Shown here: piece after piece, positions 1 to 64,000 of the stretch | How positions within the stretch are numbered: position 1 is the stretch's first letter | Layout of the letters: each line of letters opens with the position of its first letter | Assembly: GCA_017649855.1 (NCBI GenBank) | Contig: JAGCGA010000007.1 | Span: 65,339 to 129,338 of the forward strand | DNA: 64,000 nucleotides | Source: Bacteroidales bacterium | GTDB taxonomy: Bacteria > Bacteroidota > Bacteroidia > Bacteroidales > WCHB1-69 | Direction of reading: 5' to 3' | Program-made: the position numbers and the translations under genes | Notes under the pieces: model-generated | What the model was told of the DNA's origin: nothing | What the model saw: only the letters and a program-made list of their open reading frames with translations | The model's database searches: none

Positions 1-297
1 CGGTGAAAACGGAATCCAAATAATTCAGGTTGCGGTCCATTCGATGAGAGCGGCGCATCACGCTGAGGTCGGCGCGGAGTGCGAACCAGTCGGTGAAGGC
101 ATAGCGGGCCTGCAATCCGGCATCAAAACCGCCTTTCCCAGAATACGATTCGTCAACACGGCCTCCATTGGAGCGTTGGATGGTGGTGTAGTCCCATCCG
201 CCCTTGACCCCCAAAGACCACTGTGCGCTGACGGGAGCCATCGACAGAAGCCAAAGACCGAGCAAGCATAACATTATTTTTGTCGTGTATATTTTCA
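1..297 (-). CDS. outer-membrane beta-barrel protein (PorT/OmpA-like barrel family), N-terminal fragment; gene continues beyond left edge
   Basis: Own translation of the minus strand from the ATG at 297: MKIYTTKIMLCLLGLWLLSMAPVSAQWSLGVKGGWDYTTIQRSNGG...FALRADLSVMRR. Signal peptide followed by an alternating beta-strand pattern. Absent from the ORF track because no stop lies inside the window. Confidence 0.5.
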
Positions 298-326
298 TAC
301 TAAGGCGCTATAGGTTAACAAAGTGG

Positions 327-334
327 CAAAGATA
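327..334 (-). promoter_or_regulatory. Bacteroidota -7 box TATCTTTG
   Basis: Matches TAnnTTTG on the minus strand, 30 nt upstream of the ATG at 297. Confidence 0.45.
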
Positions 335-414
335 ACAATTTTCATCACTCGTCGATTTCAAATAAAAAATGCGATTTTTTTGACGTTCATCGGGTAGAGA
401 CTCAAAAAAATGTG

Positions 415-422
415 TACTTTTG
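415..422 (+). promoter_or_regulatory. -7 box TACTTTTG
   Basis: TAnnTTTG 69 nt upstream of the CoA-transferase ATG at 491. Confidence 0.4.
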
Positions 423-490
423 CCCCAATTAAAAACATGGACGAAGCATGTTGGAACATCAATTATAATCATCATCATAAATCTTTCACA

Positions 491-1135
491 ATGAGCAAAA
501 TTATCACAGTTGATGAAGCAGTTTCGCACATTCATGATGGCATGACTATCATGTTTGGCGGTTTTTTAGGAAATGGTTCAGCCGTCAAGATCATTGAAGG
601 TATCGCTAAGAAGGGAGTTAAAGACCTTATCCTGATTGGCAACGACACGGCATATCCGAACCAGGCTATTGGCATGTTGATTGCCAACAAGCAGGTCAAG
701 AAACTCATCGCTTCCCACATTGGCACCAATGCCGACACGATACAGCAGTTCAACGACAAGGAGTTGGAGATCGAGTTTGTTCCGCAAGGCACCTTGGCAG
801 AGCGCATCCGCTGTGGCGGTGCAGGCCTGGGCGGCGTGCTCACCCAGACTGGCTTGGGCACTATCGTGGCTGACGGCAAGCGTATCATCGAGATTGACGG
901 CAAAGAGTACCTCCTGGAGATGCCGCTGCATGCTGACGTGGCCCTCATCGGTGCCAGCATCTGCGACGAGATGGGCAACTGCATCTACAAAGGCACCTCC
1001 CAAAACTTCAACCCGACGATGGCTACTGCCGCCGATCTGGTCATTGTGGAGACCAAGGAACTTGTCCCGACGGGATCCATCCCCATGGAGCAGATCCACA
1101 CGCCGGGTGTTTACGTGGACTATATCGTAAAATAA
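491..1135 (+). CDS. 3-oxoacid/acetate CoA-transferase, subunit A
   Basis: ORF 410..1135, with start moved to MSKIITVDEAV (ATG 491). MFGGFLGNG and GTLAERIRCGGAGLGG are typical of the family I CoA-transferase alpha subunit. About 215 aa. Confidence 0.8.
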   Translation: MSKIITVDEAVSHIHDGMTIMFGGFLGNGSAVKIIEGIAKKGVKDLILIGNDTAYPNQAIGMLIANKQVKKLIASHIGTNADTIQQFNDKELEIEFVPQGTLAERIRCGGAGLGGVLTQTGLGTIVADGKRIIEIDGKEYLLEMPLHADVALIGASICDEMGNCIYKGTSQNFNPTMATAADLVIVETKELVPTGSIPMEQIHTPGVYVDYIVK

Positions 1136-2583
1136 TGTACCCTAACGACGGTCAGGCCGCCCCGCGCAGCCTGACCCTCTTTTTTGCGCTTTCCCTTGGC
1201 CTGCTGTGCTTCCTGTGCCTCCTTCCGGCACCGACCCAAGCACAACGCGGAAAGCCTTTGATGTTGGAGTTCCCCACAAACCTCTATGGCGACAACATCC
1301 AGCATCTTGCCTGCGACACCGACGGGCTATGCGTCTTCTACTCCAAAGATCAAGAAGACAGCAGTTTTTTCCATCTGCTTTACTATGACCGCAACTTCCA
1401 ATTGCAGCATCACCTCCAGTATGCTCTTTCCTCCGAACTCAACTTGGAAGCTGCCGCCTACGGCGACAAGACCATTTATTTCCTTTTTCAGAACAAGATC
1501 AAGAAAAAGAGGAGCGACCAGGGCCTCCTCGTCCGATTTGACTGCGCTAAGCGCCAAACTGACAGCGTATCTGTCAACGGGCTCCCTTCTGACGGCGTCC
1601 ATCGCATGAAGGCATCCCGGTCCCTGATACTTTTCAGTTCCATCTCCAATGGCAAACGTAGCAACCTCTACTACCTCCATGCCGGATCCACGCTGGCCAT
1701 AGGGCTAAGCATACCCGATGCCATCAGCTATGAGATTGAGGATTTTGGCTTGGACACCACCCGACATCATGTGCTGGCCGCGTTAAAGTCGACTCCGAAC
1801 AACAGCACTCTGATATGGCTTTGCGAGACAGACTACGACCGCAACATCCAGCACGTCACCGAGCTACCCGACACCTTGCAGTTCCGGTGCGAGAGCATAC
1901 GCCTGGCCCTGACAGACAGTGGGCGTTGGTTTTTGGCCGGCACCTACGAGAACCTCACCAACCATGTCGTGGAAGGCGTTTACACCCTACCCTATCACGA
2001 CGGCACCTTTGACTCCTTGCGACAGCACCAGTATTCGGCCGCCAGCATCATCACCAACAACAACTCCCCTTTCCTGCATACGGGTGGGAAGATCATCCCC
2101 CATGGTGACCGGCTGGCGTTCATCACGGAAACCGTCTCCCCGGAATACCGCGACCGACCCGTATATTATTATGGTGTCATGACCTATGAGTACTCGTTCA
2201 CCGGATACCGCTATGCCAGCTCCGACGTCTTTGTGTTTGACACAACCGGCCAGGAGGAGTGGTACTACAACTTCCATTACGAAGACATCCTTTCCCAGCA
2301 GGTGGGCTCATACCTCAACCTCTCCTTCATCGGAGATCACTATTTGCTGTACTACACCCGCGGTAACGAGCTGGTGACGATGCTCACCAATGCGCAAGAC
2401 GAGATCATCGACTCCAAACGCTCCAGCAGTCTTTTCCCAAACAGTAGCACCTCCTACAGCTATGACGGCACCATCCTCAAACCATGGTATGGGGATTATT
2501 TCCTGTTATCGGGGCAGAAATACAATGCCAAGAGCAGTCGCAGCAACGCGACCTATTTCATCCATAAATTGTGGTATCATTAA
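1135..2583 (+). CDS. hypothetical secreted protein (482 aa)
   Basis: Signal-like segment LTLFFALSLGLLCFLCLLPAPTQAQ. ATG overlaps the upstream stop (TAATG 1133-1137). Aromatic-rich, probably beta-rich. No family recognised. Confidence 0.6.
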   Translation: MYPNDGQAAPRSLTLFFALSLGLLCFLCLLPAPTQAQRGKPLMLEFPTNLYGDNIQHLACDTDGLCVFYSKDQEDSSFFHLLYYDRNFQLQHHLQYALSSELNLEAAAYGDKTIYFLFQNKIKKKRSDQGLLVRFDCAKRQTDSVSVNGLPSDGVHRMKASRSLILFSSISNGKRSNLYYLHAGSTLAIGLSIPDAISYEIEDFGLDTTRHHVLAALKSTPNNSTLIWLCETDYDRNIQHVTELPDTLQFRCESIRLALTDSGRWFLAGTYENLTNHVVEGVYTLPYHDGTFDSLRQHQYSAASIITNNNSPFLHTGGKIIPHGDRLAFITETVSPEYRDRPVYYYGVMTYEYSFTGYRYASSDVFVFDTTGQEEWYYNFHYEDILSQQVGSYLNLSFIGDHYLLYYTRGNELVTMLTNAQDEIIDSKRSSSLFPNSSTSYSYDGTILKPWYGDYFLLSGQKYNAKSSRSNATYFIHKLWYH

Positions 2584-2591
2584 GGGAAGAC

Positions 2592-3719
2592 CTATAGGAC
2601 CGTCTCGATGGTCTTCCACAACTTGTCGGCTGTCTGTTCCCAGCTAAAGAGCTCACGACGGGCCCTTCCCTTCTCGATCAGGCTTTGGCGATACTCGTCT
2701 TCATTCCAGAGGCGGGCCATGGCGGCGGTGATTTCATCCACGGAGGCAGGATCCACAATGGCCGCGGCGTCGCCGGCAACCTCCGGCATAGAGGTCACAT
2801 TGGAGGTGATGACGGCCGTCTCGGCGCGGAAGGCCTCCACGATGGGAATCCCGAAGCCCTCAAACAGGGAGGCGTACACCAGGGCACGGGCAGAGGCATA
2901 GAGCCTGGCTAACGTGTCACGCTGCTGCCGTCCCATCATGATCACCTCATCCCGGTACTGCATCGCCAGGTAGGTGTCTTCGATTTCTCCCTGCCACCAC
3001 TTCTTGTCGCCGACAACCACCAACTTGGCATTAGAATCCTGGCTTTTCTTAAACGCATCAAAAGCCCTGAAGATATTGGCCAGATTCTTTCGCTTGTGGA
3101 TCAGCCCCACGAAGAGGAAGTAGTCGCAGCCTTGCGTATATTGAGCTTTGACGTGTGCCTGTTCCGACAGCGAGAGTGGACGGAAGACCTCGTTGGCCCC
3201 ATTATACACCACATCGATTTTAGAGAGGGGGATCCCATATTGCTGATGGATATCCTGACGGGTGAACTCAGAGACGGTGGCTATACGGTCGGCACGTTGC
3301 GCAAACTGCGGGAAGAAACGGTCATAATATCTCTTCACCGTCTTTTTCTCAATAAAATCGGGTTGATGGACGAAGTTCAGATCGTGGATCACATCCACCA
3401 TGGGGACAGCCTGGGCGCGGGTGGGCACCCAACCATCGGTAGAGAGGAAGAGGTCGGGACGGATACGACGCAACTGATACGGCACCCCGACCTCGAAGAA
3501 GAGGTACCACAGATAGGGATGACGCGCCTGCGGATATGCCACAATGGGAGTCACATTGGGGGCATACACAAAAGAGTCGTCATACTTCCGGTCAAACAGA
3601 AAATAGAACTGGTGTTCGGGATGCTGACGGACGATGCGGGAAAGGCATTCGTGTGAAAACCAACCGATACCTTCCAGACGATCTTTCAGCAGAAGTCTCG
3701 TATTGACAGCGATCTTCAT
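2592..3719 (-). CDS. glycosyltransferase family 4 (GT-B fold)
   Basis: 375 aa. C-terminal half shows the GT4 pattern FVGLIHKRKN ... ASLFEGFGIPIVEAF. Confidence 0.75.
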   Translation of the reverse strand: MKIAVNTRLLLKDRLEGIGWFSHECLSRIVRQHPEHQFYFLFDRKYDDSFVYAPNVTPIVAYPQARHPYLWYLFFEVGVPYQLRRIRPDLFLSTDGWVPTRAQAVPMVDVIHDLNFVHQPDFIEKKTVKRYYDRFFPQFAQRADRIATVSEFTRQDIHQQYGIPLSKIDVVYNGANEVFRPLSLSEQAHVKAQYTQGCDYFLFVGLIHKRKNLANIFRAFDAFKKSQDSNAKLVVVGDKKWWQGEIEDTYLAMQYRDEVIMMGRQQRDTLARLYASARALVYASLFEGFGIPIVEAFRAETAVITSNVTSMPEVAGDAAAIVDPASVDEITAAMARLWNEDEYRQSLIEKGRARRELFSWEQTADKLWKTIETVL

Positions 3720-3728
3720 ATCCCTAGA

Positions 3729-5519
3729 CTATTGCTTCGGTTGGCTGGGGCGCACATCCTTCACATTCAGTTGCAGGGAGGTGATATTGTTCCACACATT
3801 CTCCTCCACATGATAGAGAATATCAAACTGTCGGTTGTTTTGCAAGAGCGGGAGTTTGTCTTTGCTGTTGAAGGCGATCATGTCAATCGGCTGCACCACC
3901 TTGTCTGGATAGAGGACGCGGGCCTTCAAGTGCTTGTCGCCCACGATTCTGGCGCTTCCCTCGTCCACCAGGTTGTTCGATTGGAACACCGGCTCCATAT
4001 TGCCGGGTCCGAACGGGGCAAAGCGTTTGAGGTTGTTCATGAAATGAGGCGTGATGTCGCTCAAGTCTATCGGGAGATCCACGATGATCTCGGGCAGGGC
4101 GGAAGTCTCCTGGATATTGTCAATCACATACTGCTCAAAACGCTCGGTGAACTCTTCCAGGTTCTCCTCTTTCATGGAGAGTCCGGCGGCAAACTTATGA
4201 CCGCCGAAGTGCTCCAGCAAGTCAGAACAGGAATCGATACCGTCGTAGATATTGAACTCCTTCACGGAACGGGCGGATCCGGTGATCAGGCCGTCGGAAG
4301 ACTTGGTCAGCACGATAGTCGGTTTGTAAAAGACCTCCACCAGACGGGAGGCGACGATACCGATAATGCCTTTGAACCAGGTGGGGTTATAGATGACAAT
4401 ACTCTTGCGGTTGGCATATTCGTGAGAAGTACGGATCGCGTGGATAGCCTCTTCCGTGGCGTTGCGGTCCTGCTCCTTGCGTTTCTCATTCTGGGCATTG
4501 ATGCTCTTCGCGATGTTGGCGGACTTGTTCTCATCCTCATCGATGAAGAGGCGCACCGACTCGCGACCGCTCTTCATACGGCCAGCGGCGTTGATACGGG
4601 GGCCGACATAGAAGACCAGGTCGGAAATGGAGATGACGCGTGAGAAGATGGTTTCCTCCTTGAAGGGATAATGCAGCTTGATGCCGGCTTGATCCAAGAT
4701 GGACTTAATGCCGACACGAGGGAATTTATTGATGATCTCCAGGCCGAAATAGGCGAGGATTCGATTCTCACCGGTGATCGCCACAATGTCGGAGGCGATG
4801 CTGATGGCCACCAGGTCAATTCTGGAGAGCCACAGCTGGTCGGGCAGGTTATATTTCTGGCAGTAGGCCTGGATGAGCTTGAAGCCGACGCCGCAACCGG
4901 AGAGTTCCTTGTAAGGATAGGGACAGTCTTTCCGTTTGGGATCCAGGATGGCCACCGCCTTCGGCAACTCATCGCCCTCCAGGTGGTGGTCGCAGATAAT
5001 GACATCAATGCCATATTCATTGGCCTTCTGCACCTTTTCGTTCGCCTTGATGCCACAATCCAAGGAGATCAGCAAGTTGATATTGTTGTTATGACAGTAT
5101 TCGATGCCCTGGTCGGAGATGCCGTAGCCTTCCGCATAGCGGTCGGGAATATAGTATTCCACCAGGTTCTTGCTGTCAGCACCGATAATCTCGCAGATAA
5201 AAGAGTATAGCAAGGCGACGGCCGAGGTGCCATCCACATCATAGTCGCCATACACCAGGATTCTTTCGTTGTTCATGATGGCCTGGGACAGTCGGTTGAC
5301 TGCCTTGTCCATGTCTTTCATTAAAAACGGATTATGGATTTTGGAGATGTCAGGGTTGAAGAAGTCGTGGGCTTTCTCGGGAGTGTCAACACCCCGTTGA
5401 ATCAAAATAGCAGCGAGCGGTTTTTCAATCGCAATCTGCTCAGCCTCCGAGATTTTCTCGGCTAGGGCTGCCACTTTAGCCTCATCTGGAAGCTCTTTAA
5501 ATATCCACTTTTTCTCCAT
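3729..5519 (-). CDS. recJ: single-stranded-DNA-specific exonuclease RecJ
   Basis: DHH-family motifs LVYGDYDVDGTSA, VIICDHHL, GGHKFAAG. Start set to MEKKWIF (5519) because a TAnnTTTG box at 5544-5551 overlaps the longer ORF start at 5546. Confidence 0.9.
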   Translation of the reverse strand: MEKKWIFKELPDEAKVAALAEKISEAEQIAIEKPLAAILIQRGVDTPEKAHDFFNPDISKIHNPFLMKDMDKAVNRLSQAIMNNERILVYGDYDVDGTSAVALLYSFICEIIGADSKNLVEYYIPDRYAEGYGISDQGIEYCHNNNINLLISLDCGIKANEKVQKANEYGIDVIICDHHLEGDELPKAVAILDPKRKDCPYPYKELSGCGVGFKLIQAYCQKYNLPDQLWLSRIDLVAISIASDIVAITGENRILAYFGLEIINKFPRVGIKSILDQAGIKLHYPFKEETIFSRVISISDLVFYVGPRINAAGRMKSGRESVRLFIDEDENKSANIAKSINAQNEKRKEQDRNATEEAIHAIRTSHEYANRKSIVIYNPTWFKGIIGIVASRLVEVFYKPTIVLTKSSDGLITGSARSVKEFNIYDGIDSCSDLLEHFGGHKFAAGLSMKEENLEEFTERFEQYVIDNIQETSALPEIIVDLPIDLSDITPHFMNNLKRFAPFGPGNMEPVFQSNNLVDEGSARIVGDKHLKARVLYPDKVVQPIDMIAFNSKDKLPLLQNNRQFDILYHVEENVWNNITSLQLNVKDVRPSQPKQ

Positions 5520-5543
5520 AATCCTATTTTTAAAAAAAGCGAG

Positions 5544-5551
5544 CAAACATA
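5544..5551 (-). promoter_or_regulatory. -7 box TATGTTTG
   Basis: 25 nt upstream of the recJ ATG at 5519. Confidence 0.45.
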
Positions 5552-5592
5552 CACAAAAAAAATTACAAATTCAACTTTTCGAAAAATTAAAT

Positions 5593-7041
5593 TTACAGCT
5601 TCATTTTTTTGTCGATGTCGTCGATGCTGGCTCGCATCTTTTTATCTGTATCATACAGATTGGCAATGGTTTTGCAGGCATGGAGAACGGTGGCATGATC
5701 CTTGTTGCCACAGTAGGCGCCGATGGTGGAGAGGGGCAGCTTGGTATATTTCTTGGCGAAATACATGCACAATTGGCGCGCGAGGACGATCTCGCTCTTT
5801 CGCGTTTTGGCGTTGATGGTCTCCACGGAGATATTGTAATAGTCGCCAATGATCTTCTGGATATACTCGATGGAGATCTCCTTGGCGCTGGACTTGACAT
5901 ACTTGTCCACCATCTCCTTGGCGAGGTCCATGGTGATCTCCCGGTGGTTGAGGGAGGCCTGCGCAAGGATGGCGATGATGGCGCCTTCCAGCTCGCGGGT
6001 GTTGGACGTGATGCGATAAGCCAGGTAATCCACAATCTCGTCAGGGAACTCGATGCCGTCGTTTTCCAGCTTCTTGCGGATGATGGCATGGCGGGTCTCC
6101 AGATCCGGAATCTGCAGATCAATCGTCAGGCCCCACTTGAAACGGCTGAGCAGACGCGGTTCAAAACCGGAGATATCCACGGGGGACTTGTCGGAGGTGA
6201 TGACAATCTGCTTGTTGTCACGATGCAGGGCATTGAAAATCTGGAAGAAGGTGTCTTGCGTCTTGACCTTTCCACCGCTCATGAACTGGATGTCATCCAT
6301 GATCAGCATATCGAGGGACTGGTAGAAATAGATGAAATCCTGGATATTGTTGTTTTTCATCGCCTGGACATACTGCTGGCAGAAGGTGTCGGCGGTTACA
6401 TACACGACGATCTTTTCCGGAAAGTTGATCTTGGTCTGGATACCGATGGCATTGGCGAGATGGGTTTTGCCCAGTCCCACGTCAGAATAGACGAAGAGCG
6501 GGTTGAAGGAGGTGGTGCCGGGTTCCTTGGAGATGGCCCAGCCAGCTGCGCGGGCCATACGATTGCAGTCGCCCTCCACATAGTTGTCGAACGTCATAGA
6601 GTCGATCAGGTTGGACGGGATCTTACGGCGTTGAATACCCGGGAGCACGAAGGGATCGGGAATCTCGTGGTTCGGCTTGTTAAAGACATCCACCGGAGGA
6701 AGCGTGGAAGGGTTGGTGACGGCCGGGCGGTAGAGCGAAGGCTCCGTCATGAACTTCGACATCTTCGGATCCGGGTTAACCTCTACCGGATAACGGTATT
6801 TGAGCTTGCCCATCGGCCCTAACTGTTTATGGATGACCGTCTTGAGGACATCCACATAGTGCTGTTCCAAAAATTCATTATGGAAAGCACTGGGGGTGAC
6901 GAGCGTCAAAACATTATTCTCCAACGAATAGGGAATCAACGGGGCAAACCAGCTATCAAAGGCCTGGACCCCGACAATTCCGGGGATCATCTTCAGGCAT
7001 TCCGACCACACTTTTCCAGCTTCTACACTTGTATTATTCAT
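5593..7041 (-). CDS. dnaA: chromosomal replication initiator DnaA
   Basis: Walker A SDVGLGKTHL, Walker B LIMDDIQF, C-terminal DNA-binding signature GNKDHATVLHACKTI. Confidence 0.95.
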   Translation of the reverse strand: MNNTSVEAGKVWSECLKMIPGIVGVQAFDSWFAPLIPYSLENNVLTLVTPSAFHNEFLEQHYVDVLKTVIHKQLGPMGKLKYRYPVEVNPDPKMSKFMTEPSLYRPAVTNPSTLPPVDVFNKPNHEIPDPFVLPGIQRRKIPSNLIDSMTFDNYVEGDCNRMARAAGWAISKEPGTTSFNPLFVYSDVGLGKTHLANAIGIQTKINFPEKIVVYVTADTFCQQYVQAMKNNNIQDFIYFYQSLDMLIMDDIQFMSGGKVKTQDTFFQIFNALHRDNKQIVITSDKSPVDISGFEPRLLSRFKWGLTIDLQIPDLETRHAIIRKKLENDGIEFPDEIVDYLAYRITSNTRELEGAIIAILAQASLNHREITMDLAKEMVDKYVKSSAKEISIEYIQKIIGDYYNISVETINAKTRKSEIVLARQLCMYFAKKYTKLPLSTIGAYCGNKDHATVLHACKTIANLYDTDKKMRASIDDIDKKMKL

Positions 7042-7107
7042 CTCGATATGCTAAAAAACTAAAATATAACGAATTAAAAAAGACCTTCCGCAGAAGAATC
7101 TACGCCG

Positions 7108-7115
7108 CAAAAATA
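7108..7115 (-). promoter_or_regulatory. -7 box TATTTTTG
   Basis: 67 nt upstream of the dnaA ATG at 7041, in an AT-rich spacer. Confidence 0.35.
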
Positions 7116-7218
7116 AACAGAAAAAAGTTAATAAAAAAAATAAAATGCTATTGGATTTCTAGAAAATTATGCTATAACTTCTCTTCCAGAATAGCTTCCA
7201 AAACAAACATAACAATCT

Positions 7219-7947
7219 CTACGAAAGTACATTAGCATACTCTTCATACTTGCCTACATCACACCAAAAATCGCTATTATGCTCATAACCAATTATTTCA
7301 AAATCAGAGACAGATTGTAGATAAAAATCGGTGATTGAGGACTTCTCAACGGTAGGAATAGATTCGAGCATTTCGCGGCGGATGACGTGGATTCCGCTGA
7401 AGGCCATTTCGGCAGTCGGGCCCGTGACGGGGAGACCTTTTCGTTCGTCGGTAGAGACATTATGCCATCCTTGCAGCCGCATAGTCGAGGGATCGAAAAC
7501 GAAATAGCGGGAGGTCTTCCGGTTCCGCACCGCCAGGGTGGCGTCGGCGCAGGAGCTCACATGTGCCTCGAGCAGCGCCTCCAAGGATATGTCGGATACG
7601 ATGTCCACATTATGGATCAGCACGTGCCGGCAGTCTTGCAGCCACGGAGAGGCGAACTTCAGGCCGCCGGCCGTGTCGCGGAGATAAGCCCGCTCGTCGG
7701 AAATCACGATGTCGGCGTCGAAGCGTCGGGCCTTCAGAAAGTCGACGATCTGGTCTGCGAAGTGGTGTACATTGACCACGATCCGCCGTACGCCGGCGGC
7801 GGTCATCCTCGTGACAACCCGCTCCAGCAAAGGGACGTCCTCATACTTGACCAACGCCTTCGGGCGATTGGCCGTCAACGGATAGAGGCGAGTCCCGAGG
7901 CCCGCTGCAAAGATAAATCCGATTAACTCTGGATTGTTAGCAATCAT
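7219..7947 (-). CDS. nucleotidyltransferase family protein (NDP-sugar pyrophosphorylase-like)
   Basis: N-terminal loop FAAGLGTRLYPLTANRPKAL. Start set to MIANNPE (residue 19 of ORF 7219..8001). Confidence 0.7.
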   Translation of the reverse strand: MIANNPELIGFIFAAGLGTRLYPLTANRPKALVKYEDVPLLERVVTRMTAAGVRRIVVNVHHFADQIVDFLKARRFDADIVISDERAYLRDTAGGLKFASPWLQDCRHVLIHNVDIVSDISLEALLEAHVSSCADATLAVRNRKTSRYFVFDPSTMRLQGWHNVSTDERKGLPVTGPTAEMAFSGIHVIRREMLESIPTVEKSSITDFYLQSVSDFEIIGYEHNSDFWCDVGKYEEYANVLS

Positions 7948-7951
7948 CGTG

Positions 7952-7959
7952 CAAAAATA
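7952..7959 (-). promoter_or_regulatory. -7 box TATTTTTG
   Basis: Only 5 nt upstream of the ATG at 7947, which implies a leaderless transcript. Confidence 0.4.
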
Positions 7960-7981
7960 GAAAAAAATCCTTTTATTTTTA

Positions 7982-7989
7982 TATCTTTG
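7982..7989 (+). promoter_or_regulatory. -7 box TATCTTTG
   Basis: 18 nt upstream of the ATG at 8007. Confidence 0.45.
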
Positions 7990-8006
7990 CGGCATAATCA
8001 TTACCT

Positions 8007-8432
8007 ATGACCCCTATGAAGAAACTATTCTGTATCATGGTATTATGTTGCGCCACCCTGTTTATGGCCTGCAGCAACAAGAATGTCACGAACCAATATT
8101 CCATCGGTTGTCTGGCCTACAGAAACAATATGCACTATAGTGACTGGACCGGATTTGAATCCTACATATCTTCTCAAGTTGTTTACAACGAGATCATTTC
8201 CTTCACCAGCGAGACCAAGGAAGAGAATGATGCCAAAGCCGTGGCATACTTCAACGAGCAAGCAGAAAAGCTAGACACCGACTCGCTCTGCACCTTCATT
8301 GCGCCGGGCGACTACATCGTATATGGTGTGGGGTACTCCATCGACGAGCACAGCTTCTACATCCTCAAGGGACTTATCTTCAAGAATGATGGGGTCGAGG
8401 ACTATGACGAGCAGTTCACCCTCGCAAAATAG
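8007..8432 (+). CDS. hypothetical lipoprotein
   Basis: Lipobox-like LFMAC-S after a hydrophobic N-terminus. Alternative start MKK at 8016. No family recognised. Confidence 0.55.
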   Translation: MTPMKKLFCIMVLCCATLFMACSNKNVTNQYSIGCLAYRNNMHYSDWTGFESYISSQVVYNEIISFTSETKEENDAKAVAYFNEQAEKLDTDSLCTFIAPGDYIVYGVGYSIDEHSFYILKGLIFKNDGVEDYDEQFTLAK

Positions 8433-8436
8433 ACCT

Positions 8437-9084
8437 TCAGAACGAAACCCTGTCCTTCAACATCGGGACAAAGAGAAAATCCCCAAAAGTCTCTTTTTCA
8501 TACATGTTTTCATCGGTTTTCGTCAAGCGAACCATCGTCTGGGAGGGTTCGCCTACGGGGATGACCATGATTCCACCCACCGACAACTGTTTCAGCAGTT
8601 TCTGAGGCACCTCGGGGGCGCCGCAGGTGACGATGATACGGTCATAGGGGGCAAAACGTTCGATGCCATGGAAACCGTCACCGAAGGTGGTATAGATGCT
8701 CTTGTCCATGGACTCCAACAGCTTGGAGGTTTTCTGATAGAGCATCATCTGCCGTTCGATGGTGAAGACCTTGGCCCCCATCGCACTCAGGATGGCAGCC
8801 TGAAAGCCGGAGCCGGTGCCTATCTCCAGCACTTTCAGCCCTTTCTTTATCTGCAGCAGTTGCGACTGGAAAGCAACGGTGTAGGGATGCGAAATAGTTT
8901 GTCCAGCAGGCAGTTGCAGGGCAGTCTCCTCGTAAGCCTTATTCCAAAGGAAAGACTCCACGAAGAGATGTCGTTCCACCTTGTCAAAAGCGTTCAAAAC
9001 ATTCTCGTCGCTGATTCCCTTTTGGCGGAGGGACTCGATCATGCGATGTTTAGCCCCCAGCAGCAGATAATTTGAAGTCGGCAT
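8437..9084 (-). CDS. pcm: protein-L-isoaspartate O-methyltransferase
   Basis: SAM motif VLEIGTGSGFQAA and TISHPYTVA. Start set to MPTSNY (9084) because the longer ORF would run through the glyA terminator hairpin. Confidence 0.85.
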   Translation of the reverse strand: MPTSNYLLLGAKHRMIESLRQKGISDENVLNAFDKVERHLFVESFLWNKAYEETALQLPAGQTISHPYTVAFQSQLLQIKKGLKVLEIGTGSGFQAAILSAMGAKVFTIERQMMLYQKTSKLLESMDKSIYTTFGDGFHGIERFAPYDRIIVTCGAPEVPQKLLKQLSVGGIMVIPVGEPSQTMVRLTKTDENMYEKETFGDFLFVPMLKDRVSF

Positions 9085-9131
9085 AAGATTTATTTTATGA
9101 TATATATAATATATGGTATAGAATACAAAGA

Positions 9132-9175
9132 ACAGGCGGCATGCGTTCATAAGGGATGAATCGTCTGCCGCCTGT
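9132..9175 (-). terminator. hairpin downstream of glyA
   Basis: 10-bp stem ACAGGCGGCA / TGCCGCCTGT with a 24-nt loop, followed on the minus strand by TCTTTGTATTC. The long loop lowers confidence. Confidence 0.4.
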
Positions 9176-9195
9176 CGTTTACAGATAACGTGTGA

Positions 9196-10476
9196 CTACC
9201 AAGCGAAGAGCGGGCGCTCGCACATCATTTCATTGACTTGCTTGCGGGTCTTGGCAATCAGGTCCTCGTTCTCCACATCGCAGAGGATGGCGTCGATCAT
9301 GGCGACGATACCGTCCATATCGTTCTCTTTCAGACCGCGGGTGGTAATGGCGGGGGTACCGACACGGATACCGGAGGTCTGGAAGGCAGAGCGGGTGTCG
9401 AAGGGAACCATGTTCTTGTTGATGGTGATATCGGCCTTCACGAGGGTGTTCTCAGCCACCTTACCGGTCAGATCCGGGAATTTGGTACGGAGGTCGATGA
9501 GCATCAGGTGGTTGTCAGTGCCATTGGAGATGACCTTGTAGCCTCTCTTGACGAAGGCGTTGGCCATGGCAGCGGCGTTGAGTTTCACCTGTTTTACGTA
9601 TTGAGCATACTCATCGGTCAGAGCCTCACCGAAGGCGACAGCCTTAGCGGCAATCACATGCTCCAGCGGACCACCTTGGCAGCCCGGGAAGACGGCGGAA
9701 TCCAGCATTTGGGACATCATCTTGACGACGCCCTTCGGGGTGGTCTTGCCCCACGGGTTCTCGAAGTCTTTGCCCAGCATGATCAGACCGCCACGAGGTC
9801 CACGAAGGGTCTTGTGGGTAGTGGTCGTCACGATATGGCAATGGGCGATGGCATTGTTCAGGAGACCCTTGGCAATCAAGCCGGCGGGGTGGGAAATGTC
9901 GGCCATCAAGATAGCGCCAACCTTGTCGGCGATCTGACGCATGCGTGCCCAATCCCAGTCGCGGCTGTAGGCAGAGGCACCACCGATGATCAACTTCGGC
10001 TTCTCGCGAAGAGCCACCTCTTCCATCGTGTCATAGTTGACACAACCCGTCTCCTCGTCCACCTGATAAGCCACAGGACGATAGAGGATGCCGGAGGAGT
10101 TCACGGGAGAGCCGTGAGAGAGGTGACCGCCATGGTTCAGGTCGAGGCCCATGAAGGTATCGCCCGGCTGGAGGCAGGTCATCAAGACAGCCATGTTGGC
10201 CTGGGCTCCAGAGTGCGGCTGCACGTTAGCCCACTCACAACCGAAAAGCTTCTTCACACGGTCGATAGCCAGTTGCTCCGACTGGTCCACAATCTGGCAA
10301 CCGCCATAATAACGCTTGCCGGGAAGACCTTCCGCATACTTGTTGGTCATGACAGAACCCATGGCTTCCATCACCTGGTCGCTGACAAAATTCTCGGAGG
10401 CGATCAACTCAATGCCATTTGTCTGGCGTTGACGCTCCTGTTGGATAAGATTGAAAATCTGTTCGTCTCTTTTCAT
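9196..10476 (-). CDS. glyA: serine hydroxymethyltransferase
   Basis: PLP site [14 protein letters not shown]. Full-length 426 aa SHMT pattern. Confidence 0.95.
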
Positions 10477-10555
10477 ACTTCTTTTTATATTAATTAATTG
10501 ATTTGTAATGACTTAAAAATACAACCTTGGAAAAACAAAAATACAATATTTTTAA

Positions 10556-10563
10556 TATCTTTG
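10556..10563 (+). promoter_or_regulatory. -7 box TATCTTTG
   Basis: 59 nt upstream of the DUF349 ATG at 10622. Confidence 0.45.
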
Positions 10564-10621
10564 CGCCTCATTTTATAAACAATCTTTATTCTAATTTTTA
10601 TTCAAAAATCTAACAAGAATT

Positions 10622-12787
10622 ATGGAACAACAAGAACTTCTTCACCAAGAGAATTCTGAGAATCAGAATGCAGAGGTGAACTCTGGCGCTTCCGTAGAGG
10701 AAGCCACCGTCATTGCGTCAACAGAAACTCCCGCACCTGCAGAGGAAACTGAACCCACCGTTTCTGTACCGGAGGAGCCCGTAGCAGCCGTCGCTGAAGA
10801 GCCGGCGCCTGCCGAGGAACCGGCAGCTGAGGCTGAAGCTGAGGCAGCACCCGCACCCGTTGAGGAGCCTGCACCCGTTGAGGAGCCTGCAGCCGCCCCA
10901 GAGAGCGAAGAGAAGCCGGAAGCAGAAGAACCCGCGCCCGTAGAGGAGACCGTTGAGCAGGTGGAAGCCGAGTATGCCAACTTCGACCTGGAGCAATCCA
11001 TCGCAGAAGTGGAGAGACTCGTCGAAGAGCCCAACTTCAACCTCATCAAGACACGTATGGGCGTGTTGAGAACCAAGATCATTGAATTTTTCCGGGAGCG
11101 CAAGCGTGCTGCCGAGGCTGCCTACGAAGAGGCCCTCAAGTCAGCCCAAAACGCCACGGAGGAGAACCCTGAGGCAGCCACCGAGGTGGAGGCCCCCTCT
11201 TCCGAACCCGACCAATATGAAGTGCGCTTCAACAACGCATTCCAGAAATACAAAGACTCCAAGGCCAAATTCATCGCCGCTTTAGAGGCACAGAAGGTGA
11301 AGAACCTGGAGGCCAAGAACCAGATACTGGACAAACTGAAGAACCTCATCGAGACAGAGTCTCACCTGAAGACCCTGAACGACAAGTTCAAAGAGCTGCA
11401 AGAGGAGTGGAAGAACATCGGACCGGTGCCGCAAACGGAGTCAGCCACGCTCTGGCAGAACTACCACTTCTACGTGGAGAAATTCTTCGACATCCTCCGT
11501 ATCAACAAAGAGATGCGCACCTTGGATCTGAAGAAGAACATGGAGAGCAAGCTGGAGTTGTGCGAAAAGGCAGAGTCTTTGTTGTTAAACGACTCTATCA
11601 ACCAATCATTCAGAGACTTGCAAGCCTTGCACGAGCAATGGAAAGAGATCGGGCCGGTTCCCGAGGAGAAGAAAGAGGAGCTGTGGGAGCGTTTCAAAGC
11701 CGCTTCCGACCAGATCAACCAGCGCAGAAAAGACTATTACGACAAGTTGTTCGAAGAAGAGCAGAACAACTACAATGCCAAGGTTGTGCTTTGCGAGCAA
11801 GCCGAGGACATCGTTGCCAAAGGCTCCGAATCCGTCAAAGACTACAATGAGATCAGCGACAAGCTGACCGAGTTGTTGAACATGTGGAAGACCTTAGGAC
11901 CGGCTCCTGCCAAGCTCAACGACGAGATCTGGAACCGTTTCAAGTCCACCTTGGACAAGTTCTTCGGACAGAAGAAAGAGTACTTCCAGCAAATCAAGGA
12001 TTCGCAGATGCAGAACTACAACCAGAAGTTGAATCTGGCCATCCAGGCGGAGGGCATTGCCGACCGTACGGACTGGAAAGAGGCGACCAACGACATTCTG
12101 AAACTGCAAACCGAATGGAAGAGCATCGGGGCCACCCCGCGCAAATACTCCGACCAGATATGGAAGCGTTTCCGCGCCGCCTGCGACAAGTTCTTTGAGG
12201 CTAAAGCCAACTATTTCAACAACATCCAGGATGTAGAGGCTGAAAACCTGAAGAAGAAAGAGGAGCTCATCGAGAAGATCCTCAACCATGAGTTCGGCGA
12301 TGATCGAAACGCCAACATGGAAGTCATCAAACAATACCAGAACGAGTGGATCCAGATCGGCTTTGTGCCCAGAAAGGACAAAGACCGCGTTTACAGCGAG
12401 TACCGCGCCGCTTTGGACAAGCGTTTTGCCGAGTTGAAGATCAGTGCCAGCGACTTGAGAAACAACCGTTTCAGAAACAAGATTGACAACATCCTCAACG
12501 ACCCGAACGCCGACCGTATCATTGACAAGGAGAAGAACTTCCTCAAGAACAAGCTGCAGAAGCTGAAAGAAGACATCACCTTGTGGGAAAACAACTTAGG
12601 TTTCTTCTCCAACTCCAAGAATGCTGAAATCATCACGGCTGAGTTCCGCAAGAAGATCGACGCTGCCAAGGAGGAAATCAAGGATTTGGAATACAAGATC
12701 CGCATGATGAACGCCCCCAAGAAGGAGGCCACTCCCGAGGAGCCTGCCGAGGCCAGTGAAGCCGCTGCGGACACCAACGAGCAATAA
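10622..12787 (+). CDS. DUF349 repeat protein with acidic Pro/Ala/Glu-rich N-terminus
   Basis: Repeated blocks of type LHEQWKEIGPVPEEKKEELWERFKAA.D.F (at least 5 copies). N-terminal roughly 110 aa of EEPAPAEEPAA repeats. Confidence 0.8.
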   Translation: MEQQELLHQENSENQNAEVNSGASVEEATVIASTETPAPAEETEPTVSVPEEPVAAVAEEPAPAEEPAAEAEAEAAPAPVEEPAPVEEPAAAPESEEKPEAEEPAPVEETVEQVEAEYANFDLEQSIAEVERLVEEPNFNLIKTRMGVLRTKIIEFFRERKRAAEAAYEEALKSAQNATEENPEAATEVEAPSSEPDQYEVRFNNAFQKYKDSKAKFIAALEAQKVKNLEAKNQILDKLKNLIETESHLKTLNDKFKELQEEWKNIGPVPQTESATLWQNYHFYVEKFFDILRINKEMRTLDLKKNMESKLELCEKAESLLLNDSINQSFRDLQALHEQWKEIGPVPEEKKEELWERFKAASDQINQRRKDYYDKLFEEEQNNYNAKVVLCEQAEDIVAKGSESVKDYNEISDKLTELLNMWKTLGPAPAKLNDEIWNRFKSTLDKFFGQKKEYFQQIKDSQMQNYNQKLNLAIQAEGIADRTDWKEATNDILKLQTEWKSIGATPRKYSDQIWKRFRAACDKFFEAKANYFNNIQDVEAENLKKKEELIEKILNHEFGDDRNANMEVIKQYQNEWIQIGFVPRKDKDRVYSEYRAALDKRFAELKISASDLRNNRFRNKIDNILNDPNADRIIDKEKNFLKNKLQKLKEDITLWENNLGFFSNSKNAEIITAEFRKKIDAAKEEIKDLEYKIRMMNAPKKEATPEEPAEASEAAADTNEQ

Positions 12788-12791
12788 CAAT

Positions 12792-13247
12792 ATGAAACGT
12801 CACATCCTGTTTCTAGGAATACTATGCCTTACCTTTTTATCAGCGGCTGGACAGTCGGCCGCTGATAAAATCATAGGCACCTATTATATCTCGGACGACA
12901 GTTCTGATGAGGATTGCAAGATCAAGATCTACAAGACCTCCTCGGGCACTTATGAAGGTCGTATCTTCTGGGTCAAGAATCCCCTTTTCAAGGACGGCAC
13001 TCCCAAGCGCGACATCATGAACCCGAACCCAGCCAAGCGCGACACGCCAGGCGACAAGATCCAGCTGTTATTCCACTTCAAATATGACGCCAAGCAGGGC
13101 AAATGGGTGGATGGCGAGATATACGACCCGATACATGGCAAGTATTACAAGAGCAAGATGTGGTTTGAGAGCGAGAAAAAACTTCGGGTGCGCGGCTATA
13201 TCGGCGTCCCCGCTTTAGGGCGCACCATGGTCTGGGATAAACTATAG
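12792..13247 (+). CDS. DUF2147 domain protein (secreted)
   Basis: Signal peptide MKRHILFLGILCLTFLSAAGQ. IIGTYY...GRIFW...GEIYDP..GK.Y..KMW pattern. Start moved to ATG 12792. Confidence 0.7.
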   Translation: MKRHILFLGILCLTFLSAAGQSAADKIIGTYYISDDSSDEDCKIKIYKTSSGTYEGRIFWVKNPLFKDGTPKRDIMNPNPAKRDTPGDKIQLLFHFKYDAKQGKWVDGEIYDPIHGKYYKSKMWFESEKKLRVRGYIGVPALGRTMVWDKL

Positions 13248-13253
13248 TCACCG

Positions 13254-13649
13254 ATGGAAAACCTGCACATCAGAATCGACAAATGGCTATGGATGGTGCG
13301 GCTCTTCAAGACCCGCTCCCTGGCTACCGAGGCATGCAACGCCGGCAAGGTGAAATGCAACGGTGTCAACGTCAAGCCTTCCAAGGAGGTCAAGACGGAA
13401 GAGGAATACGAGGTGCACATCGGGACGCTCAACAAGCAAGTGCGGGTCCTCGGCACGCCCAAGAGCCGTGTGGGGGCAGCCCTAGTCCCGGACTATTGCG
13501 AAGACCTCACCCCACAGGAGGAGTATGACCGCATGAAGACCCTCCACACCTATGAATATCGGCCGCACGGACTGGGACGCCCCACCAAACGCGACCGCCG
13601 ACAGCTGGAATACATCAAGTCGATGATGGGAGACGGGGAGGAGTTTTGA
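13254..13649 (+). CDS. hslR: S4-domain RNA-binding protein (Hsp15/HslR-like)
   Basis: N-terminal RIDKWLWMVRLFKTRSLATEACNAGKVKCNG is an S4 motif. Confidence 0.7.
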   Translation: MENLHIRIDKWLWMVRLFKTRSLATEACNAGKVKCNGVNVKPSKEVKTEEEYEVHIGTLNKQVRVLGTPKSRVGAALVPDYCEDLTPQEEYDRMKTLHTYEYRPHGLGRPTKRDRRQLEYIKSMMGDGEEF

Positions 13650-13736
13650 CCTTGAACTTTGACCTTGAACTTTGACTTTGAACTTTGACTTTGAACTTTG
13701 ACCTTGAACTTTGACTTTGGCCTTTAGCATTTTGGT
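13645..13736. repeat. A-type array: six 13-mers TTTGACYTTGAAC plus TTTAGCA TTTTGGT tail
   Basis: Units at 13645, 13658, 13671, 13684, 13697, 13710. Read directly. Confidence 0.9.
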
Positions 13737-13760
13737 AAAACAACGATAAACATCATAATT

Positions 13761-14681
13761 ATGACAAAAGAGGATTTAGTGAATGAAATCAAGCGTTTGC
13801 GTGAAGAAAAGAACGCGATCATTTTAGCGCATTACTACACCCTGCCCGAGGTACAGGAGATTGCCGATTTCGTAGGCGACAGTCTGGCCCTTGCCAGGAA
13901 GGCCGCCAGCACCGATGCCAGCATCATCCTGTTTGCCGGCGTGCACTTCATGGCGGAGACCGCCAAGATCCTGAATCCGGACAAGAAGGTGCTGGTGCCC
14001 GACATGAGCGCCGGCTGCTGTCTTGCCGACAGCTGTCTCGCCGCCGACCTGGCCCGTTTCAAAGAGGAGCATCCAGACTATCTCGTCCTGTCGTATGTCA
14101 ACTGCACTGCGGCAGTCAAGGCACTCTCCGACCTGATTGTCACCTCCGGCAACGCCCTGAAGCTCGTCAACACTCTGCCCAAAGATGCCAAGATACTCTT
14201 CACCCCCGACCAGAACTTAGGTGACTACATCAACCGTCAGACGGGTCGGCAGATGTTGCTGTGGGACGGCATGTGCCGCATCCACGACCACTACACCCTT
14301 GAGGATTTGGCCTTGCTGAGAGAGTCCTACCCCGGCGTAAAGGTAGTGGCCCATCCGGAATGCCGCCGCGAGTTTCTGGCACAAGTCGACTTTGTAGGCT
14401 CCACCGCCGCCATGATCAACTACATCTCCGAGAGTCCTGACCAGGAGTTCATCGTGGCCACGGAAAGCGGCATCCTCCATGAACTGAAGAAACGCAACCC
14501 GGGCAAGACCTTCCACACGCTCTACAACGGCGACCTGGCCCACGACTGCGGAAGCATGAAGAAGAACAACCTGGAGAATATCTACAAGGCGCTGCTCAAC
14601 GAAGATCCGGAGCTGACAATGGATCCGGAGCTGATGGCAAAATCCTTGGCTCCGATACAAAAGATGCTGGAGTTATCGTAG
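13761..14681 (+). CDS. nadA: quinolinate synthase
   Basis: ILAHYY, VHFMAETAKILNP, VVAHPEC. 306 aa. Confidence 0.9.
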   Translation: MTKEDLVNEIKRLREEKNAIILAHYYTLPEVQEIADFVGDSLALARKAASTDASIILFAGVHFMAETAKILNPDKKVLVPDMSAGCCLADSCLAADLARFKEEHPDYLVLSYVNCTAAVKALSDLIVTSGNALKLVNTLPKDAKILFTPDQNLGDYINRQTGRQMLLWDGMCRIHDHYTLEDLALLRESYPGVKVVAHPECRREFLAQVDFVGSTAAMINYISESPDQEFIVATESGILHELKKRNPGKTFHTLYNGDLAHDCGSMKKNNLENIYKALLNEDPELTMDPELMAKSLAPIQKMLELS

Positions 14682-14737
14682 GCCATTGGCTGTTAGCTGT
14701 TAGCCATTGGCTATTAGCCTTTGGCTGTTGGCCTCAG
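14682..14737. repeat. B-type array: eight heptads GCYRTTR
   Basis: GCCATTG GCTGTTA GCTGTTA GCCATTG GCTATTA GCCTTTG GCTGTTG GCCTCAG. Confidence 0.9.
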
Positions 14738-15652
14738 GTATTCCAAGGAAAGGGCAAAGAAGGGGTTGAAGTCGTTGATTCTGAGCAGTGTTTTCAACTC
14801 AGAAGCCTCTATTCCTGCAAAGGAGGCATAATAGTGCCATAGCTCCTTCAAGATGAAGAGGGTGCTTTTTTCTTTGCGGGTTTCCAGCAGTTCATCGGCA
14901 TAGCGCTGATAATAGCGCAAAAATCTCTCTTGCTTGTCGCAACTGTTCATCCCTTTCATTTCTTCTGCCAAAAAAGGATTGCAGAGGATCGGGCGTCCCA
15001 GCATCCAGTCCTGGACCTCCGGGAACCGCGCCTGGAGCTGGCGGTACGTTTCCACGGTCCACACGTCACCACTGTAGATGACGCGATGGGTAGTATGTCG
15101 AAGGCAATCGGCAAAAGCTTCCAAGTCGGGGACGCCATCGTAGAGCTGCTCACCTAAACGGGGATGGATCACGATGTATTCGAGTGGATAGTGTTGCATC
15201 CGCTCCAAGATGGCGAGGCTCTCGGACTTGTCATGCAGTCCCAGCCTCATCTTCAAAGAGAACTGGAAGGGGGTCTGTTCGGTGACAGCCCGGACGACTG
15301 CCTCCACGATTTCGGGATGGGGCATCACGCCGCAGCCGCGCGTGCGTCGTACCACCTGCGCCACGGGACAGCCGATATTCCAATTGAAGGAGGTATAGCC
15401 ATATTCATCGTGCAGCTCCCGCATCGTGTCCACAAAATGGGCCGGGTTGTTGCCCATCAGCTGCGGGGTCATCGGCCGACAGGCATTGTTCTGCGGCCAC
15501 AGATCCTTCCACTTCTTCACGTTGAGCTTGGCATGCTCCTGCACGGGCAAGAAAGGGGCAATAAAATTGTCTATGCCACCGACATGGCGACATAGACAAT
15601 TTCTGAATTGATAGTTCGTAATCCCGTCCAGGGGCGCTAACCAGACAAGCAT
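14714..15652 (-). CDS. tRNA-dihydrouridine synthase family protein
   Basis: LAPLDGITNYQFRN N-terminus and TIM-barrel Dus-like layout. The last ~7 codons lie inside the heptad repeat 14682-14737. Confidence 0.6.
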   Translation of the reverse strand: MLVWLAPLDGITNYQFRNCLCRHVGGIDNFIAPFLPVQEHAKLNVKKWKDLWPQNNACRPMTPQLMGNNPAHFVDTMRELHDEYGYTSFNWNIGCPVAQVVRRTRGCGVMPHPEIVEAVVRAVTEQTPFQFSLKMRLGLHDKSESLAILERMQHYPLEYIVIHPRLGEQLYDGVPDLEAFADCLRHTTHRVIYSGDVWTVETYRQLQARFPEVQDWMLGRPILCNPFLAEEMKGMNSCDKQERFLRYYQRYADELLETRKEKSTLFILKELWHYYASFAGIEASELKTLLRINDFNPFFALSLEYLRPTAKG

Positions 15653-16618
15653 CTATCTGACGATCACCTTTTGGGTAATGGTTTGAGAATCAGACTGCAG
15701 ACTCAGCATATAAACACCCGCCGGCAAGGCAGATACAGAGATCTGCTCTTGGCCCTCGCCGTTGCCGGACAGCAGCAGACGGCCTGTCAGATCGTGCAGC
15801 TGATAGTGGAAGCCTCCTTCGGGGGATTGGATGGTCAGCTGGTCCTCTGCCGGATTCGGGAAAATAGCGAAACGCTTTTCCTGATGATCTTCCACGGCGA
15901 CATTTTCATAGTACAGCGTCACATCATCCACAATCAGGGTCGTATTCTCATGCGTTTGGAGTCCGCCGGCCACGACAATGATACAGATGCTGTCGCATGC
16001 AGCCAAAGGGCTATCGAACTGTGCTTCAATCTGGGTGTAATCATTCATCGTGGCACCGGTTGTATAATATGCGTAGGAAACGGGAGTTCCGTTACTCTTG
16101 GTGAAGGCCGTCACGATGAGGGAGTCGCCTTCCTCGGGTTGGTATTTCACCCACATCTTGATGCTATACGGAGTGGTCGTGCATGCATCGCCGGGTGCCA
16201 CCATTCCTGCCAAGGAAGAGAGGGTGGAGACATCACTAAAATCGATGTCCGAAAAGTTGCCTTGGGCGATATCCATAATCAGGGACATGGGGATGTTGAA
16301 CCCATTGGAGGTACCCAGTTGGGCAATGCCGGGCAGCAGATAGCTGTATTCGGTGCCGGGGATGCCGAAGGTGGCAGGACGCAATTGCAATGCCCGCGAG
16401 CCACTATGAGCATCGGAGGTGGAGGATCCGAAGCTCACGGAAACAGGAATGGGCACCTCAACACCAAAAAGTTCCGTCAGGATATTACCATTCAAGCCAG
16501 TGGTCCAGGATGTCGGCTGGTTATTACTCCAACTTTCGAAACCGTTGTTGGGTACCACTTGAGCGCTCAAGATGCCAACAGACAGCGCGATAAAAAGGGT
16601 AAAAATTGTCTTCTTCAT
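15653..16618 (-). CDS. T9SS type A sorting-domain protein (PCMD-like N-domain)
   Basis: Signal peptide. NNGFESWSNNQPTSWTT. C-terminal FPNPAEDQLTIQ...AGVYMLSLQSD.QTITQKVIV is a typical Por-secretion CTD. Confidence 0.7.
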   Translation of the reverse strand: MKKTIFTLFIALSVGILSAQVVPNNGFESWSNNQPTSWTTGLNGNILTELFGVEVPIPVSVSFGSSTSDAHSGSRALQLRPATFGIPGTEYSYLLPGIAQLGTSNGFNIPMSLIMDIAQGNFSDIDFSDVSTLSSLAGMVAPGDACTTTPYSIKMWVKYQPEEGDSLIVTAFTKSNGTPVSYAYYTTGATMNDYTQIEAQFDSPLAACDSICIIVVAGGLQTHENTTLIVDDVTLYYENVAVEDHQEKRFAIFPNPAEDQLTIQSPEGGFHYQLHDLTGRLLLSGNGEGQEQISVSALPAGVYMLSLQSDSQTITQKVIVR

Positions 16619-16675
16619 TATGAAATAGATTTTAAGGTTTTATGCGTGCAAATATACAGTTTTATTTAATACCAA

Positions 16676-16742
16676 GTTGAACTTTGGCTGTTGGCCATTA
16701 GCCATTAGCTGTCACTTCTAACTGTCAACTGCCAACTAACTA
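16676..16742. repeat. compact composite A-B-C element
   Basis: GTTGAACTTTG, then GCTGTTG GCCATTA GCCATTA GCTGTCA, then CTTCTAA CTGTCAA CTGCCAA CTAACTA. Confidence 0.85.
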
Positions 16743-17924
16743 TATTGCTCCCAGGATGGCGGCGATGGCGACACCCAGGTAGTTGCCGATGGCGTAGCCG
16801 ACCAAGCCGATCACGATGCCGCTCAACAGGACTTTGCGGTTGCCGAGGGCCTCCACGATCGGGGGCACGAAGGGCGGCGAGCAGAGCAGGCTGATATGGC
16901 CCACCGTGAAGAGGTCACCATTCACCTTGAAGATACGGCAAATGATGATGTGCAGCACGATGGAGATCAGCATGACAAAGAGGATGTACCACATGATGGT
17001 CAGCGTGGATCTGTTGATTGCATAGATGTTGAACTGGGAAGATACCGCCACGCTGAAGATAAGGATGAAGAACATACCCAGCTCGAACGTCTTGGGCAGG
17101 TCGCGCACCTTCTGGCTAAAGGAAGCGATGATAGACAAGGTGGTGATGGTCAGGATGACCACCAGCTCATTAAGTTTATGGGTCAACAGGAGTGAGAGGC
17201 CAGCGCCGATTGCCAGGAAGAGCACCGAGAGCAGCAGTCCCAGCATCATCTTCCCAAAGGTGCCGCGTTTGAACATCCCCTTATAGTTCTCGAAAGAATC
17301 GTCTTCGAGATGCATTTCAGGAGTAGTCGTCTCTTCAGCAGATGCGGCATCGGGATAGGGCATCAGTTTGCGGAACAGTTTATAGCCACCGGCCACGATA
17401 AAGAGGATGAAGGGGAAGGTGACGATCTCCTCAAAGGTCAGGGTCAGCACGATGAGGCTGGGATCCACGTCCAGGGCGAGGCCGAGGGAGTTGAAGTTCA
17501 TGGTGCCGCCCGTGTAGATACCGGTCATCATGGCAGCAACCTTCTCGAACTGCGGGACATCCTGATTCCGGAAGACGAAGTAGCCGGCCACCAAGGCCAC
17601 CAGCACCGAGAAGATGCCGCCGAGCAGGACGGCCATCGTCTTGGGCAGTGATTTCGTCCACAGTTTGAAGTCCGAATTGAAGAGCATCAGGGGAATAGCC
17701 AAGGGCACGGTGATGTTCATGAGCAGTTTCTGCCAGGAGGCCAGTTGCTCGGCGCCAGGCTCTGTACCCGTGGGGAGGATGCCGGTCAGCGCGATGATGA
17801 TACCCACGGCATAGGCCATCATGACCGTGCCGATCTTCTGGGTCCATTTCACCTTGGAAAAAAGCAGGATAATCAGCACCGGGAAGAGGATATATCCTGC
17901 AAGCATTGCGATAGAGATTGCCAT
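16740..17924 (-). CDS. polytopic membrane protein (DUF819-like)
   Basis: About 11 hydrophobic segments. Start set to MAISIAML (17924). Family call from memory only. Confidence 0.45.
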   Translation of the reverse strand: MAISIAMLAGYILFPVLIILLFSKVKWTQKIGTVMMAYAVGIIIALTGILPTGTEPGAEQLASWQKLLMNITVPLAIPLMLFNSDFKLWTKSLPKTMAVLLGGIFSVLVALVAGYFVFRNQDVPQFEKVAAMMTGIYTGGTMNFNSLGLALDVDPSLIVLTLTFEEIVTFPFILFIVAGGYKLFRKLMPYPDAASAEETTTPEMHLEDDSFENYKGMFKRGTFGKMMLGLLLSVLFLAIGAGLSLLLTHKLNELVVILTITTLSIIASFSQKVRDLPKTFELGMFFILIFSVAVSSQFNIYAINRSTLTIMWYILFVMLISIVLHIIICRIFKVNGDLFTVGHISLLCSPPFVPPIVEALGNRKVLLSGIVIGLVGYAIGNYLGVAIAAILGAI

Positions 17925-17984
17925 ATTGATAATTTTCTTGAATGATTCTATGAAAAAGAAGTCGCAAACATACAAAAAATTCTA

Positions 17985-17992
17985 TACCTTTG
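17985..17992 (+). promoter_or_regulatory. -7 box TACCTTTG
   Basis: 46 nt upstream of the pepE ATG at 18038. Confidence 0.45.
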
Positions 17993-18037
17993 CACCGCAA
18001 TTTTTCACGAACATTAATCACCTAAACCATATCATTT

Positions 18038-18784
18038 ATGAAACTGTTATTAATCAGCAATTCCACCAACTACAAAGAGCCTTACCTCTCCTGGTGCATG
18101 CCGTTATTAGAGGAGTTTTTGCAAAAGACCGCCAAGAAGATCGTCTTCATCCCGTACGCCGGGGTCGATGTGGGCGGCAAGGTCTATCCCGAGAGCTACG
18201 AAGCCTACACGGAGCGTGTGCAGAAGGTCTTCAAGATTTTTGGCAAGACCATCGTATCCGTTCATGCGGCCAAGGACCCTGTGGATCTGGTGAATCATGC
18301 CGACCTCATCATGGTGGGCGGTGGCAACACCTTCCATCTGGTGGCGGAGCTGCACCGCAACAAGCTCATCGAGCCCATCCGCCGCAAGGTGATGGAGGGC
18401 ACACCCTATATCGGCTGGAGTGCCGGCTCCAACGTGGCCTGCCCTACCCTATGCACTACCAACGACATGCCCATCGTGATGCCGGAGAGCTTCCAGTGCC
18501 TTGACTTGGTGCCCTTCCAGATCAACCCGCACTATATCGATCCCTATCCGGAGGAGATCAACGACCGCATCCGCCATGGTGGCGAGACCCGTCAGGTGCG
18601 TCTGAATGAGTACCTGGCCGTCAACCAGTACAAGACCGTCGCCGGCCTGCGCGAAGGCACTGCCCTGTGGGTGGAGAACGAGCGCATCACCCTGCGCGGC
18701 ACCCGCAACATGATCGTGCTGCGCTATGGCAAGAAGCCCGTGGAGAAGAAGCCCGGCGCCGAGTTCGGTTTTGATTTGAAATAA
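18038..18784 (+). CDS. pepE: dipeptidase E (peptidase S51)
   Basis: LLLISNS, VGGGNTFHL, GWSAGSN nucleophile region. Confidence 0.8.
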   Translation: MKLLLISNSTNYKEPYLSWCMPLLEEFLQKTAKKIVFIPYAGVDVGGKVYPESYEAYTERVQKVFKIFGKTIVSVHAAKDPVDLVNHADLIMVGGGNTFHLVAELHRNKLIEPIRRKVMEGTPYIGWSAGSNVACPTLCTTNDMPIVMPESFQCLDLVPFQINPHYIDPYPEEINDRIRHGGETRQVRLNEYLAVNQYKTVAGLREGTALWVENERITLRGTRNMIVLRYGKKPVEKKPGAEFGFDLK

Positions 18785-18835
18785 CACAGTCTGTCAAGGG
18801 ACTTTCTTGAAGGTCTGGCTGCTAACACCGCCAAC

Positions 18836-19921
18836 ATGTTAGGAATCAACATCAACCAGAATCGCATTTTTGGTCTGGACTTACTGCGAGCTCTGGCCAT
18901 CGTGCTGGTTGTGCATGGTCATGGCGCACACCTGCTGCAAGGCACAGCCCTGTCCGGTGTTCTCAACCTCCCCATGCCTGACACTGTCGATATCTTTTTT
19001 GTACTCAGTGGATTTCTGATCGGGACTGCCTTCCTGTCCTATGCTGAAAAGCATCAACGGGTGGACTGGGGCAAAAACCTGCGCTTCTATGCACGCTCCG
19101 CCTTGAGGATACTGCCCAACTACTATTTCATCCTTTTGATATACTATGTTCTGGTTCATGGACAGATAATTGCCGGTGACACCCAAGCACTCTCTATTTG
19201 GTATTTCATCACCTTCACCCAAAACCTGTTCTCGCCCTTTTACAACTTTTACTGGGAGTCGTGGACCCTGCCTGTGCAATGGTGGTTTTACCTGCTATTT
19301 CCGCTCATACTTGCCCTTCTCACGCCACGAATCAAGGCGAAGCATGCGGTTCCGGTCATCAGCTGTCTTTTCATCCTATTGTCGCTAGTGTATAGATACT
19401 GCGTTGCCAGCCATGCCACGGATCCGTTCTGGTGGGGTGTCTGGATCCGCAAAACCGTCGCCTCGCGATGCGACAGCATCTATCTGGGTGTGTTGGCAGC
19501 CTGGCTGTACACTTACTGCCCCAACTTCTGGAAACGCCACTCGGGGAAATGCCTGATCGCAGGACTGCTCCTATTGGCCTTCATCCTTATATTTCCTCGG
19601 ACTTTTGGCTCCTTTTATGTCAACGTAATCTTATTGACACTTTCCCCCTTAGCCTTTGCCTTGTGTCTCCCGTCTCTTTCGGGCATCCGCAGCAGCAAGA
19701 CCATCTTGGGTGGAATCCTATCCCATATCAGCATCCTTTCCTATGCCATGTATCTTGTCAACCTGATGATCATTCAGATTATCAGTGCCAACTTTGCCGA
19801 GACTTTCAGTCAGTGGGGAGCGTGGGGATATCTTGTTTATTGGGTATGTGTCCTAGTGGCCTCCTACCTGCTTTACATGCTGGTAGAGAAGCCCTTCACC
19901 TTACTCCGAAATCGCCTTTAA
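18836..19921 (+). CDS. acyltransferase family 3 membrane protein
   Basis: GLDLLRALAIVLVVHGH N-terminal motif, about 10 TM segments. Confidence 0.75.
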   Translation: MLGININQNRIFGLDLLRALAIVLVVHGHGAHLLQGTALSGVLNLPMPDTVDIFFVLSGFLIGTAFLSYAEKHQRVDWGKNLRFYARSALRILPNYYFILLIYYVLVHGQIIAGDTQALSIWYFITFTQNLFSPFYNFYWESWTLPVQWWFYLLFPLILALLTPRIKAKHAVPVISCLFILLSLVYRYCVASHATDPFWWGVWIRKTVASRCDSIYLGVLAAWLYTYCPNFWKRHSGKCLIAGLLLLAFILIFPRTFGSFYVNVILLTLSPLAFALCLPSLSGIRSSKTILGGILSHISILSYAMYLVNLMIIQIISANFAETFSQWGAWGYLVYWVCVLVASYLLYMLVEKPFTLLRNRL

Positions 19922-20623
19922 GTCCTCATCATTCCGGGCCATCTCATCCTCGGAATCCTGGGGAGTCTGTTTCTTGCGGTCCATCCAGCCGGGGAGATAG
20001 GAGGCGAGCACTATCACGACGACGAACAGGGCGAAAATGCCCAAGAGCACATACAGGACGATTCTGCGGGTATGCATGGGGTTGCGCACCTTTTGCACCG
20101 GCATGGGCTGAGGTTGATAATCCTCCACCATATCATAGGTGCTGAGGTCTCCATCGTCATAGAACGTGTCTGCGTAGAAGACGGTCAGTCCGGCAGGCTC
20201 ATTATTCTGCGTGGATGGCAGCACTTCGATGGTCACGGGCTTCAATTGGGTCTTCTTGCCATTGACAACAATCTCATTGGCAGGGATTGTCCAAGTACCG
20301 ACCGTGTCGGCAACCAGATAGAAGATGCACTCCCGACGGGTCTTGGAGTATTTCTTCCCATTCTCCACCTTGACAGCACTGCTCATATTGGAAGCTTGCC
20401 CATTGACCATGAAGGGACCGAAGTCCGGATCGTTGATGTCGGCCTTGGCATTGGTGATGACCGTATAGGTGAAGAGTTCACCCTTGGCCACCTGCTTGGG
20501 GGCGCGCACCTCACAGGTAGACTTGAACGACTGGTTTTTCGTCTGGGCCGACAGAGGCAGAAGCTGTACGGCCGACAGTATCAACACCGAAAGAAGAAGA
20601 CGGTAAGCGCGATGTATGTTCAT
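19901..20623 (-). CDS. BatD-like protein, short form with C-terminal TM anchor
   Basis: Signal peptide. One BatD-type Ig-like module (GELFTYTV...GTWTIPANEIVVNGKKTQLKPVTIEV). TM segment IVLYVLLGIFALFVVVIVLA. Confidence 0.55.
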   Translation of the reverse strand: MNIHRAYRLLLSVLILSAVQLLPLSAQTKNQSFKSTCEVRAPKQVAKGELFTYTVITNAKADINDPDFGPFMVNGQASNMSSAVKVENGKKYSKTRRECIFYLVADTVGTWTIPANEIVVNGKKTQLKPVTIEVLPSTQNNEPAGLTVFYADTFYDDGDLSTYDMVEDYQPQPMPVQKVRNPMHTRRIVLYVLLGIFALFVVVIVLASYLPGWMDRKKQTPQDSEDEMARNDEDLKAISE

Positions 20624-20628
20624 GCTGG

Positions 20629-21990
20629 CTAGATTTTATAGGTTTTGGCCTTGCTGGTGGATTTGTTGGAGTCGTCGGCAGGATGACTCGGACCGGGGGT
20701 CACCTCCAGATGGTAGTCTTGCGAGGTGATGGTCTTGTGGCTTCCCGACTCGTAATCATAATAGATATAGGAGGCGCCGGGGATGTAGAAGGTTCCCTCC
20801 GAGCGCGGAATAATCGTGAATTTGAAAGTCTTGGTACCCGTGATATAGTCACCCTTGGCGGTGATGTTCGAGACCACTTTCGGATAGGTGACGTCACAAT
20901 CCGCAGGAAACTCGATGCCTAGGTCTTCCGCGGTGATCTTGTGCAGGTTGCCGCTCCCGGACACGGTGACGGAGAGGACCACCCGCTCGTTGGGATGACA
21001 TTCGGTACGGCTCAGGTTGGAAGTCATGGTGAAGCCCCCCACTACCTCGGTCGTTCCGGCATAGGCACCCGGGAGGGCCTTGACCTTAACAGCTATCTCG
21101 TTGGATGTCAGAGAAAGCTCTTTGCGACGATAGGAAGAAAAGCTTCCCCAGAAGGGATCCTGAACCTGGGCTGGCACTCGCACAGCAAGGGTCACATTCA
21201 GCTTGGGGATGGTCAGCTTGCCGGTCTTGGTTGGGTAAGCCGCCACCTGTTTGAACACGAAGACATTATAATTGCTGCCATTGATCTTCTCCTCCATTCT
21301 TTCCTGACGGATAAGATCCAGATTCTCCAGCCAAAAGTCGTCGGTTGCATTGAACGAGGCCCGCTCCACATTGCAGGAGAGATCATCCTTGACATAGAGC
21401 CGGTAGGTCACCACGATGCCCTCCCCTTGGTAGGCTTCCAGCTTGGAAGAGGTGGCCTTCAGGAGGATGTCGTCCTTGCCGATTTTGACATCTGACTTCC
21501 GCTCGTCGCTTTTGGACGAAGGCTCTGAGGGCTGTCCCCACTGTGGAAACTCAAACGAAGGGAACATGTCATCCCACCCCGACATCCGGTCGTCCTGGCT
21601 CTTGGCAGTTCTGGAGACGGTCACGGTCACGGGGTTACTCTTCACCACTCTGCCGTCTATGGAGAGGGAGACGCCAGGGATCGTGAAGGTGCCCTCCTTT
21701 TTGCCACTCAATTGATAGGTGTAGGTATAGGTAGTGCTCTGGTCCACATGGCCATTCACCATGGAGATAGAGGTGCTGGTCCCGATGCTGGGTCCGCTCA
21801 CCAATTCAAACTTGCCAAAGTCTGTGGAGACAATCTCGCCTCGGGAGGAGACCGAAACCGTATACTGGAACGGTCTGTCGAGGGGCACTTCAGAAGGGGC
21901 TTTAGCATAACAGGTATCCTGGGCCGAAGCCGTCCAGGAAGAAACCAACATACACAGAATCAAGCAAATACTAAAATGCAACTTCTTCAT
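20629..21990 (-). CDS. BatD-like protein, long form without TM anchor
   Basis: Signal peptide. N-module PFQYTVSV...GPSIGTSTSISMVNG...GTFTIPGVSLSIDGRVVKSNPVTVTV, typical of BatD, plus further beta modules. Confidence 0.6.
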   Translation of the reverse strand: MKKLHFSICLILCMLVSSWTASAQDTCYAKAPSEVPLDRPFQYTVSVSSRGEIVSTDFGKFELVSGPSIGTSTSISMVNGHVDQSTTYTYTYQLSGKKEGTFTIPGVSLSIDGRVVKSNPVTVTVSRTAKSQDDRMSGWDDMFPSFEFPQWGQPSEPSSKSDERKSDVKIGKDDILLKATSSKLEAYQGEGIVVTYRLYVKDDLSCNVERASFNATDDFWLENLDLIRQERMEEKINGSNYNVFVFKQVAAYPTKTGKLTIPKLNVTLAVRVPAQVQDPFWGSFSSYRRKELSLTSNEIAVKVKALPGAYAGTTEVVGGFTMTSNLSRTECHPNERVVLSVTVSGSGNLHKITAEDLGIEFPADCDVTYPKVVSNITAKGDYITGTKTFKFTIIPRSEGTFYIPGASYIYYDYESGSHKTITSQDYHLEVTPGPSHPADDSNKSTSKAKTYKI

Positions 21991-22055
21991 ACAAGCAATA
22001 TTTAATAAAAGCGCCTAATAAACGAAGTCGGACGGGTTTTATTGTGACTGGAGGA

Positions 22056-22688
22056 TTATTTTCTCCCGAAGTCGGCAGGTATCTCGCCCCAGGCAGGCGT
22101 GTCCCACTTATAGATGGGTGTGGAATAGGTGTTGGTACGGAGCCAGTACTCAGCACGGTTCAGGAGGTCGAAGATGGCAGCATTCTCCTCCGTGGGCAGT
22201 ATGATGGACTTATGCTTCTTGGCGCGCACCCAAGCCATCGCCGTGACACTATCGGTATAAATAGGAATCTGCAAGTTCCTTTGTTTCAGGAGGGCCAAGC
22301 CATGCACCAGGGCCAAGAACTCGCCGATATTGTTGCTGGCACCCGGGAAGGGCCCTTGGTGGAACCAGACCTCGTGAGTCCCCGTGTGCACGCCGCGATA
22401 CTCCATCACCTTCGTGACCGTATTCCAGGCGGCATCCACCGACAGGCTCTCCAGAATAGGCTTGTGGTCGGCAGAGAGGACGGCAGCCTGCTTGGGAGAC
22501 ACGGGATGGGAGCGGTAGAAGGCCTCATATCCCTGCTCAAAAGCCGCCTGCGCATCTGTTAAATTAAGAAATGATTTATATTTGGCACCCTCGCAATTCA
22601 GAACCTGCTGCTTGCACTCTTCCCACGTCTCATAGATTCCCGGAGCAGCCCCTTTCCATACCACATAAAATTTTTTTTGTCTATTCAT
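22056..22688 (-). CDS. rnhA: ribonuclease HI with N-terminal hybrid-binding domain
   Basis: HBD: KKFYVVWKGAAPGIYETWEECKQQV. RNase H core with NNIGEFLALVHGL and IYTDS. Start set to MNRQKK (22688). Confidence 0.8.
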   Translation of the reverse strand: MNRQKKFYVVWKGAAPGIYETWEECKQQVLNCEGAKYKSFLNLTDAQAAFEQGYEAFYRSHPVSPKQAAVLSADHKPILESLSVDAAWNTVTKVMEYRGVHTGTHEVWFHQGPFPGASNNIGEFLALVHGLALLKQRNLQIPIYTDSVTAMAWVRAKKHKSIILPTEENAAIFDLLNRAEYWLRTNTYSTPIYKWDTPAWGEIPADFGRK

Positions 22689-22724
22689 ATTTTTTGTATT
22701 ATTGCACTTGCTTAAAATATCTTG

Positions 22725-22732
22725 CAAAAATA
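22725..22732 (-). promoter_or_regulatory. -7 box TATTTTTG
   Basis: 37 nt upstream of the rnhA ATG at 22688. Confidence 0.4.
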
Positions 22733-22749
22733 ATTTAATTATCTATTCG

Positions 22750-23268
22750 ATGACTGGGCTATTCAAAAAAAATCAAAATTTTATTCTACTTACAGCTTTA
22801 CTTGTAATATTCTGTATTACAGCGACTTCGTGCAAAAACGGAGTGTTCTCCAAAAAGGAGAAAGAGATTACAGTAGCCCATACATTCCCCAATACTAACT
22901 GGGCTTTCGAGGAACAGGTGCTCACCTTTGATTTTGATAATCCTGACACTACAGCCAACTATCAGATCAGTTTCATCCTGAATTATGATCCCCAAACCAT
23001 CACCATGGAAGAGATTCCTGTGACGGTCACTTTGACGGCGCCCAACGGTATGGAGTCGTTCGTCACGAGCACCTTCCGGCTAAAAGAGACCGATGCGCTC
23101 ACGATAAACGAGTCCGACGGGAGCCGGAATCAGGAATTGGTGGTATTCCCCAAGAAAGACCTGCGCATGAGCGGTCGTTACAGCGTCTCCATGTACAGAA
23201 AAGCGGTCAAGGCTGACAACTATGGTTTCAAGAAGTTGTCCTTGCGCGTCAAGGAAGTTAAAGAGTAG
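22750..23268 (+). CDS. GldH-like lipoprotein
   Basis: Lipobox ITATSC. Layout NW.F...L.F.F......Y.I ... APNG ... GRYSVSMY resembles GldH as I remember it. Start at MTGLF (22750). Confidence 0.4.
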   Translation: MTGLFKKNQNFILLTALLVIFCITATSCKNGVFSKKEKEITVAHTFPNTNWAFEEQVLTFDFDNPDTTANYQISFILNYDPQTITMEEIPVTVTLTAPNGMESFVTSTFRLKETDALTINESDGSRNQELVVFPKKDLRMSGRYSVSMYRKAVKADNYGFKKLSLRVKEVKE

Positions 23269-23320
23269 GCACGTGTCGGCATTTGAATCATCTCAAGAAA
23301 AAACACAAAAACTCACAAAT

Positions 23321-24103
23321 ATGAAACAACCAAAATGTAAAGTACTGCTCGTAGATGACAGCGAGAATTTGTTATATGTCATCAAAGACTACTTGGAGCT
23401 ATCAGGTTACACAGTCTATGATTTTATGGATGAAAAATTGGCTGAACGTTCTCTATCCTCCCACAACTACAGCATCTGCATTATCGACATCATGTCGAAG
23501 GGGAAAGAGAGCTTCGCCCTTCTTCAGGAGATTCGGAAGAACAACGACTCGCTTCCGGTCATTATCCTCACGGCCAACACCTCCAAGGAAGACCGCATCA
23601 AGGCTTTCAAGTATGGCTGTGACGACTACATCACAAAGCCCTTCTCCATCGAGGAGTTGGAATTACGCATGAGAGCCATTTTGAGACGTTGCAGTATCCC
23701 CACCAACAAGCCCTCCATCGTTTATGAGGACAAGATTTACAAGATGGGGAATTTTATTTTCAACTTCTCTAGTATGCAGCTGATCCACCCGAAGATCACG
23801 CGCACCCTCACCCGCAAGGAGGCTCATCTGTTGCAACTATTGCTGGAGCATAAGAACAAGCTCATCCCCCGCGAGGTCATCTTGAAAGAGATTTGGGGCG
23901 AAGAAGACCACTCCGTCAGTCGGAGCATGGACGTCTTCCTCACCAAGTTACGCTCCTATTTGGAGGTTGACAACGAGGAGTACATCTTGCCCAAGGAGGC
24001 CGGAAAGCGCAAGACGCTCTACAAGGAAGGTTACGAGCCTTTGGTAGAGATCGTCAACTTCCACGGTGCAGGCTATATGTTGAAAATCAGAGAAACCGAG
24101 TAA
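23321..24103 (+). CDS. OmpR-family response regulator
   Basis: Receiver KVLLVDDSE...IIDIM...ILTA...ITKPF, then winged-helix LTRKEAHLLQLL...VSRSMDVFLTKLR. Start at MKQPK (23321). Confidence 0.85.
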   Translation: MKQPKCKVLLVDDSENLLYVIKDYLELSGYTVYDFMDEKLAERSLSSHNYSICIIDIMSKGKESFALLQEIRKNNDSLPVIILTANTSKEDRIKAFKYGCDDYITKPFSIEELELRMRAILRRCSIPTNKPSIVYEDKIYKMGNFIFNFSSMQLIHPKITRTLTRKEAHLLQLLLEHKNKLIPREVILKEIWGEEDHSVSRSMDVFLTKLRSYLEVDNEEYILPKEAGKRKTLYKEGYEPLVEIVNFHGAGYMLKIRETE

Positions 24104-24113
24104 CCACCATATT

Positions 24114-24989
24114 ATGATGATCGACCATCTTTACGACAGTGTCGCCAAGAGGGGACACGTCTGTGTCGGCTTGGACACCGACTACAGCTATTTGCCGCCG
24201 GCCATGGCTTCCAAATATCCGGACATCACCGATGGCTTGTTCCAGTTCAACAAGGCCATCATCGACGCCACCTTGGACGTAGCAGCCTGCTACAAGGTGC
24301 AGATTGCCTATTACGAGTCGTTTGGCATCCCGGGGTTGGTAGCTTACCAGCGTACCTTGCAGTATCTGCGGTCATTGAAGGCGATCACGATTGCCGACAT
24401 CAAGCGTGGCGACATCGCCAAGACCGCAGAGATGTATGCCAAGGCCCACTTCGCGGGCGACTTTGAAGCTGACTTCATCACCTTGAGTCCCTACATGGGT
24501 CTGGACAGCCTGTCGCCCTACCTGCCCTATCTCAAAGAGAAGGGCAAGGGGGTCTTTGTCTTGATCCGCACCTCCAACGAGGGGGCGAAAGACATCGAGT
24601 ACCTGCCCATCGGAGAGGGTCGCCGCGTCTATCATGAAGTCGGGGAGAAGCTCAATGCCATGGGCAAGGAGTTCCTGGGGCATTGTGGTTATTCAGCCAT
24701 CGGCGGTGTCATGGGGTGCACCCATGCGGACGAGGCGGCGGAGATCCGCGAGCGTCTGGACACCACCTTCTTCCTGATTCCCGGCTACGGGGCGCAGGGA
24801 GGCAAGGCTGAAGATATCGCCCGTTACCTGCATCAAGGCAACGGCGGGGTGGTCAACTCGTCCCGTGGTATCCTGCTGGCCTACCGCAAACAGGAACATG
24901 GTGAAGAAGACATAGCCGCATGCGCCCGCGCCGAAGCCATCCGTATGCGCGACGACATCCTCAACGCCATCCGCCAACAAGGAATGTGA
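24114..24989 (+). CDS. pyrF: orotidine 5-prime-phosphate decarboxylase (type 2)
   Basis: CVGLDTD, ADIKRGDIAKT, GYGAQGG. Confidence 0.85.
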   Translation: MMIDHLYDSVAKRGHVCVGLDTDYSYLPPAMASKYPDITDGLFQFNKAIIDATLDVAACYKVQIAYYESFGIPGLVAYQRTLQYLRSLKAITIADIKRGDIAKTAEMYAKAHFAGDFEADFITLSPYMGLDSLSPYLPYLKEKGKGVFVLIRTSNEGAKDIEYLPIGEGRRVYHEVGEKLNAMGKEFLGHCGYSAIGGVMGCTHADEAAEIRERLDTTFFLIPGYGAQGGKAEDIARYLHQGNGGVVNSSRGILLAYRKQEHGEEDIAACARAEAIRMRDDILNAIRQQGM

Positions 24990-25000
24990 CATTTAACTAC

Positions 25001-25750
25001 ATGGCCGTGAAATATTTTCAATCCACCGTCCTATCCAACATCCAGATCACAGACGACATCTTTGTGATGACTGTACTCCGTCACGGAGCCAGCGCCTCCG
25101 CGGGGCAGTTTTTCATGCTCAAATGCTGGGACCAGGAGTTGACGCTGATGCGCCCCATCAGCGTCTTTCAGGCCACCGAGGAGCATCTTCTCTTCATGTA
25201 CCGCATCGTCGGCCAGGGCACCCGCAAGCTTGCCATGCTGCAGGAAGGCGACCCCATCTCCCTGCTGGGAGGTCTGGGCAACGGATACCCGCTGGAAGAG
25301 CTACACGGGCGCATCGCCGTCTTGGGCGGTGGCGTGGGCATTCCCCCACTCTCCCTGACAGCCCGGATGCTACAAGCACAAGGATGCACCGTGGACGCCT
25401 ACTTGGGCTACCGCGACCAGCTCTTTGCCTTGGATGCCTTTGAGCCATATTGTGCCGACATCTTCGTCTCCTCCGAGCAGGGCCCTGAAGGCTACCGCGG
25501 CTTCATCACAGACTTGCTCAAGCCCGAGTTATACGATGCCGTGCTCACGTGCGGCCCCGAGGTGATGATGCGCAAGGTGGCCCAGCTATGCGCCGCCCAA
25601 CAGGTCACCTGCTGGTGCTCCATGGAACACCGCATGGCCTGCGGCATCGGTGCCTGTCTCGGCTGCAGCATCCCTACCAGTGAAGGCATGAAACGGGTCT
25701 GCAAAGACGGCCCCATCTTTTTATCCACCCATCTCTTTCAAGAAGCATAA
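25001..25750 (+). CDS. pyrK: dihydroorotate dehydrogenase electron-transfer subunit
   Basis: FAD/NAD-binding layout and C-terminal 2Fe-2S cluster CGIGACLGC...C. Start at MAVKYF (25001). Confidence 0.85.
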   Translation: MAVKYFQSTVLSNIQITDDIFVMTVLRHGASASAGQFFMLKCWDQELTLMRPISVFQATEEHLLFMYRIVGQGTRKLAMLQEGDPISLLGGLGNGYPLEELHGRIAVLGGGVGIPPLSLTARMLQAQGCTVDAYLGYRDQLFALDAFEPYCADIFVSSEQGPEGYRGFITDLLKPELYDAVLTCGPEVMMRKVAQLCAAQQVTCWCSMEHRMACGIGACLGCSIPTSEGMKRVCKDGPIFLSTHLFQEA

Positions 25751-25752
25751 CT

Positions 25753-26655
25753 ATGGCAAATCTGCAGACCTCTGTCAACGGGATACCCTTCAAGAACCCC
25801 ATCATCGCAGCCTCCGGCACATTCGGCTTCGGGGAGGAATACCACCAACTGTTTGATGTCAGCTGCCTGGGCGGCATCAGTTCCAAAGGACTGACCTTGA
25901 AGCCCAAGGATGGCAACCTGGGCATCCGGGTGTATGAGACCCCTTCGGGCATGATGAACAGTGTGGGGCTGCAGAACCCTGGCATTGAGGCATTCATCGA
26001 GCACTACATCCCCGTCATGCGCCAGTGGGACACCGTCCTGATTGCCAACATGGGCGGGCACAGTATGGACGACTACGTGACTGGCGCCTCCATGCTCTCC
26101 GAGGCAGACATCGACATGCTGGAGCTCAACATCTCCTGTCCCAACGTCAAGAGCGGAGGCATGGCTTTCGGCATCAAGGCCGAAGTGGCTGCCGAAGTGG
26201 TCGCGGCCGTGCGCAAAGTGTGTCACAAACCGCTGATTGTCAAGCTCTCGCCCAACGCCGAGAACATCGTCGAGATGGCGAAGGCGTGCGAGGGTGCGGG
26301 CGCCGACTCCTTGTCGCTGATCAACACCTTCCAGGCCATGGCCATTGACATCCACCGCCGCAAGCCGATATTCAACAACGTCTATGCCGGCCTCTCCGGT
26401 GCCGCCATCCGACCCATCGCGCTCCGCATGGTACACTCTGTCGCCAAGGCGGTCAAGATCCCCGTCATCGGCTTAGGCGGCATCACCAGCGCCGAAGACG
26501 CACTCGCCTTCATGATGGCCGGCGCCTCCGCCGTCCAAATCGGCACCGTCAACTTCACCACCCCGGATGCGGGAAAGATAATCGTGGAAGAGCTCAACAC
26601 CCTCTGCGAGCAAGAACATATCGAAAGCATTCAGGACATCGTGGGCATCCTGTAG
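25753..26655 (+). CDS. pyrD: dihydroorotate dehydrogenase 1B catalytic subunit
   Basis: NPIIAASGTFGFG, ELNISCPNVK, GLGGI. Confidence 0.9.
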   Translation: MANLQTSVNGIPFKNPIIAASGTFGFGEEYHQLFDVSCLGGISSKGLTLKPKDGNLGIRVYETPSGMMNSVGLQNPGIEAFIEHYIPVMRQWDTVLIANMGGHSMDDYVTGASMLSEADIDMLELNISCPNVKSGGMAFGIKAEVAAEVVAAVRKVCHKPLIVKLSPNAENIVEMAKACEGAGADSLSLINTFQAMAIDIHRRKPIFNNVYAGLSGAAIRPIALRMVHSVAKAVKIPVIGLGGITSAEDALAFMMAGASAVQIGTVNFTTPDAGKIIVEELNTLCEQEHIESIQDIVGIL

Positions 26656-26703
26656 GACGCCACCCTGTTTCTCATAAACTCCAAAGACAAAATCACCTAC
26701 ACA

Positions 26704-27186
26704 ATGAAGACCTTAGAACTCACCTCCAAGATATTCGAATATGAGCGGGAAGAACTCCCGCACGAGGTAGCCATGCTATTGGCCAAGGCCGAAGATGCCG
26801 CCAAACGCGCCTATTCCCCCTACTCCCGCTTTCAGGTGGGCGCCGCCATATTGTTGAACAACGGGGTGGTCGTCACCGGCAGCAACCAGGAAAACGCCGT
26901 CTATCCCTGCGGTCTCTGCGCAGAGCGCACGGCAGCCTTCTCCGCGTCCGCCCAATATCCGGAGGTGCCTTTCTCCAAGATCGCCATCACCGCCATCAAC
27001 CCCGACGAGCCGCTTTCGATGCCCGTGTCGCCCTGCGGCAGCTGCCGCCAAGTGCTCTATGAGTACGAACAGAAGTTCAACCAGCCTATCGAGGTCATCT
27101 TGTCGGGACAGACCGGCCCCATCTACATTCTGCGATGCGTGGCCGACCTGCTGCCCTACACCTTCCATGCTGGCTTTCTGCCCTAA
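26704..27186 (+). CDS. cdd: cytidine deaminase
   Basis: Zinc motifs CAERTA and PCGSCRQ. Confidence 0.85.
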   Translation: MKTLELTSKIFEYEREELPHEVAMLLAKAEDAAKRAYSPYSRFQVGAAILLNNGVVVTGSNQENAVYPCGLCAERTAAFSASAQYPEVPFSKIAITAINPDEPLSMPVSPCGSCRQVLYEYEQKFNQPIEVILSGQTGPIYILRCVADLLPYTFHAGFLP

Positions 27187-28919
27187 GACTTCTTCAGCTG
27201 ATCTTTCGCATTCAAATTCTTCATAAACGCGGATTCTATAAAGGAGAATCGACGTAAGGTATTGTTGGAGAATACCATGAACAATATCACCAACAGCGTG
27301 ATCAAGATGATGACCCACTTGGTATAGCTGAAGAACTTCACCAAGATGGAGAAGACAAAGAATCCGGCGATGATAAAACGGAAAATGGTCCAGACGGTGA
27401 TCACCACCACATTCCCCTTGTTGATCTTAACCAACTCCATGTAGAGCTCCCGCGTCTTCTGGCTATTATAGACAATGCCATAGAGGAACGGCGTGACCAG
27501 CAGCAAGACACCTGCGGCAAACAGCAGATTGTACCACCATCTGGGGATCTTTTGCAGCAGTTCTATCTTGCCCATAAAGGGAACCAGATAATTGAAGATG
27601 AGAAACAGCAACGCGAAGCTGACTACCGAGAAGATCAGCACTCGGGGCAATGTGCTGGATATGATGCTCTTCCAATCCTTCTTGCCAGACTCATTGCCCA
27701 AGAGAGAGTATTCGTCGAGCCGGGACTTGAGGCTGGGCGACATCTTCCGGCACAAGAAAGCATAGGCAGGCTTTCCGGCACGGATCCAATAGGGCGTGGT
27801 GAAGGTCGTGATGACAGAGGAGGCGATGATGACCGGGTAGATATAGGAAGGCATCACCCCTTGGGCGACACCCACTGCCGCAATGATGAAGGCGAACTCG
27901 CCGATCTGAGAGAGGGTGAAGCCGGTCTTGACAGAGTCCTCGAGGTTGGCACCCGCCAGCACTGCGGAGAGTGTGGAGATGAAGGCTTTTACAATCAGTG
28001 TGATGAGCACCAACGACAGCACCAACTTCCAGTATTGCTGCAACACCGCCGGCTCTATCATCATACCGACAGAGACGAAGAAGATGGCGCTGAAGAGGTC
28101 TTTGATGCTCTTGGTGAGTTCTTCTATACGATGGCTCTCCACCGTCTCGGAGAGGATAGAGCCTATGACAAAGGCACCCAGAGCGGAAGAGAAGCCCACC
28201 TTGTTGGCGATGATCACCATACCAAAGCAGAGTCCAATGGAGATAATCAACAGGTTCTCGTCGTTGATATAGTTCTTGGCGACTCTAAAGAAGGAAGGTA
28301 TCAAATAGATGCCGATGACAAACCAGAGGATGAGGAAGAAGACCAGCTTGACGATGCTCATCACCATCTCCTTGCCGGCAGAAGCGTTCTTGCTGGCTGC
28401 CACCGTGGACATCAAAACCATCATCACCACCGCCACGATGTCCTGAATGATTAGCACCACCATGGTGAGGTCGGCAAAGGACTCCCCTTTCAGCTTCAAG
28501 TCATCAAACGCTTTGATGATAATGGCGGTGGACGACATGGACAACATGCCGCCCAGGAAGATGCTCTGCATGATATCCCAGTCCATGATCAGACCGAGCA
28601 GCACGCCCACGCCCATCATGCCGAGGATGCCGACGATGGCTGTCACAAAGGCTTTGCTACCCACAGAGAAAAGCTTTCGGAAGCTGAATTCAAGACCCAG
28701 ACCGAACATCATGAAGATAATACCGATCTCGGACCACACCTCCACATCGGCCACATCAGTGACAGTGGGGAAGATATGCAGGTGCGGACCCACGAGAAAT
28801 CCGGCCACGAGATAGCCGAGCACCAAGGGCTGTTTCAGCAATTTGAAGATGATAGTGACGACACCGGCAGAAATCAATATCAGGGCGAGGTCGGATACGA
28901 GACGAAGGTTTTCAGACAT
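27183..28919 (-). CDS. cation:proton antiporter (CPA2-like)
   Basis: 578 aa, polytopic, Na/H-exchanger-type N-terminal 400 aa. Extra C-terminal TM region. No TrkA domain seen. Confidence 0.7.
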   Translation of the reverse strand: MSENLRLVSDLALILISAGVVTIIFKLLKQPLVLGYLVAGFLVGPHLHIFPTVTDVADVEVWSEIGIIFMMFGLGLEFSFRKLFSVGSKAFVTAIVGILGMMGVGVLLGLIMDWDIMQSIFLGGMLSMSSTAIIIKAFDDLKLKGESFADLTMVVLIIQDIVAVVMMVLMSTVAASKNASAGKEMVMSIVKLVFFLILWFVIGIYLIPSFFRVAKNYINDENLLIISIGLCFGMVIIANKVGFSSALGAFVIGSILSETVESHRIEELTKSIKDLFSAIFFVSVGMMIEPAVLQQYWKLVLSLVLITLIVKAFISTLSAVLAGANLEDSVKTGFTLSQIGEFAFIIAAVGVAQGVMPSYIYPVIIASSVITTFTTPYWIRAGKPAYAFLCRKMSPSLKSRLDEYSLLGNESGKKDWKSIISSTLPRVLIFSVVSFALLFLIFNYLVPFMGKIELLQKIPRWWYNLLFAAGVLLLVTPFLYGIVYNSQKTRELYMELVKINKGNVVVITVWTIFRFIIAGFFVFSILVKFFSYTKWVIILITLLVILFMVFSNNTLRRFSFIESAFMKNLNAKDQLKKS

Positions 28920-28930
28920 CTTATTTCAGT

Positions 28931-29725
28931 TTACACTCTATTTAACAAACACAACACAATGGCTCCTGCCACGATGGCCATACCAAAGCTAAGCAAGGTG
29001 CCGACCAACACATATTCTGACTTGTTCGTGGCACTATCTTTGAAACGCAGGAGTGATTTCGCAGCCAGCAGGAAACCGATGGCTTCAAAATGGCCAAACA
29101 TCATAAAAATCAAAGTTAACAATCGCTCCACATCGCCAATCACATGTCCTGCATTGGGCAAATCTTGAGCGGATGCTGGCACATCGGCATCATTGTCTTC
29201 TTGTGATGACGAATCAGACGCAGGATCGTGCGGACACTTGATTTGGGCGTTGGACAGAATTTCACCGATGAAAATATTGGCCGGACGCAGACAAAAGGCA
29301 AAGGCGGTGATCCAGAGCCATGTGGAGTTGGAGATCATATTGAGCGGGGTGACCACGCCATCATAGGGAATTTTATAGCTCACGGTACTGCCAAACCAGG
29401 CAACCACCGCACCAATGACCAGCAGGTGCAACGCTTGGTCTATAAAAAACACCCAAGGGACCTTTTTGAAATGAGCTTTCAACCCGTCAATCACACCATG
29501 CAGCACGGCAATGACCATGGAAGCCCACCAAAAATCAAAAGTATAGGGATACAGGAGCGACAACATCCAAGAACAGAAGAAGGTGATGGCCACATGCACG
29601 TACAAATGCGGTGATTGGAATCCCCATTTGGCCTTATCCTGGCAAGATTTACCTGTTTGCAGATAAAAATCGCTGATGATATGAGCCAATATCTGCAATA
29701 TGAAGAGTTTAATCATCATTATCAA
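28931..29725 (-). CDS. DUF3307 membrane protein (SatE-like)
   Basis: N-terminus LFILQILAHIISDFYLQT, later HGVIDGLKAH and DQALHLL. Start overlaps the SatD-like stop by 8-17 nt depending on which Met is used. Confidence 0.6.
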   Translation of the reverse strand: MIMMIKLFILQILAHIISDFYLQTGKSCQDKAKWGFQSPHLYVHVAITFFCSWMLSLLYPYTFDFWWASMVIAVLHGVIDGLKAHFKKVPWVFFIDQALHLLVIGAVVAWFGSTVSYKIPYDGVVTPLNMISNSTWLWITAFAFCLRPANIFIGEILSNAQIKCPHDPASDSSSQEDNDADVPASAQDLPNAGHVIGDVERLLTLIFMMFGHFEAIGFLLAAKSLLRFKDSATNKSEYVLVGTLLSFGMAIVAGAIVLCLLNRV

Positions 29726-30416
29726 GATTTAGGGTTTCATAGTAAAGCACCGCCTGCTCCAATGCGTTCCAGCCGACCGCGGTGCTATGCTGATTGACAG
29801 CTGATTGCTTGATATTCAATATTTCAGCTATCTCCATCTCTGTTTTTCCGGAGAGTTTCTGATACAAGACCTCGCACTGACGCGCATTGGCCTTTCGAAG
29901 CAACACGTCGATGAGGCCCAACAACACATTCATCTGTTGCGTCAAGGAGTCGTTGTCGGCTTTGAAGAAGAGAGTATTCTTGATCACCGCCCGCTCCTTC
30001 TGGGAGGTTCCTTGGTATTCCATCAAGCGCCCGGCGTAGTAGATAGCCTCGCCATCCAGCGTATCACGCTCTTTGTCGGCAACACGCATTTCGCCCAAGC
30101 CGATAGCCATCCGAATGCCATATTTCTTGAAAAGGATTCTTTTATTTTTCCTTTCCGGAGTTGCGTCTTCCAGATCCTTCAAAGGCATCTGTTTCACCAA
30201 CGTCTTCAATTTCAAGGCCGTACGCAGCGCTTTGTGGGGATCAGACAAGAAAATCTCCACCGCGTCTCCCTTGACTATTCTACCCCACTGTGTGGTAGTA
30301 TCGTCATGTTCAAGTTCACTCAAGAAACGGCGGATACTTTGGTTAAGGGCACTCTTCTCCTCCATGGACAAGGAGGAAGAGGATACGATATCGGCTGAGA
30401 TAGCTGCTTGTACCAT
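29709..30416 (-). CDS. SatD-like protein: cyclase-homology-like N-domain plus C-terminal HTH
   Basis: N-terminus AAISADIVSSSSL ... IVKGDAVEIF. C-terminus QCEVLYQKLSGKTEMEIAEILNIKQSAVNQHS is a sigma70-region4/LuxR-type HTH. Confidence 0.55.
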   Translation of the reverse strand: MVQAAISADIVSSSSLSMEEKSALNQSIRRFLSELEHDDTTTQWGRIVKGDAVEIFLSDPHKALRTALKLKTLVKQMPLKDLEDATPERKNKRILFKKYGIRMAIGLGEMRVADKERDTLDGEAIYYAGRLMEYQGTSQKERAVIKNTLFFKADNDSLTQQMNVLLGLIDVLLRKANARQCEVLYQKLSGKTEMEIAEILNIKQSAVNQHSTAVGWNALEQAVLYYETLNLDNDD

Positions 30417-30433
30417 AATAAAAATTTTGGGTG

Positions 30434-30441
30434 CAAAGATA
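30434..30441 (-). promoter_or_regulatory. -7 box TATCTTTG
   Basis: 18 nt upstream of the SatD-like ATG at 30416, and 7 nt from the first operator-like unit. Confidence 0.5.
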
Positions 30442-30447
30442 CATTTT

Positions 30448-30534
30448 TTATAAGTAAAAACACTTATAAAAATAATTTATAAGTAAAAAAGCTTATAATA
30501 CATATTTATAAGCAAATAGACTTATAAACAAGGT
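30448..30534 (-). promoter_or_regulatory. three tandem 29-bp units, each with inverted repeat TTATAAG-N8-CTTATAA (candidate operator array)
   Basis: Units start at 30448, 30477, 30506. Half-sites at 30448, 30463, 30477, 30492, 30506, 30521. Array lies between the galE stop and the -7 box of the SatD-like gene. Confidence 0.6.
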
Positions 30535-31571
30535 CAATGAGATCCTTCGGAATCCAGATATTGTTCCCATTTCCAGGCGCTCTCCATCATATCATGCACA
30601 TTATAGCGGCAATTCCAATGAAGGAGGGTATTGGCGCGGGAGCTGTCGCCGTAGATAGCGGGGATGTCGCCTGCGCGGCGGCCGCCGACGGTATAGTTGA
30701 GTTTATGGCCGACGACCTCCTCGGCGGCCGCCAGCATCTCCATCACGGAAATGCCGTTGCCGCTGCCCAGGTTGAAGACCTCGCACTGTTCCTGATTACG
30801 GTGTTCGAGCAGATAGTCCATGGCCTTGACGTGCGCATCAGCGATATCGGAGACATGGAGATAGTCACGGATGCAGGAGCCGTCGCGTGTATCGTAGTCG
30901 GTGCCGAACACCTGCATCGAGGGCTGCTTGCCTGAAGCCACCCGCATGATGATGGGCACCAGATTGTTGGGCTTGTCGGGCGAAAGTTCGCCGTTCATGC
31001 CGGAGATGTGCGCTCCCACGGGGTTGAAGTAGCGAAGGATGAGCGCGTTCATAGAGGGATTGGGCACCATCATATTGCGAATCATCTCCTCCCCTATCTG
31101 TTTGGTATGCGCATAGGGGCAGAAAGCCTGACCCATCGGAGTCTTCTCGCTGACGGGCAGATTCTTGACATCGCCATACACGGAGCAGGAAGAGGAGAAT
31201 ATCAGTGCCTGGATGCCGAAGTGCAGGCAGGCCTCCAACACGTTGGCCAGCGCGCCGAGGTTATTGCGATAGTACATCAGCGGCTGCTCCACCGACTCGC
31301 CCACAGCCTTGTAGGCGGCGAAATGGATGATACCTTGTATGTCGGGATTCTCCTCAAAGACCTTGAAAAAGGCTGCCTTGTCGCAGATATCGACCTTGTA
31401 GTTGGGCACCTTCACGCCAGTGATCCGCTCCACGCGGCGCATTGTCTCGGGTGTACTTCTGACATTGTTATCCACGGACACCACTTCATAACGGCCACTT
31501 TGCACCAGCTCAATGATGGTGTGGGAGCCGATATAGCCACAACCGCCGGTCACCATAATTTTCTTCTTCAT
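30534..31571 (-). CDS. galE: UDP-glucose 4-epimerase
   Basis: VTGGCGYIGSH, YAHTK (YxxxK), 345 aa. Confidence 0.9.
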   Translation of the reverse strand: MKKKIMVTGGCGYIGSHTIIELVQSGRYEVVSVDNNVRSTPETMRRVERITGVKVPNYKVDICDKAAFFKVFEENPDIQGIIHFAAYKAVGESVEQPLMYYRNNLGALANVLEACLHFGIQALIFSSSCSVYGDVKNLPVSEKTPMGQAFCPYAHTKQIGEEMIRNMMVPNPSMNALILRYFNPVGAHISGMNGELSPDKPNNLVPIIMRVASGKQPSMQVFGTDYDTRDGSCIRDYLHVSDIADAHVKAMDYLLEHRNQEQCEVFNLGSGNGISVMEMLAAAEEVVGHKLNYTVGGRRAGDIPAIYGDSSRANTLLHWNCRYNVHDMMESAWKWEQYLDSEGSH

Positions 31572-31592
31572 ATCTCAGGTATAAATGATTGC

Positions 31593-32402
31593 TTAATATT
31601 TGACTGTCAGTTCGCCGATACACTTGCCCCGGTTGACCATCTGGCAGATGCGGGTCTTGCCGACCACGATAGGCTCCGCCAGTTCCGTATGGGAATGGCC
31701 TCCGATGATGACATCGATTTCCGGGACTGCTTGTGCAATATCCTTGTCGTTGACCTGGCCTTCCAGAAGTCCCAGGTGGGAGAGGCAGATGATCATGTCA
31801 CAGCCCTTCTGCTGCAGTTTGGCCACCACGCGTCGGGCTTCGGGGATAGGATCGAGATAGGTCACCTCCTGGGCAATCTCCGGGGACACCAGCGCGTTCA
31901 AGTTCACGCAGAGGCCGAAGATGCCGATCTTCAGTCCGTCCTTCTGGATGATGGTGTACTCCTTCATGGCCCGCTTCAGGGCTTTGTTATGGTATTGGTA
32001 GTTACAGCAGAGAACGGGGAACTTGGCTTTGCGGATGCGTTTGGCCAGTTCTGCCGAGCCATTGTCGAACTCATGGTTGCCCAGGGTAGCGGCATCGTAG
32101 CCCAGCTGGTTCATCAAGGTAATCTCCACATAGCCTTTGAAGAAGTTGAAGTACGGGGTCCCTTGGGAGAAGTCGCCTGCGTCGAGCAGGAGCAGCTGCG
32201 GGTGCTGTTGGCGCATCTCACGCACATAAGCCTCTCTCCGGAGGATACCGCCCACATTGACATCATTCTGATAGGAATAGGGTTCTATTTGACTGTGTGT
32301 GTCGTTGGTATGGAGGATGACCAGCTCGCGAGTCTGCGCGCCAACGACAGAAAAGGCAACGCAGAACAACAATAACAGGCTGGTTCGCAATAGTTTTTTC
32401 AT
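31593..32402 (-). CDS. metallophosphoesterase (5-prime-nucleotidase N-terminal domain type)
   Basis: Signal peptide. ILHTNDTHS, DAGD, GNHEFD, GGHSH. Start at MKKLLRT (32402). No C-terminal nucleotidase domain. Confidence 0.8.
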   Translation of the reverse strand: MKKLLRTSLLLLFCVAFSVVGAQTRELVILHTNDTHSQIEPYSYQNDVNVGGILRREAYVREMRQQHPQLLLLDAGDFSQGTPYFNFFKGYVEITLMNQLGYDAATLGNHEFDNGSAELAKRIRKAKFPVLCCNYQYHNKALKRAMKEYTIIQKDGLKIGIFGLCVNLNALVSPEIAQEVTYLDPIPEARRVVAKLQQKGCDMIICLSHLGLLEGQVNDKDIAQAVPEIDVIIGGHSHTELAEPIVVGKTRICQMVNRGKCIGELTVKY

Positions 32403-32419
32403 AATCAGAATATAATCTG

Positions 32420-32427
32420 CAAATATA
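32420..32427 (-). promoter_or_regulatory. -7 box TATATTTG
   Basis: 18 nt upstream of the ATG at 32402. Confidence 0.45.
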
Positions 32428-32468
32428 GACAATTTGCGGATACATGCCAAAGATTATTTTCCCTGATT

Positions 32469-32496
32469 GTAGAGACGTTCCATGGAACGTCTCTAC
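32469..32496. repeat. 28-bp perfect palindrome GTAGAGACGTTCCATGGAACGTCTCTAC
   Basis: Self-complementary over all 28 nt. Read directly. Confidence 0.9.
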
Positions 32497-32511
32497 GGGA
32501 CGACAGGGCAC

Positions 32512-32541
32512 AAAAAAAGCAGAGCTTGGACTCTGCTTTTT
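32512..32541 (-). terminator. intrinsic terminator downstream of kdd (bidirectional shape)
   Basis: A-run, stem GCAGAG / CTCTGC with 6-nt loop, T-run. On the minus strand it reads GCAGAGTCCAAGCTCTGCTTTTTTT, 35 nt after the kdd stop. Confidence 0.7.
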
Positions 32542-32575
32542 CTCGTCAAAAAATTATTACTATATGGTATAGGGG

Positions 32576-33649
32576 TTATGCGTAGAGTTCTTCGAAGATC
32601 TTGCGCATCTCGGGGCTTTCGCGCAGCTCTTGCAGTGTAAACTCTGCATGTCCCTTCGTATAGCCGTTACCCATGATCATGTTCACATCGCTGCCGATGC
32701 CTTCGGCACCGAGGCTAGCCTTGGTGAAGCTGGTGGCCATGGAGAAGAAATAAACGATGCCGTCGTCCTTGGTGCAGAGCACAGCGGTCATCTCCTGGTC
32801 AGGAACATTGACGCAGTTGATGGTGACGTCGGCCATCTTGCCGTTGGTGAGTTTCTCGATCAGTTCATAGACCTGAACGGGGGTCATGCCGGCAGCAGAC
32901 TCCACGATATCGCAGAAGCCGAGGTCTTTGATACGTTGGGTGCTCTTCGGGCTGTTGGCAATACCGATCACCTTACCGGTAACGCCCACGCGTTTCTTGG
33001 CTTCATAGCAGCAGAGCATACCGCTCTTACCGCCAGCACCGAGGATCACAACGGTCTGACCATATTGGCACAGCTTAGCCGTCTGGGCGGGAGCACCAGC
33101 CACGTCGAGGGCACTCAAGGCGAGTTTCTCAGGCATGTCGGTCGGGATCTTGGCATAGATGCCGCTCTCGAAGAGAATGGCTTTACCTTTGATATCCACC
33201 TGATCCACTTCCGGACGGATCTCCAAAATCTCATCGATACGCAAAGGAGTCAGAGAGAGGCTGACCAGCGTGGCGACACGGTCACCTTCCTTCAGGTCGA
33301 TCTTGCCCTTCAGAGCATCACCGATCTTCTCGACACGGCCGAGGAGCATACCACCGGAACCCGTACGACGGTTGCGGTGCTTGCCTTGCAACTCGACATT
33401 CAACAGCATCTCTTTCTTAATCTCTTCCATGACAGCTTCAGTGCTGGCACCTTCACCAGCCTGTTGCTTGGCATAATTGTGGATATCCGTAAAAGAGGCG
33501 GAATCTATGTTCAACGTCTGAACGTCGATGAGAATCTCATTGTCATAGATTTCATCCATGTTGTTGTCAATCTTGTTGGCCGGCTGCGGAAGCACGCCCT
33601 TGGGTTCAATGACACGATGGGTGCCGTATTTGTTGCCTTTCTTTTGCAT
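32576..33649 (-). CDS. kdd: L-erythro-3,5-diaminohexanoate dehydrogenase
   Basis: N-terminus GTHRVIEPKGVLPQPA...EIYDNEILIDVQTLNIDSASF and Rossmann VVILGAGGKSG match my memory of Kdd of lysine fermenters. Confidence 0.7.
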   Translation of the reverse strand: MQKKGNKYGTHRVIEPKGVLPQPANKIDNNMDEIYDNEILIDVQTLNIDSASFTDIHNYAKQQAGEGASTEAVMEEIKKEMLLNVELQGKHRNRRTGSGGMLLGRVEKIGDALKGKIDLKEGDRVATLVSLSLTPLRIDEILEIRPEVDQVDIKGKAILFESGIYAKIPTDMPEKLALSALDVAGAPAQTAKLCQYGQTVVILGAGGKSGMLCCYEAKKRVGVTGKVIGIANSPKSTQRIKDLGFCDIVESAAGMTPVQVYELIEKLTNGKMADVTINCVNVPDQEMTAVLCTKDDGIVYFFSMATSFTKASLGAEGIGSDVNMIMGNGYTKGHAEFTLQELRESPEMRKIFEELYA

Positions 33650-33704
33650 ATTGTTTTGATTTTTAATTTGATAGAACTAATCTGTTGCTCGAAAGAAGCA
33701 GGTG

Positions 33705-33712
33705 CAAAAATA
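33705..33712 (-). promoter_or_regulatory. -7 box TATTTTTG
   Basis: 56 nt upstream of the kdd ATG at 33649. Confidence 0.4.
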
Positions 33713-33781
33713 GTGATTTTTTTTGAATTTAGAATCACCCTCTAAAAAATAATCCACAAATATTTGTTTATTATATCTATT

Positions 33782-34564
33782 TCACTGACTGTCAGCATCA
33801 GACTGCGCCTCCTGCCGGATAAAATCGGACATCAGCCGGTATATTTCCCGCCATCGGGGGTCGGCAAGGGCCGCCAGATGGTGCCGCATCACCTCCTCAT
33901 CCCCACGTCGCGCGGGACCGGTCTGAGCCTCCCGGGGCGACATCCCCTGCAGCTTGTGGACCGACTGTTCCAACAACGGCAGGATCAGGCTCCGGTCGAG
34001 CTGGTGTTGCTGCAGGATCTGATCGGCCACCTGGTACATGACATTCGAGAAGTTACAGGCGAAGACGGAAGCCAGATGGGCGTAGAAACGCTGCTCCCCA
34101 CTCAGCGGCCGGACCGTGTCGGACAGGGCCTCCGCCAGTGACAGCAGCCTCTCGCGAAAGGGACCTGCCTGGTCGCACTCCACGCATAGCGGCACCTGGA
34201 GGGCAGACATGTCCGCCGTCTTGGAGAAGGTCTGCAAAGGATACAGGACCCCGTAATGGTCAGCATACGGACGGAAGATCTCCTGGGGGACAGACCCGGC
34301 GGTATGGACCGCCAGCGGCATCCTGAAGGAAATCTGCGGCAGCACCTGCGGCAGTGCGTCATCGCTAAGCGCAAAGATATAGACCCCACAATGGGGATCC
34401 AGCCTCGACAAATCGTCAATGGCCTCAGCCCCGCACATGTCTGCCACCACCCGGGCATGTTCCAGCCGGCGGCTATAGACCTGCGTCACGGGGAACTCCT
34501 GACTATCCCGGAGTCGCGTCGCCAGCCACGTGGCCACATTTCCCGATCCTAACAGGGCAACCAT
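33782..34564 (-). CDS. Rossmann-like / DUF2520 domain protein
   Basis: LLGSGNVATWLA, HTAGS, TGPARRGD. Confidence 0.65.
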   Translation of the reverse strand: MVALLGSGNVATWLATRLRDSQEFPVTQVYSRRLEHARVVADMCGAEAIDDLSRLDPHCGVYIFALSDDALPQVLPQISFRMPLAVHTAGSVPQEIFRPYADHYGVLYPLQTFSKTADMSALQVPLCVECDQAGPFRERLLSLAEALSDTVRPLSGEQRFYAHLASVFACNFSNVMYQVADQILQQHQLDRSLILPLLEQSVHKLQGMSPREAQTGPARRGDEEVMRHHLAALADPRWREIYRLMSDFIRQEAQSDADSQ

Positions 34565-36234
34565 TAGTACTTGAATTTGCTTCCACCCACAAACTCTCTC
34601 AATATAGAGGTCGGCGGGATGTCACTCTCATAAATGGGTTGGAAGAACGAGAGGAACTTCAGCAGACTGCTGGCTGCAGCATATTGCGGGACGGTCTCGG
34701 GCACCTCCCGGAGGATGGGAATCGCATAGTTTTTCAGCAGTCCCAGCTCAAAGATGAGCGAGGTGTTGATCATCACATCGGCATTCTCCTGGTAGGGGAA
34801 GATGTTCTTCTCCTCCCCCCGGCGCACGCTGTTCCACCGCTTGAGAGTGTCCAGGGCGGAATAGCCACGATAGTTGTAGTCGCGGACAATGCGGCGGATC
34901 AGACGGTTGATCGTCGTGGGAATCGGGTTCTGCCGGTCAATGGAGATGGAGGTCAGGGCAGAGACGAAGATCTTAAACTTCAGGTCATCGGGAAGCTGTT
35001 CGGTCAACTTGGGATTCAGACAATGGATGCCCTCCACCACCATGATGGAGTTCTCTTCCAGTTGGAGGGTCTTGCCAGTCCACAACTTGGAGCCCTTGGC
35101 GAAGTCAAAGGTCGGAATCTCCACGCATTCGCCGGCCACCAGTCTCTTCAGGGTATCGTTGAACAACGGCAGGTCTATGGCTTCCAGAGCTTCAAAATCC
35201 TTCTCCCCATTGGCATCCAGAGGTGTCTCGTCACGCTCCACGAAGAAGTCGTCCACGGAAATCTGCACGGGCTTGTAGCCCAAGACGGCCAGCTGCACGG
35301 AGAGTCGGCGACAGGTGCTCGTCTTGCCCGAGCTGGAAGGTCCGCTGATGAGGACCATCTTCACCCCCTGGCGATGGTGGATCTGGTCGGCCACATTGGC
35401 AATCCATTTCTCCTGGAAAGCCTCCGCCACCAGGATGGTCTCCAACGCCCTACCATTCTTCACGATGCGATTCATGTCGCTAACTGTCACCACCCCGATC
35501 TTCTCGGCCCAGTCTTTGGACATCTGATACTGGGCAAAGAGTTTGGGGTTGCTATGCGTCTTCGGCAACACCTTGACATTCTTGGCTGAGGGTATCTTCA
35601 GCAAGATGCCGTTCTCATACTTCTCCAGCCCGAAGAGCTGCAGATAGCCGGTGGAAGGCACCAGGTTGCCATAATAGTAGTTGACGGTGGTATCCAGACG
35701 GTAGACGGAGGTGAAGATCTTGTTGCGAGTCTTCAGCAGCTCGTATTTGTCTTCCATGCCCAGCTCTCCCAGGACCTCGATGGCATCGTCGGTCAACATC
35801 TCCACACGCTCGAAGGGGATGTTCATCTGCACAATCTTCTTCATATGCTGGAACATCTTCTTCACCAGTTCTTCCGTGATGGGCTCATCCATATTCTCCA
35901 GCGTACAGAAACGCCCCCCGGAGATGGAATGCTTGATGCGCAGTCTCACCTTGACTGGGAGCAGATCATGCACGGTCTTGCAGAGCAACAAATACAACGA
36001 ACGGATATAGAAGGGCCGGCCATAGCTGGAGTAATAGTCGAAGAAATCTATGATGGATGGCTTATGTATCTGATAGCCGAGATCATGCACGTTATTATTG
36101 ACCAAAGCACCCAGGTAGGGCGTCTCGGGCAGCAGCTGATGTTCCTGCAGGAAATCATAGAGTTTCTGCCCGAAAGGGGCATAAATCAAGGAGTTGGTGT
36201 TTTTGCAATATACAGGTATTGTTTGCATCGTCAA
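34564..36234 (-). CDS. nucleoside (uridine) kinase family protein with N-terminal TGS-like domain
   Basis: P-loop LISGPSSSGKTSTCRRL, then uridine-kinase-like core. 556 aa. Confidence 0.65.
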   Translation of the reverse strand: MTMQTIPVYCKNTNSLIYAPFGQKLYDFLQEHQLLPETPYLGALVNNNVHDLGYQIHKPSIIDFFDYYSSYGRPFYIRSLYLLLCKTVHDLLPVKVRLRIKHSISGGRFCTLENMDEPITEELVKKMFQHMKKIVQMNIPFERVEMLTDDAIEVLGELGMEDKYELLKTRNKIFTSVYRLDTTVNYYYGNLVPSTGYLQLFGLEKYENGILLKIPSAKNVKVLPKTHSNPKLFAQYQMSKDWAEKIGVVTVSDMNRIVKNGRALETILVAEAFQEKWIANVADQIHHRQGVKMVLISGPSSSGKTSTCRRLSVQLAVLGYKPVQISVDDFFVERDETPLDANGEKDFEALEAIDLPLFNDTLKRLVAGECVEIPTFDFAKGSKLWTGKTLQLEENSIMVVEGIHCLNPKLTEQLPDDLKFKIFVSALTSISIDRQNPIPTTINRLIRRIVRDYNYRGYSALDTLKRWNSVRRGEEKNIFPYQENADVMINTSLIFELGLLKNYAIPILREVPETVPQYAAASSLLKFLSFFQPIYESDIPPTSILREFVGGSKFKY

Positions 36235-36242
36235 AGGATTTG

Positions 36243-37874
36243 TTACAGTTTCACTCTTTTAAACATTCTGTCCCAGCGGATCTTGCCCTTCTCGCCCCAG
36301 GATTTGTACTTGTCCACGGAGAGCCAGACCATGGAGGGATGTCCCACGATATGGTCCTCGGGCACAAAGCCCCAGAAGCGGGAGTCGGCGGAGTTGTGGC
36401 GGTTGTCGCCCATCATAAAGTAGTAGTCCATCTGGAAAGTATAGGATTTCGCTTCCTGTCCATTGATGAAGATCTTGCCATCCTTGACCTCCAGCTTGTT
36501 GCCCTCATATTGGCGGATGATCTGCTCGTAGAGGACGATATTCTTCGGGTCAAGTTGGACGGTCATGCCCTTGGCGGGGATGGTGAGAGGGCCAAAGAAG
36601 TCCTTGTTCCACGGATAATCCGGGGAGTGCGGGAAGATGGCAGGGTCATACTGGCCGGCGGAGTCCTGGTAGCACTCCACCTGGAAGCCCATCTTGCGGA
36701 TATGATCGCACTGCTCTTGGTTGAGGCGGTAGAGGACGGTGTACTGGTCCACGCGCTGGGCGTCATCCTCATTGATGTCCAGCTCTTTACGTTTCTTCTG
36801 GGAGAGTTGCATGCCGGTAGGATGATAGACGAAGTAGGCGAATTGCATCCGTTTGGGGTTCTCGACGGCCTTGCCGTTGATATAGACCTGCTTGTCCACG
36901 ATCTTCAGCTCGTCGCCAGCCACTGCGATGCAGCGTTTCACGTAGTTCTCCCGCTTGTCCACGGGGCGGTCGATGACGTGATACTCTTTCCAGACGGCCT
37001 CGCGGCCTTTGCCGGGATAGTAGGCGCCGGCGTACTTCTGTTGGAGATACTGGATCATGTCGGGGCTATAGCGTCCCAGCACCTCTCTCTTCTCGGCGGG
37101 GGTGGCATTCGGGTTGAGCATGGCCTCAAACTCGCGCACGATGGCGTAGTAACTCTCGGCCTTGCGTTCCAGCACCACCGTGTCGCCATCGGGATAGTTG
37201 AACACCACCACATCGTTGTTGCGCAGGGAGCGCAGGGCCTTGGTGCGCATATAGGGCAGTTGGACGATCTTGGAGTAGGACTTCACCTCTGTCTTGGGGA
37301 TGGTGTTATGGACAAACGGAATCGCCACCGGCGTATTGGGCATGCGCACACCGTAAGAGAGCTTGGAGACGGTCAGGAAGTCGCCCACCATCAGGGAGCT
37401 CTCCATGGAGGAGGTCGGGATGGTGTACAGCTCAAACCAGCAGAGGCGGATGATATAGGCTAATGCGACGGCGAAGATGAGGGCGTCGCCCCAGGAGCGG
37501 GCGCTGCTCTTCTTCCACTCGGGCAGCTCCGTGATATATTCTTCTTTCTTGGAGAAGCCGAGATAGGGCAGATAGACGAAGAAGAAGAGCGTGCCGAGGA
37601 TCAGGGCGCCGTAGCCGTTCTTGTTAAAATGATGGATGGTCTCCCAGATAATATAGAAGAACATGAAGATGTTGAGGAAGGGGATGAGGAAGAGCAGCAT
37701 CCACCACCATTTTTTACGGATGACCTGGGTGATCCAAAGCCACACGTTATAGAAAGGTATCAAGGACTTCCAAGGGGCGATGCCAGCCTTTCGGAAGATA
37801 CCCCACAGGCCCACGAGGGTGCCGATGAGGCAGATGACACAGATGATACAAAGGGCGATTTTTGATATAAACAT
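36243..37874 (-). CDS. lepB: signal peptidase I with N-terminal DUF5684-like membrane extension
   Basis: IPTSSMESSL (Ser box), GDNRHNSADSRFWGFVPEDHIVG. First ~110 aa resemble small DUF5684 membrane proteins (KAGIAPWKSLIPFYN...KKWWWMLLFLIPF). Confidence 0.85.
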   Translation of the reverse strand: MFISKIALCIICVICLIGTLVGLWGIFRKAGIAPWKSLIPFYNVWLWITQVIRKKWWWMLLFLIPFLNIFMFFYIIWETIHHFNKNGYGALILGTLFFFVYLPYLGFSKKEEYITELPEWKKSSARSWGDALIFAVALAYIIRLCWFELYTIPTSSMESSLMVGDFLTVSKLSYGVRMPNTPVAIPFVHNTIPKTEVKSYSKIVQLPYMRTKALRSLRNNDVVVFNYPDGDTVVLERKAESYYAIVREFEAMLNPNATPAEKREVLGRYSPDMIQYLQQKYAGAYYPGKGREAVWKEYHVIDRPVDKRENYVKRCIAVAGDELKIVDKQVYINGKAVENPKRMQFAYFVYHPTGMQLSQKKRKELDINEDDAQRVDQYTVLYRLNQEQCDHIRKMGFQVECYQDSAGQYDPAIFPHSPDYPWNKDFFGPLTIPAKGMTVQLDPKNIVLYEQIIRQYEGNKLEVKDGKIFINGQEAKSYTFQMDYYFMMGDNRHNSADSRFWGFVPEDHIVGHPSMVWLSVDKYKSWGEKGKIRWDRMFKRVKL

Positions 37875-37901
37875 AATGTTATATAGGTTTTAAGCGAATG
37901 A

Positions 37902-38636
37902 TCAATCCAGGGTTTCGGAGAAGGGGCACACGGTGCCGGGGTGTTGGACAAGCCAGAGGGCAGTGCGGATGGCGCCGGCGGCGAACCCTTGACGGCCGTG
38001 GGCGTTATGGGTGAGGGTGATCTCATCCTCGGGGGAGGACCATTGTATCTGGTGGATGCCGGCGACCTCGCCGACGCGGTGCGCCTGCACCGGGATGTCG
38101 GAGGGGGCGACGGGTGTGCCGTTGGTGAGCTGCCATCCCGTATAGGCGGGATGATGGGCGATGATGCCCTGCGCCAAGGTGATGGCCGTGCCACTGGGGG
38201 CGTCCTTCTTGGCCGTGTGGTGCGTCTCCTCCATCTGAACCGAGTATTGGGCATAGCGACTCATCTCGGAGGCCAGCCACTGGCTCATCTTGTTGAAGAG
38301 ATACACCCCGATGCTGAAGTTGGTGCCATAGACCAGCGAGGCTCCGCAATCCTTGGCCTTGGCGACGATCTCATCCAGCCGGTCGTACCAGCCCGTGGTG
38401 CCCACGACAATGGGCACGCGGCACTCGAAAGCGCGCAGCATGTTGGCAACCGCCACCGAAGGCATGGAGAAGTCGATGGCCACATCGGCCGTGCGGAAAG
38501 CGTCCATCTTCGCCTGCCAGTCGACTTCGTTGTCGATGACCGCGACCACCTCATAGCCAGAATCGAGCAGCATGGACTCTACCATCCTGCCCATCTTGCC
38601 GTAGCCTAATATTGCAAATTGTATCTTCTCTTTCAT
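37902..38636 (-). CDS. dapB: 4-hydroxy-tetrahydrodipicolinate reductase
   Basis: ILGYGKMG and EETHHTAKKDAPSGTA. Confidence 0.9.
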   Translation of the reverse strand: MKEKIQFAILGYGKMGRMVESMLLDSGYEVVAVIDNEVDWQAKMDAFRTADVAIDFSMPSVAVANMLRAFECRVPIVVGTTGWYDRLDEIVAKAKDCGASLVYGTNFSIGVYLFNKMSQWLASEMSRYAQYSVQMEETHHTAKKDAPSGTAITLAQGIIAHHPAYTGWQLTNGTPVAPSDIPVQAHRVGEVAGIHQIQWSSPEDEITLTHNAHGRQGFAAGAIRTALWLVQHPGTVCPFSETLD

Positions 38637-38652
38637 ATCAATCCTGGTTAAA

Positions 38653-39231
38653 CTATCTCCACTGCAACTGCAGACTCAGTCCGAAAGCGTAGTCGGGACC
38701 ACGGTAATTCTGAATGACAGCAGGCTGCCAACGCAGACTGAGGTCGTCGGAGACATCAAAATAGTACAAATGGGCATCCACCATGGCGTCGATGATGTTG
38801 AGCACATACAGGATGGCCGTCACGCCGATGGAGATCTCCATGTTGCGACGCTGGTTGTTCTTCATCTGCAGCAGGTTCTCATCGCTGAACCGGGACAGGG
38901 TGAAGTTCTGCATCGTCACGATGCCGTCACGACGGTAGATAAACTCGTCGCGATAGACTTTCATCTTGTGGGCGGAGTGCCAGATGAAGTAGCCCGAAGC
39001 GCCCAAGGCGCCATATACGATGGGAATCTTCCAATATTTCTTGTTGTAAATCTGGCCGCCACCGGGGATGAGGGAGCAGAGCATGGCCGTGGTGGGTGAA
39101 TGCTTGCTGACCTTGACAGAATCCTTGGCGGAGACACGGGTGATGGCTGTGTTGGACTCCACCTCTTGGGCAGAGAGTGAGAGCGTCAACAGACCGCAGA
39201 GGACCGACAATATCCAGCATTTGATGTTCAT
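38653..39231 (-). CDS. DUF5683 domain protein
   Basis: Signal peptide MNIKCWILSVLCGLLTLSLSAQ. LIPGGGQIYNKKYWKIPIVYG. Start trimmed to 39231 to avoid overlap with parB. Confidence 0.6.
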   Translation of the reverse strand: MNIKCWILSVLCGLLTLSLSAQEVESNTAITRVSAKDSVKVSKHSPTTAMLCSLIPGGGQIYNKKYWKIPIVYGALGASGYFIWHSAHKMKVYRDEFIYRRDGIVTMQNFTLSRFSDENLLQMKNNQRRNMEISIGVTAILYVLNIIDAMVDAHLYYFDVSDDLSLRWQPAVIQNYRGPDYAFGLSLQLQWR

Positions 39232-39259
39232 ACCTCTTACAAACGTGGTATCGGTCTTT

Positions 39260-40135
39260 TTATTGTAGCTGGCGGATGATATTCCGGAGTTCTTCGTCAG
39301 AGGTGAAGGGGATGGTGATGGAGCCTTTCCCGGTGATGTCTTTTTTGATCTTGACCTTGGCATTCAGCTTCTTGGCGAATGCGGACTGGAAAGCGCGGAC
39401 CTCGTCGGAGAGGGTGATCTTCACCTTCGGCTTGGCGGGTTCGAGCTCGTTGCGCAGTTTCTTGACCACCATCTCGGTCTGGCGAACAGAGAGTTTCTCA
39501 TTCACAATCTGGCGGATCACCTTCTGCTGGAGGGCTTCATCCTCGAGGGCCACCAGCGGCAGGGCATGGCCCATGGAGATCTGGTTGTCGCGGACGGCGA
39601 TCTGGGCGGGGGTGGAGAGGCGCAACAGACGCAGGTAGTTGGAGATGGTGCTGCGGTCTTTGCCGACCTTCTCGCTCAACTCCTCCTGTTTCAGGTTGCA
39701 CTCGTCGATGAGCATCTGGTAGCTCATAGCCACCTCGATAGGGTTCAGGTCGGTACGCTGGATGTTCTCCACCAGGGCCATCTGCACCGACTGCATGTCG
39801 TCCACGGTGCGGACGAAGGCGGGGATTTCGGTCAGCCCGGCCATCTTGGCGGCACGGTAGCGGCGTTCCCCGGAGATCAGCTGATAACGGCCGCCCTCCA
39901 CGGGACGGACGGTCACCGGCTGTATCAGCCCGTAGGTCTTGATAGACTGCGCCAGGCCTTCCAACGCCTCCTCGTCAAACTGGGTTCTGGGCTGGAAGGG
40001 ATTCACGTCAATGGAGTCGATCTTCAGATAGCTGTTTCCGCCCGTGCGGACCGGACTCTGCTGTCCCGACGGGATGGTCACGCCTCCCAATATGGCTTCC
40101 AAGCCTCTGCCTTTCGGTTTTTCTGTCTTGCTCAT
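39260..40135 (-). CDS. parB: ParB/Spo0J partition protein
   Basis: GLIQPVTVRP, GERRYRAAKMAG, ENIQRTDLNPIE. Confidence 0.9.
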   Translation of the reverse strand: MSKTEKPKGRGLEAILGGVTIPSGQQSPVRTGGNSYLKIDSIDVNPFQPRTQFDEEALEGLAQSIKTYGLIQPVTVRPVEGGRYQLISGERRYRAAKMAGLTEIPAFVRTVDDMQSVQMALVENIQRTDLNPIEVAMSYQMLIDECNLKQEELSEKVGKDRSTISNYLRLLRLSTPAQIAVRDNQISMGHALPLVALEDEALQQKVIRQIVNEKLSVRQTEMVVKKLRNELEPAKPKVKITLSDEVRAFQSAFAKKLNAKVKIKKDITGKGSITIPFTSDEELRNIIRQLQ

Positions 40136-40143
40136 AGATGGTC

Positions 40144-40917
40144 TTAAATCGTGTATCCGTTTTTATTCAGGAATTCTGTGGCCAGGTTGATATAGTTGCG
40201 GAAGCCGGTGGACTTCACGTCGTACAGGACGATGGGCTTGCCGTAGCTGGGCGCCTCGCTCAGGCGCACATTGCGCGAGATGATGGTGTCGAAGACGAGG
40301 TCCTTGCAGTGCAGGCGCACATCATCGACGACCGCGTTGGACGACTTGATGCGGGCCGTGTACATGGTCAGCAGGATCCCCTCGATGGAGAGCGACGGGT
40401 TCATGTTGGTCTGCACAATGCGGATGGTATTCAGCAACTTGCCCAGTCCTTCCAGCGCGAAATACTCGCACTGCACCGGAATCAGCACCGAGTCGGCGGC
40501 CACAAGGGCGTTGAGGGTGATCAGTCCCAACGAGGGGGCGCAGTCGATGAAGATGAAGTCGTAGTCGTTCTTCAGCGCATAGATGGCATCCTTCATGCGG
40601 TACTCACGGCGCTCGTAGGAGATCATCTCCAGTTCGGCACCCACCAAGTCCATCGTGGCCGGCAGCAGATGCAGCTGCTGGATGTCGGTGGGCTGGATGG
40701 CCTCCACAGCCAGGCGGTTATCCACAATACAGTCATAGATGGAGATGGTGTCGTCCTTCTTCTCGAAGCCAAGACCGCTGGAGGCGTTGGCCTGCGGGTC
40801 GGCATCGATCAGGAGCACCTTCAGGTCCAGCGCAGCCACACAAGCGGCCAGGTTGACCGCCGTGGTGGTCTTGCCTACCCCACCCTTCTGATTTGCGATG
40901 GCTACAATCTTACCCAT
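40144..40917 (-). CDS. parA: ParA/Soj partition ATPase
   Basis: Deviant Walker A NQKGGVGKTTTAVNLA. Confidence 0.9.
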   Translation of the reverse strand: MGKIVAIANQKGGVGKTTTAVNLAACVAALDLKVLLIDADPQANASSGLGFEKKDDTISIYDCIVDNRLAVEAIQPTDIQQLHLLPATMDLVGAELEMISYERREYRMKDAIYALKNDYDFIFIDCAPSLGLITLNALVAADSVLIPVQCEYFALEGLGKLLNTIRIVQTNMNPSLSIEGILLTMYTARIKSSNAVVDDVRLHCKDLVFDTIISRNVRLSEAPSYGKPIVLYDVKSTGFRNYINLATEFLNKNGYTI

Positions 40918-41255
40918 TACAACGTAAAGTCAAGATTGGAAAAATCTTCGTCCAGGTCGCGCTCGTTGAGCTTCTCCTCCGTCTCAAAGTTGACTTCCTC
41001 AGGCACCTTGCCAGTGTTGATGAACTCCACCATGCCGTTCAGGGCGTTTTGGAATTTCTCGAAATCCTCCTTGTACAAGAAGACTTTGTGCTTCTCATAG
41101 AAGAAAGTGCCCGTAACATCATTGAACTTACGCTTGCTTTCCGTGATCGTTAAATACATTTCACCCGTCTTCGTACTCTTCACATCGAAGAAATACGTTC
41201 TTTTACCGGCTTTTACAGCGCGAGATAAAACTTCATTCTTGTCTTGGTTTTCCAT
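40917..41255 (-). CDS. PUR-alpha-like DUF3276 protein
   Basis: RAVKAGKRTYFFDVKSTKTGEMYLTITESKR is a PUR-repeat-like beta-beta-beta-beta-alpha unit. Acidic C-tail. Stop overlaps the parA ATG (TAATG). Start set to MENQDK (41255). Confidence 0.55.
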   Translation of the reverse strand: MENQDKNEVLSRAVKAGKRTYFFDVKSTKTGEMYLTITESKRKFNDVTGTFFYEKHKVFLYKEDFEKFQNALNGMVEFINTGKVPEEVNFETEEKLNERDLDEDFSNLDFTL

Positions 41256-41324
41256 AATTTCTTTGTTTTTATTTATCAACTCAATGATGGGGCTCATCAT
41301 TTTCGTCTCACTGTGATTATAGGA

Positions 41325-43259
41325 TTATTTCTGTCGTTTTTGCTGTTGTTTCTGCAGTTGGGCCTGCTGTTTCTGAAGCTCTTCCATCTTGAGTTCCCAC
41401 TTCGACTTCTTCACGGGCTTCTTCATGTTGGCCTTGAGTTGTTCGTGCAACTTGTTGTCATCGACCGCCATTCTGAATATCCACATCTGCAGGAAGGTCA
41501 AAATGTTGAAGAGCAGGTAGTAGTAGGTCAATGCCGAAGCGAAGTTGTTGAACATGAAGAAGAACATGATCGGCATCATGTACATCATGATGTTCATCAT
41601 ACGCTGCTGGTCTTTGTTGCCCTGGGTCGGATTCATCAGCTTGTTGTTGATCCAGGTGTAGAAAATGGTGGCGATGGTCATGAGGATCGTGAAGAGGCTC
41701 AAGTGGTCGCCAAGCAAGGGCACATGGTGACTGAAGTTCCAGATGGAGTCGTAAGCGGAAAGGTCCTCGGCCCACAGGAATGACTGTTGTCGCAGCTCAT
41801 AGGAGGCGGGGAAGAAGCGGTACATGGCGATGAGGATCGGCATCTGGAGCAGCATGGGGAGACATCCGCCGGCAGGCTTGACCCCGGCACTCCGGTAGAG
41901 GGCCATCGTCGCCTGCTGTTTCTTCATGGCATCCTCGTCTTTGGGATAACGGGCATTGATGGCCTCTATCTCAGGCTTCAGCACACGCATCTTGGCCGAT
42001 GACATGTAGGTCTTGTAGCTGACGGGCAACAGCACCACCTTCAAGGCAATGGTCAGCAACAGGATGATGATGCCGTAGTTTATGCCATAGACCTCCAGCC
42101 AGTTGAAGACCGGGATGATGACGAAACGGTTGATCCAGTGCAGCAGGAAGAAGCCCCAGCCCAGCGGAACCTGGCGCTCCAGCTTCATCTTGTAGGTCTT
42201 CAGTAAGCGGTACTGGTTGGGACCCACATACATCGACATATTGAAGGAACCTTTGTTCAGGTCCGGCATCTGGAAGTCGAGGGCTGCGTTGCAGTATTTC
42301 AACACCTCACGCTCCTCCTTGTCGGGGATGGTCGCGGAGAGGGTACCGGAATCGAAGGCCTGATCCCCATTGGCAATCAAAGTGGCGGTGAAGAACTGCT
42401 GCTTGAAGGAGACCCACTTCAGAGGAGAGGTAAAGTCCTTGGAGCCGCCTTTGCGCTCGTCGATATTGCCCACCTCATCGGTGTTGTCCATGTAATAGAC
42501 CGACGTCAGATTCCGTTCGTTCTCGTAGTTCTTCTCCACATTCTTGGGCTCGGCATCCCACTCCAGCGTGTAGTTGTGCTTCGTGGGATAGAGGTACGGC
42601 TCCATGTTGACAAAACGCACTGAATGCGTAAACATGTAGTCGTCGGGCGAGAAGGTGTAAAGATATTCGATGTAGGAGTTGACATTGAGGGTCTGGCATT
42701 GGAGACTGTCGCCCTGGTTGTTCGGGTAGATACGCAGGGAGAGCGTGTTGTGTGTCTTGTCCACCACCAAAGTATCACTCTCCATGTCGGAGAGGAAGTA
42801 GCAGTCGCGCGTGCCGACCTCGGTCTGGTCGCGCAGCTGCAAGTTGATGTTGAGCTCGTTGGAGCCGCCCTCAAAGACCTCCATCAGGACCTTGGCGGAG
42901 TCTTTCGGGGTATAGCGATACACGTCCTTGAGGCAGACCTTGCGCAGGTAGCCGCCCTTCTTGGCGAAATAGTACCAAGCCTTGTTGGTTTCCACCACAT
43001 AGTCGTCCAGATTGGCGAGCTGCGGGGTCGAGAACTGCTGCCCGGCCGGCACAGCCTCCGCCGGTTGTTCATTCAATGAATCTTGAGCTGTCAACGAGAG
43101 CGCATTCGCTATGGAATCCTCCTCCTGTTGTGCCATTTCTTCGATGGCCTGTCGCTCGCGCTCCTGCATTACCTTCCTTGCTTTGTTGGACTGATAGAAA
43201 CTGAACCCTAGGAACAAGCCAAATATCAGCAACAATCCAATAACCGTATTCCTATCCAT
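41325..43259 (-). CDS. yidC: membrane protein insertase YidC
   Basis: Long periplasmic domain plus C-terminal core GCLPMLLQMPILIAMYRFF. 644 aa. Confidence 0.9.
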   Translation of the reverse strand: MDRNTVIGLLLIFGLFLGFSFYQSNKARKVMQERERQAIEEMAQQEEDSIANALSLTAQDSLNEQPAEAVPAGQQFSTPQLANLDDYVVETNKAWYYFAKKGGYLRKVCLKDVYRYTPKDSAKVLMEVFEGGSNELNINLQLRDQTEVGTRDCYFLSDMESDTLVVDKTHNTLSLRIYPNNQGDSLQCQTLNVNSYIEYLYTFSPDDYMFTHSVRFVNMEPYLYPTKHNYTLEWDAEPKNVEKNYENERNLTSVYYMDNTDEVGNIDERKGGSKDFTSPLKWVSFKQQFFTATLIANGDQAFDSGTLSATIPDKEEREVLKYCNAALDFQMPDLNKGSFNMSMYVGPNQYRLLKTYKMKLERQVPLGWGFFLLHWINRFVIIPVFNWLEVYGINYGIIILLLTIALKVVLLPVSYKTYMSSAKMRVLKPEIEAINARYPKDEDAMKKQQATMALYRSAGVKPAGGCLPMLLQMPILIAMYRFFPASYELRQQSFLWAEDLSAYDSIWNFSHHVPLLGDHLSLFTILMTIATIFYTWINNKLMNPTQGNKDQQRMMNIMMYMMPIMFFFMFNNFASALTYYYLLFNILTFLQMWIFRMAVDDNKLHEQLKANMKKPVKKSKWELKMEELQKQQAQLQKQQQKRQK

Positions 43260-43280
43260 ATTCTCTCAAAAAATTGGCTG

Positions 43281-43288
43281 CAAAAATA
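43281..43288 (-). promoter_or_regulatory. -7 box TATTTTTG
   Basis: 22 nt upstream of the yidC ATG at 43259. Confidence 0.45.
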
Positions 43289-43328
43289 CAAAAAATAATT
43301 GTATTATTGCAGCGAAATCATCATCATT

Positions 43329-44513
43329 ATGAAGTCGAACCATTTTTTTACTTGGTTGCTTATGCTCAGCCTGTTGTGCACAAATCTCGCAGTGACAGCG
43401 CAGAACGACACCATCCCTTTTCTCTACCGTGGGCATCTCTACTTTAACGCCACCCTCAACGACACCATCCGCCTCAACATCATATATGACACCGGAGGCG
43501 CCGACCTGTTCGGGGTGGACTCCGTATGGCTGGCCCATTCCAACTGGACGCCCATGCATGTTGTCACTGCCCGGGGCGGAGGCGGGGCCGGCTCCATGCT
43601 CGTTCCACTCATCATCGATCAAACAAAGGTCAACATCGGCAGTATCCAGGAATATTACGACATGGTTCCGGTCTTCAAACTGCGGGAGGTGGTGGACTGC
43701 CACATCGACGGCATCAGTGGCATCAAGGGCATTGAAAACCATCCGTTGGAGATCAACTTCGAGCACAACTTGATGATCCAGCACAAAAACGGCCTGCCCG
43801 ACACAGAAGGTTATCAGAAAATCCCCATCAGACACGAAAACAACCGTATATACCTTCAGGCAGAGACCAAAATCGGAGGCACCCTAGTCAAAGGATGGTA
43901 TCTGATGGACACTGGCAGCGGCGGCTCCGTCACTTTCACTTCCCAAACCGCCAGCCAATTCCAATTCGACACCATATCCGGAAAAAGATATATCAACGAT
44001 GTCATCCAAAGCGGCCTGGGCGACAAGACTGAGGAATACGCCATCAGCATGATGCCCGACTTCATGGTTATCGGGGACGACACCATCTCGGGAAGGCCTC
44101 TCAACTACAAACCTGAAGGCGTGGGCGCTTTCGGCAACGCAGAATACCTGGGGGTGATCGGCAACGCCATCTGGTCGAAGTACAACATTATCATCGATTC
44201 GGAAAACGAGATGCTCTACCTGCGTCGTTTCAAGGAGTTCACCCCGCCCATCCCCGCTTATGACTATACTTTCAGAAACCGCACGGATATCTGCAAAGGC
44301 TGGGTGGTCTCAGGAATGACCCGCGAGGGGGATGCCGCCAACGCAGGCATGGCGTTGGGCGACACCATCATCTCCATCAACGGAAGAAACGTGACCGACT
44401 ACTCCTGGGAAGAGGAATGGGACATCGACACCATCCCCATGCAGGTGCTGGACATCCTAGACCACGACGGCACCGAAAAACGCATTACGCTGGAGGCGAA
44501 GCAATGGTGGTAG
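43329..44513 (+). CDS. secreted pepsin/retropepsin-like aspartyl protease with C-terminal PDZ domain
   Basis: Two D-T-G motifs (IIYDTGGADL, LMDTGSGGSV). PDZ-like GDAANAGMALGDTIISINGRNV. Signal peptide from MKSNHFF (43329). Confidence 0.65.
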   Translation: MKSNHFFTWLLMLSLLCTNLAVTAQNDTIPFLYRGHLYFNATLNDTIRLNIIYDTGGADLFGVDSVWLAHSNWTPMHVVTARGGGGAGSMLVPLIIDQTKVNIGSIQEYYDMVPVFKLREVVDCHIDGISGIKGIENHPLEINFEHNLMIQHKNGLPDTEGYQKIPIRHENNRIYLQAETKIGGTLVKGWYLMDTGSGGSVTFTSQTASQFQFDTISGKRYINDVIQSGLGDKTEEYAISMMPDFMVIGDDTISGRPLNYKPEGVGAFGNAEYLGVIGNAIWSKYNIIIDSENEMLYLRRFKEFTPPIPAYDYTFRNRTDICKGWVVSGMTREGDAANAGMALGDTIISINGRNVTDYSWEEEWDIDTIPMQVLDILDHDGTEKRITLEAKQWW

Positions 44514-44520
44514 GATATCA

Positions 44521-44622
44521 GCTGTTGGCTGTTGGCCATTAGCTATTAGCCATTGGCGGGTAGGGTGACTTTGACTTTGAACTTTGACTTTGAACTTTGG
44601 ACTTCTAACTGATAACTGATCA
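44521..44622. repeat. composite B-A-C element
   Basis: Six B heptads (44521-44562), A run TTTGAC/TTTGAAC (44566-44601), three C heptads (44602-44622). Confidence 0.9.
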
Positions 44623-46152
44623 CTTTTTGAAGGGCAGCGAAATCATGAAGGTACTCCCCTTCCCCTCGATGCTCTGCACCTCGATCTTGCCTTTGTGCAG
44701 GTTCACAATCTTCTTCACATAGCCCAGACCCAGGCCGTAGCCCTTCACATTGTGCACGTTGCCACTGGGCACCCGGTAGAAGTTGTTGAAGATCTCACCC
44801 AGCGACTTCTTCGGAATCCCGATGCCCTTGTCGGTGACAGAGAGCATGAAATATTTGTCGTTGGAGAGGGTGTTGATGAGGATCTCCGGCTCGTGTTCCG
44901 AATACTTGATGGCATTTTCCACGAGGTTAACCAGCACATTAGTTAAATGCTCTTTGTCTCCGAATATCTTATAGTTATCTGCATTGAGCGCCAGATTGAG
45001 AGAGCCATTATTGCTGTTCACCAGCAGGGCCACACTGTCCACCACTTTCCGGATCAACTCGTGCATATCCAGCAGCTCAACGTTCATCTTGACCTGTCCT
45101 TTTTTGAGCTGCGCAATTTGCAGGATGTTGGTCACCATGGAACGAAGCCGCTCGTTCTCATCATGGATGATGTTGACGTATGCGGTCTGCATGTCGGGAT
45201 CCGACATGGTCACGTTGTCGCCCAGCGCCTCGCAGGCCAGCGAGATGGTGGAAATGGGCGTCTTGAACTCATGGGTCATGTTGTCCACAAACTCATTGGT
45301 CACCTCCGACACTTTTTTCTGGCGATAGAGGGAGATCAGGGAGACCAAGGAGATGGCAGAGACCAGGAAGAGCAGGAAGAGAATCATGATCACGATGGTG
45401 CTCATCCTTTGGAGGAAGATTCCGCGCTCACCGGGGAAATAGAGGATGATATAGTGGGGAGAGCTCACCTTCTCATTGTATTTCAGGCGGAACACATAAT
45501 CGCTCTGGAGCATCTTCTCGCGCGGCATATAGGCCGGCTCCACCACAAACTCAGTGGTGAATGCATTGTAGAGGGCGAAGTCGAAGCGGGCTTCGATGGT
45601 CTCCTCATGGAGGGCCTCCTCCAACAGGTTGCGCAGGAGACTGGGTGACAGCAGCAGCTTCGTCGTGCTGTCGAGCTGCACCATGTTGACATCCACATTC
45701 TCGAGGAAGCTGTTGGGAATCTCCTCCTGGTTCTTGGGCGACCATGGGTCTTTGTACAATGGGAAGAGTGTCCGGAAGGAGTCGCTGAAGTAGGTGGTGT
45801 CGCTGGAAACGACGCGCGCATTGTCTTCTTTCAGGTAGATCTCCGTCATAATCACCCCTATAGGCTGATTCTTCGCACTGTCTATCAAAAATTTACGAAT
45901 ATTCTGCACCGAGACCACATCCGAGGTGTCCATCGTTCCCGTCAAGGTAGTGTCGGCCAGGGGAAGCGTGTCGTTCTTCAAGATGGCATCGATCTGGTCC
46001 ACCACGGTGTTGCCAGCGGAGAGCACCTCATTGACGAAGATGCTGCGCTGCACCTTCTCCGCCTCCGTGTAGAGCTTGAAGATGGAGAGCATCAGAAAGA
46101 AGGTGGTGACAATCACCACTAAAAACAGCGAAACTAATATTCTCTTTTTCAT
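44620..46152 (-). CDS. sensor histidine kinase
   Basis: H-box MTHEFKTPISTI, N-box LVNLVENAIKYS, G-boxes DKGIGI and GYGLGL. Two TM segments. Confidence 0.85.
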   Translation of the reverse strand: MKKRILVSLFLVVIVTTFFLMLSIFKLYTEAEKVQRSIFVNEVLSAGNTVVDQIDAILKNDTLPLADTTLTGTMDTSDVVSVQNIRKFLIDSAKNQPIGVIMTEIYLKEDNARVVSSDTTYFSDSFRTLFPLYKDPWSPKNQEEIPNSFLENVDVNMVQLDSTTKLLLSPSLLRNLLEEALHEETIEARFDFALYNAFTTEFVVEPAYMPREKMLQSDYVFRLKYNEKVSSPHYIILYFPGERGIFLQRMSTIVIMILFLLFLVSAISLVSLISLYRQKKVSEVTNEFVDNMTHEFKTPISTISLACEALGDNVTMSDPDMQTAYVNIIHDENERLRSMVTNILQIAQLKKGQVKMNVELLDMHELIRKVVDSVALLVNSNNGSLNLALNADNYKIFGDKEHLTNVLVNLVENAIKYSEHEPEILINTLSNDKYFMLSVTDKGIGIPKKSLGEIFNNFYRVPSGNVHNVKGYGLGLGYVKKIVNLHKGKIEVQSIEGKGSTFMISLPFKK

Positions 46153-46162
46153 ATCAAAATAT

Positions 46163-47176
46163 TCATCCTATCGTCTGCAGAAAATGTATGGTCGTGTCCA
46201 GCCAGAGATCCCGGTCGGTGTACACGGTCCCTAACGGCTGGACGTCCATCCCGTCAAATCCCTGTCCCTCAACCGCATATATCGTATCCTTCCGCTCATG
46301 CAACCACGGATGCACGGAGGAGGGGTGCTGGTAATAGACATAGCGTATAACGCCCGTCGGGGCGATTTCTTGTGTATCCTCCGCCAACAAAAAAGTGCCT
46401 GCATCCATATAGTATTGTTTGCTCATCAGGCGAATGGACTTTTGGTAGTCGAGATGATTAAGCAACTGATTGTGATGCTGAATATTAGAGCTCTGCGCGA
46501 GGATTGCCTGGAGCAAAGGGACAAAATCATATCCCTCGGGAGCCAGAATGGTTCTCACCGACTGGCGGGCGCGCCCGAAGAAGAGGACCATGTCCGCTGC
46601 CAGGTGCCGGAGCTCTTCCTCTGTTTCTCGACCCGTGAGCCACGCCACAGACTGCTGGACAGGGCTGAGCAGATGGGGAATATGGTGCAGATACTGCTCC
46701 CAAATGCTCTTTCCCTCTTCCATCTCACGCACGATGACGGCGTCGCAAGGGGGCAGTTTGTCCACCACCCGCATGTGTCCGCGAAGCATAGGCTCCAGGG
46801 TTTCCAATTCTTGGATGATGGCAGGCAGGAGGACATCGTCTTTCGGGTGCAGTTTGACCACGCAGTCGAAGCCCATCAGCACCACGCAGAGCATATCGGG
46901 AAACGCCGACATGGGGATCCTTCCGTCAGGGACGATGCCCACGGTGCGAGCAGGAAGCGAGGGAAGATCATGATTAAACTTCAACTTTAGATAGTCTTCG
47001 TCAATCATCTCTCCAGCAAATAGTAAAGACTGCTTGCAAGCGTCGGGTGTAAACCAAGGGTTACGATGGTATTGTTGTTGGATGAGCGGTTCAAGGGATA
47101 ATTGGAACGCTTCAGTCTTCATCCGAAGGCCGAGGGTGGCGAAGGGGAATATCCGATCGTTTTTCAGGGGTTGCAT
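46163..47176 (-). CDS. acyl-CoA reductase (LuxC)-like protein
   Basis: NPWFT motif and the following layout resemble Bacteroidota LuxC-like proteins. The usual AGNIPLVGFHD stretch is divergent (VPDGRIPMSAFPD). Confidence 0.5.
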   Translation of the reverse strand: MQPLKNDRIFPFATLGLRMKTEAFQLSLEPLIQQQYHRNPWFTPDACKQSLLFAGEMIDEDYLKLKFNHDLPSLPARTVGIVPDGRIPMSAFPDMLCVVLMGFDCVVKLHPKDDVLLPAIIQELETLEPMLRGHMRVVDKLPPCDAVIVREMEEGKSIWEQYLHHIPHLLSPVQQSVAWLTGRETEEELRHLAADMVLFFGRARQSVRTILAPEGYDFVPLLQAILAQSSNIQHHNQLLNHLDYQKSIRLMSKQYYMDAGTFLLAEDTQEIAPTGVIRYVYYQHPSSVHPWLHERKDTIYAVEGQGFDGMDVQPLGTVYTDRDLWLDTTIHFLQTIG

Positions 47177-48630
47177 TAGCGCACCTCCTCACAGACCGCC
47201 TGCATCAGCGATTTGATCTCCTCGACGGGGAAGGTGGGGATGATGCCTTGTTGTTGCATATCCTCCACGATGCGGCGTGTCTCGGCGATGTCGTGGGTGG
47301 CGATGTCATAGACCTCCTGCCAGGTGCGTTGCTTGCGGGCCACACCCTGTTGGATGGCGCACATGGCCACGTCGGCGGCCACGGTGGGGAACATGTCGGT
47401 ATCCATCATGGTAGGCATGATATGCTCAACATTAATTCCCTGGCGTTCAGCGTAGTCGGCGATGGAGTGTGCCGCGCAGATGGCCATCTCGTCGGTGATC
47501 TTGCGGGCGGAGACCAGCAGGGTGCCCTTCAGGATGGCGGGGAAGCACATCGAGTTGTTAACCTGGTTGGGGAAGTCACCGCGGCCGGTGGCCACGATAT
47601 AGGCGCCAGCCTCCTTAGCCTCGTAAGGATATATCTCGGGCACGGGGTTAGAGCAGCAGAAGACGATAGACTTCTCGGCCATGAGGGAGATCCACTCCTT
47701 CTTGATGGTGTCGGGGCCGGGCTTGGAGAGGGCCACGAGCACGTCGGCATCGCGGAAGGCCTCCTCCTCGGTCATGAGATGCTGCTTGTTGGTTGTCTGG
47801 CAGAGTTCCCACTTGCGGTAGTAGCGGGTATCTTGGCGGCAGTCTTCCCTACCCTCATGCAGGGTGCCCTTGCTGTCGAAGATGACGACGTTGGCGGGGT
47901 TGGCGCCGTCGGAGATGAGCAGGCGGGCGATGCTGGTGTTGGCCGCGCCGGCGCCATAGAGCACAATCTTGATGTCGCCGATCTTCTTGCCGGTCAGTTT
48001 CAGCGCATTGAGGATGCCGGCGAGGGTCACGCAGGCGGTGCCTTGCGCGTCGTCATGCCACACGGGGATGTCGCAGGCCTCACGCAGTTCGTCGAGCACC
48101 TTGTAGCAGTTCGGCTGGGAGATATCTTCCAGGTTGACGGCGCCGAAGCTGTGCTGCGCCATCTTGACGAACTCGATGATCTTCTCGGGCTGATGCTGGC
48201 CGTTCTCGTCGCGGCTGTCGATGCAGAGGGGCACGGCATCCACGCCACCGAGGTATTTCATCAGCATGGCCTTGCCTTCCATGACACCCAGGCCACCGGG
48301 AGGGGTGCAGTCGCCATCGCCCAGCACGCGGGTGCTGTCGCTGACCACCGCCACCATCTGGGCGCGGTTGCTCAACAGGAAGGAGGCGTCATTATCGTCG
48401 CGGATGGTGGTGGAGACGGCCGACACGCCCGGCGTGTACCACACGTTGAACCAGTTGAAACCATACACCGGGGCCTTCGGCAAGGTCTGCATCTTGCCGC
48501 CATAGAACTGGTGGGCCTTCAGCGAAAGTCTTTTATAAAACAGCGTCTTGGCCTTGGCCTTCTGCGCTTCTGAGAAATCTTTGGGAAATAAGGACTCCAA
48601 ATCGTCCATGGAAAGTATCTGATCCGTCAT
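47176..48630 (-). CDS. NAD(P)-dependent malic enzyme
   Basis: VVSDSTRVLGDGD...GGLGVMEGKAMLMK, GAGAA Rossmann. Stop overlaps the next ATG (TAATG). Confidence 0.85.
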   Translation of the reverse strand: MTDQILSMDDLESLFPKDFSEAQKAKAKTLFYKRLSLKAHQFYGGKMQTLPKAPVYGFNWFNVWYTPGVSAVSTTIRDDNDASFLLSNRAQMVAVVSDSTRVLGDGDCTPPGGLGVMEGKAMLMKYLGGVDAVPLCIDSRDENGQHQPEKIIEFVKMAQHSFGAVNLEDISQPNCYKVLDELREACDIPVWHDDAQGTACVTLAGILNALKLTGKKIGDIKIVLYGAGAANTSIARLLISDGANPANVVIFDSKGTLHEGREDCRQDTRYYRKWELCQTTNKQHLMTEEEAFRDADVLVALSKPGPDTIKKEWISLMAEKSIVFCCSNPVPEIYPYEAKEAGAYIVATGRGDFPNQVNNSMCFPAILKGTLLVSARKITDEMAICAAHSIADYAERQGINVEHIMPTMMDTDMFPTVAADVAMCAIQQGVARKQRTWQEVYDIATHDIAETRRIVEDMQQQGIIPTFPVEEIKSLMQAVCEEVR

Positions 48631-48647
48631 AACTAAAAATTTGGCGG

Positions 48648-48655
48648 CAAAGATA
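48648..48655 (-). promoter_or_regulatory. -7 box TATCTTTG
   Basis: 18 nt upstream of the malic enzyme ATG at 48630. Confidence 0.45.
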
Positions 48656-48702
48656 CGCTATTTTTCGGTACCCCTCCCCTATTTTTTCGGAAAAAATTCG
48701 GA

Positions 48703-49380
48703 CTATTCCAGTGCCTTGCTGATCGCCTTCAGCACCAGTTCCTCCATGATGAAGTAGGTGTCGGGGTTGGGGTGACAGCCATCGTCGCTGAGTTTCTTGG
48801 GGAAAGCGTTGTGCTCGTCGGCCAGTGCGGAATGATAGTCCACATAGACGATGTCTTTGGCCTTGGCGTAGTCTCTCAGGTGCTTGTTGATCTCGACGAT
48901 GGTCTGGGCGGCGCCCTGAATGGCGGGATTCCACATAAAGAAGTCGCACGGCGGGATGGAGCTGATGATCGGGACGATGCCGTTGGCGCGGGCCAACTGG
49001 CACATGGCTATGACGTTGTCCACCACCTTGGCGGGTTCCACCCAGTAGATGTTGTGCGCCACGTCGTTAGTGCCCGCCATGATGACCACCGCCTTGGGGT
49101 GGAGGTTGATGACATCGGCGGTGAAGCGCACCAGCATCTGGGTGGAGGTCTGTCCCCCGATGCCCCTGCCGCAATAGTGGTGCTCGGTGAAGAATTCAGG
49201 ATGGTAGAGAGCCCAGTACTCGGTGATGGAGTTCCCCATGAAGACCACCTCTGGAAATTCGCCGTTATATATAATACGCTCATTATCGGCCTTGTAGCGG
49301 TTGAATCCGAACCAGTCCTCCTGTGAAAAACCGAATAATGTCATCGTGGTAAAAAGCATGATCAACGATATTTTTCTCAT
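48703..49380 (-). CDS. SGNH/GDSL hydrolase
   Basis: VVFMGNSITEYW (block I), GTND, DGCHPN (block V). Start at MRKISL (49380). Confidence 0.7.
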   Translation of the reverse strand: MRKISLIMLFTTMTLFGFSQEDWFGFNRYKADNERIIYNGEFPEVVFMGNSITEYWALYHPEFFTEHHYCGRGIGGQTSTQMLVRFTADVINLHPKAVVIMAGTNDVAHNIYWVEPAKVVDNVIAMCQLARANGIVPIISSIPPCDFFMWNPAIQGAAQTIVEINKHLRDYAKAKDIVYVDYHSALADEHNAFPKKLSDDGCHPNPDTYFIMEELVLKAISKALE

Positions 49381-49395
49381 AATGGAATTTTTCGG

Positions 49396-49403
49396 CAAAG
49401 ATA
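49396..49403 (-). promoter_or_regulatory. -7 box TATCTTTG
   Basis: 16 nt upstream of the ATG at 49380. Confidence 0.45.
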
Positions 49404-49444
49404 GGGAAATTTTGGAACAATGGTCCCTTTATTTTCTTCTCGCC

Positions 49445-50617
49445 TCACCCTTTCTCCGCTACTACCAGCACCTTCTCCCCTTTGGCGAGGGTGGTGCCGA
49501 CGAGGAAAAGCGGGCCTCCGTCTTTGACTCTCAGCCGGGCGCGGAGCTCGTCGGCGGTGAGGGGGAAGTTGCGCACCGCCACGTTGGCCTGGCGGACCTC
49601 CGCGGCGAGCTGTCGGATGCCCTGCTTATGGAAGGGGATGACGCTCCGCACACGGAAGATACGGCCGGGGAACTCGTCCACCCGCATCTCGGAGGTGTAG
49701 AGATGTGTGCTCGGCGCCAGTTTGCGGACGGCATAGTGCTGTGTCAAGGTCTTGTAGCCCCCGGCCTTCATGATGGCCACATTGGGCTCGTACAGCCATT
49801 CGCCCACCCCGTCGGCCCAGGACGGGAGGGCCTGTTCTTCCTCTTCCATCGTGAAGGAGAACAGTTGCTCGTCCGTCCCGAGGTTCACGGCAGTGAGGGT
49901 GAGGGGGCTCATCTCTCTGCGCACCATGAAGAGCAGTTCCTTGCACTCGCCGTGAACGGCCACCACTTGCACGTCGGTGGTGTCAGGCAGCTGGCGCAGG
50001 GTCTGCCGGATGTCCAGCATCGGCGACAGCTTCAAGAGGATACCCTTTCGGGCCTTGTCCATCAGCAGCGGCCAGTGGGCGAGCACGTCGGGTACACAGT
50101 GCGACAGGTCGACGACCCGCCGGCCATAGCCATCGCGTCGCGAGGGGTCCACATAGAGCCAGTCGGCCGGCTCCAGCTGCGGCAATGCCTCCTCCATGGT
50201 GCAGACGAGTGTCGTCACATTACGCACCCCCAGCACGGCCAGGTTGTGCGTCACCAGTTCTGCCAACTCCGCATTGGGCTCCACGTAGAGGCCCTGCCGG
50301 AACTGTCGGGCGAGGTGGAGGGTGTCCACGCCGAAGCCTCCACTGAGGTCCGCAAAGGTGTCACCGGCGAGCAGCGAGGCCTTGTATTGTGCCGTGGCTG
50401 TGGAGGAGCACTGCTCCATATTGACGGTCGGCGGGTAGAGTATGTCGGGATTGCCAAAAAAGTCGGGCAGTTTCTCTTTGGCCTTCTGCCGACCTTTGAT
50501 CTGCTGCAGGGCAAAGGGCATGTCCACAGCGGGGTCGTGTGCCATCAGGGCGACACGCGCCACCTCGTCATCGGCATGGGCGGCGATAAAGCGAAGGGTC
50601 TCCTCATTCGTCATCAT
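49445..50617 (-). CDS. class I SAM-dependent methyltransferase (THUMP-like C-terminal domain type)
   Basis: FADLSGGFGVD SAM-binding loop. 390 aa. Confidence 0.5.
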   Translation of the reverse strand: MMTNEETLRFIAAHADDEVARVALMAHDPAVDMPFALQQIKGRQKAKEKLPDFFGNPDILYPPTVNMEQCSSTATAQYKASLLAGDTFADLSGGFGVDTLHLARQFRQGLYVEPNAELAELVTHNLAVLGVRNVTTLVCTMEEALPQLEPADWLYVDPSRRDGYGRRVVDLSHCVPDVLAHWPLLMDKARKGILLKLSPMLDIRQTLRQLPDTTDVQVVAVHGECKELLFMVRREMSPLTLTAVNLGTDEQLFSFTMEEEEQALPSWADGVGEWLYEPNVAIMKAGGYKTLTQHYAVRKLAPSTHLYTSEMRVDEFPGRIFRVRSVIPFHKQGIRQLAAEVRQANVAVRNFPLTADELRARLRVKDGGPLFLVGTTLAKGEKVLVVAEKG

Positions 50618-53600
50618 GCATCGGCTTTTATGGAGTGGTTCAGCTTCTCCAGCCAGTGAAGGGCCGCCCGGATGGTCGGGATATTATGGACGATGAAGAC
50701 GAGATGGTGGTTGATCTCCTTCAGCTGGATGAGCGGATGGTTGCGTTGCATGAAGGCCAGCACGCGGCCGAACTCCTCGGACTGGAAGTAGGGGGCGTTG
50801 GCATTTCCGGCGAAATGGCCCATGAAGGTCTTGTTCTTCAATACCACCTTCTCGAAATGGAGGTCACCGGCGAGCAGGCGCAGGGGCACCGTAAGCATCA
50901 GCTCCTCGGTCTTGGCTGGCATCTGGCCGAAGATGTCCACCACCTTCTTTTTGAATTCCTCCAGTTTCTCGAGATCCTGGATGGCCTCCAGCTCTTTGTA
51001 GAGGCTCATGCGCTCGGAGACACTGCTGACGTAGTCGGTGGGGAACATAGCCTCGATGTCGGTCTCGAGCAGGCACTCCCGATGCAGCAGTGCGCTATTG
51101 TCGGCAGGCCGGTTGTCGCCCAGCGTCTCGAACTCCTCATCTTGCATTTCCTGGATGGCCTCATTGAGAATCTTCTGATACATCTCATAGCCCATCTCGT
51201 TGATGAAGCCGCTCTGGTCGGCGCCGAGGATGTCGCCGGCGCCCCGGATGTCGAGGTCGCGCAACGCGATCTGGATGCCGCTGCCGATGTCGGAAAACTC
51301 CTCGATGGCCTTCAATCGCTTCTGGGCATTGCTGTTGAGCATCTCGAAGGGCTTGGTGAAGAGATAGCAGTAGGCCTTCTGGTTGTTGCGCCCCACCCTG
51401 CCGCGCAGCTGGTGCAGCACGTTGAGGGCAAAGTTCTGGGCGTCGTTGACAATCATGGTGTTGGCGTTGACAATGTCGAGGCCCGACTCCACAATGGTGG
51501 TGGAGATGAGGATGTCATAGCGGCCCTCGATGAAGTCGGTCATAATCTTCTCGAGCTCGTCGCCCTCCATCTGGCCGTGGCCCACCGCCACGCGCGCCGT
51601 TGGGCACAGTCGCTGCACGAGTCCGGCCAGTTCTTTGATGTCCTGTATCTTGTTGTGGACGAAGAAGACCTGCCCATGGCGGTCCAATTCAAACTGGATG
51701 GCATCGCGCAGGATCTCCTCGTCAAAGACGTGCACCTCCGTCTGGATGGGCAGCCGGTTGGGCGGAGGGGTGGAGATGACGGATATGTCGCGCGCCCCGA
51801 TGAGGGAAAACTGCAGGGTGCGCGGGATGGGCGTTGCCGACATGGTCAAGGTATCCACGGAGACGCGCAGCTCGCGCAGCTTCTCCTTGGCACCCACGCC
51901 GAACTTCTGCTCCTCATCGATGACGAGGAGGCCCAGGTCTTTGAAGACCACATCCTTGCTGAGGAGGCGGTGGGTGCCGATGAGGATGTCGATCTTGCCC
52001 TCCGCGAGCTCTTTCAAGGTGCTCTTTATCTGTTTATTGGTCTTAAATCGGTTTACATACTCCACGCGGCACGGCATATTGGCCAGACGGTCGCGGAAGG
52101 TGTTGTAGTGCTGCAGGGCAAGCACGGTGGTGGGCACGAGCACGGCGACCTGCTTGCTGTCGCAGACGGCCTTGAAGGCGGCACGGATGGCAATCTCGGT
52201 CTTGCCGAAGCCTACATCGCCACAGATAAGGCGGTCCATGGGGCAGGTGCTCTCCATATCCTTCTTGACATCCTCCAGCGTCTTGATCTGGTCGGGGGTG
52301 TCCTCGTAGATGAAGGAGGCCTCCAACTCGGTCTGGAGGTAGTTGTCGGGCGAGAAGGCGAAGCCCTTGCGGGCCTTACGGGCGGAGTAGAGCTTGATGA
52401 GGTCGATGGCCAGGGCTTTGACGCGCTTCTTGGTGCGCTCTTTGACCCGCTCCCACGTGCCGGAGCCCAGCCGGTGCAGGGTCGGAGGCGTGCCCTCCTT
52501 GCCCACATACTTGCTGATCTTATGCAGTGAGTGGATGCTCACATAGAGGATGTCGCCACCCTGGTAGGTCAGTTTGATGACCTCTTGCTCCTTGCCGTTG
52601 ATCTCGGTCTTCTCTAGTCCTTGATAGATGCCGACCCCGAAGTTGATGTGGACCACATAGTCGCCCGGCTGGAGGTCATAGATCTCCTTGAGGGTGATGG
52701 ACTCGCTCTTCTTATAGCGGTCGCGCAGCACCACACGCTCCTGCTTTTCCAGGAACTGGTGGTCGGTATAGAGTGCCGTCTTGTGGGCCTCGTCGCGGAA
52801 GCCCTCGTGCAGTTGGTAGCGCAATGGTGTATAGAGATGGCGCAGGTCGTATTCGGTGGCGTTATGGCGGTTGTATTTTTCGAGCAGGTCCTCCATGATC
52901 CGCTGCAGGCGCTCCAGCTGGGATACGCTCTCGGAGAGGAATACGCTCTCGATGCCCCGCTCGCAGTTGGCAATCCACTCGAGGAAGAGATAGTCGAAGC
53001 TGCGGCCGAAGTTGTTCTGGGGCTTGATGTCAAAGTGGAGGGTCAGCTCTGTCACGGTCTTGACGGGCGCATTGACGATGCAGTGGGCGTATCGCTTCCA
53101 GGTCTTGTCGAAGATGTCTTTGGTGATGAAGAGCTCCTCCACGGGCAGGGTGAGCGGTCCCTCGGGATCAGGTGACTCCGGACGGGCGGCCAACTCGGCA
53201 CGGACATTCTTGCAGAGGGTGGCAATCTGGGTGGCGATATCCTGCGGACTGGTCATCCAGAGGACCGTATCATCGGTCAGGAAGTCAAAGAGGGATACCC
53301 GCTGTTCCTCCACGGCCATATTGCTGATATTCGGCATAATATGAACCGTATCCTCGTCACGGATGGAGAGTTGGGTCTCAGGGTTGAAATAACGGATAGA
53401 CTCGATGCGGTCGCCCTCCAACTCTATACGGTAGGGATACTCTTCCGAATAAGAGAAGATGTCGAAGATGCTGCCGCGCCAGGCGAACTGGCCAGGCTCC
53501 ACGACGAAGTCCTCCTGTTGGTATTCCAGGTCATAGAGATATTGCAGGAAGACATCCACGGGCATCTCATCGCCCTGCTTGATTTGAAAGGTATTGTTTG

Positions 53601-54045
53601 TCAGATATTGGCAGTTCACGATCCGTTCTGCCAGCGCTTCGGGATAGGTGATGATGAGCGGTTCCCCAGCGGCATGATGCGACAGTTTGTTGATGAGTTC
53701 CGCGCGCAGTTTGACGTTGGCGTTGTTGAGCTCGTCGGAGGTGTGGGCGCGCTTGAACGAGGAAGGCAGGTAGTGGACGCGCTTATTCGGCAGGGGCAAG
53801 TCCTTGTCGTCCAGCAGCCGTTCCAGATCATTGTACAGATAGGCGGCCTCTTCTTTGGAGACCGTGATGAAAAGATGGGGCCGCGGCACCTGCTGCACCG
53901 TCAGGGCGGCGAGTAGCGGATAGGAAGAACCGGTGAGTCCGTCCATGGCAATAGCAGGGCGCGAGGTGTGATCCCCGAGCCTTGCCTTCAACTGGGCAGC
54001 CTCCTTGGAGAAGAGCTGCAGACGTATTTTATCTACCGTCATCAT
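50614..54045 (-). CDS. mfd: transcription-repair coupling factor
   Basis: LICGDVGFGKTEIAIRAA, VIDEEQKFGV, helicase C motifs. 1143 aa. Confidence 0.95.
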   Translation of the reverse strand: MMTVDKIRLQLFSKEAAQLKARLGDHTSRPAIAMDGLTGSSYPLLAALTVQQVPRPHLFITVSKEEAAYLYNDLERLLDDKDLPLPNKRVHYLPSSFKRAHTSDELNNANVKLRAELINKLSHHAAGEPLIITYPEALAERIVNCQYLTNNTFQIKQGDEMPVDVFLQYLYDLEYQQEDFVVEPGQFAWRGSIFDIFSYSEEYPYRIELEGDRIESIRYFNPETQLSIRDEDTVHIMPNISNMAVEEQRVSLFDFLTDDTVLWMTSPQDIATQIATLCKNVRAELAARPESPDPEGPLTLPVEELFITKDIFDKTWKRYAHCIVNAPVKTVTELTLHFDIKPQNNFGRSFDYLFLEWIANCERGIESVFLSESVSQLERLQRIMEDLLEKYNRHNATEYDLRHLYTPLRYQLHEGFRDEAHKTALYTDHQFLEKQERVVLRDRYKKSESITLKEIYDLQPGDYVVHINFGVGIYQGLEKTEINGKEQEVIKLTYQGGDILYVSIHSLHKISKYVGKEGTPPTLHRLGSGTWERVKERTKKRVKALAIDLIKLYSARKARKGFAFSPDNYLQTELEASFIYEDTPDQIKTLEDVKKDMESTCPMDRLICGDVGFGKTEIAIRAAFKAVCDSKQVAVLVPTTVLALQHYNTFRDRLANMPCRVEYVNRFKTNKQIKSTLKELAEGKIDILIGTHRLLSKDVVFKDLGLLVIDEEQKFGVGAKEKLRELRVSVDTLTMSATPIPRTLQFSLIGARDISVISTPPPNRLPIQTEVHVFDEEILRDAIQFELDRHGQVFFVHNKIQDIKELAGLVQRLCPTARVAVGHGQMEGDELEKIMTDFIEGRYDILISTTIVESGLDIVNANTMIVNDAQNFALNVLHQLRGRVGRNNQKAYCYLFTKPFEMLNSNAQKRLKAIEEFSDIGSGIQIALRDLDIRGAGDILGADQSGFINEMGYEMYQKILNEAIQEMQDEEFETLGDNRPADNSALLHRECLLETDIEAMFPTDYVSSVSERMSLYKELEAIQDLEKLEEFKKKVVDIFGQMPAKTEELMLTVPLRLLAGDLHFEKVVLKNKTFMGHFAGNANAPYFQSEEFGRVLAFMQRNHPLIQLKEINHHLVFIVHNIPTIRAALHWLEKLNHSIKADA

Positions 54046-54053
54046 TGCGGCGG

Positions 54054-54061
54054 CAAAGATA
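54054..54061 (-). promoter_or_regulatory. -7 box TATCTTTG
   Basis: 9 nt upstream of the mfd ATG at 54045. Confidence 0.4.
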
Positions 54062-54171
54062 CAACTTTATCTCCACATTTCACCTCAAACTGTAGCTGTC
54101 ATCCCCTTCTACCAAGCTTTAACCCCTGCGGGGTTTCTCGCACCCTGCAACTCATCGTGCCAAGGCTTTAA

Positions 54172-54206
54172 CTCTTAACTGCTAACTGACAACTGTCAAC
54201 TCCTTA
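54172..54206. repeat. C-type array: five heptads
   Basis: CTCTTAA CTGCTAA CTGACAA CTGTCAA CTCCTTA. Confidence 0.85.
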
Positions 54207-56660
54207 CATTCCCATTCCTTGGCCGCCCTGACCGCCTTGGGCTTGTGCTTGGGCGCCCTCCAGTTCCATCTTGCCGAACTTGAAGGAGATGCCGCCACGG
54301 ATGCTGCGGCCCATCCAGTTGCTCCAGGTGGTGCTACTGAGCGTATAGTACGGATTGTTGACATCGGTGCCTCTCCGGTTCCAGTTGAAGATGTCGTGCA
54401 CATCCACAAAGACAGAGATGCGGCGCTTCCAGAACTCGGCGCGCAGACCGGCATCGATGCTGTAGCGCGGACGCGTAACCGTGAACATATTCACGCTCTT
54501 GGAGGTGTAGTTAGCCGAAGCGTTGACCTCCAAAAACTTCCACAGCTTGGCCCAGAAATTCAAACGGAAACTATAGCCTAAATTGTCCACCACATGCGGT
54601 TCCTCCTGATCACGGAACTGAAAGCTGGACTTCATATAGTAAACATTGGCATAGAAACGAATGTTCATGAAGGCCTTGAGACGGTACATCACATTCAACT
54701 CCGCACCCGTGTTGAGCGATTTGCCCGCATTGACTGGCATGGTATAGGTGACATAACGCCTAAAGAAGGGGCTGTAAGCCACATCCGACTGCGAGCTGAA
54801 CTCGTCCTTGCTGTTCTTGAACCAGGCGTTGAGGCCGACATTGCCGAACTTGTTGATGTATTTGGTCCAGCCGGCCTCGATGGAATTGGTGAAGCTCTGT
54901 CGCAAGTCAGGATTGCCAACGCTGTAGCCATCCTCGCCGTAATAGATACGGGTGCACAAGTTGTCACCGTCGGGATTGTTCACGCGGCGCGTGTAACTGA
55001 GCTTGAAGTTATGCATGTTCTTGGTGCGGTAGCTCAAGTGGAGGGAAGGGTAAAGTCCCCAATAGCCCTTGTGCACATCGTATTGAGGGTCGTTGAGGAT
55101 AAGCAGGTTGTAGATTTCATACTCGGTGCGCAGACCGCCCTTGAGGGTGAAGCCGCCGAAACGGTGCTGCAATGTGACGTAAGCGTCCACACTGCCATCT
55201 CGGGTGCGCACATCCTTGAAACGGAGCTCATCCAGCACATATTCGCCGGTAGAAAAAACCAACGTGTCGTAGCGTTCATAATTCAAGCCTGGATCATATC
55301 CGCCCGACACGCCCAATTCTATTTCCCCGTTTTTATGATAAGGGATAGTATAGTCCACGGAGGCACTCAATCCAAACGAACGGTAGTGATTCTCCAGCTT
55401 CTGCTTTTTGTCTAGATTGTCCAGAAAAAGGTAATCACGGAAGGCATCACCTTTTTGCTTTCTGCCCCACGTCCAAAAACTCACATCAGCGCTGATCTTG
55501 TGGCCCTTGCTGTTGAACTTGTGCTCGTACCACATTCCACCATAGCCGCCGCCACCGACCGTGCTTTGTGTCTGGTCATTGAAGAAAGAACGATCGCTGG
55601 GATTGATATATTCTAGGTAAAAGGTGGAATCCCGATAGGTGTAACTGCCAAAGCTGGGATAGGTGCCCGCCCAGAAGTAGATGCTGTTCATCGTATCGGG
55701 CGTGTAGGAGCCGTTAATGTAGAGGCCGAAGTTGTGATCCCGTTGCCGGAACTTGTTGATACTATGAATTGTAGTAGAGGTGTCGCCCTCATCCGTCAAT
55801 ATCGTGGCGAACGACTCGCTATTATTCTTGTCAGTGCCATAGGAGTAGTTGAGATAGGTACTGATGGAGAACTTCTCGTTGGCATAGACATAGGAGATAA
55901 AAGGGGTGATGCTGGGCGTGGAGGAACCGCGCACACCAAAGCTCAAGAAGCTGTTTTTCTTGATTTTGGAGGTGGTCACGATGTTGATGATGCCGCCGCT
56001 GCCCTGGGCGCTGTAGCGGGCCGACGGGTTGGTGATCACTTCTATTTTCTCGATGCTGCCGGCGGGCATCTGCTGGATGAACTGCTTGAGCGCCTCGGCG
56101 TTCATGTTGGAGGGCTTGTTGTTGATCCAGATCTCCACGGAGGAGACACCGCGGAGGGTCACGTTGCCATCCACATCCACCTCCACACCGGGGGCGTTCT
56201 GTAAGGCGTCCGCAGCGGTTCCCGACTGTATGGTGGGGTCCTCCGAGACATTGTAGAGCGTCTTCTCGCCATCCACCATATAGAGAGGCTTCTCGCCCAC
56301 GATCTGCACCACATCCAGGTCGGTGCTCGTCTTCTTCATATAAACATTACCCATGTCGATGGTCTTGCTATCGCCACCCACCGTAAAGGGCATATTGACC
56401 ATCTCATAGCCGATAAGGGTAGCCACAAAACGATACTCGCCGGCGGGCACATTCGACATCTGGAATACGCCTTGGGCATCCGACAGCGAATGGGCGATCG
56501 TCTGGGCCGTGGAGTCCGGCTTCAACAAACCGATGGTGACGAACATCACCTTTTCATTGTTGAGGGAATCCATCATCGTGCCGGTGATGGTATAGCGACT
56601 TTGGGCCCACAATTGTGCAAAAGCACTTAAAAAAAGAACAAAAACAAGCAATCGTTTCAT
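54204..56660 (-). CDS. TonB-dependent-receptor-like outer-membrane beta-barrel protein
   Basis: Signal peptide. CarboxypepD_reg-like start YTITGTMMDS, plug-like region, long barrel, terminal aromatic-rich strands. Start at MKRLLVF (56660). Confidence 0.7.
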   Translation of the reverse strand: MKRLLVFVLFLSAFAQLWAQSRYTITGTMMDSLNNEKVMFVTIGLLKPDSTAQTIAHSLSDAQGVFQMSNVPAGEYRFVATLIGYEMVNMPFTVGGDSKTIDMGNVYMKKTSTDLDVVQIVGEKPLYMVDGEKTLYNVSEDPTIQSGTAADALQNAPGVEVDVDGNVTLRGVSSVEIWINNKPSNMNAEALKQFIQQMPAGSIEKIEVITNPSARYSAQGSGGIINIVTTSKIKKNSFLSFGVRGSSTPSITPFISYVYANEKFSISTYLNYSYGTDKNNSESFATILTDEGDTSTTIHSINKFRQRDHNFGLYINGSYTPDTMNSIYFWAGTYPSFGSYTYRDSTFYLEYINPSDRSFFNDQTQSTVGGGGYGGMWYEHKFNSKGHKISADVSFWTWGRKQKGDAFRDYLFLDNLDKKQKLENHYRSFGLSASVDYTIPYHKNGEIELGVSGGYDPGLNYERYDTLVFSTGEYVLDELRFKDVRTRDGSVDAYVTLQHRFGGFTLKGGLRTEYEIYNLLILNDPQYDVHKGYWGLYPSLHLSYRTKNMHNFKLSYTRRVNNPDGDNLCTRIYYGEDGYSVGNPDLRQSFTNSIEAGWTKYINKFGNVGLNAWFKNSKDEFSSQSDVAYSPFFRRYVTYTMPVNAGKSLNTGAELNVMYRLKAFMNIRFYANVYYMKSSFQFRDQEEPHVVDNLGYSFRLNFWAKLWKFLEVNASANYTSKSVNMFTVTRPRYSIDAGLRAEFWKRRISVFVDVHDIFNWNRRGTDVNNPYYTLSSTTWSNWMGRSIRGGISFKFGKMELEGAQAQAQGGQGGQGMGM

Positions 56661-56802
56661 AACTTCGCGAAGCAAATGATGAATACTAGAACATCAGACA
56701 ATCAATATATCAATTCCTTACGGTAAAAATCCGTATGCAAAAATCCTCCACAAAGAGAAGACGCAAAAATATAAAAAAGTGCCAAGCATGAACGAGATTT
56801 TG

Positions 56803-56848
56803 AAAAAAGGGGACGAATCGGCTCCGGAAGCACCGATTCGCCTACGGG
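56803..56848 (-). terminator. intrinsic terminator downstream of MBL hydrolase gene
   Basis: Stem CGAATCGG (56814-56821) / CCGATTCG (56833-56840). The minus strand is followed by CCCCTTTTTT. Starts 1 nt after the stop codon. Confidence 0.6.
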
Positions 56849-57937
56849 TCAGAGCGTCAGTTCCTGAACGGCACCGAGTTCAGCGATGAGTAGATGAAGG
56901 CCATACTGGTCGCGGGCGCGGACCTCATTGTCGAGTGGCTCGTCCCACGCATGGCGGGCGAGGGCATATTTGGAGTGGTGGACGGTGATAACCTTGGAGG
57001 CGTGCAGGTCGAGGGCTTCGGGGCCGAGTTGGTCAGGCATCGTATGGATGGTGCTCCAGTGCTCGTCATACTGGCCGTTTTCGAGGATGGCGAGCCGTAT
57101 GTTGGGGAAGCGGGTGCCGATCTCCTTGAAGTGGGGTCCGTAGCCGCCGTCGCAGCCGGCGAAGATGCGGCCGTAGGGGGTGTCGAGGAGGAAGGCGGCC
57201 CAGAGGGTGTTGTTGCGGCGCAGGGCACGGCCGGAGAAGTGCTGGGCAGGCAGGCAGTGGATCCCCCACCCCTCCTCCAGCGGGAGCTGATCGTTCCAGT
57301 CCATCTCGAAGATCCTACCGGGCTCCATGCCCCAGCGTTCCAGATGGGCGCCCACCCCCAGGGGGCAAACCACCCGGCGCACGCGTTCCCGCAGACGCAG
57401 GAAGGTCTTGTAGTCGAGATGGTCGTAGTGGTCGTGGGTGATGAGCAGCACGTCGATGGTGTCGGGCATCTCCTCAGGCGTATAGGCCATAGTGCCCGGG
57501 AAGGCCTTGTTGACGAAGGCGAAAGGCGATGCCACACAGAGGGTCGGGTCCACCAGGATGGTGGTGCCATGGAGCGACAGCAGATAAGAGGAGTGGCCGA
57601 ACCAGACGTAGTAGTCCTTGTCGGCCGGCAGGTGCTTCAGATCTTCATGCGCCATCTTCAGGGGGTGCGGAGGCACGAGGGTCTTCTTCTTGCCAAAGAG
57701 CATCTTGCGGACGACCTTCATCAACTGGTGAAACGACATCTTCATCTCCACGCCTCCCAGATTGTGGAAGCAGCCATCGTGAAAGTTCGGGGAGCGACGC
57801 ATCCGCGCCAGCCTAGGGCCCGCAGGGGGCTTGCCAAACTGGGGCAGATGGATGACAATAGGAGCAAAGATGGCGAACAGGACGACCGCCAAGATCAAGA
57901 TCGCTATCAGCAGTATCAGTAGTGTACCTGTGATCAT
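56849..57937 (-). CDS. MBL-fold metallo-hydrolase (NAPE-PLD-like) with N-terminal TM
   Basis: LLITHDHYDHLD (HxHxDH). Confidence 0.75.
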   Translation of the reverse strand: MITGTLLILLIAILILAVVLFAIFAPIVIHLPQFGKPPAGPRLARMRRSPNFHDGCFHNLGGVEMKMSFHQLMKVVRKMLFGKKKTLVPPHPLKMAHEDLKHLPADKDYYVWFGHSSYLLSLHGTTILVDPTLCVASPFAFVNKAFPGTMAYTPEEMPDTIDVLLITHDHYDHLDYKTFLRLRERVRRVVCPLGVGAHLERWGMEPGRIFEMDWNDQLPLEEGWGIHCLPAQHFSGRALRRNNTLWAAFLLDTPYGRIFAGCDGGYGPHFKEIGTRFPNIRLAILENGQYDEHWSTIHTMPDQLGPEALDLHASKVITVHHSKYALARHAWDEPLDNEVRARDQYGLHLLIAELGAVQELTL

Positions 57938-57945
57938 AATCGCGA

Positions 57946-57953
57946 CAAAAGTA
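57946..57953 (-). promoter_or_regulatory. -7 box TACTTTTG
   Basis: 9 nt upstream of the ATG at 57937. Confidence 0.4.
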
Positions 57954-58090
57954 TTCTACAGTTTAGCATAAGAAAACAGATACATAACGGGAAAAGGCGC
58001 TGTTTATTGTGCCTGTCGGCATCTCCGGTCTTTTTTCACAGTAGCCATACCAAGGCTGCGGATTATTTATTCGCCATACGGAAAAAATAT

Positions 58091-58098
58091 TATTTTTG
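58091..58098 (+). promoter_or_regulatory. -7 box TATTTTTG
   Basis: 27 nt upstream of the ATG at 58125. Confidence 0.4.
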
Positions 58099-58124
58099 CA
58101 CCCATAATCATAAATACAAGCGCC

Positions 58125-58442
58125 ATGTCTTTCATCGTCATTTCCCTTTTGATCATCATCCCCTTCTTTGCCGGGATGGTCTATTTCATGTATCGCTATA
58201 TGTTATCCAAATTCCGGGGCGTGAAAGAGCGCAGCTATGATTTGACGGGGATGATTTTCCTGCTGATCGTGTTCTGCAGCGGCGGGACCAGCTTTGTGGG
58301 CCGACTGCTGGAGACGGCGGTTCCGGATCCCAATCATCGGATACTCCTCTCTTTGCTCATCACCGTGGTGTTCACCCTCGCGACCTATGTGGTCACCAGG
58401 GGGTGTGCCAAGCGCAAGGTGTCACGGGAAAAAGAGGCTTAG
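58125..58442 (+). CDS. small membrane protein (3 predicted TM)
   Basis: 105 aa, three hydrophobic stretches. TAnnTTTG box 27 nt upstream. Confidence 0.45.
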   Translation: MSFIVISLLIIIPFFAGMVYFMYRYMLSKFRGVKERSYDLTGMIFLLIVFCSGGTSFVGRLLETAVPDPNHRILLSLLITVVFTLATYVVTRGCAKRKVSREKEA

Positions 58443-60434
58443 CTATTCGCCTTGGAGGATTGCGCGCAGCTCCTCCACAGAGAAGCAGACCTTGCGGACG
58501 CGCGGGGCACGCACGTGCTTACGCTTCGGGGACTTCGGCACGACAGGGGGCTCCGAGAAGCGCTGACATATTCCATAGCCCGCCATCACACAATACTGAA
58601 GGAGCATCTGCCCGGTCGGATCCTCAATCGCCAGACTGCTATGGACATTACTCCGAAGATCTTCCATACTATTCATAAAGAAATAGTCGGCCAGGTCGGC
58701 ACGAATAGTATAATAGTAAATCAACTGATCATGGCTAATTACCAGCGAGTCAATTCTTCCAAAGTTGGGAATCTCCATCGGGCAATAGCGATTGTTCGAC
58801 CTCACTATCAGGGACAAGGCGTTACGGCTTTCGAACAGCGGATCGCCGTCGTTCGTCAGCAAAAAGCGAACCTCTTGGGGAGAGTAGGTAAATTGGAGGG
58901 AGTCCTGGGTGGGGACATACAGATAATGCAGCTGGATTCCCAGGCCGAGTTGGACGATATATTGGCCGAACTCATTCCGGCTTTCTGTTCGTAACGCGAA
59001 TTCCATCAACTCGTCCAGGCCGGCTGTATCCAAAAAGTCCAGCACTTCTTCCTTCATCTCGTAATAGAAATGCACTGTCTCCCCATCATATACAACCTTG
59101 GTCATCATCACACTGCCAGCAGGGATCGGGCACTGTTCATTGACCAACTCCACTAATTGATTGAAGTCTGCCTGTTCCAGCTTTGCCATGGCTGCCGTCT
59201 GCAGATCCTCATGGGAATAAAACGCCTTGGGTTCCGCATTTTGCAATTCATCCACGCTCATTATGACCTCAGAATAACGACGAGTTTTATTCTCCACGAA
59301 TACCAAACGCACCCCTTTCAACAGTTTGTAACAATGTTCCAGCGTATAGACCTTATTGCCTTTGACCGCAGGAGGAAACTCTTCCAACAATAGATAAGCC
59401 CAATGCGAAAGCAGGATATCTTTGAGCGCCGTGGCTGCTTGCTGATCCATCACCTTCTCATCTTCATAGGTAAGAACAAGCTGAAGGATATCATCCTCAT
59501 AATCGAATTCCATATCCATCAACTCCTCGTCACGAGCAATCATTTCTTTCCGTGAATTTTCTAAATCCTCACGAAAGAACTCTTTCAGATAGGTTCGCAT
59601 CTCATCATCGGAAGCCTCCTGCAGGTGTTCTGACTGCGCCATCAATTGCTGCAATTGCTCGTTGGGAAAATCCAGCTTGAAAGAGCGAGTATGGTCCGCA
59701 TCCCAATACAAGAATCGCAGTCCGTAACCAGCATAGAACAAAGCGCTTGTGAATGGATGATTGAAGAGAAGCACATTGGTGATGTTCTTTTTCGTCACAT
59801 CCAACCCAGGAAGCACTTCCTCATCCCAAGAGAGCGGAACTCTCAACGAATAGGAATAGGTCAGCCAGGAATCTACCAACATGACCGTATCCATAGAGAA
59901 CACATCGTCCTCGGGTTCTCTCTCTTGATTCTCCGTATAGATCTGTCTGGCCACCAGATAGCGAGCCACCCACTGGTCGGAATTTTTATATTCGGGTTTG
60001 TCGCTGTCTTTCAGAAACTGCCGGACCTCCTCCGCCGAGTAACGCAAGGTAATGACACTATCATTTTCCATCAAGCGAAACACATAGACAAGACCTCCTT
60101 TCACATCTTCTTTTAAAGGAATATAGAATGCACCAAACGGTTCCAGCCACTCTTGATATCGAAGTCTATCGGCAAAGTGCTGTCTCAGGGTCACGCTATC
60201 AAATCCCGCCAGATCACTCTCCTCTATCGTTGCATAGAAACAGAGGGAGCCTTCTTTGAAACGGAAATCAGTAATGATGCAGTCTTCCATTTGAATGGGA
60301 CATACAGCATCCGCCGTTTGGTTGATTCGCTGGGCATATTGCGAAGTGGTAGGCTGCGCCTGCACATCCATACACAGCAGACACACCCACGCACAGACGA
60401 GCCAGCCACCCCACGAAAAATGTTGATCAGACAT
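58443..60434 (-). CDS. secreted protein of five tandem ~130-aa modules, unknown function
   Basis: Signal-like N-terminus. Five module ends: RYSAEEVRQFL, DFPNEQLQQLM, IMSVDELQNA, TYSPQEVRFLL, CFSVEELRAIL. Confidence 0.65.
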   Translation of the reverse strand: MSDQHFSWGGWLVCAWVCLLCMDVQAQPTTSQYAQRINQTADAVCPIQMEDCIITDFRFKEGSLCFYATIEESDLAGFDSVTLRQHFADRLRYQEWLEPFGAFYIPLKEDVKGGLVYVFRLMENDSVITLRYSAEEVRQFLKDSDKPEYKNSDQWVARYLVARQIYTENQEREPEDDVFSMDTVMLVDSWLTYSYSLRVPLSWDEEVLPGLDVTKKNITNVLLFNHPFTSALFYAGYGLRFLYWDADHTRSFKLDFPNEQLQQLMAQSEHLQEASDDEMRTYLKEFFREDLENSRKEMIARDEELMDMEFDYEDDILQLVLTYEDEKVMDQQAATALKDILLSHWAYLLLEEFPPAVKGNKVYTLEHCYKLLKGVRLVFVENKTRRYSEVIMSVDELQNAEPKAFYSHEDLQTAAMAKLEQADFNQLVELVNEQCPIPAGSVMMTKVVYDGETVHFYYEMKEEVLDFLDTAGLDELMEFALRTESRNEFGQYIVQLGLGIQLHYLYVPTQDSLQFTYSPQEVRFLLTNDGDPLFESRNALSLIVRSNNRYCPMEIPNFGRIDSLVISHDQLIYYYTIRADLADYFFMNSMEDLRSNVHSSLAIEDPTGQMLLQYCVMAGYGICQRFSEPPVVPKSPKRKHVRAPRVRKVCFSVEELRAILQGE

Positions 60435-60442
60435 ATAAAAAG

Positions 60443-60586
60443 TTGTCAGTTGTCAATTATCAGTTGTCAGTTTTAGTCAATGTTCAAAGTCAAAGTCAAT
60501 GTTCAAAGTTCAAAGTTTCCGGTTTCAAGATGAAATAGCTAATAGCCAATGGCTAACAGCTAACAGCCAATGGCCAACAGCCAAAC
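60443..60586. repeat. composite element in inverted orientation (C'-A'-B')
   Basis: TTGTCAG TTGTCAA TTATCAG TTGTCAG (60443-60470). GTCAATGTTCAAAGTCAAAGTCAATGTTCAAAGTTCAAAG (60476-60515). Seven heptads GCTAATA..GCCAAAC (60538-60586). Confidence 0.9.
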
Positions 60587-62233
60587 CTAAAGATTCACAT
60601 TCTGGTCCTTCGGGTACTTCACGCTGTAGGAGACGCTGAAGGTGCGGGTCTCGCCGGCCTTGAGTTCCATCTCCCAGGTCAGGACGCCAATGCCCTCCTT
60701 GTTATAGGTAGCGGCGGGAGTCACATCGCCCAGCTTGACCTCGATGTCCTTGTTGTTGGAGATCGGATACTGCTCCTTGAGCGTCAGCTTCACAGGCTTG
60801 GTCTGGTTGTTTTTGACCGTGATCTGGTATGCCTGGGTGACGGTCGTGGTGTTCCCCACATGCTTGGTGCTACAGTAGTTGCTCATCTTCTCCCGTTTGA
60901 CGGAGATGCGTGGGTCGGTGGTCAGCGTCAGCGATATATGCTCATCGGTCACATTGGGGCGCAGGAAAGTCTTGCCCACGAAAGTGTTCTCGAAGGTCAC
61001 GGTAGCGTAGCCCGGCAACAGGTTGTATTGTTCATAGTCGGACAGGTCGGCGATGAGGTAGGTCTCGTCAGACAGCTTCGGGGCGCTGTAGTACTTGTAG
61101 TCGGCCTTGATGTCGTAGCTCTTCAGGTCGATGAGCTGCTCTTTGCCGTTGCCGGGGATGTCGTAGGGCACCGAGATATTGTAGTTGACGGCCACCTCCT
61201 GCATATCCACGTCCACGTAGTCGTCCATCACCAGCGGCGCGGTGGGCGTCCTGGCAGAGGAACTCTCGGCATCTTTGGCCGAGACGCCTTCCAGAGAAGC
61301 AGTCGCGTATGTGACACTATTGCTTCTGGCTTGCACCCCATCCACAATGTAGGATTTGCCCTGACGATGAGGATTGTAAAAGCTGAGGAACCACGTCTTG
61401 AACACGGGGGCCTCCTTCGTGCGGTTGGGCGTGGCGTTGGAGAGTGTCAGTTTCACGTTGTTCCAGTCGATGCCCGTCACCTGCGTCACCTGGGCTTTGG
61501 ATTTCAGCACCACAGGCTTGTCCATGGAGGCGATGTTGATGTCGTAGCAAGGCACCCAGCTGGCCATAACGGTAAAATAGGAGATGGTGAACACCGTGTT
61601 GACCGTCTGCGGCACGCTCACGGTGAGGCGAAGCACGCCCGTGCGCTGCTTGTCTTTGGACTGATCCTGGGAGATCTGCCGCTGAAGACGTTTCACCGTC
61701 TCGTCCAGCTTGGCGATTTTGAGGTTATCCTGGTCGATGCTATGCTGCAGCGGGGCAGCCTTCGACTTATAGAGTTCCATGTTGGCGTTGATGTCGGCCA
61801 CGGAAACGGTGCCATCCTTCTGACTCATATTGTTGAGGGTGCCGTCGGTGAGCATCTTGAGCAGATGGGTATGGACGGTCAACTCGTCCTTAGCCTCCTG
61901 CAGCTGGCGTTTGTAGGAGTACAAGGAGTCTTGCAACTTCTTGATGCGGGCGCTCTCTTCCTTGGGGGTGATATAATCGTTGGAGAACTCAGAGGCGGAG
62001 ATGAGCACGCCGTTGGCGGAGACCTTCAGGCTGGCAATCTCAATATCGGGGCTCAGCCCATTGATCATGACATCATAGCTTCCGCTCTTCAGCGAGGCGG
62101 TGGCCGTATGGGTCAGGGCGGCGCCTTGCAGATAGACGGTGGCATGGTCAATCTTGGCGGTAAACTCATTCTGGGCAAAAAGGGCGGAGAGAGCCCCTGC
62201 AAAAAGCATAATCGTGAGCAGAACTTTTTTCAT
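60587..62233 (-). CDS. DUF4139 / mucoidy-inhibitor MuiA-like protein
   Basis: Signal peptide. N-terminal VTVYLQGA-type start (ATVYLQGAALTH), central coiled coil, C-terminal beta domain. Start at MKKVLL (62233). Confidence 0.6.
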   Translation of the reverse strand: MKKVLLTIMLFAGALSALFAQNEFTAKIDHATVYLQGAALTHTATASLKSGSYDVMINGLSPDIEIASLKVSANGVLISASEFSNDYITPKEESARIKKLQDSLYSYKRQLQEAKDELTVHTHLLKMLTDGTLNNMSQKDGTVSVADINANMELYKSKAAPLQHSIDQDNLKIAKLDETVKRLQRQISQDQSKDKQRTGVLRLTVSVPQTVNTVFTISYFTVMASWVPCYDINIASMDKPVVLKSKAQVTQVTGIDWNNVKLTLSNATPNRTKEAPVFKTWFLSFYNPHRQGKSYIVDGVQARSNSVTYATASLEGVSAKDAESSSARTPTAPLVMDDYVDVDMQEVAVNYNISVPYDIPGNGKEQLIDLKSYDIKADYKYYSAPKLSDETYLIADLSDYEQYNLLPGYATVTFENTFVGKTFLRPNVTDEHISLTLTTDPRISVKREKMSNYCSTKHVGNTTTVTQAYQITVKNNQTKPVKLTLKEQYPISNNKDIEVKLGDVTPAATYNKEGIGVLTWEMELKAGETRTFSVSYSVKYPKDQNVNL

Positions 62234-62309
62234 GATAAGCAAATATTAAATGAAACAATATTTGAAACGGCTAAAATATCAAAATATTACAATAGATAAA
62301 TAAATATTG

Positions 62310-62317
62310 TAATTTTG
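62310..62317 (+). promoter_or_regulatory. -7 box TAATTTTG
   Basis: 32 nt upstream of the ATG at 62349. Confidence 0.4.
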
Positions 62318-62348
62318 CCGTTTCATTCACCCATCGACATTTATCCTG

Positions 62349-63935
62349 ATGAATCAAGAACAGACTAGCCACGCCCTCGCCCGCACCATGGCCGTTCTTT
62401 TTGGCTGTGTGACAGGGTTCATACTGATCCTCAACCTGTTGAAATCGTGTTTCCCACGAGTGTTATACCAATACTACCAGTTGGAGACGCTGCTCCCCCA
62501 CCCTGTGCTGATGTTGACAGGCCTGGTCGTGCTGACCGGCCTCTTTCTCCTCATCAGGACCATCGGGAGGAGGTGCCACCCCGCGCGCTGGTGGAAGCTG
62601 TCGGAGCGGAGCACCTTGTTGCTGGCGGGCGCACTCTTCTTCGTGACCCAGATGTATCTCATCTACAACTATTGTTTTGAGACCGACTGGGATGTACAGG
62701 TGCTGTTGGACTCGGCGCGTTGTCTGGCCAATGGTCAGCGCCCGAACCATAACGGATGGTACTATAGCTGCTACCCCAACAACCTGTTCCTGACCGCCAT
62801 CTTCGGGGTCATCCTCTGGATCACCAAGCCCTTGCATCTGGGGGCGCTCGACTTCCTCTCCATCGTGGCGGTGCAGAGTCTGTTCTGCGTCGTGACCGGC
62901 TGGATGCTCTATCAAATCATGGTACATCGATGGAAGCGTCGCGACCTGGCCTGTTTCGGCATGGCACTCTACCTGCTACTGGTGGGCCTGTCGCCCTGGA
63001 CCTCCATCCCCTACTCGGACGCTTGGGGCTTGTTGTTCCCCATCGCCGCCCTGTGGGCGTACGACTGCTCCGCACTGAAGGAGAAGCCTTTCCTCCGTTG
63101 GTTCCTCATCATCTTCTGCGCGCTCTTCGGATTCAAGATCAAGCCGCAGGTTATCTTTGTGCTCCTCAGCATCTTGGGCGTGGACCTGGGTATCGCTTGG
63201 CTGCATCGCAAGGAGAGAGGGCTGATCCAAGCATCCACCCGCCGCAGTCTGCTCGGTGGCGTGGCCGGGGCGGTCGCTGTCCTGCTGCCCGTCTTCCTCA
63301 TCAACTCGGTCTCGCACATCGGGCACTACAAAGACTCCCGGTTTGGGGCTCCGCACTTCCTGATGATGGGCTTGAACCGGGAATCCATCGGCGACTACAG
63401 CGACTACGACGTCATCTTCGCCCGGCAGTTCACCACCGCCCGCGAGCGCGACAAGGCAGAACTCAAGGAGAGTTGGAATAGACTTCGCGAGATGGGCCCG
63501 AAAGGGTTTGGACAGCTCGTCTGCGAGAAGACGCTGGTCAACTATTACGACGGCACCTTCTTCTGGGGCAAGGAGGGCTACTTCTACAAGACCGTCTTCC
63601 CTGAGCGCAACCGGCACCTGTCGCCGTTCCTGCGCAAGCTATACTACAACCGGACCATCCATGGGGCCTACTACCCCTACTGGTGCAGCGGGGCCACCGC
63701 CATCTGGCTCGGTGCGCTGGCGCTGATGTTCTTCGCCGCCTTCGGCCGGCCGGACCGTCTGACGTTCATCGTGATGCTGAGTCTGTTGCTGCTGACGCTC
63801 TACGAGACCTTCTTCGAGGCCCGCGCCCGCTACCTGTACGCCTACCTCCCCTTCTACATCTTCCTGGCAGTGCAGGGCATCCGCCAACTGGAGCAGGGAG
63901 TCTCCCGGCTTCGGCACAGAAAGCGCCAGGAATAG
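62349..63935 (+). CDS. polytopic GT-C-like (family 39-like) membrane glycosyltransferase candidate
   Basis: 528 aa, at least 10 TM segments, loop with DWDVQ after TM3/4. Weak call. Confidence 0.4.
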   Translation: MNQEQTSHALARTMAVLFGCVTGFILILNLLKSCFPRVLYQYYQLETLLPHPVLMLTGLVVLTGLFLLIRTIGRRCHPARWWKLSERSTLLLAGALFFVTQMYLIYNYCFETDWDVQVLLDSARCLANGQRPNHNGWYYSCYPNNLFLTAIFGVILWITKPLHLGALDFLSIVAVQSLFCVVTGWMLYQIMVHRWKRRDLACFGMALYLLLVGLSPWTSIPYSDAWGLLFPIAALWAYDCSALKEKPFLRWFLIIFCALFGFKIKPQVIFVLLSILGVDLGIAWLHRKERGLIQASTRRSLLGGVAGAVAVLLPVFLINSVSHIGHYKDSRFGAPHFLMMGLNRESIGDYSDYDVIFARQFTTARERDKAELKESWNRLREMGPKGFGQLVCEKTLVNYYDGTFFWGKEGYFYKTVFPERNRHLSPFLRKLYYNRTIHGAYYPYWCSGATAIWLGALALMFFAAFGRPDRLTFIVMLSLLLLTLYETFFEARARYLYAYLPFYIFLAVQGIRQLEQGVSRLRHRKRQE

Positions 63936-63944
63936 CCCGCCTCG

Positions 63945-64000
63945 TTACTGATTCTGTAATTTCTCCTCCACGATCTCCACGCTCTTCTTCAAGTACTGCG
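63945..64000 (-). CDS. C-terminal fragment of unidentified protein (gene continues beyond right edge)
   Basis: Own translation of the minus strand: ...QYLKKSVEIVEEKLQNQ then TAA (63945-63947). Confidence 0.3.
   Translation of the reverse strand, partial: QYLKKSVEIVEEKLQNQ

Follow-up and report, generated by a model that had tools for sequence, protein, structure and literature searches.

Tandem direct repeats of the TAACTGA type, which are short, mostly intergenic, represented by several flavours per gap and present in some Bacteroidetes, provide the nearest published parallel to the array considered here (MacGregor 2015, Front Microbiol 6:1397, PMC4679880). In that study, forward heptamer repeats stop all three reading frames, 13 sets overlap the stop codon of the preceding gene, and repeats can be absent from the same gap in close relatives. 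Heptamer repeats that overlap stops and close all frames have therefore already been described (PMC4679880). According to the account that PMC4679880 gives of Mrazek, Guo and Shah 2007, heptamers are the commonest class of long simple-sequence repeat; tandem repeats with units of 5-11 nt, among which period 7 predominates, occur there in excess over chance, units whose length is not divisible by three are excluded from coding sequence, and polymerase slippage is proposed as the source. Moxon-type phase-variable contingency loci of host-adapted pathogens, as summarized in PMC4679880, also change copy number from strain to strain beside a gene, with repeats that lie inside an ORF or between promoter hexamers and that bring about on/off switching.

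The array that we describe lies between an hslR-like gene and nadA in a window of 64,000 nt (positions 65,339 to 129,338 of contig JAGCGA010000007.1) from a rumen Bacteroidales genus that is uncultured and harbours dozens of coexisting repeat flavours. It is tandem beyond chance, intergenic, variable in copy number and able to stop all frames on its forward strand, and thus has the properties of the heptamer class in the broad sense. It is also absent from the same gap in close relatives and overlaps the stop codon of the upstream gene. However, it does not belong to the TAACTGA family in the strict sense, because its unit, TTTGACYTTGAAC, is a 13-nt compound of TTTGACY and TTGAAC. Nor is it a phase-variable contingency locus, since the array is situated past the stop and outside the ORF, has no flanking promoter box, and leaves both ORFs intact in all alleles. 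The cyanobacterial STRR heptamers, which are intergenic heptanucleotide tandem repeat families with few recurrent units and no known function, are alike in these respects; they occur in a different phylum and have different unit sequences. The position of the array differs from that reported by MacGregor, in that the array adjoins a stop codon whereas the published sets lie a few nucleotides upstream of a start (PMC4679880). Similarly, the phylum is not among the repeat-rich genomes that PMC4679880 names from the work of Mrazek and colleagues, and the portion of that work presented there does not describe a 7+6 higher-order unit or a strand polarity that depends on position.

The array occupies the only large gap in a co-directional string consisting of DUF349 (10622-12787), DUF2147 (12792-13247), hslR (13254-13649) and nadA (13761-14681), where successive gaps measure 4, 6 and 111 nt. 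The hslR-like ORF, on the plus strand like the other features described below, encodes a 131-aa S4/Hsp15 RNA-binding protein that ends in ...GDGEEF-TGA; an identical product matches the Pfam families S4 and, faintly, HSP15_C, and its homologues are named Hsp15 in their sources. From 13645 to 13719, TRF reports a period of 13 with units TTTGACCTTGAAC/TTTGACTTTGAAC, 5.8 copies, 95% matches and a score of 129, or alternatively a 39-nt higher-order unit present 1.9 times (score 143). The units follow one another as TTTGACCTTGAAC, TTTGACCTTGAAC, TTTGACTTTGAAC, TTTGACTTTGAAC, TTTGACCTTGAAC and TTTGACTTTG, and this A-type repeat can also be written (UUUGACUUUGAAC)n. Such an array is real and far beyond chance. 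Outside it, positions 13720-13736 carry degenerate B-like heptads, GCCTTTA GCATTTT GGT (GCCTTTAGCATTTTGGT), an old spacer also found in alleles that have no array. An A-rich leader, AAAACAACGATAAACATCATAATT (13737-13760), conserved in all alleles and in a related genome (G001), then runs directly into the ATG of nadA, which encodes a 306-aa quinolinate synthase A (Pfam NadA); an excess of A over T within 20 nt of starts is the norm in this genome. Downstream, eight B-type heptads (GCYNTTR, 14682-14737; TRF), likewise variable in copy number, separate nadA from the convergent dus gene. No intrinsic terminator (a G+C-rich hairpin followed by a T run) occurs in 13400-13900, no Rfam family, including the NAD+ riboswitch (nadA motif), was matched by cmscan on either strand of 13200-14800 at E <= 1, and the array folds no better than its shuffles (z = +1.0 as RNA, -0.5 as DNA). 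If transcribed, it would be unstructured and U-rich. The spacer is probably transcribed, and the sequence suggests that hslR and nadA are co-transcribed.

The initial annotation had placed the hslR stop inside the first TTTGACC unit, and indeed the ORF ends at 13649 and its TGA (13647-13649) forms part of the first TTTGAC. Plus-strand TGA triplets had also been listed in all three frames, and these are present at the listed places and beyond: 11 occur in total, at 13647, 13653, 13660, 13666, 13673, 13679, 13686, 13692, 13699, 13705 and 13712, in frames 0, 0, 1, 1, 2, 2, 0, 0, 1, 1 and 2, so that an in-frame back-up TGA lies two codons past the hslR stop. This distribution is not a further coincidence, because the period is 13 (13 mod 3 = 1) and each half unit carries a TGA. 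More generally, a stop triplet in the unit of a tandem repeat will close all frames within three units whenever the period is not divisible by three. No stop was found on the minus strand of 13645-13719, and this explains, as had been proposed, why the artefactual ORFs 13482-13730 and 13615-13743 (KVKVQGQSS...) traverse the array on that strand. However, the distance from the end of the array to the nadA ATG, given there as 25 nt, is 41 nt, since the regular 13-mer units run only to 13719.

Comparison with other strains reveals an allelic series at this gap. The window and three further contigs (L021-L023), with flanks that are 99.9-100% identical, have five added 13-mer units; one contig with 98.3% identical flanks (L035) has three, two with 99% identical flanks (L036, L037) have two, and ten contigs that encode a 99%-identical HslR, with flanks of 92-96%, have none. 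In all of these the hslR stop is TGA. A more distant genome, G001, whose flanks are 83% identical to the window, has a TAA stop followed by CTTTGGCCTTTAGCC... (B-like heptads) and no A unit, and A units are also missing from G015 and G019, which are more distant, at about 79-86%, and have gaps of 56 nt and 21 nt, respectively. Hence, the array has been gained, lost and resized within one species, nadA stays intact at any copy number, and the TGA stop as well as the ...EEF C-terminus is present where the array is missing. Alleles with 0, 2, 3 and 5 units that share the HslR C-terminus and TGA indicate that the array is needed neither for the hslR stop nor for nadA expression. The contig with three units carries an identical T>G variant in units 1 and 3, as would be left by a block duplication. 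When near-identical strains were retrieved through exact matches to the HslR and FolD proteins, their arrays were identical, and the variation surfaced only through members of the 99%-identical HslR cluster; since near-identical strains share a copy number, the array is not hypermutable over very short time scales. A metagenome pattern scan with the 3' end of hslR gave no matches. It is unlikely that the copy numbers are assembly artefacts, because both the reads and the k of 141 used for several contigs exceed the 75 nt of the array. One Logan contig assembled at k = 31 (L024) ends 27 nt into the array, corresponding to window positions 13645-13671, and is the only such break. Arrays of this kind break short-k-mer assemblies, and they can serve as strain-level markers for an uncultured rumen species.

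We consider it most likely, with a probability of roughly 0.7, that the array is a tandem repeat of the heptamer class, variable in copy number, which grew by slippage from a seed at the hslR stop, and that it has no dedicated role as a stop block or promoter. The allele without added units already ends in ...EEF-TGA and reads TTT-TGA-CTTTGGCC (with its flanks, GAGTTT-TGA-CTTTGGCCTTTAGCAATTTGG...), where the stretch TTTGACTTTGGC matches the A unit at 10 of 12 positions; the seed of the array therefore already included the stop codon. A short A-like word at the end of hslR (TTT-TGA-C-TTTGG) would have been that seed, and the array would have expanded from it as replication slipped, perhaps with the aid of sequence copied from another A array. 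Because the seed word spanned the end of the gene, the first unit would contain the stop codon, and because changes in the coding sequence are selected against, growth would have proceeded only away from the gene. The result would sit in the probably transcribed spacer of the DUF349-DUF2147-hslR-nadA string, which offers no hairpin, promoter box or known RNA motif, and its TGAs in three frames would be an arithmetic product of the 13-nt period and not a selected device. Any effect on nadA would be at most modulatory. Purely local slippage is nevertheless an incomplete account, because the first full unit (CCTTGAAC...) cannot be made by duplicating the sequence of the array-free allele, so that selection of particular words or ectopic copying is also needed. 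A small set of unit flavours turns up again and again, at many loci and in different species, and it is possible that microhomology allowed copying from another A array. The series thus illustrates how an eye-catching design, with a stop in the first unit and stops in every frame, can arise from slippage combined with the definition of an ORF.

The array belongs to a family that is spread over the whole genome. In the 2.36-Mb assembly (43 contigs, 51% G+C), the commonest TRF period is 7 (301 rows), with recurrent flavours that include AAAGTTC (A type), AATGGCT/AATAGCT/AACAGCC (B type) and ACTGATC/AACTGAT. According to a home-made codon-usage gene caller (1848 genes, 87% coding), 251 of the 342 merged heptad-type regions are mostly intergenic, versus 13% non-coding DNA in the genome, and the majority of the regions that it scores as coding are weak protein repeats of period 6/21. 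A-type arrays number 20 in this genome, and BLAST reveals many more in other species of the genus. The window itself has pure 7-nt A arrays (ACTTTGA) at 44566-44604 and 60477-60517, as well as a TAACTGA repeat at 44606-44624. In 27, 31 and 18 genes, the 7-mer centred on the stop is found again at offsets of +7, +14 and +21, respectively, versus 2-9 at other offsets, which implies that stop-embedded arrays are routine here, and about 49 heptad arrays in the whole genome adjoin or overlap a stop codon. Repeat arrays thus set many of the C-termini annotated in this genome, and for annotation this means that heptad arrays create spurious stop-free ORFs and set or shift the ends of these 49 or so genes. 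A second A array, at C9:32079-32109, begins in a TGA stop in the same register as the one at hslR: the last two codons of folD (GAA CTT) and the stop belong to its first unit, and murG starts 19 nt past it. No difference in copy number was seen at this array among strains with identical FolD. Some gaps are patchworks that run, in the sense direction, from B-type (GCYNTTR) through A-type (TTTGAAC) to C/A-rich TAACC- or TAACTGA-type repeats and then ATG, as at C31:37882 and C31:5369 in this genome, at L049 and L075, and at 44521-44622 and 60443-60586 in the window; in most of these gaps, no TAnnTTTG box separates the arrays from the start. Heptad arrays as a whole are polar: G/T-rich ones predominate by 38:16 where a stop lies within 15 nt, and C/A-rich ones by 31:12 where a start lies within 40 nt.

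The initial annotation suggested that the array might act as an all-frame translational stop block. Such a block would halt ribosomes that fail to stop, or that shift frame, at the end of hslR. The TGAs in every frame and the back-up TGA are what such a device would offer, eight of 67 A arrays contain the upstream stop, and 49 heptad arrays in this genome touch a stop. However, among 212 intergenic arrays of at least 28 nt, 159 (75%) close three frames on at least one strand by arithmetic alone, and 82 do so on both strands. Moreover, the stop-richer strand is the sense strand in 18 arrays and the antisense strand in 3 when the array abuts or overlaps a stop, but this excess is gone once arrays do not touch it (5:9 at 1-15 nt past the stop, 11:12 at 16-60 nt and 16:21 over 1-60 nt). 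An excess limited to stop-touching arrays is predicted by the definition of an ORF alone, since an ORF ends at its first stop, and is not predicted by a selected barrier. Alleles without added units keep the same TGA, with an in-frame TAA eight codons later, and stop-free antisense A arrays can directly follow stops (at a distance of 0 in L051 and of 20 nt at C10:17627). Stop-free arrays fused to the 3' ends of ORFs, which might have biased the orientation counts, were not found in the genome. We therefore regard selection for a stop block as extremely improbable. A second suggestion was that the TTTG of the array serves nadA as a sigma-contacting or UP-like promoter element; on such a reading, copy number would set promoter strength or phase. 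TTTG is the -33 word of Bacteroidota and the core of their -7 box, and in Bacteroides promoters it occurs 19-21 nt upstream of the -7 box. A sharp peak of TAnnTTTG 20-39 nt upstream of starts (175 + 98 = 273 sense versus 27 antisense, or about 14 per bin) establishes that this organism uses the Bacteroidota -7 box, and the 20 nt before starts are A-rich genome-wide (A 0.32-0.35); Bacteroidota-type promoters and leaders are thus confirmed in this uncultured lineage. The last TTTG of the spacer (13731-13734) ends 26 nt before the ATG, which is within the modal window for -7 boxes in the genome, and in a few relatives (L065, L077, L081) an A array lies just upstream of a perfect TATCTTTG box. Against this, the hslR-nadA gap contains no TAnnTTTG, its best word being only GCATTTTG at 13727-13734 (likewise ending 26 nt before the ATG), and no TTTG is found 19-21 nt from that word, as the TTTGs of the array end 7, 13 and 26 nt before 13727 and the word at 20 nt is CTTG. 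The gaps of G019 and G015 (21 nt and 56 nt) hold no TTTG at all, from which it would follow that nadA is probably transcribed from upstream. Genome-wide, arrays are not tied to promoter boxes: co-directional gaps of 100-150 nt in total have a box at a frequency of 0.14 when they bear an array and of 0.40 when they do not, whereas at less than 60 nt of non-array DNA the frequencies are the same (0.05 versus 0.06). The hslR-nadA gap, with 36-48 nt of non-array DNA, falls in this class that almost never has a promoter box. A arrays are also rare in divergent gaps (6/67). A promoter function is thus very unlikely. A sigma-70-type candidate, TTGGTA-16-CATAAT at 13732-13759, was rejected because its -10 element would end 2 nt before the ATG and because the genome uses TAnnTTTG.

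Another alternative places the function in RNA. If U-rich repeats in the spacer were bound by an S1-, cold-shock- or CsrA-like protein, then copy number could tune the stability or translation of the downstream message in a lineage that lacks Shine-Dalgarno sites. A comparable role has been proposed for the TAACTGA repeats (MacGregor 2015, PMC4679880), and initiation in Bacteroidia depends on unstructured, A-rich leaders, with A residues upstream of the start, rather than on SD pairing (PMC6847099). The relevant count covers 60 A-array loci from relatives together with the A arrays of this genome, called with the same gene model, one per co-directional gap, and drawn from a sample that includes some orthologous loci and was chosen by BLAST score with a home-made gene caller. 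Across the genus, the TTTGA strand is sense in 36 cases and antisense in 11 (p = 3.5e-4), or 28:11 (p = 0.009) when arrays that contain a stop are left out. The orientation test proposed in the initial annotation is therefore satisfied in part: a sense bias exists across the genus and some arrays contain the upstream stop, but this genome by itself is unclear at 8:6, and the bias comes mainly from relatives (28:5). Sense A arrays tend to be nearer the stop and antisense ones nearer the next start, which agrees with the polarity of all heptad arrays and with the order of the patchwork gaps. Two simpler causes of the bias were considered and rejected. Replication strand does not account for it, since the T-rich array strand coincides with the G-rich strand in 45 cases and with the opposite strand in 49, and only 46% of genes run in the direction of the G-rich strand; nor does a general excess of T behind stops, because array-free gaps show T-A of about -0.01 there. 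An RNA-level role is also favored by the polarity of heptad arrays in general, by the recurrent patchwork order, by the unstructured character of the array, and by the finding that 30% of array-bearing co-directional gaps have less than 60 nt of non-array DNA and almost no boxes and so look operon-internal. Nevertheless, alleles without any unit are common in the species, orientation in this genome is nearly balanced, and unit sequences differ between species. We judge such a role to be unlikely, and it is the recurrence of words together with the sense bias that keeps alive, at long odds, a function of the kind MacGregor proposed. In a bolder version, which we find quite unlikely, A, B and TAACC-type arrays would form a polar code in transcribed spacers of an SD-less lineage, to be read by a dedicated RNA-binding protein, with slippage in copy number serving as a heritable rheostat for whichever cistron follows, in this case nadA. 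This code would have U/G-rich repeats following stops and A/C-rich repeats, free of starts and stops, preceding starts. The reading that we prefer is still that of a slippage-grown repeat seeded at the hslR stop.

Several other short repeats in this neighborhood also differ among strains. Immediately before the array, a GAG triplet repeat at 13630-13644 (hslR codons GDGEEF) slips in frame, giving HslR C-termini that read ...GDGEEF, ...GDGEEEF or ...GDEEEEF, and the last hslR codons are thus a small coding microsatellite. In the stretch that matches 13720-13736, a 14-nt duplication of two heptads (GCCTTTAGCAATTG) is polymorphic among strains without the A array, the contrast being between L029, L031, L032 and L034 on one side and L025-L028 on the other, and the gap measures 48 or 62 nt. 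Downstream of nadA, the B array (14682-14737) has 8, 6 or 5 heptads in conspecific strains, with 8 in the window and in the strain that has three A units (L035). In G001, the gap between nadA and dus is occupied by a longer patchwork, in which at least nine B heptads are followed by CCTTGAAC and then by CTATTAT and AACTCTT repeats.

Follow-up and report, generated by a model that had tools for sequence, protein, structure and literature searches.

What kind of element occupies the gap between two converging genes in an uncultured Bacteroidales genome from the ruminant gut, and does it belong to any described class of bacterial repeat? The locus lies in a window of 64,000 nucleotides (the whole stretch of DNA analyzed here), in which a gene coding for a PDZ-domain protein and one coding for a histidine kinase converge on a 106-nt spacer (44514–44619). 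This spacer consists almost entirely of short-period arrays of three kinds, which we term modules B, A, and C, in the order B6-A-C3:

43299–44513, forward strand: PDZ-domain gene, with its TAG stop at 44511–44513
44521–44562, forward strand: module B, six GCYRTTR heptads (direct reading, Tandem Repeats Finder, and pattern search)
44566–44604, forward strand: module A, alternating TTTGAC and TTTGAAC with a 13-nt period (reading, Tandem Repeats Finder, and pattern search)
44602–44622, forward strand: module C, the heptads CTTCTAA, CTGATAA, and CTGATCA (direct reading and pattern search)
44620–44622, reverse strand: stop of the histidine-kinase ORF, whose reverse complement sits in the last heptad of module C

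This description of 44521–44622, first given in a first-pass annotation made from the letters alone, was borne out by direct reading of the sequence and of the ORF ends. The unit of module B is a palindromic hexamer, TRGCYR, followed by one T, and an array of such units qualifies as a direct repeat and as an inverted one. Module A has a T content of 46%, and module C includes two exact tandem copies of the heptamer TAACTGA (44606–44619, TAACTGATAACTGA). Each forward frame of both full B-A-C composites found in the window (the second is listed below) holds three to six stop codons, the reverse frames being partly or fully open; module B carries stop codons on both strands. Since stops are present in all three forward frames, any frame that meets an array ends there and the gap seems exactly filled. 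The annotated claim of an exact fit is thus right in that 44514–44619 is almost wholly array, but the fit itself is largely a by-product of these stops.

Positions of the arrays in the window

Five further loci in the window contain one or more of the modules:

13644–13728, forward strand: module A array of about 6 × 13 nt, then one B-like unit (GGCCTTTAGC), in the spacer between an S4-like gene and nadA
14682–14737, forward strand: module B array of eight heptads, in the spacer between nadA (forward strand) and dus (reverse strand) (reading and pattern search)
16676–16742, forward strand: one A unit (16676–16686), four B units (16687–16714), and four C units (16713–16739)
54166–54203, forward strand: module C array CTTTAAC, TCTTAAC, TGCTAAC, TGACAAC, TGTCAAC (reading and pattern search)
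60435–60586, reverse strand: full B-A-C composite, with B at 60533–60584, A at 60476–60526, and C at 60438–60472

Tandem Repeats Finder recovered periods of 7 and 13 (that is, 6+7) nt and detected all modules at the target spacer, 13645, 14689, 16694, and 60441–60584. Measured against dinucleotide-preserving shuffles, the pattern (GCYRTTR)3 with at most one mismatch had 15 matches at four loci (0.00 expected), a module A 19-mer had eight matches at three loci (0.00 expected), and the module C pattern had 11 matches, of which 10 fall within the four C arrays (0.34 expected). Outside 44606–44619 the C arrays are made of one-base variants of TAACTGA, such as CAACTGA, TAACTGC, and CAACTGT. The modules had been reported to recur as a set of three at these five loci; we recovered modules at all five, but the full B-A-C order only at 60435–60586. 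The other four hold one A unit followed by B and then C (16676), A with one B-like unit (13645), B only (14682), and C only (54172).

The arrays are closely tied to the ends of genes. In four of the six cases a stop codon lies inside the array, namely those of the S4-like gene, dus, the DUF819 gene, and the kinase. Upstream of nadA, the TGA stop of the S4-like gene (13647–13649) falls in the first unit of the 13644–13728 array, and within the 14682–14737 B array the dus stop (14714–14716) and approximately the last six dus codons are themselves array sequence. The 16676–16742 array extends into the DUF819 stop (16740–16742, reverse strand), the 54166–54203 C array adjoins the stop of a TonB-dependent-receptor-like gene (54204–56675, reverse strand), and the 60435–60586 composite lies between the stop of a DUF4139 gene (60587–62242) and the start of an ORF at 58443–60434. 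With all six arrays set against a stop codon, the proposal of a multi-copy family at gene ends stands. When gene junctions were classed on a GC3-guided gene map of the window, arrays were present at both convergent junctions with a gap of at least 15 nt, at none of four convergent junctions that overlap or have a gap of at most 8 nt, at four of 19 tandem junctions with a gap of at least 15 nt (always at the stop of the upstream gene), and at none of five divergent, that is, promoter, junctions.

At 44602, 16713, and 54166 the forward strand of module C leads up to the stop of a gene that converges on it or lies on the reverse strand; it precedes a start only at 60438–60472. The stops at 16676 and 54172 are followed by C in reverse complement instead of by B, and the order of the modules relative to the gene is thus not fixed. 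Domains coded by the flanking genes include OMP_b-brl_3, CarboxypepD_reg, and DUF4139/4140. These domains, spacer sequences that resemble TAnnTTTG, the −7 promoter motif of Bacteroidetes, and the named homologues of the PDZ protein (see below) together assign the window to an uncultured member of the Bacteroidales. The units of module A can be likened to TTTG, which we take to be the −33 promoter element of Bacteroidetes. A reading of module A as stacked −33 elements is impossible for the convergent gap at 44566 and plausible only upstream of nadA.

Relation to described repeat classes

Reports of tandem repeats with heptanucleotide units go back decades for cyanobacteria, and for Beggiatoaceae and Bacteroidetes they begin in 2015. 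The first-pass annotation could place the element in no described class; this we revise, for module C contains an exact (TAACTGA)2, a heptamer that MacGregor (2015, Front Microbiol 6:1397, PMC4679880) described as an intergenic repeat. In that work, intergenic direct repeats of TAACTGA were recorded in Beggiatoaceae, 15 cyanobacteria, and five Bacteroidetes, with further heptamer repeats next to them in the spacers of Bacteroidetes. They vary by 7-nt indel steps, contain stops in every forward frame, break contigs, and are missing from the same spacer in close relatives; in Microcystis sets of them lie between stop codons, and in Beggiatoaceae and Flexibacter they immediately precede start codons, in sense orientation (PMC4679880). 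The arrays studied here are alike in being intergenic, in being mixed with other heptamers, in their 7-nt steps, all-frame stops, and contig breaks, and in their absence from relatives. The target spacer contains two tandem copies of the unit, and the arrays are intergenic and close all forward frames, but they mostly do not lie on the start-codon side: forward C here mostly enters the stop of a converging gene. They further differ in that modules B and A do not appear in that paper and in that the host, a Bacteroidales of the ruminant gut, lies outside its five Bacteroidetes. The locus consequently adds an abundant animal-gut lineage to the carriers of heptanucleotide repeats.

A broader frame is supplied by the long simple-sequence repeats (SSRs) with units of 5–11 nt. 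According to the account of Mrazek 2007 given in PMC4679880, heptanucleotide units form the most abundant class of long SSR in most bacterial genomes, and polymerase slippage was proposed as their cause. Our arrays agree with these SSRs, as outlined there, in being head-to-tail, above chance, and heptanucleotide, in the slippage proposed for them, and in their sporadic phylogeny. The head-to-tail units of at most 11 nt, the above-chance length, and the length polymorphism by whole units that define long SSRs were all found here. The class as outlined in that account is generic, with no functional or positional definition, whereas a composite B-A-C layout and a palindromic unit set the present arrays apart. 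We accordingly assign the elements, with high confidence, to the heptanucleotide (and 6+7 = 13-nt) simple-sequence arrays, i.e., the class that comprises the long SSRs, the cyanobacterial STRRs, and the TAACTGA repeats. Three features are newly described: a tandem-palindrome unit B that is shared across Bacteroidota, the preference of B for the sense orientation downstream of stops, and the arrangement of the modules as a B-A-C composite.

The cyanobacterial STRRs are said to have been described by Mazel and colleagues in 1990 as STRR1 (CCCCAGT), STRR2 (TTGGTCA), and STRR3 (CAACAGT). We take the reverse B unit, CAACAGC, to be identical to STRR3 at six of seven positions, and we know of no report of STRRs as tandem palindromes. 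Like the STRRs and the heptamers of Nostoc, the present arrays consist of heptamers in tandem within non-coding spacers, and one genome has several families of units; they differ in belonging to another phylum and in having neither an STRR1–3 unit nor a heterocystous cyanobacterial host. One of the Nostoc heptamers, TTTTGAA, resembles the TTTGAAC of module A, and it and a second, GACYAAT, alter promoter output and expression in reporter assays (bioRxiv 10.1101/2022.06.06.494920); the Nostoc copies studied, however, lie near promoters and start codons.

Several other classes were set aside. The contiguous 6–7-nt units are incompatible with CRISPR, with its 23–50-nt repeats and unique spacers, and we detected no inverted pairs in 44400–44750 or 60380–60650 and found the junctions to differ between copies, as expected of an element that is not MITE-like; on both counts we concur with the first-pass annotation. 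The Rfam search that it had recommended gave no match at gathering thresholds and no relevant family, the only hit with E up to 1 being a weak and unrelated one at 52024. REPs are discrete units of 20–40 nt that share a conserved head and owe their spread to RAYT transposases. Module B is like the REP/BIME elements of enterobacteria in being a multi-copy imperfect extragenic palindrome in 3′ spacers that can give an RNA stem-loop behind a stop, and unlike them in being an open-ended array of 7-nt units whose length probably shifts by slippage; the variable number of these units speaks against a discrete element.

Distribution, orientation, and length change

We searched a collection of species-representative genomes (596 Gb) with an exact 20-mer of module B (GCCATTGGCTGTTAGCTGTT), a search word that is strand-neutral, and recovered it in 45 genome stretches as against ~1 expected. 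Most carriers are Bacteroidota (Hymenobacter, ruminant/gut Bacteroidales, Alistipes, Petrimonas, Porphyromonas, Chitinophaga, Saprospiraceae, and Flavobacteriales), with a few in Anaerolineae, Dehalococcoidia, Acidobacteriota, Desulfobacterales, and Peptococcaceae. The GCYRTTR unit, direct repeat and palindrome at once, is hence common word for word to several Bacteroidota orders. The window species and RGIG7251, a water-buffalo caecum genome of a sister species, were the only carriers of module A found. None of the three modules was present in 480 kb of control loci with more distant NadA homologues, of 49–59% identity; the metagenome scan with NadA that gave these loci returned only relatives of at most 59% identity and is used as a negative control, not as an orthologous comparison. 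The B and A words had no match in 2.9 million viral contigs, and there is therefore no link to phages.

At many of the loci recovered with the B word, an inverted B array lies 0–120 nt behind the first, such that the spacer forms one still longer hairpin. Stop-to-stop ORF statistics are confounded by shadow frames in GC-rich genomes, and upstream genes were confirmed by Pfam matches. Fourteen of the 15 tested ORFs that end at a forward B were verified in this way on the same strand, with the array starting from −1 to 21 nt past the stop; Pfam gave no match for a further five ORFs that had looked like antisense shadows on visual inspection. This leaves ~16 independent loci with B in the sense orientation versus at most two (L010 and L016) with its reverse strand behind a likely gene end. 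Together with the strain-level variation in copy number described below, this sense-strand bias behind stops offers testable handles on the function of heptamer repeats.

For the comparison of strains we used assemblies whose NadA proteins are identical. A stretch of 6.9 kb of the window is 100% identical to the ENA metagenome contig ERZ27256979 k141_4048383; a strain with 98.1% identity over 6.9 kb has an A array in front of nadA that is shorter by 26 nt (2 × 13), and three other assemblies have one shorter by 33 nt (2 × 13 + 7). The 16676 array differs at six of 33 positions, against a background of 1.9%, with its C units reshuffled. Changes of array length come in steps of 6, 7, or 13 nt. 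The variable-number behavior anticipated in the first-pass annotation is thus confirmed by whole-unit differences of the A array between near-identical strains.

At larger distances, the spacer between the PDZ and kinase genes could be followed through four relatives:

L006 (PDZ protein 78% identical): spacer of 253 nt with B6, A, unique sequence with a hairpin, and C8
L144 (PDZ protein 81% identical): three-unit B followed by TTTATTTTTT, with both stop codons inside
L004 (PDZ protein 79% identical): 19-nt remnant
L002 (PDZ protein 87% identical): other repeats in place of the array

In RGIG7251 the ortholog of the 16676 array (L027) has seven B and nine C units. PDZ homologues at 60–64% identity are uninformative on the spacer, as synteny with the kinase is lost; the named homologues of the PDZ protein belong to Bacteroidales and Prevotella genomes. 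An exact-protein lookup with the product of the DUF4139 gene returned no record. The arrays are dispensable, being lost in the close relative L004 and absent from the 480 kb of control loci.

The module B hairpin and competing explanations

Forward B RNA is predicted to form a regular stem of 6-bp blocks, G·U pairs included, with single mismatches between the blocks. The folding energy is −17.9 kcal/mol at 44521–44562 (z −1.9), −27.9 kcal/mol at nadA/dus (14682–14737; z −2.9), −26.8 kcal/mol at 60533–60584 in the reverse-strand composite (z −4.8), and −28.5 kcal/mol at the 16676 ortholog of RGIG7251, with z from −1.9 to −4.9 over all forward B folds. The reverse strand of B folds more weakly because its G·U pairs turn into C·A mismatches, and modules A and C have minimum free energies of ~0 kcal/mol, i.e., no structure. 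The denial of a REP-type hairpin in the first-pass annotation was therefore half right: this is not a REP element, but the tandem palindrome does fold into a long hairpin. Among three haplotypes of the nadA/dus hairpin the closing pair is G-C, G-U, or A-U; we count this covariation as weak compensatory evidence, since the minimum-energy fold of the A-U haplotype shifts register and one arm of the hairpin belongs to the coding part of dus.

The position of the hairpin directly behind the stop, followed by the T-rich A module, recalls a Rho-independent terminator, and the likeness is closer where a short B stem precedes a true T-run: in L144 a mini-B stem followed by TTTATTTTTT has the canonical shape of an intrinsic terminator, and in L025 B is followed by TTTTTT. 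The arrays of the window differ from such terminators in that the stem is mismatched at every seventh base and the tail is both interrupted and offset, with 12 nt between the B stem and the first UUU in the target spacer (UUUGACUUUGAAC). A consensus scan for terminators and promoters made no calls in the array spacers, and T-rich tails behind B are only weakly enriched (11 of 44 loci versus a background of 12.8%). A terminator role for B thus appears weakened by the silent scan, by this T-tail count, and by the dispensability of the arrays in sister species.

The likeliest reading, to which we give about an even chance, is that slippage drives these arrays, that they are tolerated nowhere but in 3′ spacers, and that B serves as a 3′-end stem-loop. 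Replication slippage would both create and resize the arrays, and their stops in all forward frames, together with the need for intact promoters, would confine them to 3′ spacers; because of these stops they would survive only outside genes, growing until they touch, or supply, a stop codon. Any unit of the tandem palindrome B could pair with any other, and when transcribed in sense along with the upstream gene, B would present a long G·U-containing stem-loop right after the stop, which may plausibly serve as a terminator stem or as a block to 3′ exonucleases, insulating the converging genes. The U-rich A and the structure-free C would provide an expandable tail or spacer, and with copy number variable, any effect would be tunable and dispensable. 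An extension that we regard as rather unlikely is that of a Bacteroidota-wide, slippage-tunable 3′ module, in which the length of B would set termination or protection and A and C would be structure-free platforms for single-strand binders. Were it true, the 7-nt period of A and C would match the footprint of a single-strand binder of the cold-shock-domain, S1, or RRM-1 type, and repeat number would be a heritable, fast-adjusted dial on read-through and antisense collision between neighboring genes.

The main rival to a 3′-end stem-loop is neutral slippage debris, functionless, purged except at 3′ ends because such repeats carry stop codons and disturb promoters, and self-perpetuating by unit turnover once seeded, which we consider possible if doubtful. 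It is consistent with the differing copy numbers of near-identical strains, the collapse or loss of the array in sister species, a sporadic phylogeny with no array in the 480 kb of control loci, the absence of a canonical terminator tail, and the encroachment of arrays on gene ends, which has altered the last dus codons. Its weakest point is the strand bias of B: because both strands of B carry stop codons, neutrality does not predict that the sense orientation should so outnumber the reverse (~16 versus at most two) behind stops. Neither the recurrence of heptads across orders and phyla (PMC4679880) nor the persistence of B at the orthologous spacer in species 78–81% identical in the flanking protein sits easily with it. 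A different function, which we think unlikely, is that of a multivalent platform whose copy number sets occupancy, bound either by a single-strand binder with a footprint of ~7 nt (cold-shock-domain, S1, or RRM-1) or by a DNA binder that would recognize half-sites of the TTGGC(N5)GCCA type in B. The lack of structure in A and C would leave them accessible as single strands; CspB of B. subtilis prefers the heptanucleotide GTCTTTG/T (PMC1904285), which the A heptads GACTTTG and AACTTTG match at six and five of seven positions, respectively; and binding by S1, Csp, or CsrA was proposed for the TAACTGA repeats (PMC4679880). The promoter effects of the Nostoc heptamers and the abundance in Bacteroidetes of RRM-1 single-strand RNA binders with motifs of 5–8 nt point the same way. 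However, the tested motif of RbpB (GUAGGAUA) is unlike A, B, or C, three unrelated units would need three specificities or a single very relaxed one, and close relatives dispense with the arrays.

Spread as a mobile element, whether as REP/BIME-like palindromes moved by RAYT, as MITEs, or as stacked 7-bp target-site footprints, seems to us very improbable. B does form REP-like extragenic palindromes at the 3′ ends of genes, its pairing with an inverted copy at many loci resembles terminal inverted repeats, and identical 20-mers occur in distant phyla, although such sharing is expected if the unit has only ~8 variants. Against mobility, no inverted-repeat pair or target duplication surrounds the arrays of the window, the junctions differ between the two B-A-C composites, lengths within arrays change by 6, 7, or 13 nt, and orthologous sites vary in the number of units, not in the presence or absence of a discrete element; the 2.9 million viral contigs, too, held no match. 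As for an artefact of short-read metagenome assembly, several short-read contigs do end inside arrays (L001, L008, and L009), but independent assemblies, made from different samples and with different assemblers, contain arrays with unique flanks on both sides (matching arrays in L001 and L055–L059) and show coherent differences between strains, and we regard the sequences as almost certainly genuine. By breaking short-read contigs and shifting predicted gene ends, such arrays bear on the quality of metagenome-assembled genomes.

Convergent junctions and the PDZ/kinase spacer

The window contains six convergent gene pairs. Four abut or overlap, with gaps of at most 8 nt, and at these junctions there is no space for a terminator:
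2583/2592, convergent gene ends, gap of at most 8 nt or overlap
8432/8437, convergent gene ends, gap of at most 8 nt or overlap
19901-19921, convergent gene ends, gap of at most 8 nt or overlap
27183-27186, convergent gene ends, gap of at most 8 nt or overlap
Just two convergent gaps in the window reach 15 nt or more, and both are filled by repeat arrays. One of these gaps, the spacer between the PDZ-domain gene and the histidine kinase gene, differs among relatives. In the relative with an 87%-identical PDZ protein (L002, 8240-8283; L003, 3073-3116), the sequence 3′ of the PDZ gene is unrelated to the window spacer and closes, at the contig end, with a 10-11-nt tandem repeat, TTTCGGCATAA. In a further relative (L144, 2100-2135), the entire spacer consists of a stem of three module B units (GCYRTTR heptads) followed by TTTATTTTTT, an arrangement with the canonical shape of an intrinsic terminator, and the stop codons of both the PDZ and kinase genes lie inside it.

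Codons, stops and starts within arrays

At the 3′ ends of dus and the kinase gene, coding sequence is supplied by the repeat arrays: array units form approximately the final six codons and the stop of dus (14714-14737) and the kinase stop codon (44620-44622). Between strains, a sequence difference within the array replaces Arg with Lys at a dus codon. In a Paludibacteraceae MAG (L040, ~7840-7850), the ATG of a minus-strand gene, whose N-terminus (MAKVGIYGG...) resembles NadD by eye, lies inside an GCCAATGGC unit of the array; thus, start codons too can come from arrays.

Other repeats in relatives and in the window

Further heptad families occur in more distant relatives (L140, 2544-2636 and 15717-15759; L142, 16615-16651); these include arrays of CTAAACT, arrays of CTTCAGT and, as an inverted pair flanking a spacer, GATTATC/GATTATA arrays. 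Mosaics of additional short-period repeats, such as (TATAAGGCC)n, (CCCTGTTAC)n, (CTACTAGTG)n and (CTCTAAT/CTCTAGC)n, adjoin B arrays in a Tidjanibacter MAG (L020, ~5490-5620) and two Porphyromonas MAGs (L026 and L052).

Elsewhere in the window, module C (TAACTGA-like heptads) lies immediately upstream of the start codon of a 663-aa ORF (58443-60434), which retrieved no Pfam match and has an unusually low GC3 (0.57 versus 0.7-0.8 in its neighbors); this ORF may have been acquired horizontally, or its start may be miscalled. A separate tandem repeat lies inside the 117-nt spacer separating the minus-strand genes 29709-30416 and 30534-31571:
30447-30528, AT-rich tandem repeat, period ~29 nt
Every copy contains the palindrome TTATAAG...CTTATAA, and the repeat has the appearance of an operator or of an iteron-like array.

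Follow-up and report, generated by a model that had tools for sequence, protein, structure and literature searches.

Heptanucleotide tandem arrays adjoining stop codons in a rumen Bacteroidales lineage: a shared register in one 64-kb window and its wider context

Introduction

Heptamer tandem repeats have been described in the intergenic DNA of several bacterial groups. TAACTGA direct repeats occur in the Beggiatoaceae, the Cyanobacteria, and five Bacteroidetes (MacGregor, 2015; PMC4679880), with forward arrays situated just before start codons and one reverse array lying directly after a stop codon in Flexibacter litoralis (PMC4679880). The stop codons contained in the TAACTGA unit limit its overlap with coding ends, the arrays are absent from the same sites in close relatives, and tracts of mixed heptamers have also been reported (PMC4679880). 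The G-rich heptamers GGGAATC in Xanthomonas and GGGGAYT in Nostoc display a strong bias to adjoin or overlap the stop codon, and polymerase slippage was invoked for their variation in length and sequence between close relatives (Rehm et al., 2015; PMC4692102). A search for literature connecting STRR with stop codons, or for later work on TAACTGA, returned nothing beyond these two reports (PMC4679880; PMC4692102).

The contingency-locus repeats of phase variation resemble the arrays described here in that copy number is altered by slipped-strand mispairing. Contingency-locus repeats are found within coding sequences or promoters, where they act as on-off switches for genes. In this study, heptad arrays were analyzed in a 64-kb stretch of DNA (its entire length is referred to as the window), at the ends of orthologous genes in related genomes, and in a wider sample of loci from the same lineage.

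Results

Heptad tracts of the window and their described counterparts

A periodicity scan together with Tandem Repeats Finder located six heptad tracts in the window, all of them intergenic and made of three unit families. The family A unit was GCYRTTR (rotation TTRGCYR), family B was a 6+7 double unit of TTTGAC/TTTGAAC, and family C had the unit CTNNYAA, which reads TTRNNAG on the opposite strand. Copies were arranged head to tail, with three to five C units at each of three sites and, elsewhere, five to seven A units and five to six B double units. Two tracts (44521-44622 and 60440-60586) included all three families in the order A-B-C, and the spacers within these two composites were unrelated to each other. 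An array was present at the 3' end of 8 of the 54 called genes, the array density was 7.8 per 100 kb, and further arrays were not found on the same contig within 10 kb past either end of the window. The arrays and their neighboring genes were as follows.

13645..13725 (+): B-type array, the first unit of which (TTTGAC) holds the TGA stop of an S4-domain gene (13254..13649)
14679..14735 (+): A-type array running from the NadA stop, TAGGCCA TTGGCTG TTAGCTG ..., and occupying the convergent spacer
14714..15652 (-): Dus gene, with its last six codons and stop encoded on the other strand of the NadA A-type array
16676..16714 (-): continuation of the DUF819 tract, with A-type units in reverse orientation (TGACAGC TAATGGC TAATGGC CAACAGC) and a remnant of B type, CAAAGTTCAAC
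16715..16742 (-): C-type array that follows the DUF819 gene, TAGTTAG TTGGCAG TTGACAG TTAGAAG, with the stop TAG at 16740-16742
16740..17975 (-): gene for a DUF819 membrane protein (Pfam)
43299..44513 (+): PDZ-domain gene
44511..44555 (+): A-type array sharing the register of the PDZ-domain gene stop, TAGGATA TCAGCTG TTGGCTG TTGGCCA TTAGCTA TTAGCCA
44566..44601 (+): B-type array in the middle of an A-B-C composite, with a double unit of 13 nt (TTTGAC / TTTGAAC)
44602..44622 (-): short C-type array that follows the histidine kinase gene, TGATCAG TTATCAG TTAGAAG, with the stop TGA at 44620-44622
44620..46152 (-): sensor histidine kinase gene (Pfam)
54172..54206 (-): C-type array that follows the OMP gene and reads TAAGGAG TTGACAG TTGTCAG TTAGCAG TTAAGAG on the coding strand, with the stop TAA (54204-54206) in the first heptad
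54204..56675 (-): OMP gene, encoding an outer-membrane beta-barrel / TonB-dependent-receptor-like protein of 823 aa (Pfam)
60440..60589 (-): A-B-C composite separating the DUF4139 stop (TAG, 60587-60589) from the start of the gene at 58443..60434

In the last of these composites, the gene-sense sequence of the C units was CTGACAA, and these units ended ~8 nt upstream of the ATG. This was the only array (60440-60475) to fit the forward pre-start pattern of the Beggiatoaceae, from which the three C arrays after stops depart by both position and reverse orientation. Both settings have been described in Bacteroidetes (PMC4679880). Rotation of TAACTGA gives the C unit CTGATAA, and two exact TAACTGA copies were found in the window (44606-44619, + strand of the kinase array) along with four copies of CTGATAA in the related locus L290. 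The arrays also resembled the TAACTGA repeats in their intergenic position and in their frequent mixing with other heptamers, which has been described for Gramella, Aequorivita, and Elizabethkingia (PMC4679880). However, TAACTGA is an exact unit whereas most window units were degenerate TTRNNAG with two free positions (such as TTGACAG, TTAGCAG, and TTAAGAG), most arrays were positioned after stops rather than before starts, and the host was an uncultured rumen Bacteroidales lineage with many unit families per genome. Features shared with the GGGAATC and GGGGAYT repeats included the period of 7, intergenic location, under-representation between divergent genes, and frequent inverted pairs (PMC4692102). 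In contrast, the G-rich heptamers are G-tract quadruplex formers while the units here were A/T-rich, C-poor, and contained stop triplets, and phase to the stop codon at single-nucleotide level was not analyzed for the G-rich repeats (PMC4692102).

A further likeness was to cyanobacterial STRR and the heptanucleotide long simple sequence repeats (LSSR) of Mrazek et al. (2007; summaries in PMC4679880 and PMC4692102), namely a lineage-specific excess of tandem heptanucleotides with several families per genome, non-coding location, and a proposed origin by slippage. In every test applied, the window arrays behaved as bacterial heptanucleotide tandem repeats of the LSSR/STRR type, with at least three head-to-tail 7-nt units, a period-7 excess in the 1.4-Mb sample, non-coding position, and copy-number polymorphism by whole units. 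The STRR and LSSR descriptions do not, to our knowledge, include anchoring at the stop codon. Unlike contingency loci, the arrays lie after the stop, and a change in copy number leaves the protein intact except for the C-terminal tails of Dus in the window and OMP in L128 and L136.

Register between array and stop codon

The first-pass annotation had claimed that the C heptads hold a fixed register with the stop codon of three minus-strand genes, and its placement of the terminal heptads at 16736-16742 (CTAACTA), 44616-44622 (CTGATCA), and 54200-54206 (CTCCTTA) was correct throughout, as were the stops TAG, TGA, and TAA. Its description of the coding-strand ends as a stop plus NNAG followed by TTRNNAG units was likewise true of the DUF819, kinase, and OMP genes. 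Two A-type arrays also had the stop in the TTR slot (NadA, TAGGCCA TTGGCTG TTAGCTG...; PDZ gene, TAGGATA TCAGCTG TTGGCTG...), and the register was broken at the third A array, after DUF4139 (TAG GT TTGGCTG), which begins 5 nt from the first base of the stop. The register was present in 5 of the 6 TTR-type arrays of the window. By our own binomial calculation, three of three C arrays in register has a probability of ~1/49 under uniform phases, and five of six TTR-type arrays has a probability of ~3e-4 under uniform phases or ~0.02 if only stop-like slots are allowed. Orthologous gene ends kept the register for DUF819 in L286 (98% identity; TAG TTAG TTGGCAG) and L289 (90%; TAA TTAG TTGTCAG) and for OMP in L001 and L127 (TGA/TAA GGAG TTGACAG).

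A register census was compiled with a tolerant scan that yielded 14 non-redundant C arrays beginning 3-9 nt after the stop of a long ORF. The first C unit in this census was at +7 in the three window arrays, the orthologue L289, and the independent L161, and the remaining arrays began at +6 (three), +3 (two), +5 (two), and +9 (two). Outside the window, 1 of 10 independent stop-abutting C arrays in 1.4 Mb of related rumen Bacteroidales MAGs had the stop in the TTR slot compared to ~1.4 expected, and L290 (88% identity) contained two new C arrays with starts at +4 and +12. A cross-taxon control consisted of four-unit TTRNNAG arrays in viral contigs from many unrelated taxa, with more than 120 stretches among the matches listed. 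In this sample, +7 was not favored among the matches listed, and the commonest class among them was a stop supplied by the unit itself, at offsets -1 and -8. The register frequencies of 5/6 in the window and 1/11 elsewhere differed nominally, with an estimated p of ~0.005 (Fisher's exact test by hand), a comparison to be read in the knowledge that the window had been picked for this pattern.

The shared register is consequently real at the three window C arrays and inherited at their orthologues but it is no general rule, as 1 of 10 independent arrays is the chance level. Loss of the register in a larger sample had been named beforehand as the refuting result, and the narrow claim was refuted in this way by the independent arrays (1/10) and the lack of a +7 preference across taxa. 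The window C units contained internal stop triplets shifted by one base from the phase of the gene's stop (T followed by TGA, T followed by TAG) and are therefore not obvious copies of it. Because stop codons are all T-R-R and the array reaches the stop without a spacer, the stop in the window resembles a TTR unit with one mismatch. The TTR-slot register of the three window genes is explained by the absence of a stop-array spacer together with, in part, inheritance and, in part, small-sample coincidence, and a stop-codon-reading mechanism is not needed for them.

Turnover at orthologous gene ends

Array-free orthologues were identified for all three genes, including OMP in L003-L006 (ending ...GGGATGGGGATG TAA tgtaaag), DUF819 in L290 and L292, and the kinase in L142 (84.5% identity; ending ...AAGAAG TAA ataaccc), and each stopped at the same position as its window counterpart. 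This comparison with repeat-free relatives, proposed as a check by the first-pass annotation, established that the stop positions of the OMP, DUF819, and kinase genes are older than the arrays, and an array origin of these three stop codons was ruled out. Stops supplied by an array do occur elsewhere, such as in Dus, L128, and L136, and accounted for 23 of the 55 cases in the phase analysis. The four bases after each window stop were of the array type NNAG and unrelated to the post-stop bases of the array-free orthologues. The OMP array was located at a synteny breakpoint. In OMP relatives, a hairpin-plus-T terminator was situated directly after the stop, where arrays sit in others.

Differences in length between identical flanks consisted of whole units (7, 21, and ~75 nt). 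The OMP array contained four units in the window, six in L001, and seven in L127, the latter two differing by exactly one TTAAGAA unit, and the Dus/NadA array had seven units in the window versus four in L286, a 3-unit difference. The B array of ~75 nt at the S4 stop was present in the window and absent from L286 between the identical flanks GAGTTTTGAC and TTTGGCCTTTAGCA. L286 reads TTTTGAC|TTTGGCC at this stop, a two-unit seed containing the stop from which the window array could have expanded in register. At the same S4 site, L289 had a 22-nt spacer without repeats and L290 had a C array after the stop and, in reverse orientation, a (CTGATAA)4 array ahead of its NadA start. De novo C-type units were observed in L290 at both the S4 and the peptidase S51 stops. 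Presence at orthologous sites was sporadic among relatives at 88-98% identity, and the unit type could switch wholly at one site. Array units also diverged faster than their flanks, with 7 substitutions in 14 nt between the window and L286 at a protein identity of 98%. Turnover was thus fast, and the arrays filled the spacer from the stop codon up to a point roughly 10-20 nt ahead of the following start.

Density and placement across the lineage

The wider sample was assembled by an OMP-alignment scan with one genome per GTDB species and comprised 79 loci (1.36 Mb), nearly all titled as Bacteroidales or Bacteroidetes MAGs from rumen or hindgut. The OMP homologues ranged from 96% to 55% identity, and the named ones belonged to uncultured Bacteroidales MAGs. 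As a control, 0.84 Mb of distant Bacteroidota loci was taken from the matches listed in a NadA metagenome scan, with relatives at ≤59% identity. Period-7 arrays numbered 110 in the 1.36 Mb, or 8.1 per 100 kb, compared to 1.4 per 100 kb in the 0.84 Mb of distant Bacteroidota among the matches listed. Other periods in the related loci reached 3.0 (period 6), 2.65 (period 8), and 0.6 (period 9) per 100 kb, all from a sample of 1.4 Mb and not from whole genomes. Unit families were highly diverse in the lineage and included TAGACTT, GAGAGTT, TAACAAT, AATTGAG, AGGTTTC, and CTCAAAT.

Genes were called with a codon-usage model that left out antisense ORFs such as 15671..16669, and 108 of 115 arrays were intergenic according to these calls. 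The median gap was 3 nt for array edges that face a stop (60 of 110 within 4 nt) and 65 nt for edges that face a start. Stop flanks within 4 nt were observed 59 times, whereas an even distribution over the same spacer would give 24.6. The broader pattern of heptad arrays positioned hard against stop codons holds across the lineage.

Orientation and phase of the units

Orientation of the C arrays corresponded to the adjoining gene, with TTRNNAG read in gene sense at 17 of the 20 arrays beside stops and CTNNYAA at all five beside starts. The sense strand contained more G than C in 46 arrays and the reverse in 18 (p = 1e-5). Array orientation in the window, where dnaA is located at 5.6-7.0 kb, tracked the abutted gene on both strands, which argues against a replication-strand cause within the window. 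The orientation rule hints at selection or at a process linked to transcription.

The stop codon also formed a part of the periodic pattern. When compared with the in-register triplets of the next three units, the stop matched at 1.51 of 3 positions versus 0.72-1.0 in the six other phases (p = 6e-4, n = 36). Stop triplets on the sense strand of stop-abutting arrays were counted 90 times at phase 0 compared to 11-30 in the other phases, and 64 of the 90 phase-0 triplets were identical to the stop codon of the gene. Restricting the count to arrays beginning at or after the stop gave 40 triplets at phase 0 versus 10-19, with phase 0 the unique maximum in 12 of 32 cases. Stop-abutting arrays had 0.80 stop triplets per unit on the sense strand versus 0.58 on the antisense strand, 0.61 after shuffling, and 0.38 in array-free tails, and all three frames were closed on the sense strand of 42 of 55 arrays compared to 29 on the antisense strand. 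The sense composition of the stop-abutting arrays was A.37, C.11, G.22, and T.31, and a unit of one stop plus four background bases is predicted by our own arithmetic to give A.38, C.11, G.20, and T.31. Examples were found at the ends of the OMP homologues L204 (TAGACCT TAGACTT TAGACGT), L201 (TAGAGTT GAGAGTT TAGAGTT), and L190 (TAACAAT TTACAGT TAACAAT), all with array-free relatives that share the stop position. From these data, we infer that the typical unit of the lineage consists of a stop triplet and four further bases and keeps the phase of the gene's stop.

Structure and signal searches

The Rfam 15 covariance models gave zero matches at the gathering score over the whole window, no intrinsic terminator (a G+C-rich hairpin followed by a T tract) overlapped an array between 44000 and 61000, and a promoter signal was not found at the arrays. 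RNA folding of the C-array tracts was not significant (z -1.5 to +0.65), which does not fit a REP/BIME-like palindrome per unit, and the A arrays formed weak hairpins only (z about -2.2). The A-B-C composite was rejected as a hairpin or MITE, as A and C units are complementary at only 5 of 7 positions and the folding displayed A-A rather than A-C pairing. A MITE or IS-derived insertion was likewise unsupported, given the lack of terminal inverted repeats and target-site duplications, the variable length, and the unrelated composite spacers. The slippery heptamer of programmed -1 frameshifting (X XXY YYZ within an ORF) was rejected since the units are TTRNNAG and are located after the stop.

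Discussion

The C heptads are probably (at a rough probability of 0.6) degenerate heptanucleotide tandem repeats that are driven by slippage and pinned at the stop by frameshift selection, of the same kind as STRR and the TAACTGA and GGGAATC repeats. Such arrays would arise by replication slippage in the form of 7-nt tandem duplications. An indel of 7 nt shifts the frame, so a duplication would survive only if its first copy leaves the stop intact; it is harmless only with an in-frame stop in that copy, and viable events therefore begin at or after the stop. Surviving duplications would thus be limited to heptamers that contain or follow the stop, and the far side of the spacer would be constrained by promoter and translation-start sequences. 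Arrays may then nucleate at the stop codon or spread until they meet one, and their units would often descend from a heptamer containing the stop. As the edge unit, the stop could not be homogenised and would remain T-R-R, whereas drift would bring the inner units to a shared form such as T-T-R.

Slippage seeded at the stop codon was one of two origins suggested by the first-pass annotation, and it is supported in a broader form by the whole-unit changes, the median gap of 3 nt, and the in-phase triplets, but not in the form that places the stop in the TTR slot, found in only 1 of 10 arrays outside the window. That either origin would be an unusual mechanism was overstated, as heptamer repeats near or overlapping stops have been reported (PMC4692102) and the limit on overlap set by stop codons has been discussed (PMC4679880). 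The phase relation to the stop codon at nucleotide level is a refinement and not a new mechanism. Several observations run against the slippage account. Families A, B, and C recur at ≥4 loci in one genome, for which purely local seeding is insufficient, and the fast unit divergence (7 substitutions per 14 nt, window versus L286) is not produced by slippage alone. Others are the out-of-phase stop triplets of the window C units, the orientation rule, and the register contrast of 5/6 versus 1/11. Family recurrence, rapid unit change, and orientation might reflect a function or ectopic conversion from one array to another.

A functional element, in which selection positions 3'-UTR or intergenic signals relative to the stop codon, is unlikely. 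Candidates for its activity include sites for ssRNA- or ssDNA-binding proteins (one AGTT core per 7 nt), three-frame stop cassettes against read-through or frameshifting, and shaping of Rho-dependent termination by tracts that are C-poor in sense and C-rich in antisense. The orientation rule (17/20 beside stops, 5/5 beside starts), the G over C excess on the sense strand (46 arrays versus 18), and the closure of all frames in 42 of 55 arrays in sense versus 29 in antisense are consistent with such a role, as are unit families common to many loci and several species and the arrays that take the position of the hairpin-plus-T terminator that relatives have after the OMP stop. Binding of S1, Csp, or CsrA was also proposed by MacGregor for the TAACTGA repeats (PMC4679880). 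However, presence is sporadic at 88-98% identity, the unit type can change fully at the same site, and unit number is not conserved. The next in-frame stop behind that of the OMP gene comes 12 codons later, so the array would be a poor guard against read-through. C arrays also had no significant RNA structure, Rfam family, or terminator-like signal, and Rehm et al. found no regulatory role for the GGGAATC repeats (PMC4692102). The arrays might further be written or maintained 3' of stops in a fixed transcriptional orientation, either by a termination-linked or dedicated process or by post-termination selection, and would then constitute a new class of bacterial 3'-end element with the stop codon as its first unit, which is rather improbable. 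After termination, the arrays could then act as a cassette that insulates or stops all three frames, be read by a protein as a heptad code, or control antisense transcription.

Two further explanations involve movement of arrays. Ectopic recombination or gene conversion could transfer arrays between gene ends together with the stop-adjacent NNAG, making +7 real in this genome and not in the lineage. The register contrast among TTR-type arrays (5/6 in the window versus 1/11 elsewhere) points in this direction, as do the A-B-C order at two loci, the synteny breakpoint at the OMP array, the consensus-like character of those window units that differ from L286, which are found at other loci as well, and the unrelated NamZ-like gene of L161 ending TGATCAG TTGTCAG TTAGAAG, with one mismatch in 21 nt to the window kinase end. 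Set against these, the sample is tiny and selected for this pattern, chance is a plausible source of the 21-nt similarity when so few unit types are in use (own estimate), the composite spacers are unrelated, and no more arrays lie within 10 kb past either window end. Such copying is very doubtful. A transposase- or integrase-like activity that inserts heptad cassettes at or just after stop codons is highly improbable. Post-stop NNAG bases unrelated to those of array-free orthologues, C-type arrays at new gene ends in different genomes, and the >120 viral-contig stretches with four-unit TTRNNAG arrays among the matches listed would agree with it, but the arrays are without terminal inverted repeats, target-site duplications, or a fixed element length, their starts are fuzzy and phase-variable (+3, +4, +5, +6, +7, and +9), unit changes in multiples of 7 account for the polymorphism without insertion, and no array-linked transposase was found in the loci examined. 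Insertion with a preference for stop-proximal targets, the other origin suggested by the first-pass annotation, therefore found no positive evidence, with conserved full-length copies also lacking and the composite spacers unrelated.

Two observations fall outside the frameshift-selection model, namely the orientation rule and the occurrence of the same unit families at many loci. The arrays beginning at the stop and the in-phase triplets fit this model, in which frameshift selection filters the sites of 7-nt duplications. The results provide a nucleotide-level version of the stop proximity published for Xanthomonas and Nostoc, in which arrays begin at the stop and units tend to carry an in-phase stop triplet. 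If the ordinary reading of slippage and frameshift selection is right, the relevance is mainly for annotation and assembly. Rumen Bacteroidales MAGs contain about one hypervariable heptad array per 12 kb, and these arrays mark the 3' ends of genes and can rewrite the last few codons, as in Dus of the window and OMP of L128 and L136. The differences in arrays between strains could serve as strain markers.

Heptad Arrays at Gene Ends

A few heptad arrays of the Bacteroidales window and related loci run into coding sequence. The 3' end of the dihydrouridine synthase gene (dus), comprising its final six codons and stop (window 14714-14735, minus strand), lies within the A array (TTRGCYR units) read on the reverse strand, and this same array starts at the stop codon of the convergent nadA gene. 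In the array-free relative L290 the Dus C-terminus is shorter and different. The genes for the outer-membrane beta-barrel protein (OMP) of loci L128 and L136 likewise extend one or two codons into arrays. A further family occupies the whole spacer 3' of the ABC-2 permease stop in three related loci, its units grading from CTCAAAT/CCCAAAC to TCTCACG:

L003 17318-17418, graded heptad array
L005 17324-17457, graded heptad array
L129 17334-17440, graded heptad array

As elsewhere, the permease stop forms the edge unit of the array (TGAGGTG AGACATG AGACGTG), and array length is unequal between L003 and L005.

Orientation was scored over 1.42 Mb (L127-L205 plus the window), where C-type arrays adjacent to stops read TTRNNAG in gene sense in 17 of 20 cases and those adjacent to starts read CTNNYAA (TAACTGA-like) in all five. 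Among stop-abutting arrays of all families, the sense strand had G in excess of C in 46 versus 18. Array units change far quicker than their flanks, as seen beside the DUF819 gene (window 16715-16728 compared with L286 11190-11205), where TTGACAG TTAGAAG corresponds to TTTGCAA TCGGGAG, differing at 7 of 14 positions at a protein identity of 98%; the adjoining promoter-proximal spacer retains about 92% identity.

Composite Tracts and Genomic Setting

Two tracts combine the A, B (TTTGAC/TTTGAAC double unit), and C families:

44521-44622, plus strand, composite tract, order A, B, C
60440-60586, minus strand, composite tract, order A, B, C

The order A to B to C is common to both, the short spacers separating A from B are mutually unrelated, and A-A self-pairing was the sole pairing on folding.

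Other features of the region were:

5593-7041, minus strand, dnaA (domains Bac_DnaA, DnaA_N, and DnaA_C)
29709..30416, minus strand, LuxR/GerE-type gene, start facing the hairpins
30447-30528, AT-rich hairpin TTATAAGyAAA..CTTATAA in three tandem copies, repeating about every 29 nt
30534..31571, minus strand, NAD-dependent epimerase gene, stop end facing the hairpins
L298 11597-17150 (same genome), genes for TPR, TIR/ThsB-like, and RyR-domain proteins and for one protein of 713 aa

Given the presence of dnaA, the window probably adjoins the chromosomal replication origin. The hairpin trio, lying between the epimerase stop and the LuxR/GerE-type start, bears no relation to the heptads. The L298 cluster, immediately right of the window end, could be an anti-phage defense island.

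The OMP 3' End

Compared with window 54045-54130, a 5-kb insertion or deletion separates the OMP array from mfd in L001 (12560-17560) and L127 (7450 onward). This segment has B-type heptads at its left edge and encodes two proteins, one of 161 aa and the other of about 1400 aa, neither with a Pfam domain. The OMP array is located on a synteny breakpoint, since the downstream neighbor in relatives of 84-91% identity is PPDK and not mfd. Array-free OMP orthologs (L134, L137, L140, L143, and L148) carry a canonical hairpin-plus-T terminator immediately 3' of the stop, reading TAA AAAAAGCAGCC....GGCTGCTTTTTTT, and the heptad array of the window occupies this same place.

Follow-up and report, generated by a model that had tools for sequence, protein, structure and literature searches.

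The REP and BIME elements of enterobacteria are extragenic and transcribed, and they form hairpins that often lie within operons. The BOX elements of Streptococcus pneumoniae are modular intergenic repeats whose modules keep a fixed order while the copy number of the middle one varies; they are transcribed and influence adjacent genes. As for tandem heptamers, the STRR heptamers of cyanobacteria were reportedly described by Mazel in 1990, and we know of no accepted function for intergenic heptamer repeats, either in cyanobacteria, where they have been known since 1990, or in Beggiatoaceae and Bacteroidetes, where they have been known since 2015.

Among the long simple-sequence repeats of prokaryotes, heptamers are the commonest and are ascribed to polymerase slippage, according to the account of Mrazek (2007) given in PMC4679880. 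One class, the TAACTGA repeats, occurs in forward orientation just 5' of start codons (MacGregor 2015, Front Microbiol 6:1397; PMC4679880). A single reversed set lies just past a stop codon in F. litoralis, and in some Bacteroidetes the class is mixed with 'larger assemblages of heptamer repeats' (PMC4679880). Heptamer repeats are bound by CspB at a ratio of one protein to each heptamer, and both S1 and Csp proteins have been proposed to read TAACTGA (PMC4679880). Bacteroides species carry one CSP as well as RRM-1 proteins that bind single-stranded RNA (PMC13370968, PMC11697453). In other bacteria, heptanucleotide repeats in promoters or 5' UTRs drive phase variation, for example at hmw1A and hmw2A of H. 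influenzae (PMC8262952, PMC12721329). Many REPs start at most 15 nt from a stop codon, and there they stall ribosomes and lower translation, as Liang (2015) is summarized in PMC12306157. Finally, Bacteroidetes lack Shine-Dalgarno sequences and tune initiation by mRNA structure (PMC6847099).

A spacer built of three heptad families

We analysed a 64,000-nt stretch of DNA from an uncultured Bacteroidales bacterium (GCA_017649855.1, JAGCGA010000007.1:65339-129338), referred to here as the window, which contains dnaA (5593-7041) and encodes T9SS sorting domains. On its minus strand, the 152-nt gap between two co-directional genes (60435-60586), reaching from a TAG stop codon (60587-60589) to an ATG (60432-60434), consists of about 22 heptads in one uninterrupted array. 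Reading along the genes, the stop codon is followed by GTTTG (60582-60586) and then by the B module (60533-60581), which is evident from the sequence and from Tandem Repeats Finder, and which consists of seven GCYRTTR heptads in the order GCTGTTG, GCCATTG, GCTGTTA, GCTGTTA, GCCATTG, GCTATTA and GCTATTT. A 16-nt linker, CATCTTGAAACCGGAA (60517-60532), comprises two degenerate heptads kept in register and leads to the A module (60472-60516), in which seven ACTTTGA, ACATTG or ACTAAA units follow each other with a mixed 6/7-nt period. The C module (60444-60471) contains four heptads of the AACTGAY type (ACTGACA, ACTGATA, ATTGACA and ACTGACA), oriented forward with respect to the start codon, from which it is separated by the tail ACTTTTTAT (60435-60443), conserved in orthologues. 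All units of the spacer fit a common RCY+N4 frame (GCT-GTTG, ACT-TTGA, ACT-GACA), and 16 stop codons are distributed over its three sense frames.

Tandem Repeats Finder delineates three period-7 arrays in the spacer (60441-60472, 60477-60517 and 60534-60584) with copy numbers of 4.6, 6.1 and 7.3, in agreement with the B-A-C layout that the initial annotation had read from the minus strand. The spacer length of 152 nt given there is likewise correct, and the C array does lie close to the ATG, except that its last clean heptad ends 9 nt rather than 8 nt away, a trivial difference. Across the window, the three families form 12 arrays of at least two units, compared with a mean of 0.1 in 100 shuffled sequences, and a chance origin of these arrays is excluded. 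An assembly artefact is also ruled out, since the spacer is identical in four independent assemblies, two from ENA and two from Logan. With head-to-tail 7-nt units beyond chance expectation and whole-unit changes between related genomes, the spacer is a compound heptanucleotide simple-sequence repeat.

Comparison with described repeats

The spacer shares with LSSR and STRR repeats the tandem 7-nt units, the mostly intergenic location and the changes by whole units between strains, and we take the reverse complement of B, CAACAGC, to be close to STRR3 (CAACAGT). It differs from them in that, here in a member of the Bacteroidales, three families stand in a fixed order, fill the whole spacer and are placed in an orientation-specific manner. 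Similar to REP and BIME elements, B is extragenic, is predicted to form a hairpin and occurs in arrays that start -1 to 13 nt after stop codons. However, a REP is an imperfect palindrome about 35 nt in length and is disseminated by RAYT transposases, whereas B is a variable-number 7-nt repeat that has no conserved GTAG/tetranucleotide head and whose stem relies on G-U pairs. The resemblance to BOX lies in the modular, intergenic architecture, in which the module order is fixed and unit number varies, but a BOX module measures 45-59 nt and folds as one unit, whereas those of the spacer are 7-nt arrays of which A and C are predicted to be unstructured. By analogy, the heptad element might therefore resemble REP/BIME or BOX in its action, while lacking their defining features.

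Judged by its sequence, the C module probably belongs to the TAACTGA repeat class (MacGregor 2015); like these repeats it is intergenic, runs forward and ends 9 nt before an ATG that has no Shine-Dalgarno sequence. Within 60444-60471, however, the units are CAACTGA and TAATTGA variants, none of them exact; two exact TAACTGA units are found elsewhere in the window (44608-44621). The paper on the TAACTGA class (PMC4679880) describes neither the GCYRTTR and ACTTTGA families nor the B-A-C order or a rule by which the reverse strand abuts stop codons. A literature search by repeat sequence returned nothing relevant, and we found no account that describes the two families, a fixed B-A-C order or the strand rule at stops and starts presented below. 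The tract of hmw1A is comparable in being a 7-nt repeat of strain-variable unit number upstream of the start codon of a gene for a surface or secreted protein, but the arrays described here also occur between convergent genes, and no sign of switching within a population was found for them.

Recurrence of the B-A-C order

The window contains six arrays, one per spacer, which occupy 6 of its 33 spacers of at least 25 nt. Besides the spacer at 60443, there is one further complete composite, at 44521-44629 (plus strand), which is located between convergent genes: its B module starts 7 nt past the stop codon of a PDZ-domain gene (44511-44513), and the stop codon of a His-kinase gene (44620-44622, minus strand) falls within its last C unit. 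The array at 13645-13720 (plus strand) consists of A units only, with the TGA stop codon of an S4-domain gene (13647-13649) in the first unit and nadA starting 40 nt downstream. A B-only array (14682-14733, plus strand; hairpin z-score -3.06) directly follows the nadA stop codon (14679-14681) and contains the dus stop codon (14714-14716, minus strand). The array at 16677-16742, read on the plus strand, is a partial composite with one A, three B and four C-like units; its G/U-rich minus strand directly follows the DUF819 stop codon (16740-16742). In the C-like array at 54171-54203 (plus strand), the minus strand reads AGTTGAC, AGTTGTC, AGTTAGC and so on, directly after the stop codon of a TonB-dependent receptor gene (54204-54206). 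At seven of the eight stop/array junctions in the window, the gene that terminates at the array has the G/U-rich strand in its own sense; these seven include both convergent genes at 44521 and the seemingly inverted copies at 16677 and 54171. With respect to replication, five of the six arrays have the G/T-rich strand on what is probably the leading strand.

Scanning 241 million metagenome records for the composite pattern yielded only one further true composite, L128, at an ispG/aminotransferase locus in another metagenome. There, six B, four A, three transitional and four C units abut the aminotransferase ATG, and the ispG-like ORF ends at a TAG in the second B unit. Hence, three unrelated loci (60443, 44521 and L128) read B-A-C from the stop codon of the upstream gene onwards, along its direction of transcription, and the three share the junction strings TTGACTAAAACT and ACTTCTAACTG beyond the heptads themselves. 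The polarity that the initial annotation had noted at the first two loci therefore extends to the third, and it is also kept in orthologues.

The accompanying proposal of one element with several copies stands only in part. While the order recurs, a module can also stand by itself (A at 13645, B at 14682), modules are gained, lost or replaced in close relatives, and terminal inverted repeats are absent: the sole inverted pair in the 60443 copy is internal to B and provides no arms joining the ends. A MITE or other mobile element was rejected for want of such repeats and of shared ends, together with the finding of a single additional composite in the metagenome collection. Carriage of B by viruses was likewise rejected, as B-type arrays have zero matches in 2.9 million viral contigs; A-type and C-type arrays are common there. 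From these sequence comparisons, we regard B-A-C as three repeat families that recur in the same arrangement rather than as a transposable unit.

Strand-specific placement at stop and start codons

Outside the window, the B-family 21-mer GGCTGTTGGCCATTRGCYRTT is found in more than 116 stretches of a genome collection covering 185,579 species, where about two are expected by chance. The carriers are mostly MAGs of Bacteroidales, Prevotella, Saprospiraceae and Cyclobacteriaceae, and some belong to Gemmatimonadota, Chloroflexota and Acidobacteriota according to a taxonomy that is MAG-derived. We examined the position of 155 B arrays from about 100 other genomes relative to the stop codons of ORFs of at least 100 codons, using a crude ORF heuristic for genes. 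Arrays that begin -1 to 13 nt after a stop codon are in sense in 46 cases and in antisense in 7 (p = 7.6e-9). When stop codons inside arrays are counted as well, the ratio of sense to antisense arrays touching a stop is 55:9 (p = 3.5e-9), which rules out that antisense arrays had simply been absorbed into ORF ends. The preference is positional and does not reflect a plain orientation along transcription, since sense and antisense arrays are equally frequent in co-directional spacers (25:25); the corresponding ratio for solo arrays is 14:15. The bias of B is limited to the question of which strand is in contact with the stop codon. Antisense B arrays in co-directional spacers are situated away from the stop, about half of them at most 30 nt from the next start. 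On the 3' side of B arrays, 22 arrays of other heptad families and 15 inverted B arrays were found, compared with 5 other-family arrays on the 5' side.

The C-type sample comprises 102 independent arrays from viral contigs. In this set, with genes likewise called by a crude ORF heuristic, the placement mirrors that of B: after stop codons, the reverse strand (RTCAGTT) prevails with a ratio of 32:9 (p = 4e-4), while before start codons it is the forward strand, with a ratio of 26:12 (p = 0.03). The polarity described in the initial annotation thus generalises. A arrays, by comparison, are unbiased, both after stops (9:9) and before starts (14:12). Taken together, a statistically solid rule emerges, by which stop codons are closely followed by the G/U-rich strand and start codons closely preceded by the C/A-rich one. 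The wide distribution of B arrays in Bacteroidota and other phyla with a sense bias on the stop side is new, as is the stop/start bias of C-type arrays. This strand rule, which is simple and testable and is seen in three independent data sets, suggests a selective constraint on RNA and not on DNA, and the ratios of 55:9 and 32:9 argue for at least purifying selection at the RNA level. Selection for one orientation and selection against the other fit the data alike.

Predicted folding of the arrays

The two strands of the heptad families differ in their predicted folding. The sense B hexamer (GCUGUUG)6 reaches -12.4 kcal/mol against -0.7 kcal/mol for its complement, whereas (AACUGAC)6, representing C, is at 0.0 and its complement at -7.6 kcal/mol. 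With -1.2 kcal/mol for (ACUUUGA)6 and 0.0 for its complement, A arrays are predicted to be structure-neutral either way round. The strand found after stop codons would thus be foldable through G-C and G-U pairs, and the one found before start codons free of structure. The hexamer T-R-G-C-Y-R of B is a palindrome once G-U pairs are allowed, and Y/R variation is therefore tolerated in the sense RNA only. Among the natural B arrays located after stops, the sense strand is predicted to be the stabler one in 41 of 46, with a mean of -13.4 kcal/mol compared with -9.3 kcal/mol for the antisense strand.

In the spacer at 60443, the seven-unit B array is predicted to fold with about -28 kcal/mol, and the A and C modules to remain unpaired, the leader formed by the two having -4.2 kcal/mol over 97 nt and an unpaired centroid. 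The three-unit B arrays of the orthologues at 84% and 81% identity fold weakly, at -9 to -10 kcal/mol. Folding z-scores of the whole spacer are unremarkable (-1.76 and -1.56), and permuting the unit order in 47 B arrays revealed no optimisation for folding (mean z +0.10, p = 0.53), which speaks against selection on unit order. Folding is therefore a property of the heptad family and does not in itself constitute evidence of selection at the 60443 locus. We also considered a long hairpin of B with C and a loop formed by A, as the two modules are complementary at five of seven positions per heptad, yet in the predicted folds B pairs with itself and C stays open. A known structured RNA family was ruled out, as the whole window gave no match in Rfam 15 at gathering thresholds; near the two composites, only eukaryotic families at chance level (E > 1) appeared.

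Flanking genes and transcription of the spacer

The gene upstream of the spacer (60587..62242, minus strand) encodes a protein with DUF4140 and DUF4139 domains (Pfam E-values 9.6e-52 and 4.9e-17); in related contigs its start is called at about 62233. The downstream gene (58443..60434, minus strand) encodes a lineage-restricted protein of 663 amino acids that has a signal-peptide-like N-terminus, contains no domain detected by a Pfam search and has only three homologue clusters among 5.8 billion proteins. No GGAGG precedes its ATG. The two genes form a co-directional pair, whose neighbours are divergent on one side and convergent on the other.

As the initial annotation had assumed, it is plausible from the gene arrangement that the two genes are co-transcribed, with the repeat inside an operon and its mRNA. 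In favour of this, the pair is co-directional, its adjacency is kept in all relatives found (four lineages), and neither a terminator-like site, on either strand, nor a sigma-70-like promoter is predicted in 60435-60586. These predictions also led us to reject a canonical terminator or sigma-70 promoter as the identity of the spacer. On the other side, the B hairpin of about -28 kcal/mol is followed by UAUUUCAUCUU, a combination that could, by prediction, end some transcripts. The tail behind the B stem, AUUUCAUC, has four U in eight positions; in other genomes, a T-run lies behind 12 of 46 B arrays. Speaking again for transcription of the repeat, several B arrays elsewhere (L028, L029, L105 and L111) are located between a stop codon and a canonical terminator hairpin, and are therefore transcribed as part of 3' UTRs.

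A further point against co-transcription comes from the TAnnTTTG motif, which has 39 matches in the window where 18.7 are expected. The A units TGACTTTG and GAACTTTG match it in seven of eight positions and are thus one mismatch away from a Bacteroidetes -7 box. Contrary to the initial annotation, which had seen no TAnnTTTG in the spacer, there is one exact match, TAGGTTTG (60582-60589, minus strand), formed by the stop codon together with the first 5 nt of the spacer. This sole exact box near the spacer is 148 nt away from the ATG and lacks conservation, as orthologues read TTCG at this place. The orthologue at 84% identity has an exact TATTTTTG box at its B/A junction, 48 nt before its ATG. 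Because the DUF4139 gene itself has no exact TAnnTTTG box of its own, the lack of one elsewhere in the spacer is weak evidence.

Turnover in related genomes

A comparison of the orthologous DUF4139/663-aa spacers, which the initial annotation had suggested, showed that the B-A-C order is kept in three diverged relatives, and thus in all four lineages, with differing unit numbers. In a relative with 98% protein identity, the spacer is shorter by exactly 21 nt, corresponding to three B units; in those with 84% and 81% identity, it measures 77 and 75 nt and comprises three B, one to three A and three to four C units. Length changes by whole 7-nt units bear the signature of slippage. In the strain of the window, the four assemblies agree in unit number, although assemblies collapse minor variants.

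The other junctions are less stable. Between the S4-domain gene and nadA, where the window has its A array, one relative has a degenerate B-like stretch, a second has AGTTGAY and TAACTGA arrays, and in a third the spacer is repeat-free and only 18 nt long; the short spacer marks this as an operon junction and shows that arrays grow inside operon junctions. At the nadA-dus and DUF819 junctions, arrays have been gained or lost among relatives, and the PDZ/His-kinase spacer varies from 19 to 253 nt, the 253-nt version reading B, A and, further on, C-like units. Such turnover is seen in relatives with NadA identities of 87-94% and PDZ-protein identities of 78-87%. Close relatives lack the arrays of the nadA, dus, DUF819 and PDZ/His-kinase junctions or have others in their place, so the arrays are dispensable there.

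Possible origin and function

The reading that we tentatively prefer, with a little less than even confidence, is that the arrays are made by slippage and transcribed, and that their orientation is filtered by selection on RNA structure. Replication slippage would build and resize them by 7 nt at a time, and selection acting on the RNA of the intercistronic region would determine which strand is retained: beside a stop codon the mRNA would carry the self-pairing G/U-rich strand, as in B, and beside a start codon the unstructured, C/A-rich and G-poor strand, as in C. By analogy with REPs, the B hairpin, 5 nt past the DUF4139 stop codon, may protect or attenuate the upstream cistron, and its distance of at most 15 nt from the stop might allow it to affect or slow the terminating ribosome. 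The A and C modules would together provide the 663-aa gene with an unstructured leader of about 95 nt without a Shine-Dalgarno sequence, an arrangement that may suit Bacteroidia ribosomes because they ignore such sequences and initiate according to mRNA structure. Changes in unit number could then retune the relative output of the two cistrons.

The main competing explanation, which we consider possible but rather doubtful, is that the arrays are neutral or selfish microsatellites without function: slippage fills free intergenic space, and the polarity merely reflects the orientations that do no harm. A foldable G/U-rich array might block an adjacent start codon, for example, and a C/A-rich array after a stop might load Rho or start spurious translation. 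The fast turnover at the same junctions in the relatives described above fits this explanation, as do the arrays that reach or overrun the stop codons of dus, the His-kinase gene, the S4-domain gene and ispG, the unit order that is not optimised for structure, and the predominance of slippage-derived heptamers among prokaryotic long repeats in the account of Mrazek (2007) cited in PMC4679880. It accounts less readily for the orientation biases, for the excess of one and the same 21-mer across several phyla, and for the DUF4139/663-aa spacer, which has kept B-A-C in four lineages at a divergence where other arrays have vanished. That the arrays serve as a protein-binding platform seems quite unlikely to us. 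By analogy with known RNA-binding proteins, each heptad would be one site of about 7 nt for a cold-shock domain, an S1 OB-fold or an RRM-1 protein of Bacteroidales, the heptad families would be read by different proteins, and the arrays would recruit or exclude ribosomes or RNases. The strict 7-nt period of three families within an RCY+N4 frame and the occurrence of the same heptads in different phyla would agree with such a role, as would the binding of one CspB per heptamer and the S1 and Csp proteins proposed as TAACTGA readers (PMC4679880), and the CSP and RRM-1 proteins of Bacteroides (PMC13370968, PMC11697453). However, slippage favours 7-nt units, which suffices to account for the period; close relatives have different heptad families at the same junction, contrary to what a specific reader would predict; and a CLIP study of RbpB reported no heptad motif.

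A role at the level of DNA is less probable still. In this model, to which we assign a small probability, the spacer is a contingency locus or promoter, in which the A run, with TTG or TTTG every 6-7 nt, supplies -33/-7-like boxes and slippage alters promoter spacing or 5' UTR length, so that the secreted 663-aa protein is switched in the manner of hmw1A and hmw2A. The strain-to-strain variation in unit number, the signal-peptide-like N-terminus and lineage restriction of the protein, the near matches of the A units to TAnnTTTG with an exact TATTTTTG in the 84% orthologue, and the precedents in phase variation (PMC8262952, PMC12721329) would be expected under this model. Against it, the only exact box in the spacer is the non-conserved one on the stop codon, the four assemblies of the window strain are identical, the modules also lie between convergent genes, where there is nothing to drive, and A-type arrays have no orientation bias relative to genes. 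Finally, we regard it as highly improbable that a MITE-, REP/BIME- or BOX-like element inserts, or is copied, after stop codons as a ready-made B-A-C unit. Although the module order and junction strings common to three unrelated loci could be taken as traces of such copying, the composites lack terminal inverted repeats, target duplications and conserved ends, no two loci have the same B/A junction, and modules also occur singly or beside other heptad families; the rarity of the composite in metagenomes and the absence of B-type arrays from viral contigs point in the same direction.

Returning to slippage filtered by selection on RNA structure, a bolder extension, which we think unlikely but worth stating, is that heptad arrays act as an orientation-coded, RNA-level intergenic punctuation across phyla, with B-A-C as a complete stop-to-start cassette and not junk. 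If this were true, G/U-rich heptads (GCYRTTR) would flag the region 3' of a stop codon, influencing mRNA decay and the ribosome that terminates there, and their C/A-rich complements would flag initiation regions independent of Shine-Dalgarno sequences. A protein domain covering 7 nt, such as a cold-shock, S1 or RRM domain, might recognize both strands, and rapid gain and loss of units would adjust how strongly neighbouring cistrons are expressed relative to each other. Should the arrays indeed tune adjacent genes, they would add a quickly evolving level of regulation to bacteria that are abundant in the gut and rumen. A spacer made wholly of repeats is a natural test case for the effects of the individual modules in Bacteroidia, where mRNA stability, termination and Shine-Dalgarno-independent initiation can be addressed. 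In practical terms, heptad arrays are also a source of assembly breaks and miscalled gene ends; two contigs end inside the B array.

Heptad arrays at gene ends

Four genes have their stop codon within a heptad array. Three of them lie in the window, namely an S4-domain gene (stop at 13647-13649), dus (14714-14716) and a His kinase gene (44620-44622), and the other is the ispG-like ORF of an ispG/aminotransferase locus from another record (L128, around position 480). The ends of these neighbouring genes are now supplied by overrunning arrays, and such overrun is also a source of misleading gene-end annotation.

Within the lineage of the window organism, a further heptad family, AGTTGAY, which is the reverse complement of C-like units, forms arrays directly 3' of stop codons. 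The genes concerned encode an S4-domain protein, a Peptidase_S51 protein, a TonB receptor and a DUF819 protein; the arrays are located at 9836-9900 and 14954-15020 of contig L135, and at 54171-54203 and 16720-16739 of the window, where they are read on the minus strand. In a relative, the PDZ/His-kinase spacer is 253 nt long and holds a canonical short hairpin (AAACTGCG-GGGA-CGCAGTTT; 11330-11350 of L141) between its A array and its C-like array. This position suggests that the actual terminator of convergent spacers sits between the repeat modules.

Array polarity and arrays within ORFs

The polarity of the arrays may be partly linked to replication. The window encodes dnaA (5593-7041, minus strand; Pfam DnaA_N, Bac_DnaA and Bac_DnaA_C) and thus probably lies beside the replication origin. 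Between ~10 kb and ~56 kb, cumulative GC skew increases, and the plus strand is probably the leading strand. The G/T-rich strand is the plus strand in five of the six window arrays.

B-type arrays also occur within long ORFs of other genomes (loci L012-L127), antisense to the ORF in 33 cases and sense in 6. Over the antisense arrays, the coding strand reads CAACAGCCAATGGCC, giving Q/N/P/T/A-rich low-complexity linkers. Here the repeat may have a second, distinct role at the protein level; alternatively, the underlying ORF calls may be spurious.

Arrays in viral contigs

Viral contigs of IMG/VR commonly carry A-type (ACTTTGA x3; 44 stretches) and C-type arrays (AACTGAY x3; >120 stretches), often embedded in longer AACTNNN heptad runs (loci L142-L185 and L186 onward). 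The B-type 21-mer was found in none of the 2.9 million viral contigs.

The 663-aa protein and other loci

The gene 3' of the repeat spacer (58443-60434, minus strand) encodes a 663-aa protein in which a search for Pfam domains found none, and whose N-terminus resembles a signal peptide. Among 5.8 billion proteins, its homologues fall into just three clusters, at 98, 84 and 81% identity, so it is an ORFan confined to the lineage of the window organism.

Elsewhere in the window, three copies of the inverted motif TTATAAG-N7-9-CTTATAA (30440-30530; TRF period 29, 2.9 copies) adjoin both a TATCTTTG box (30434-30441, minus strand) and the start (30416) of a minus-strand gene (29709-30416), and look like a candidate triple operator for a transcription factor. 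Just past the right end of the window (L001, 3093-4543), adjacent genes for an RyR-domain protein and a TIR/ThsB-like protein are flanked by large domain-less genes, and this region is possibly a defence island.
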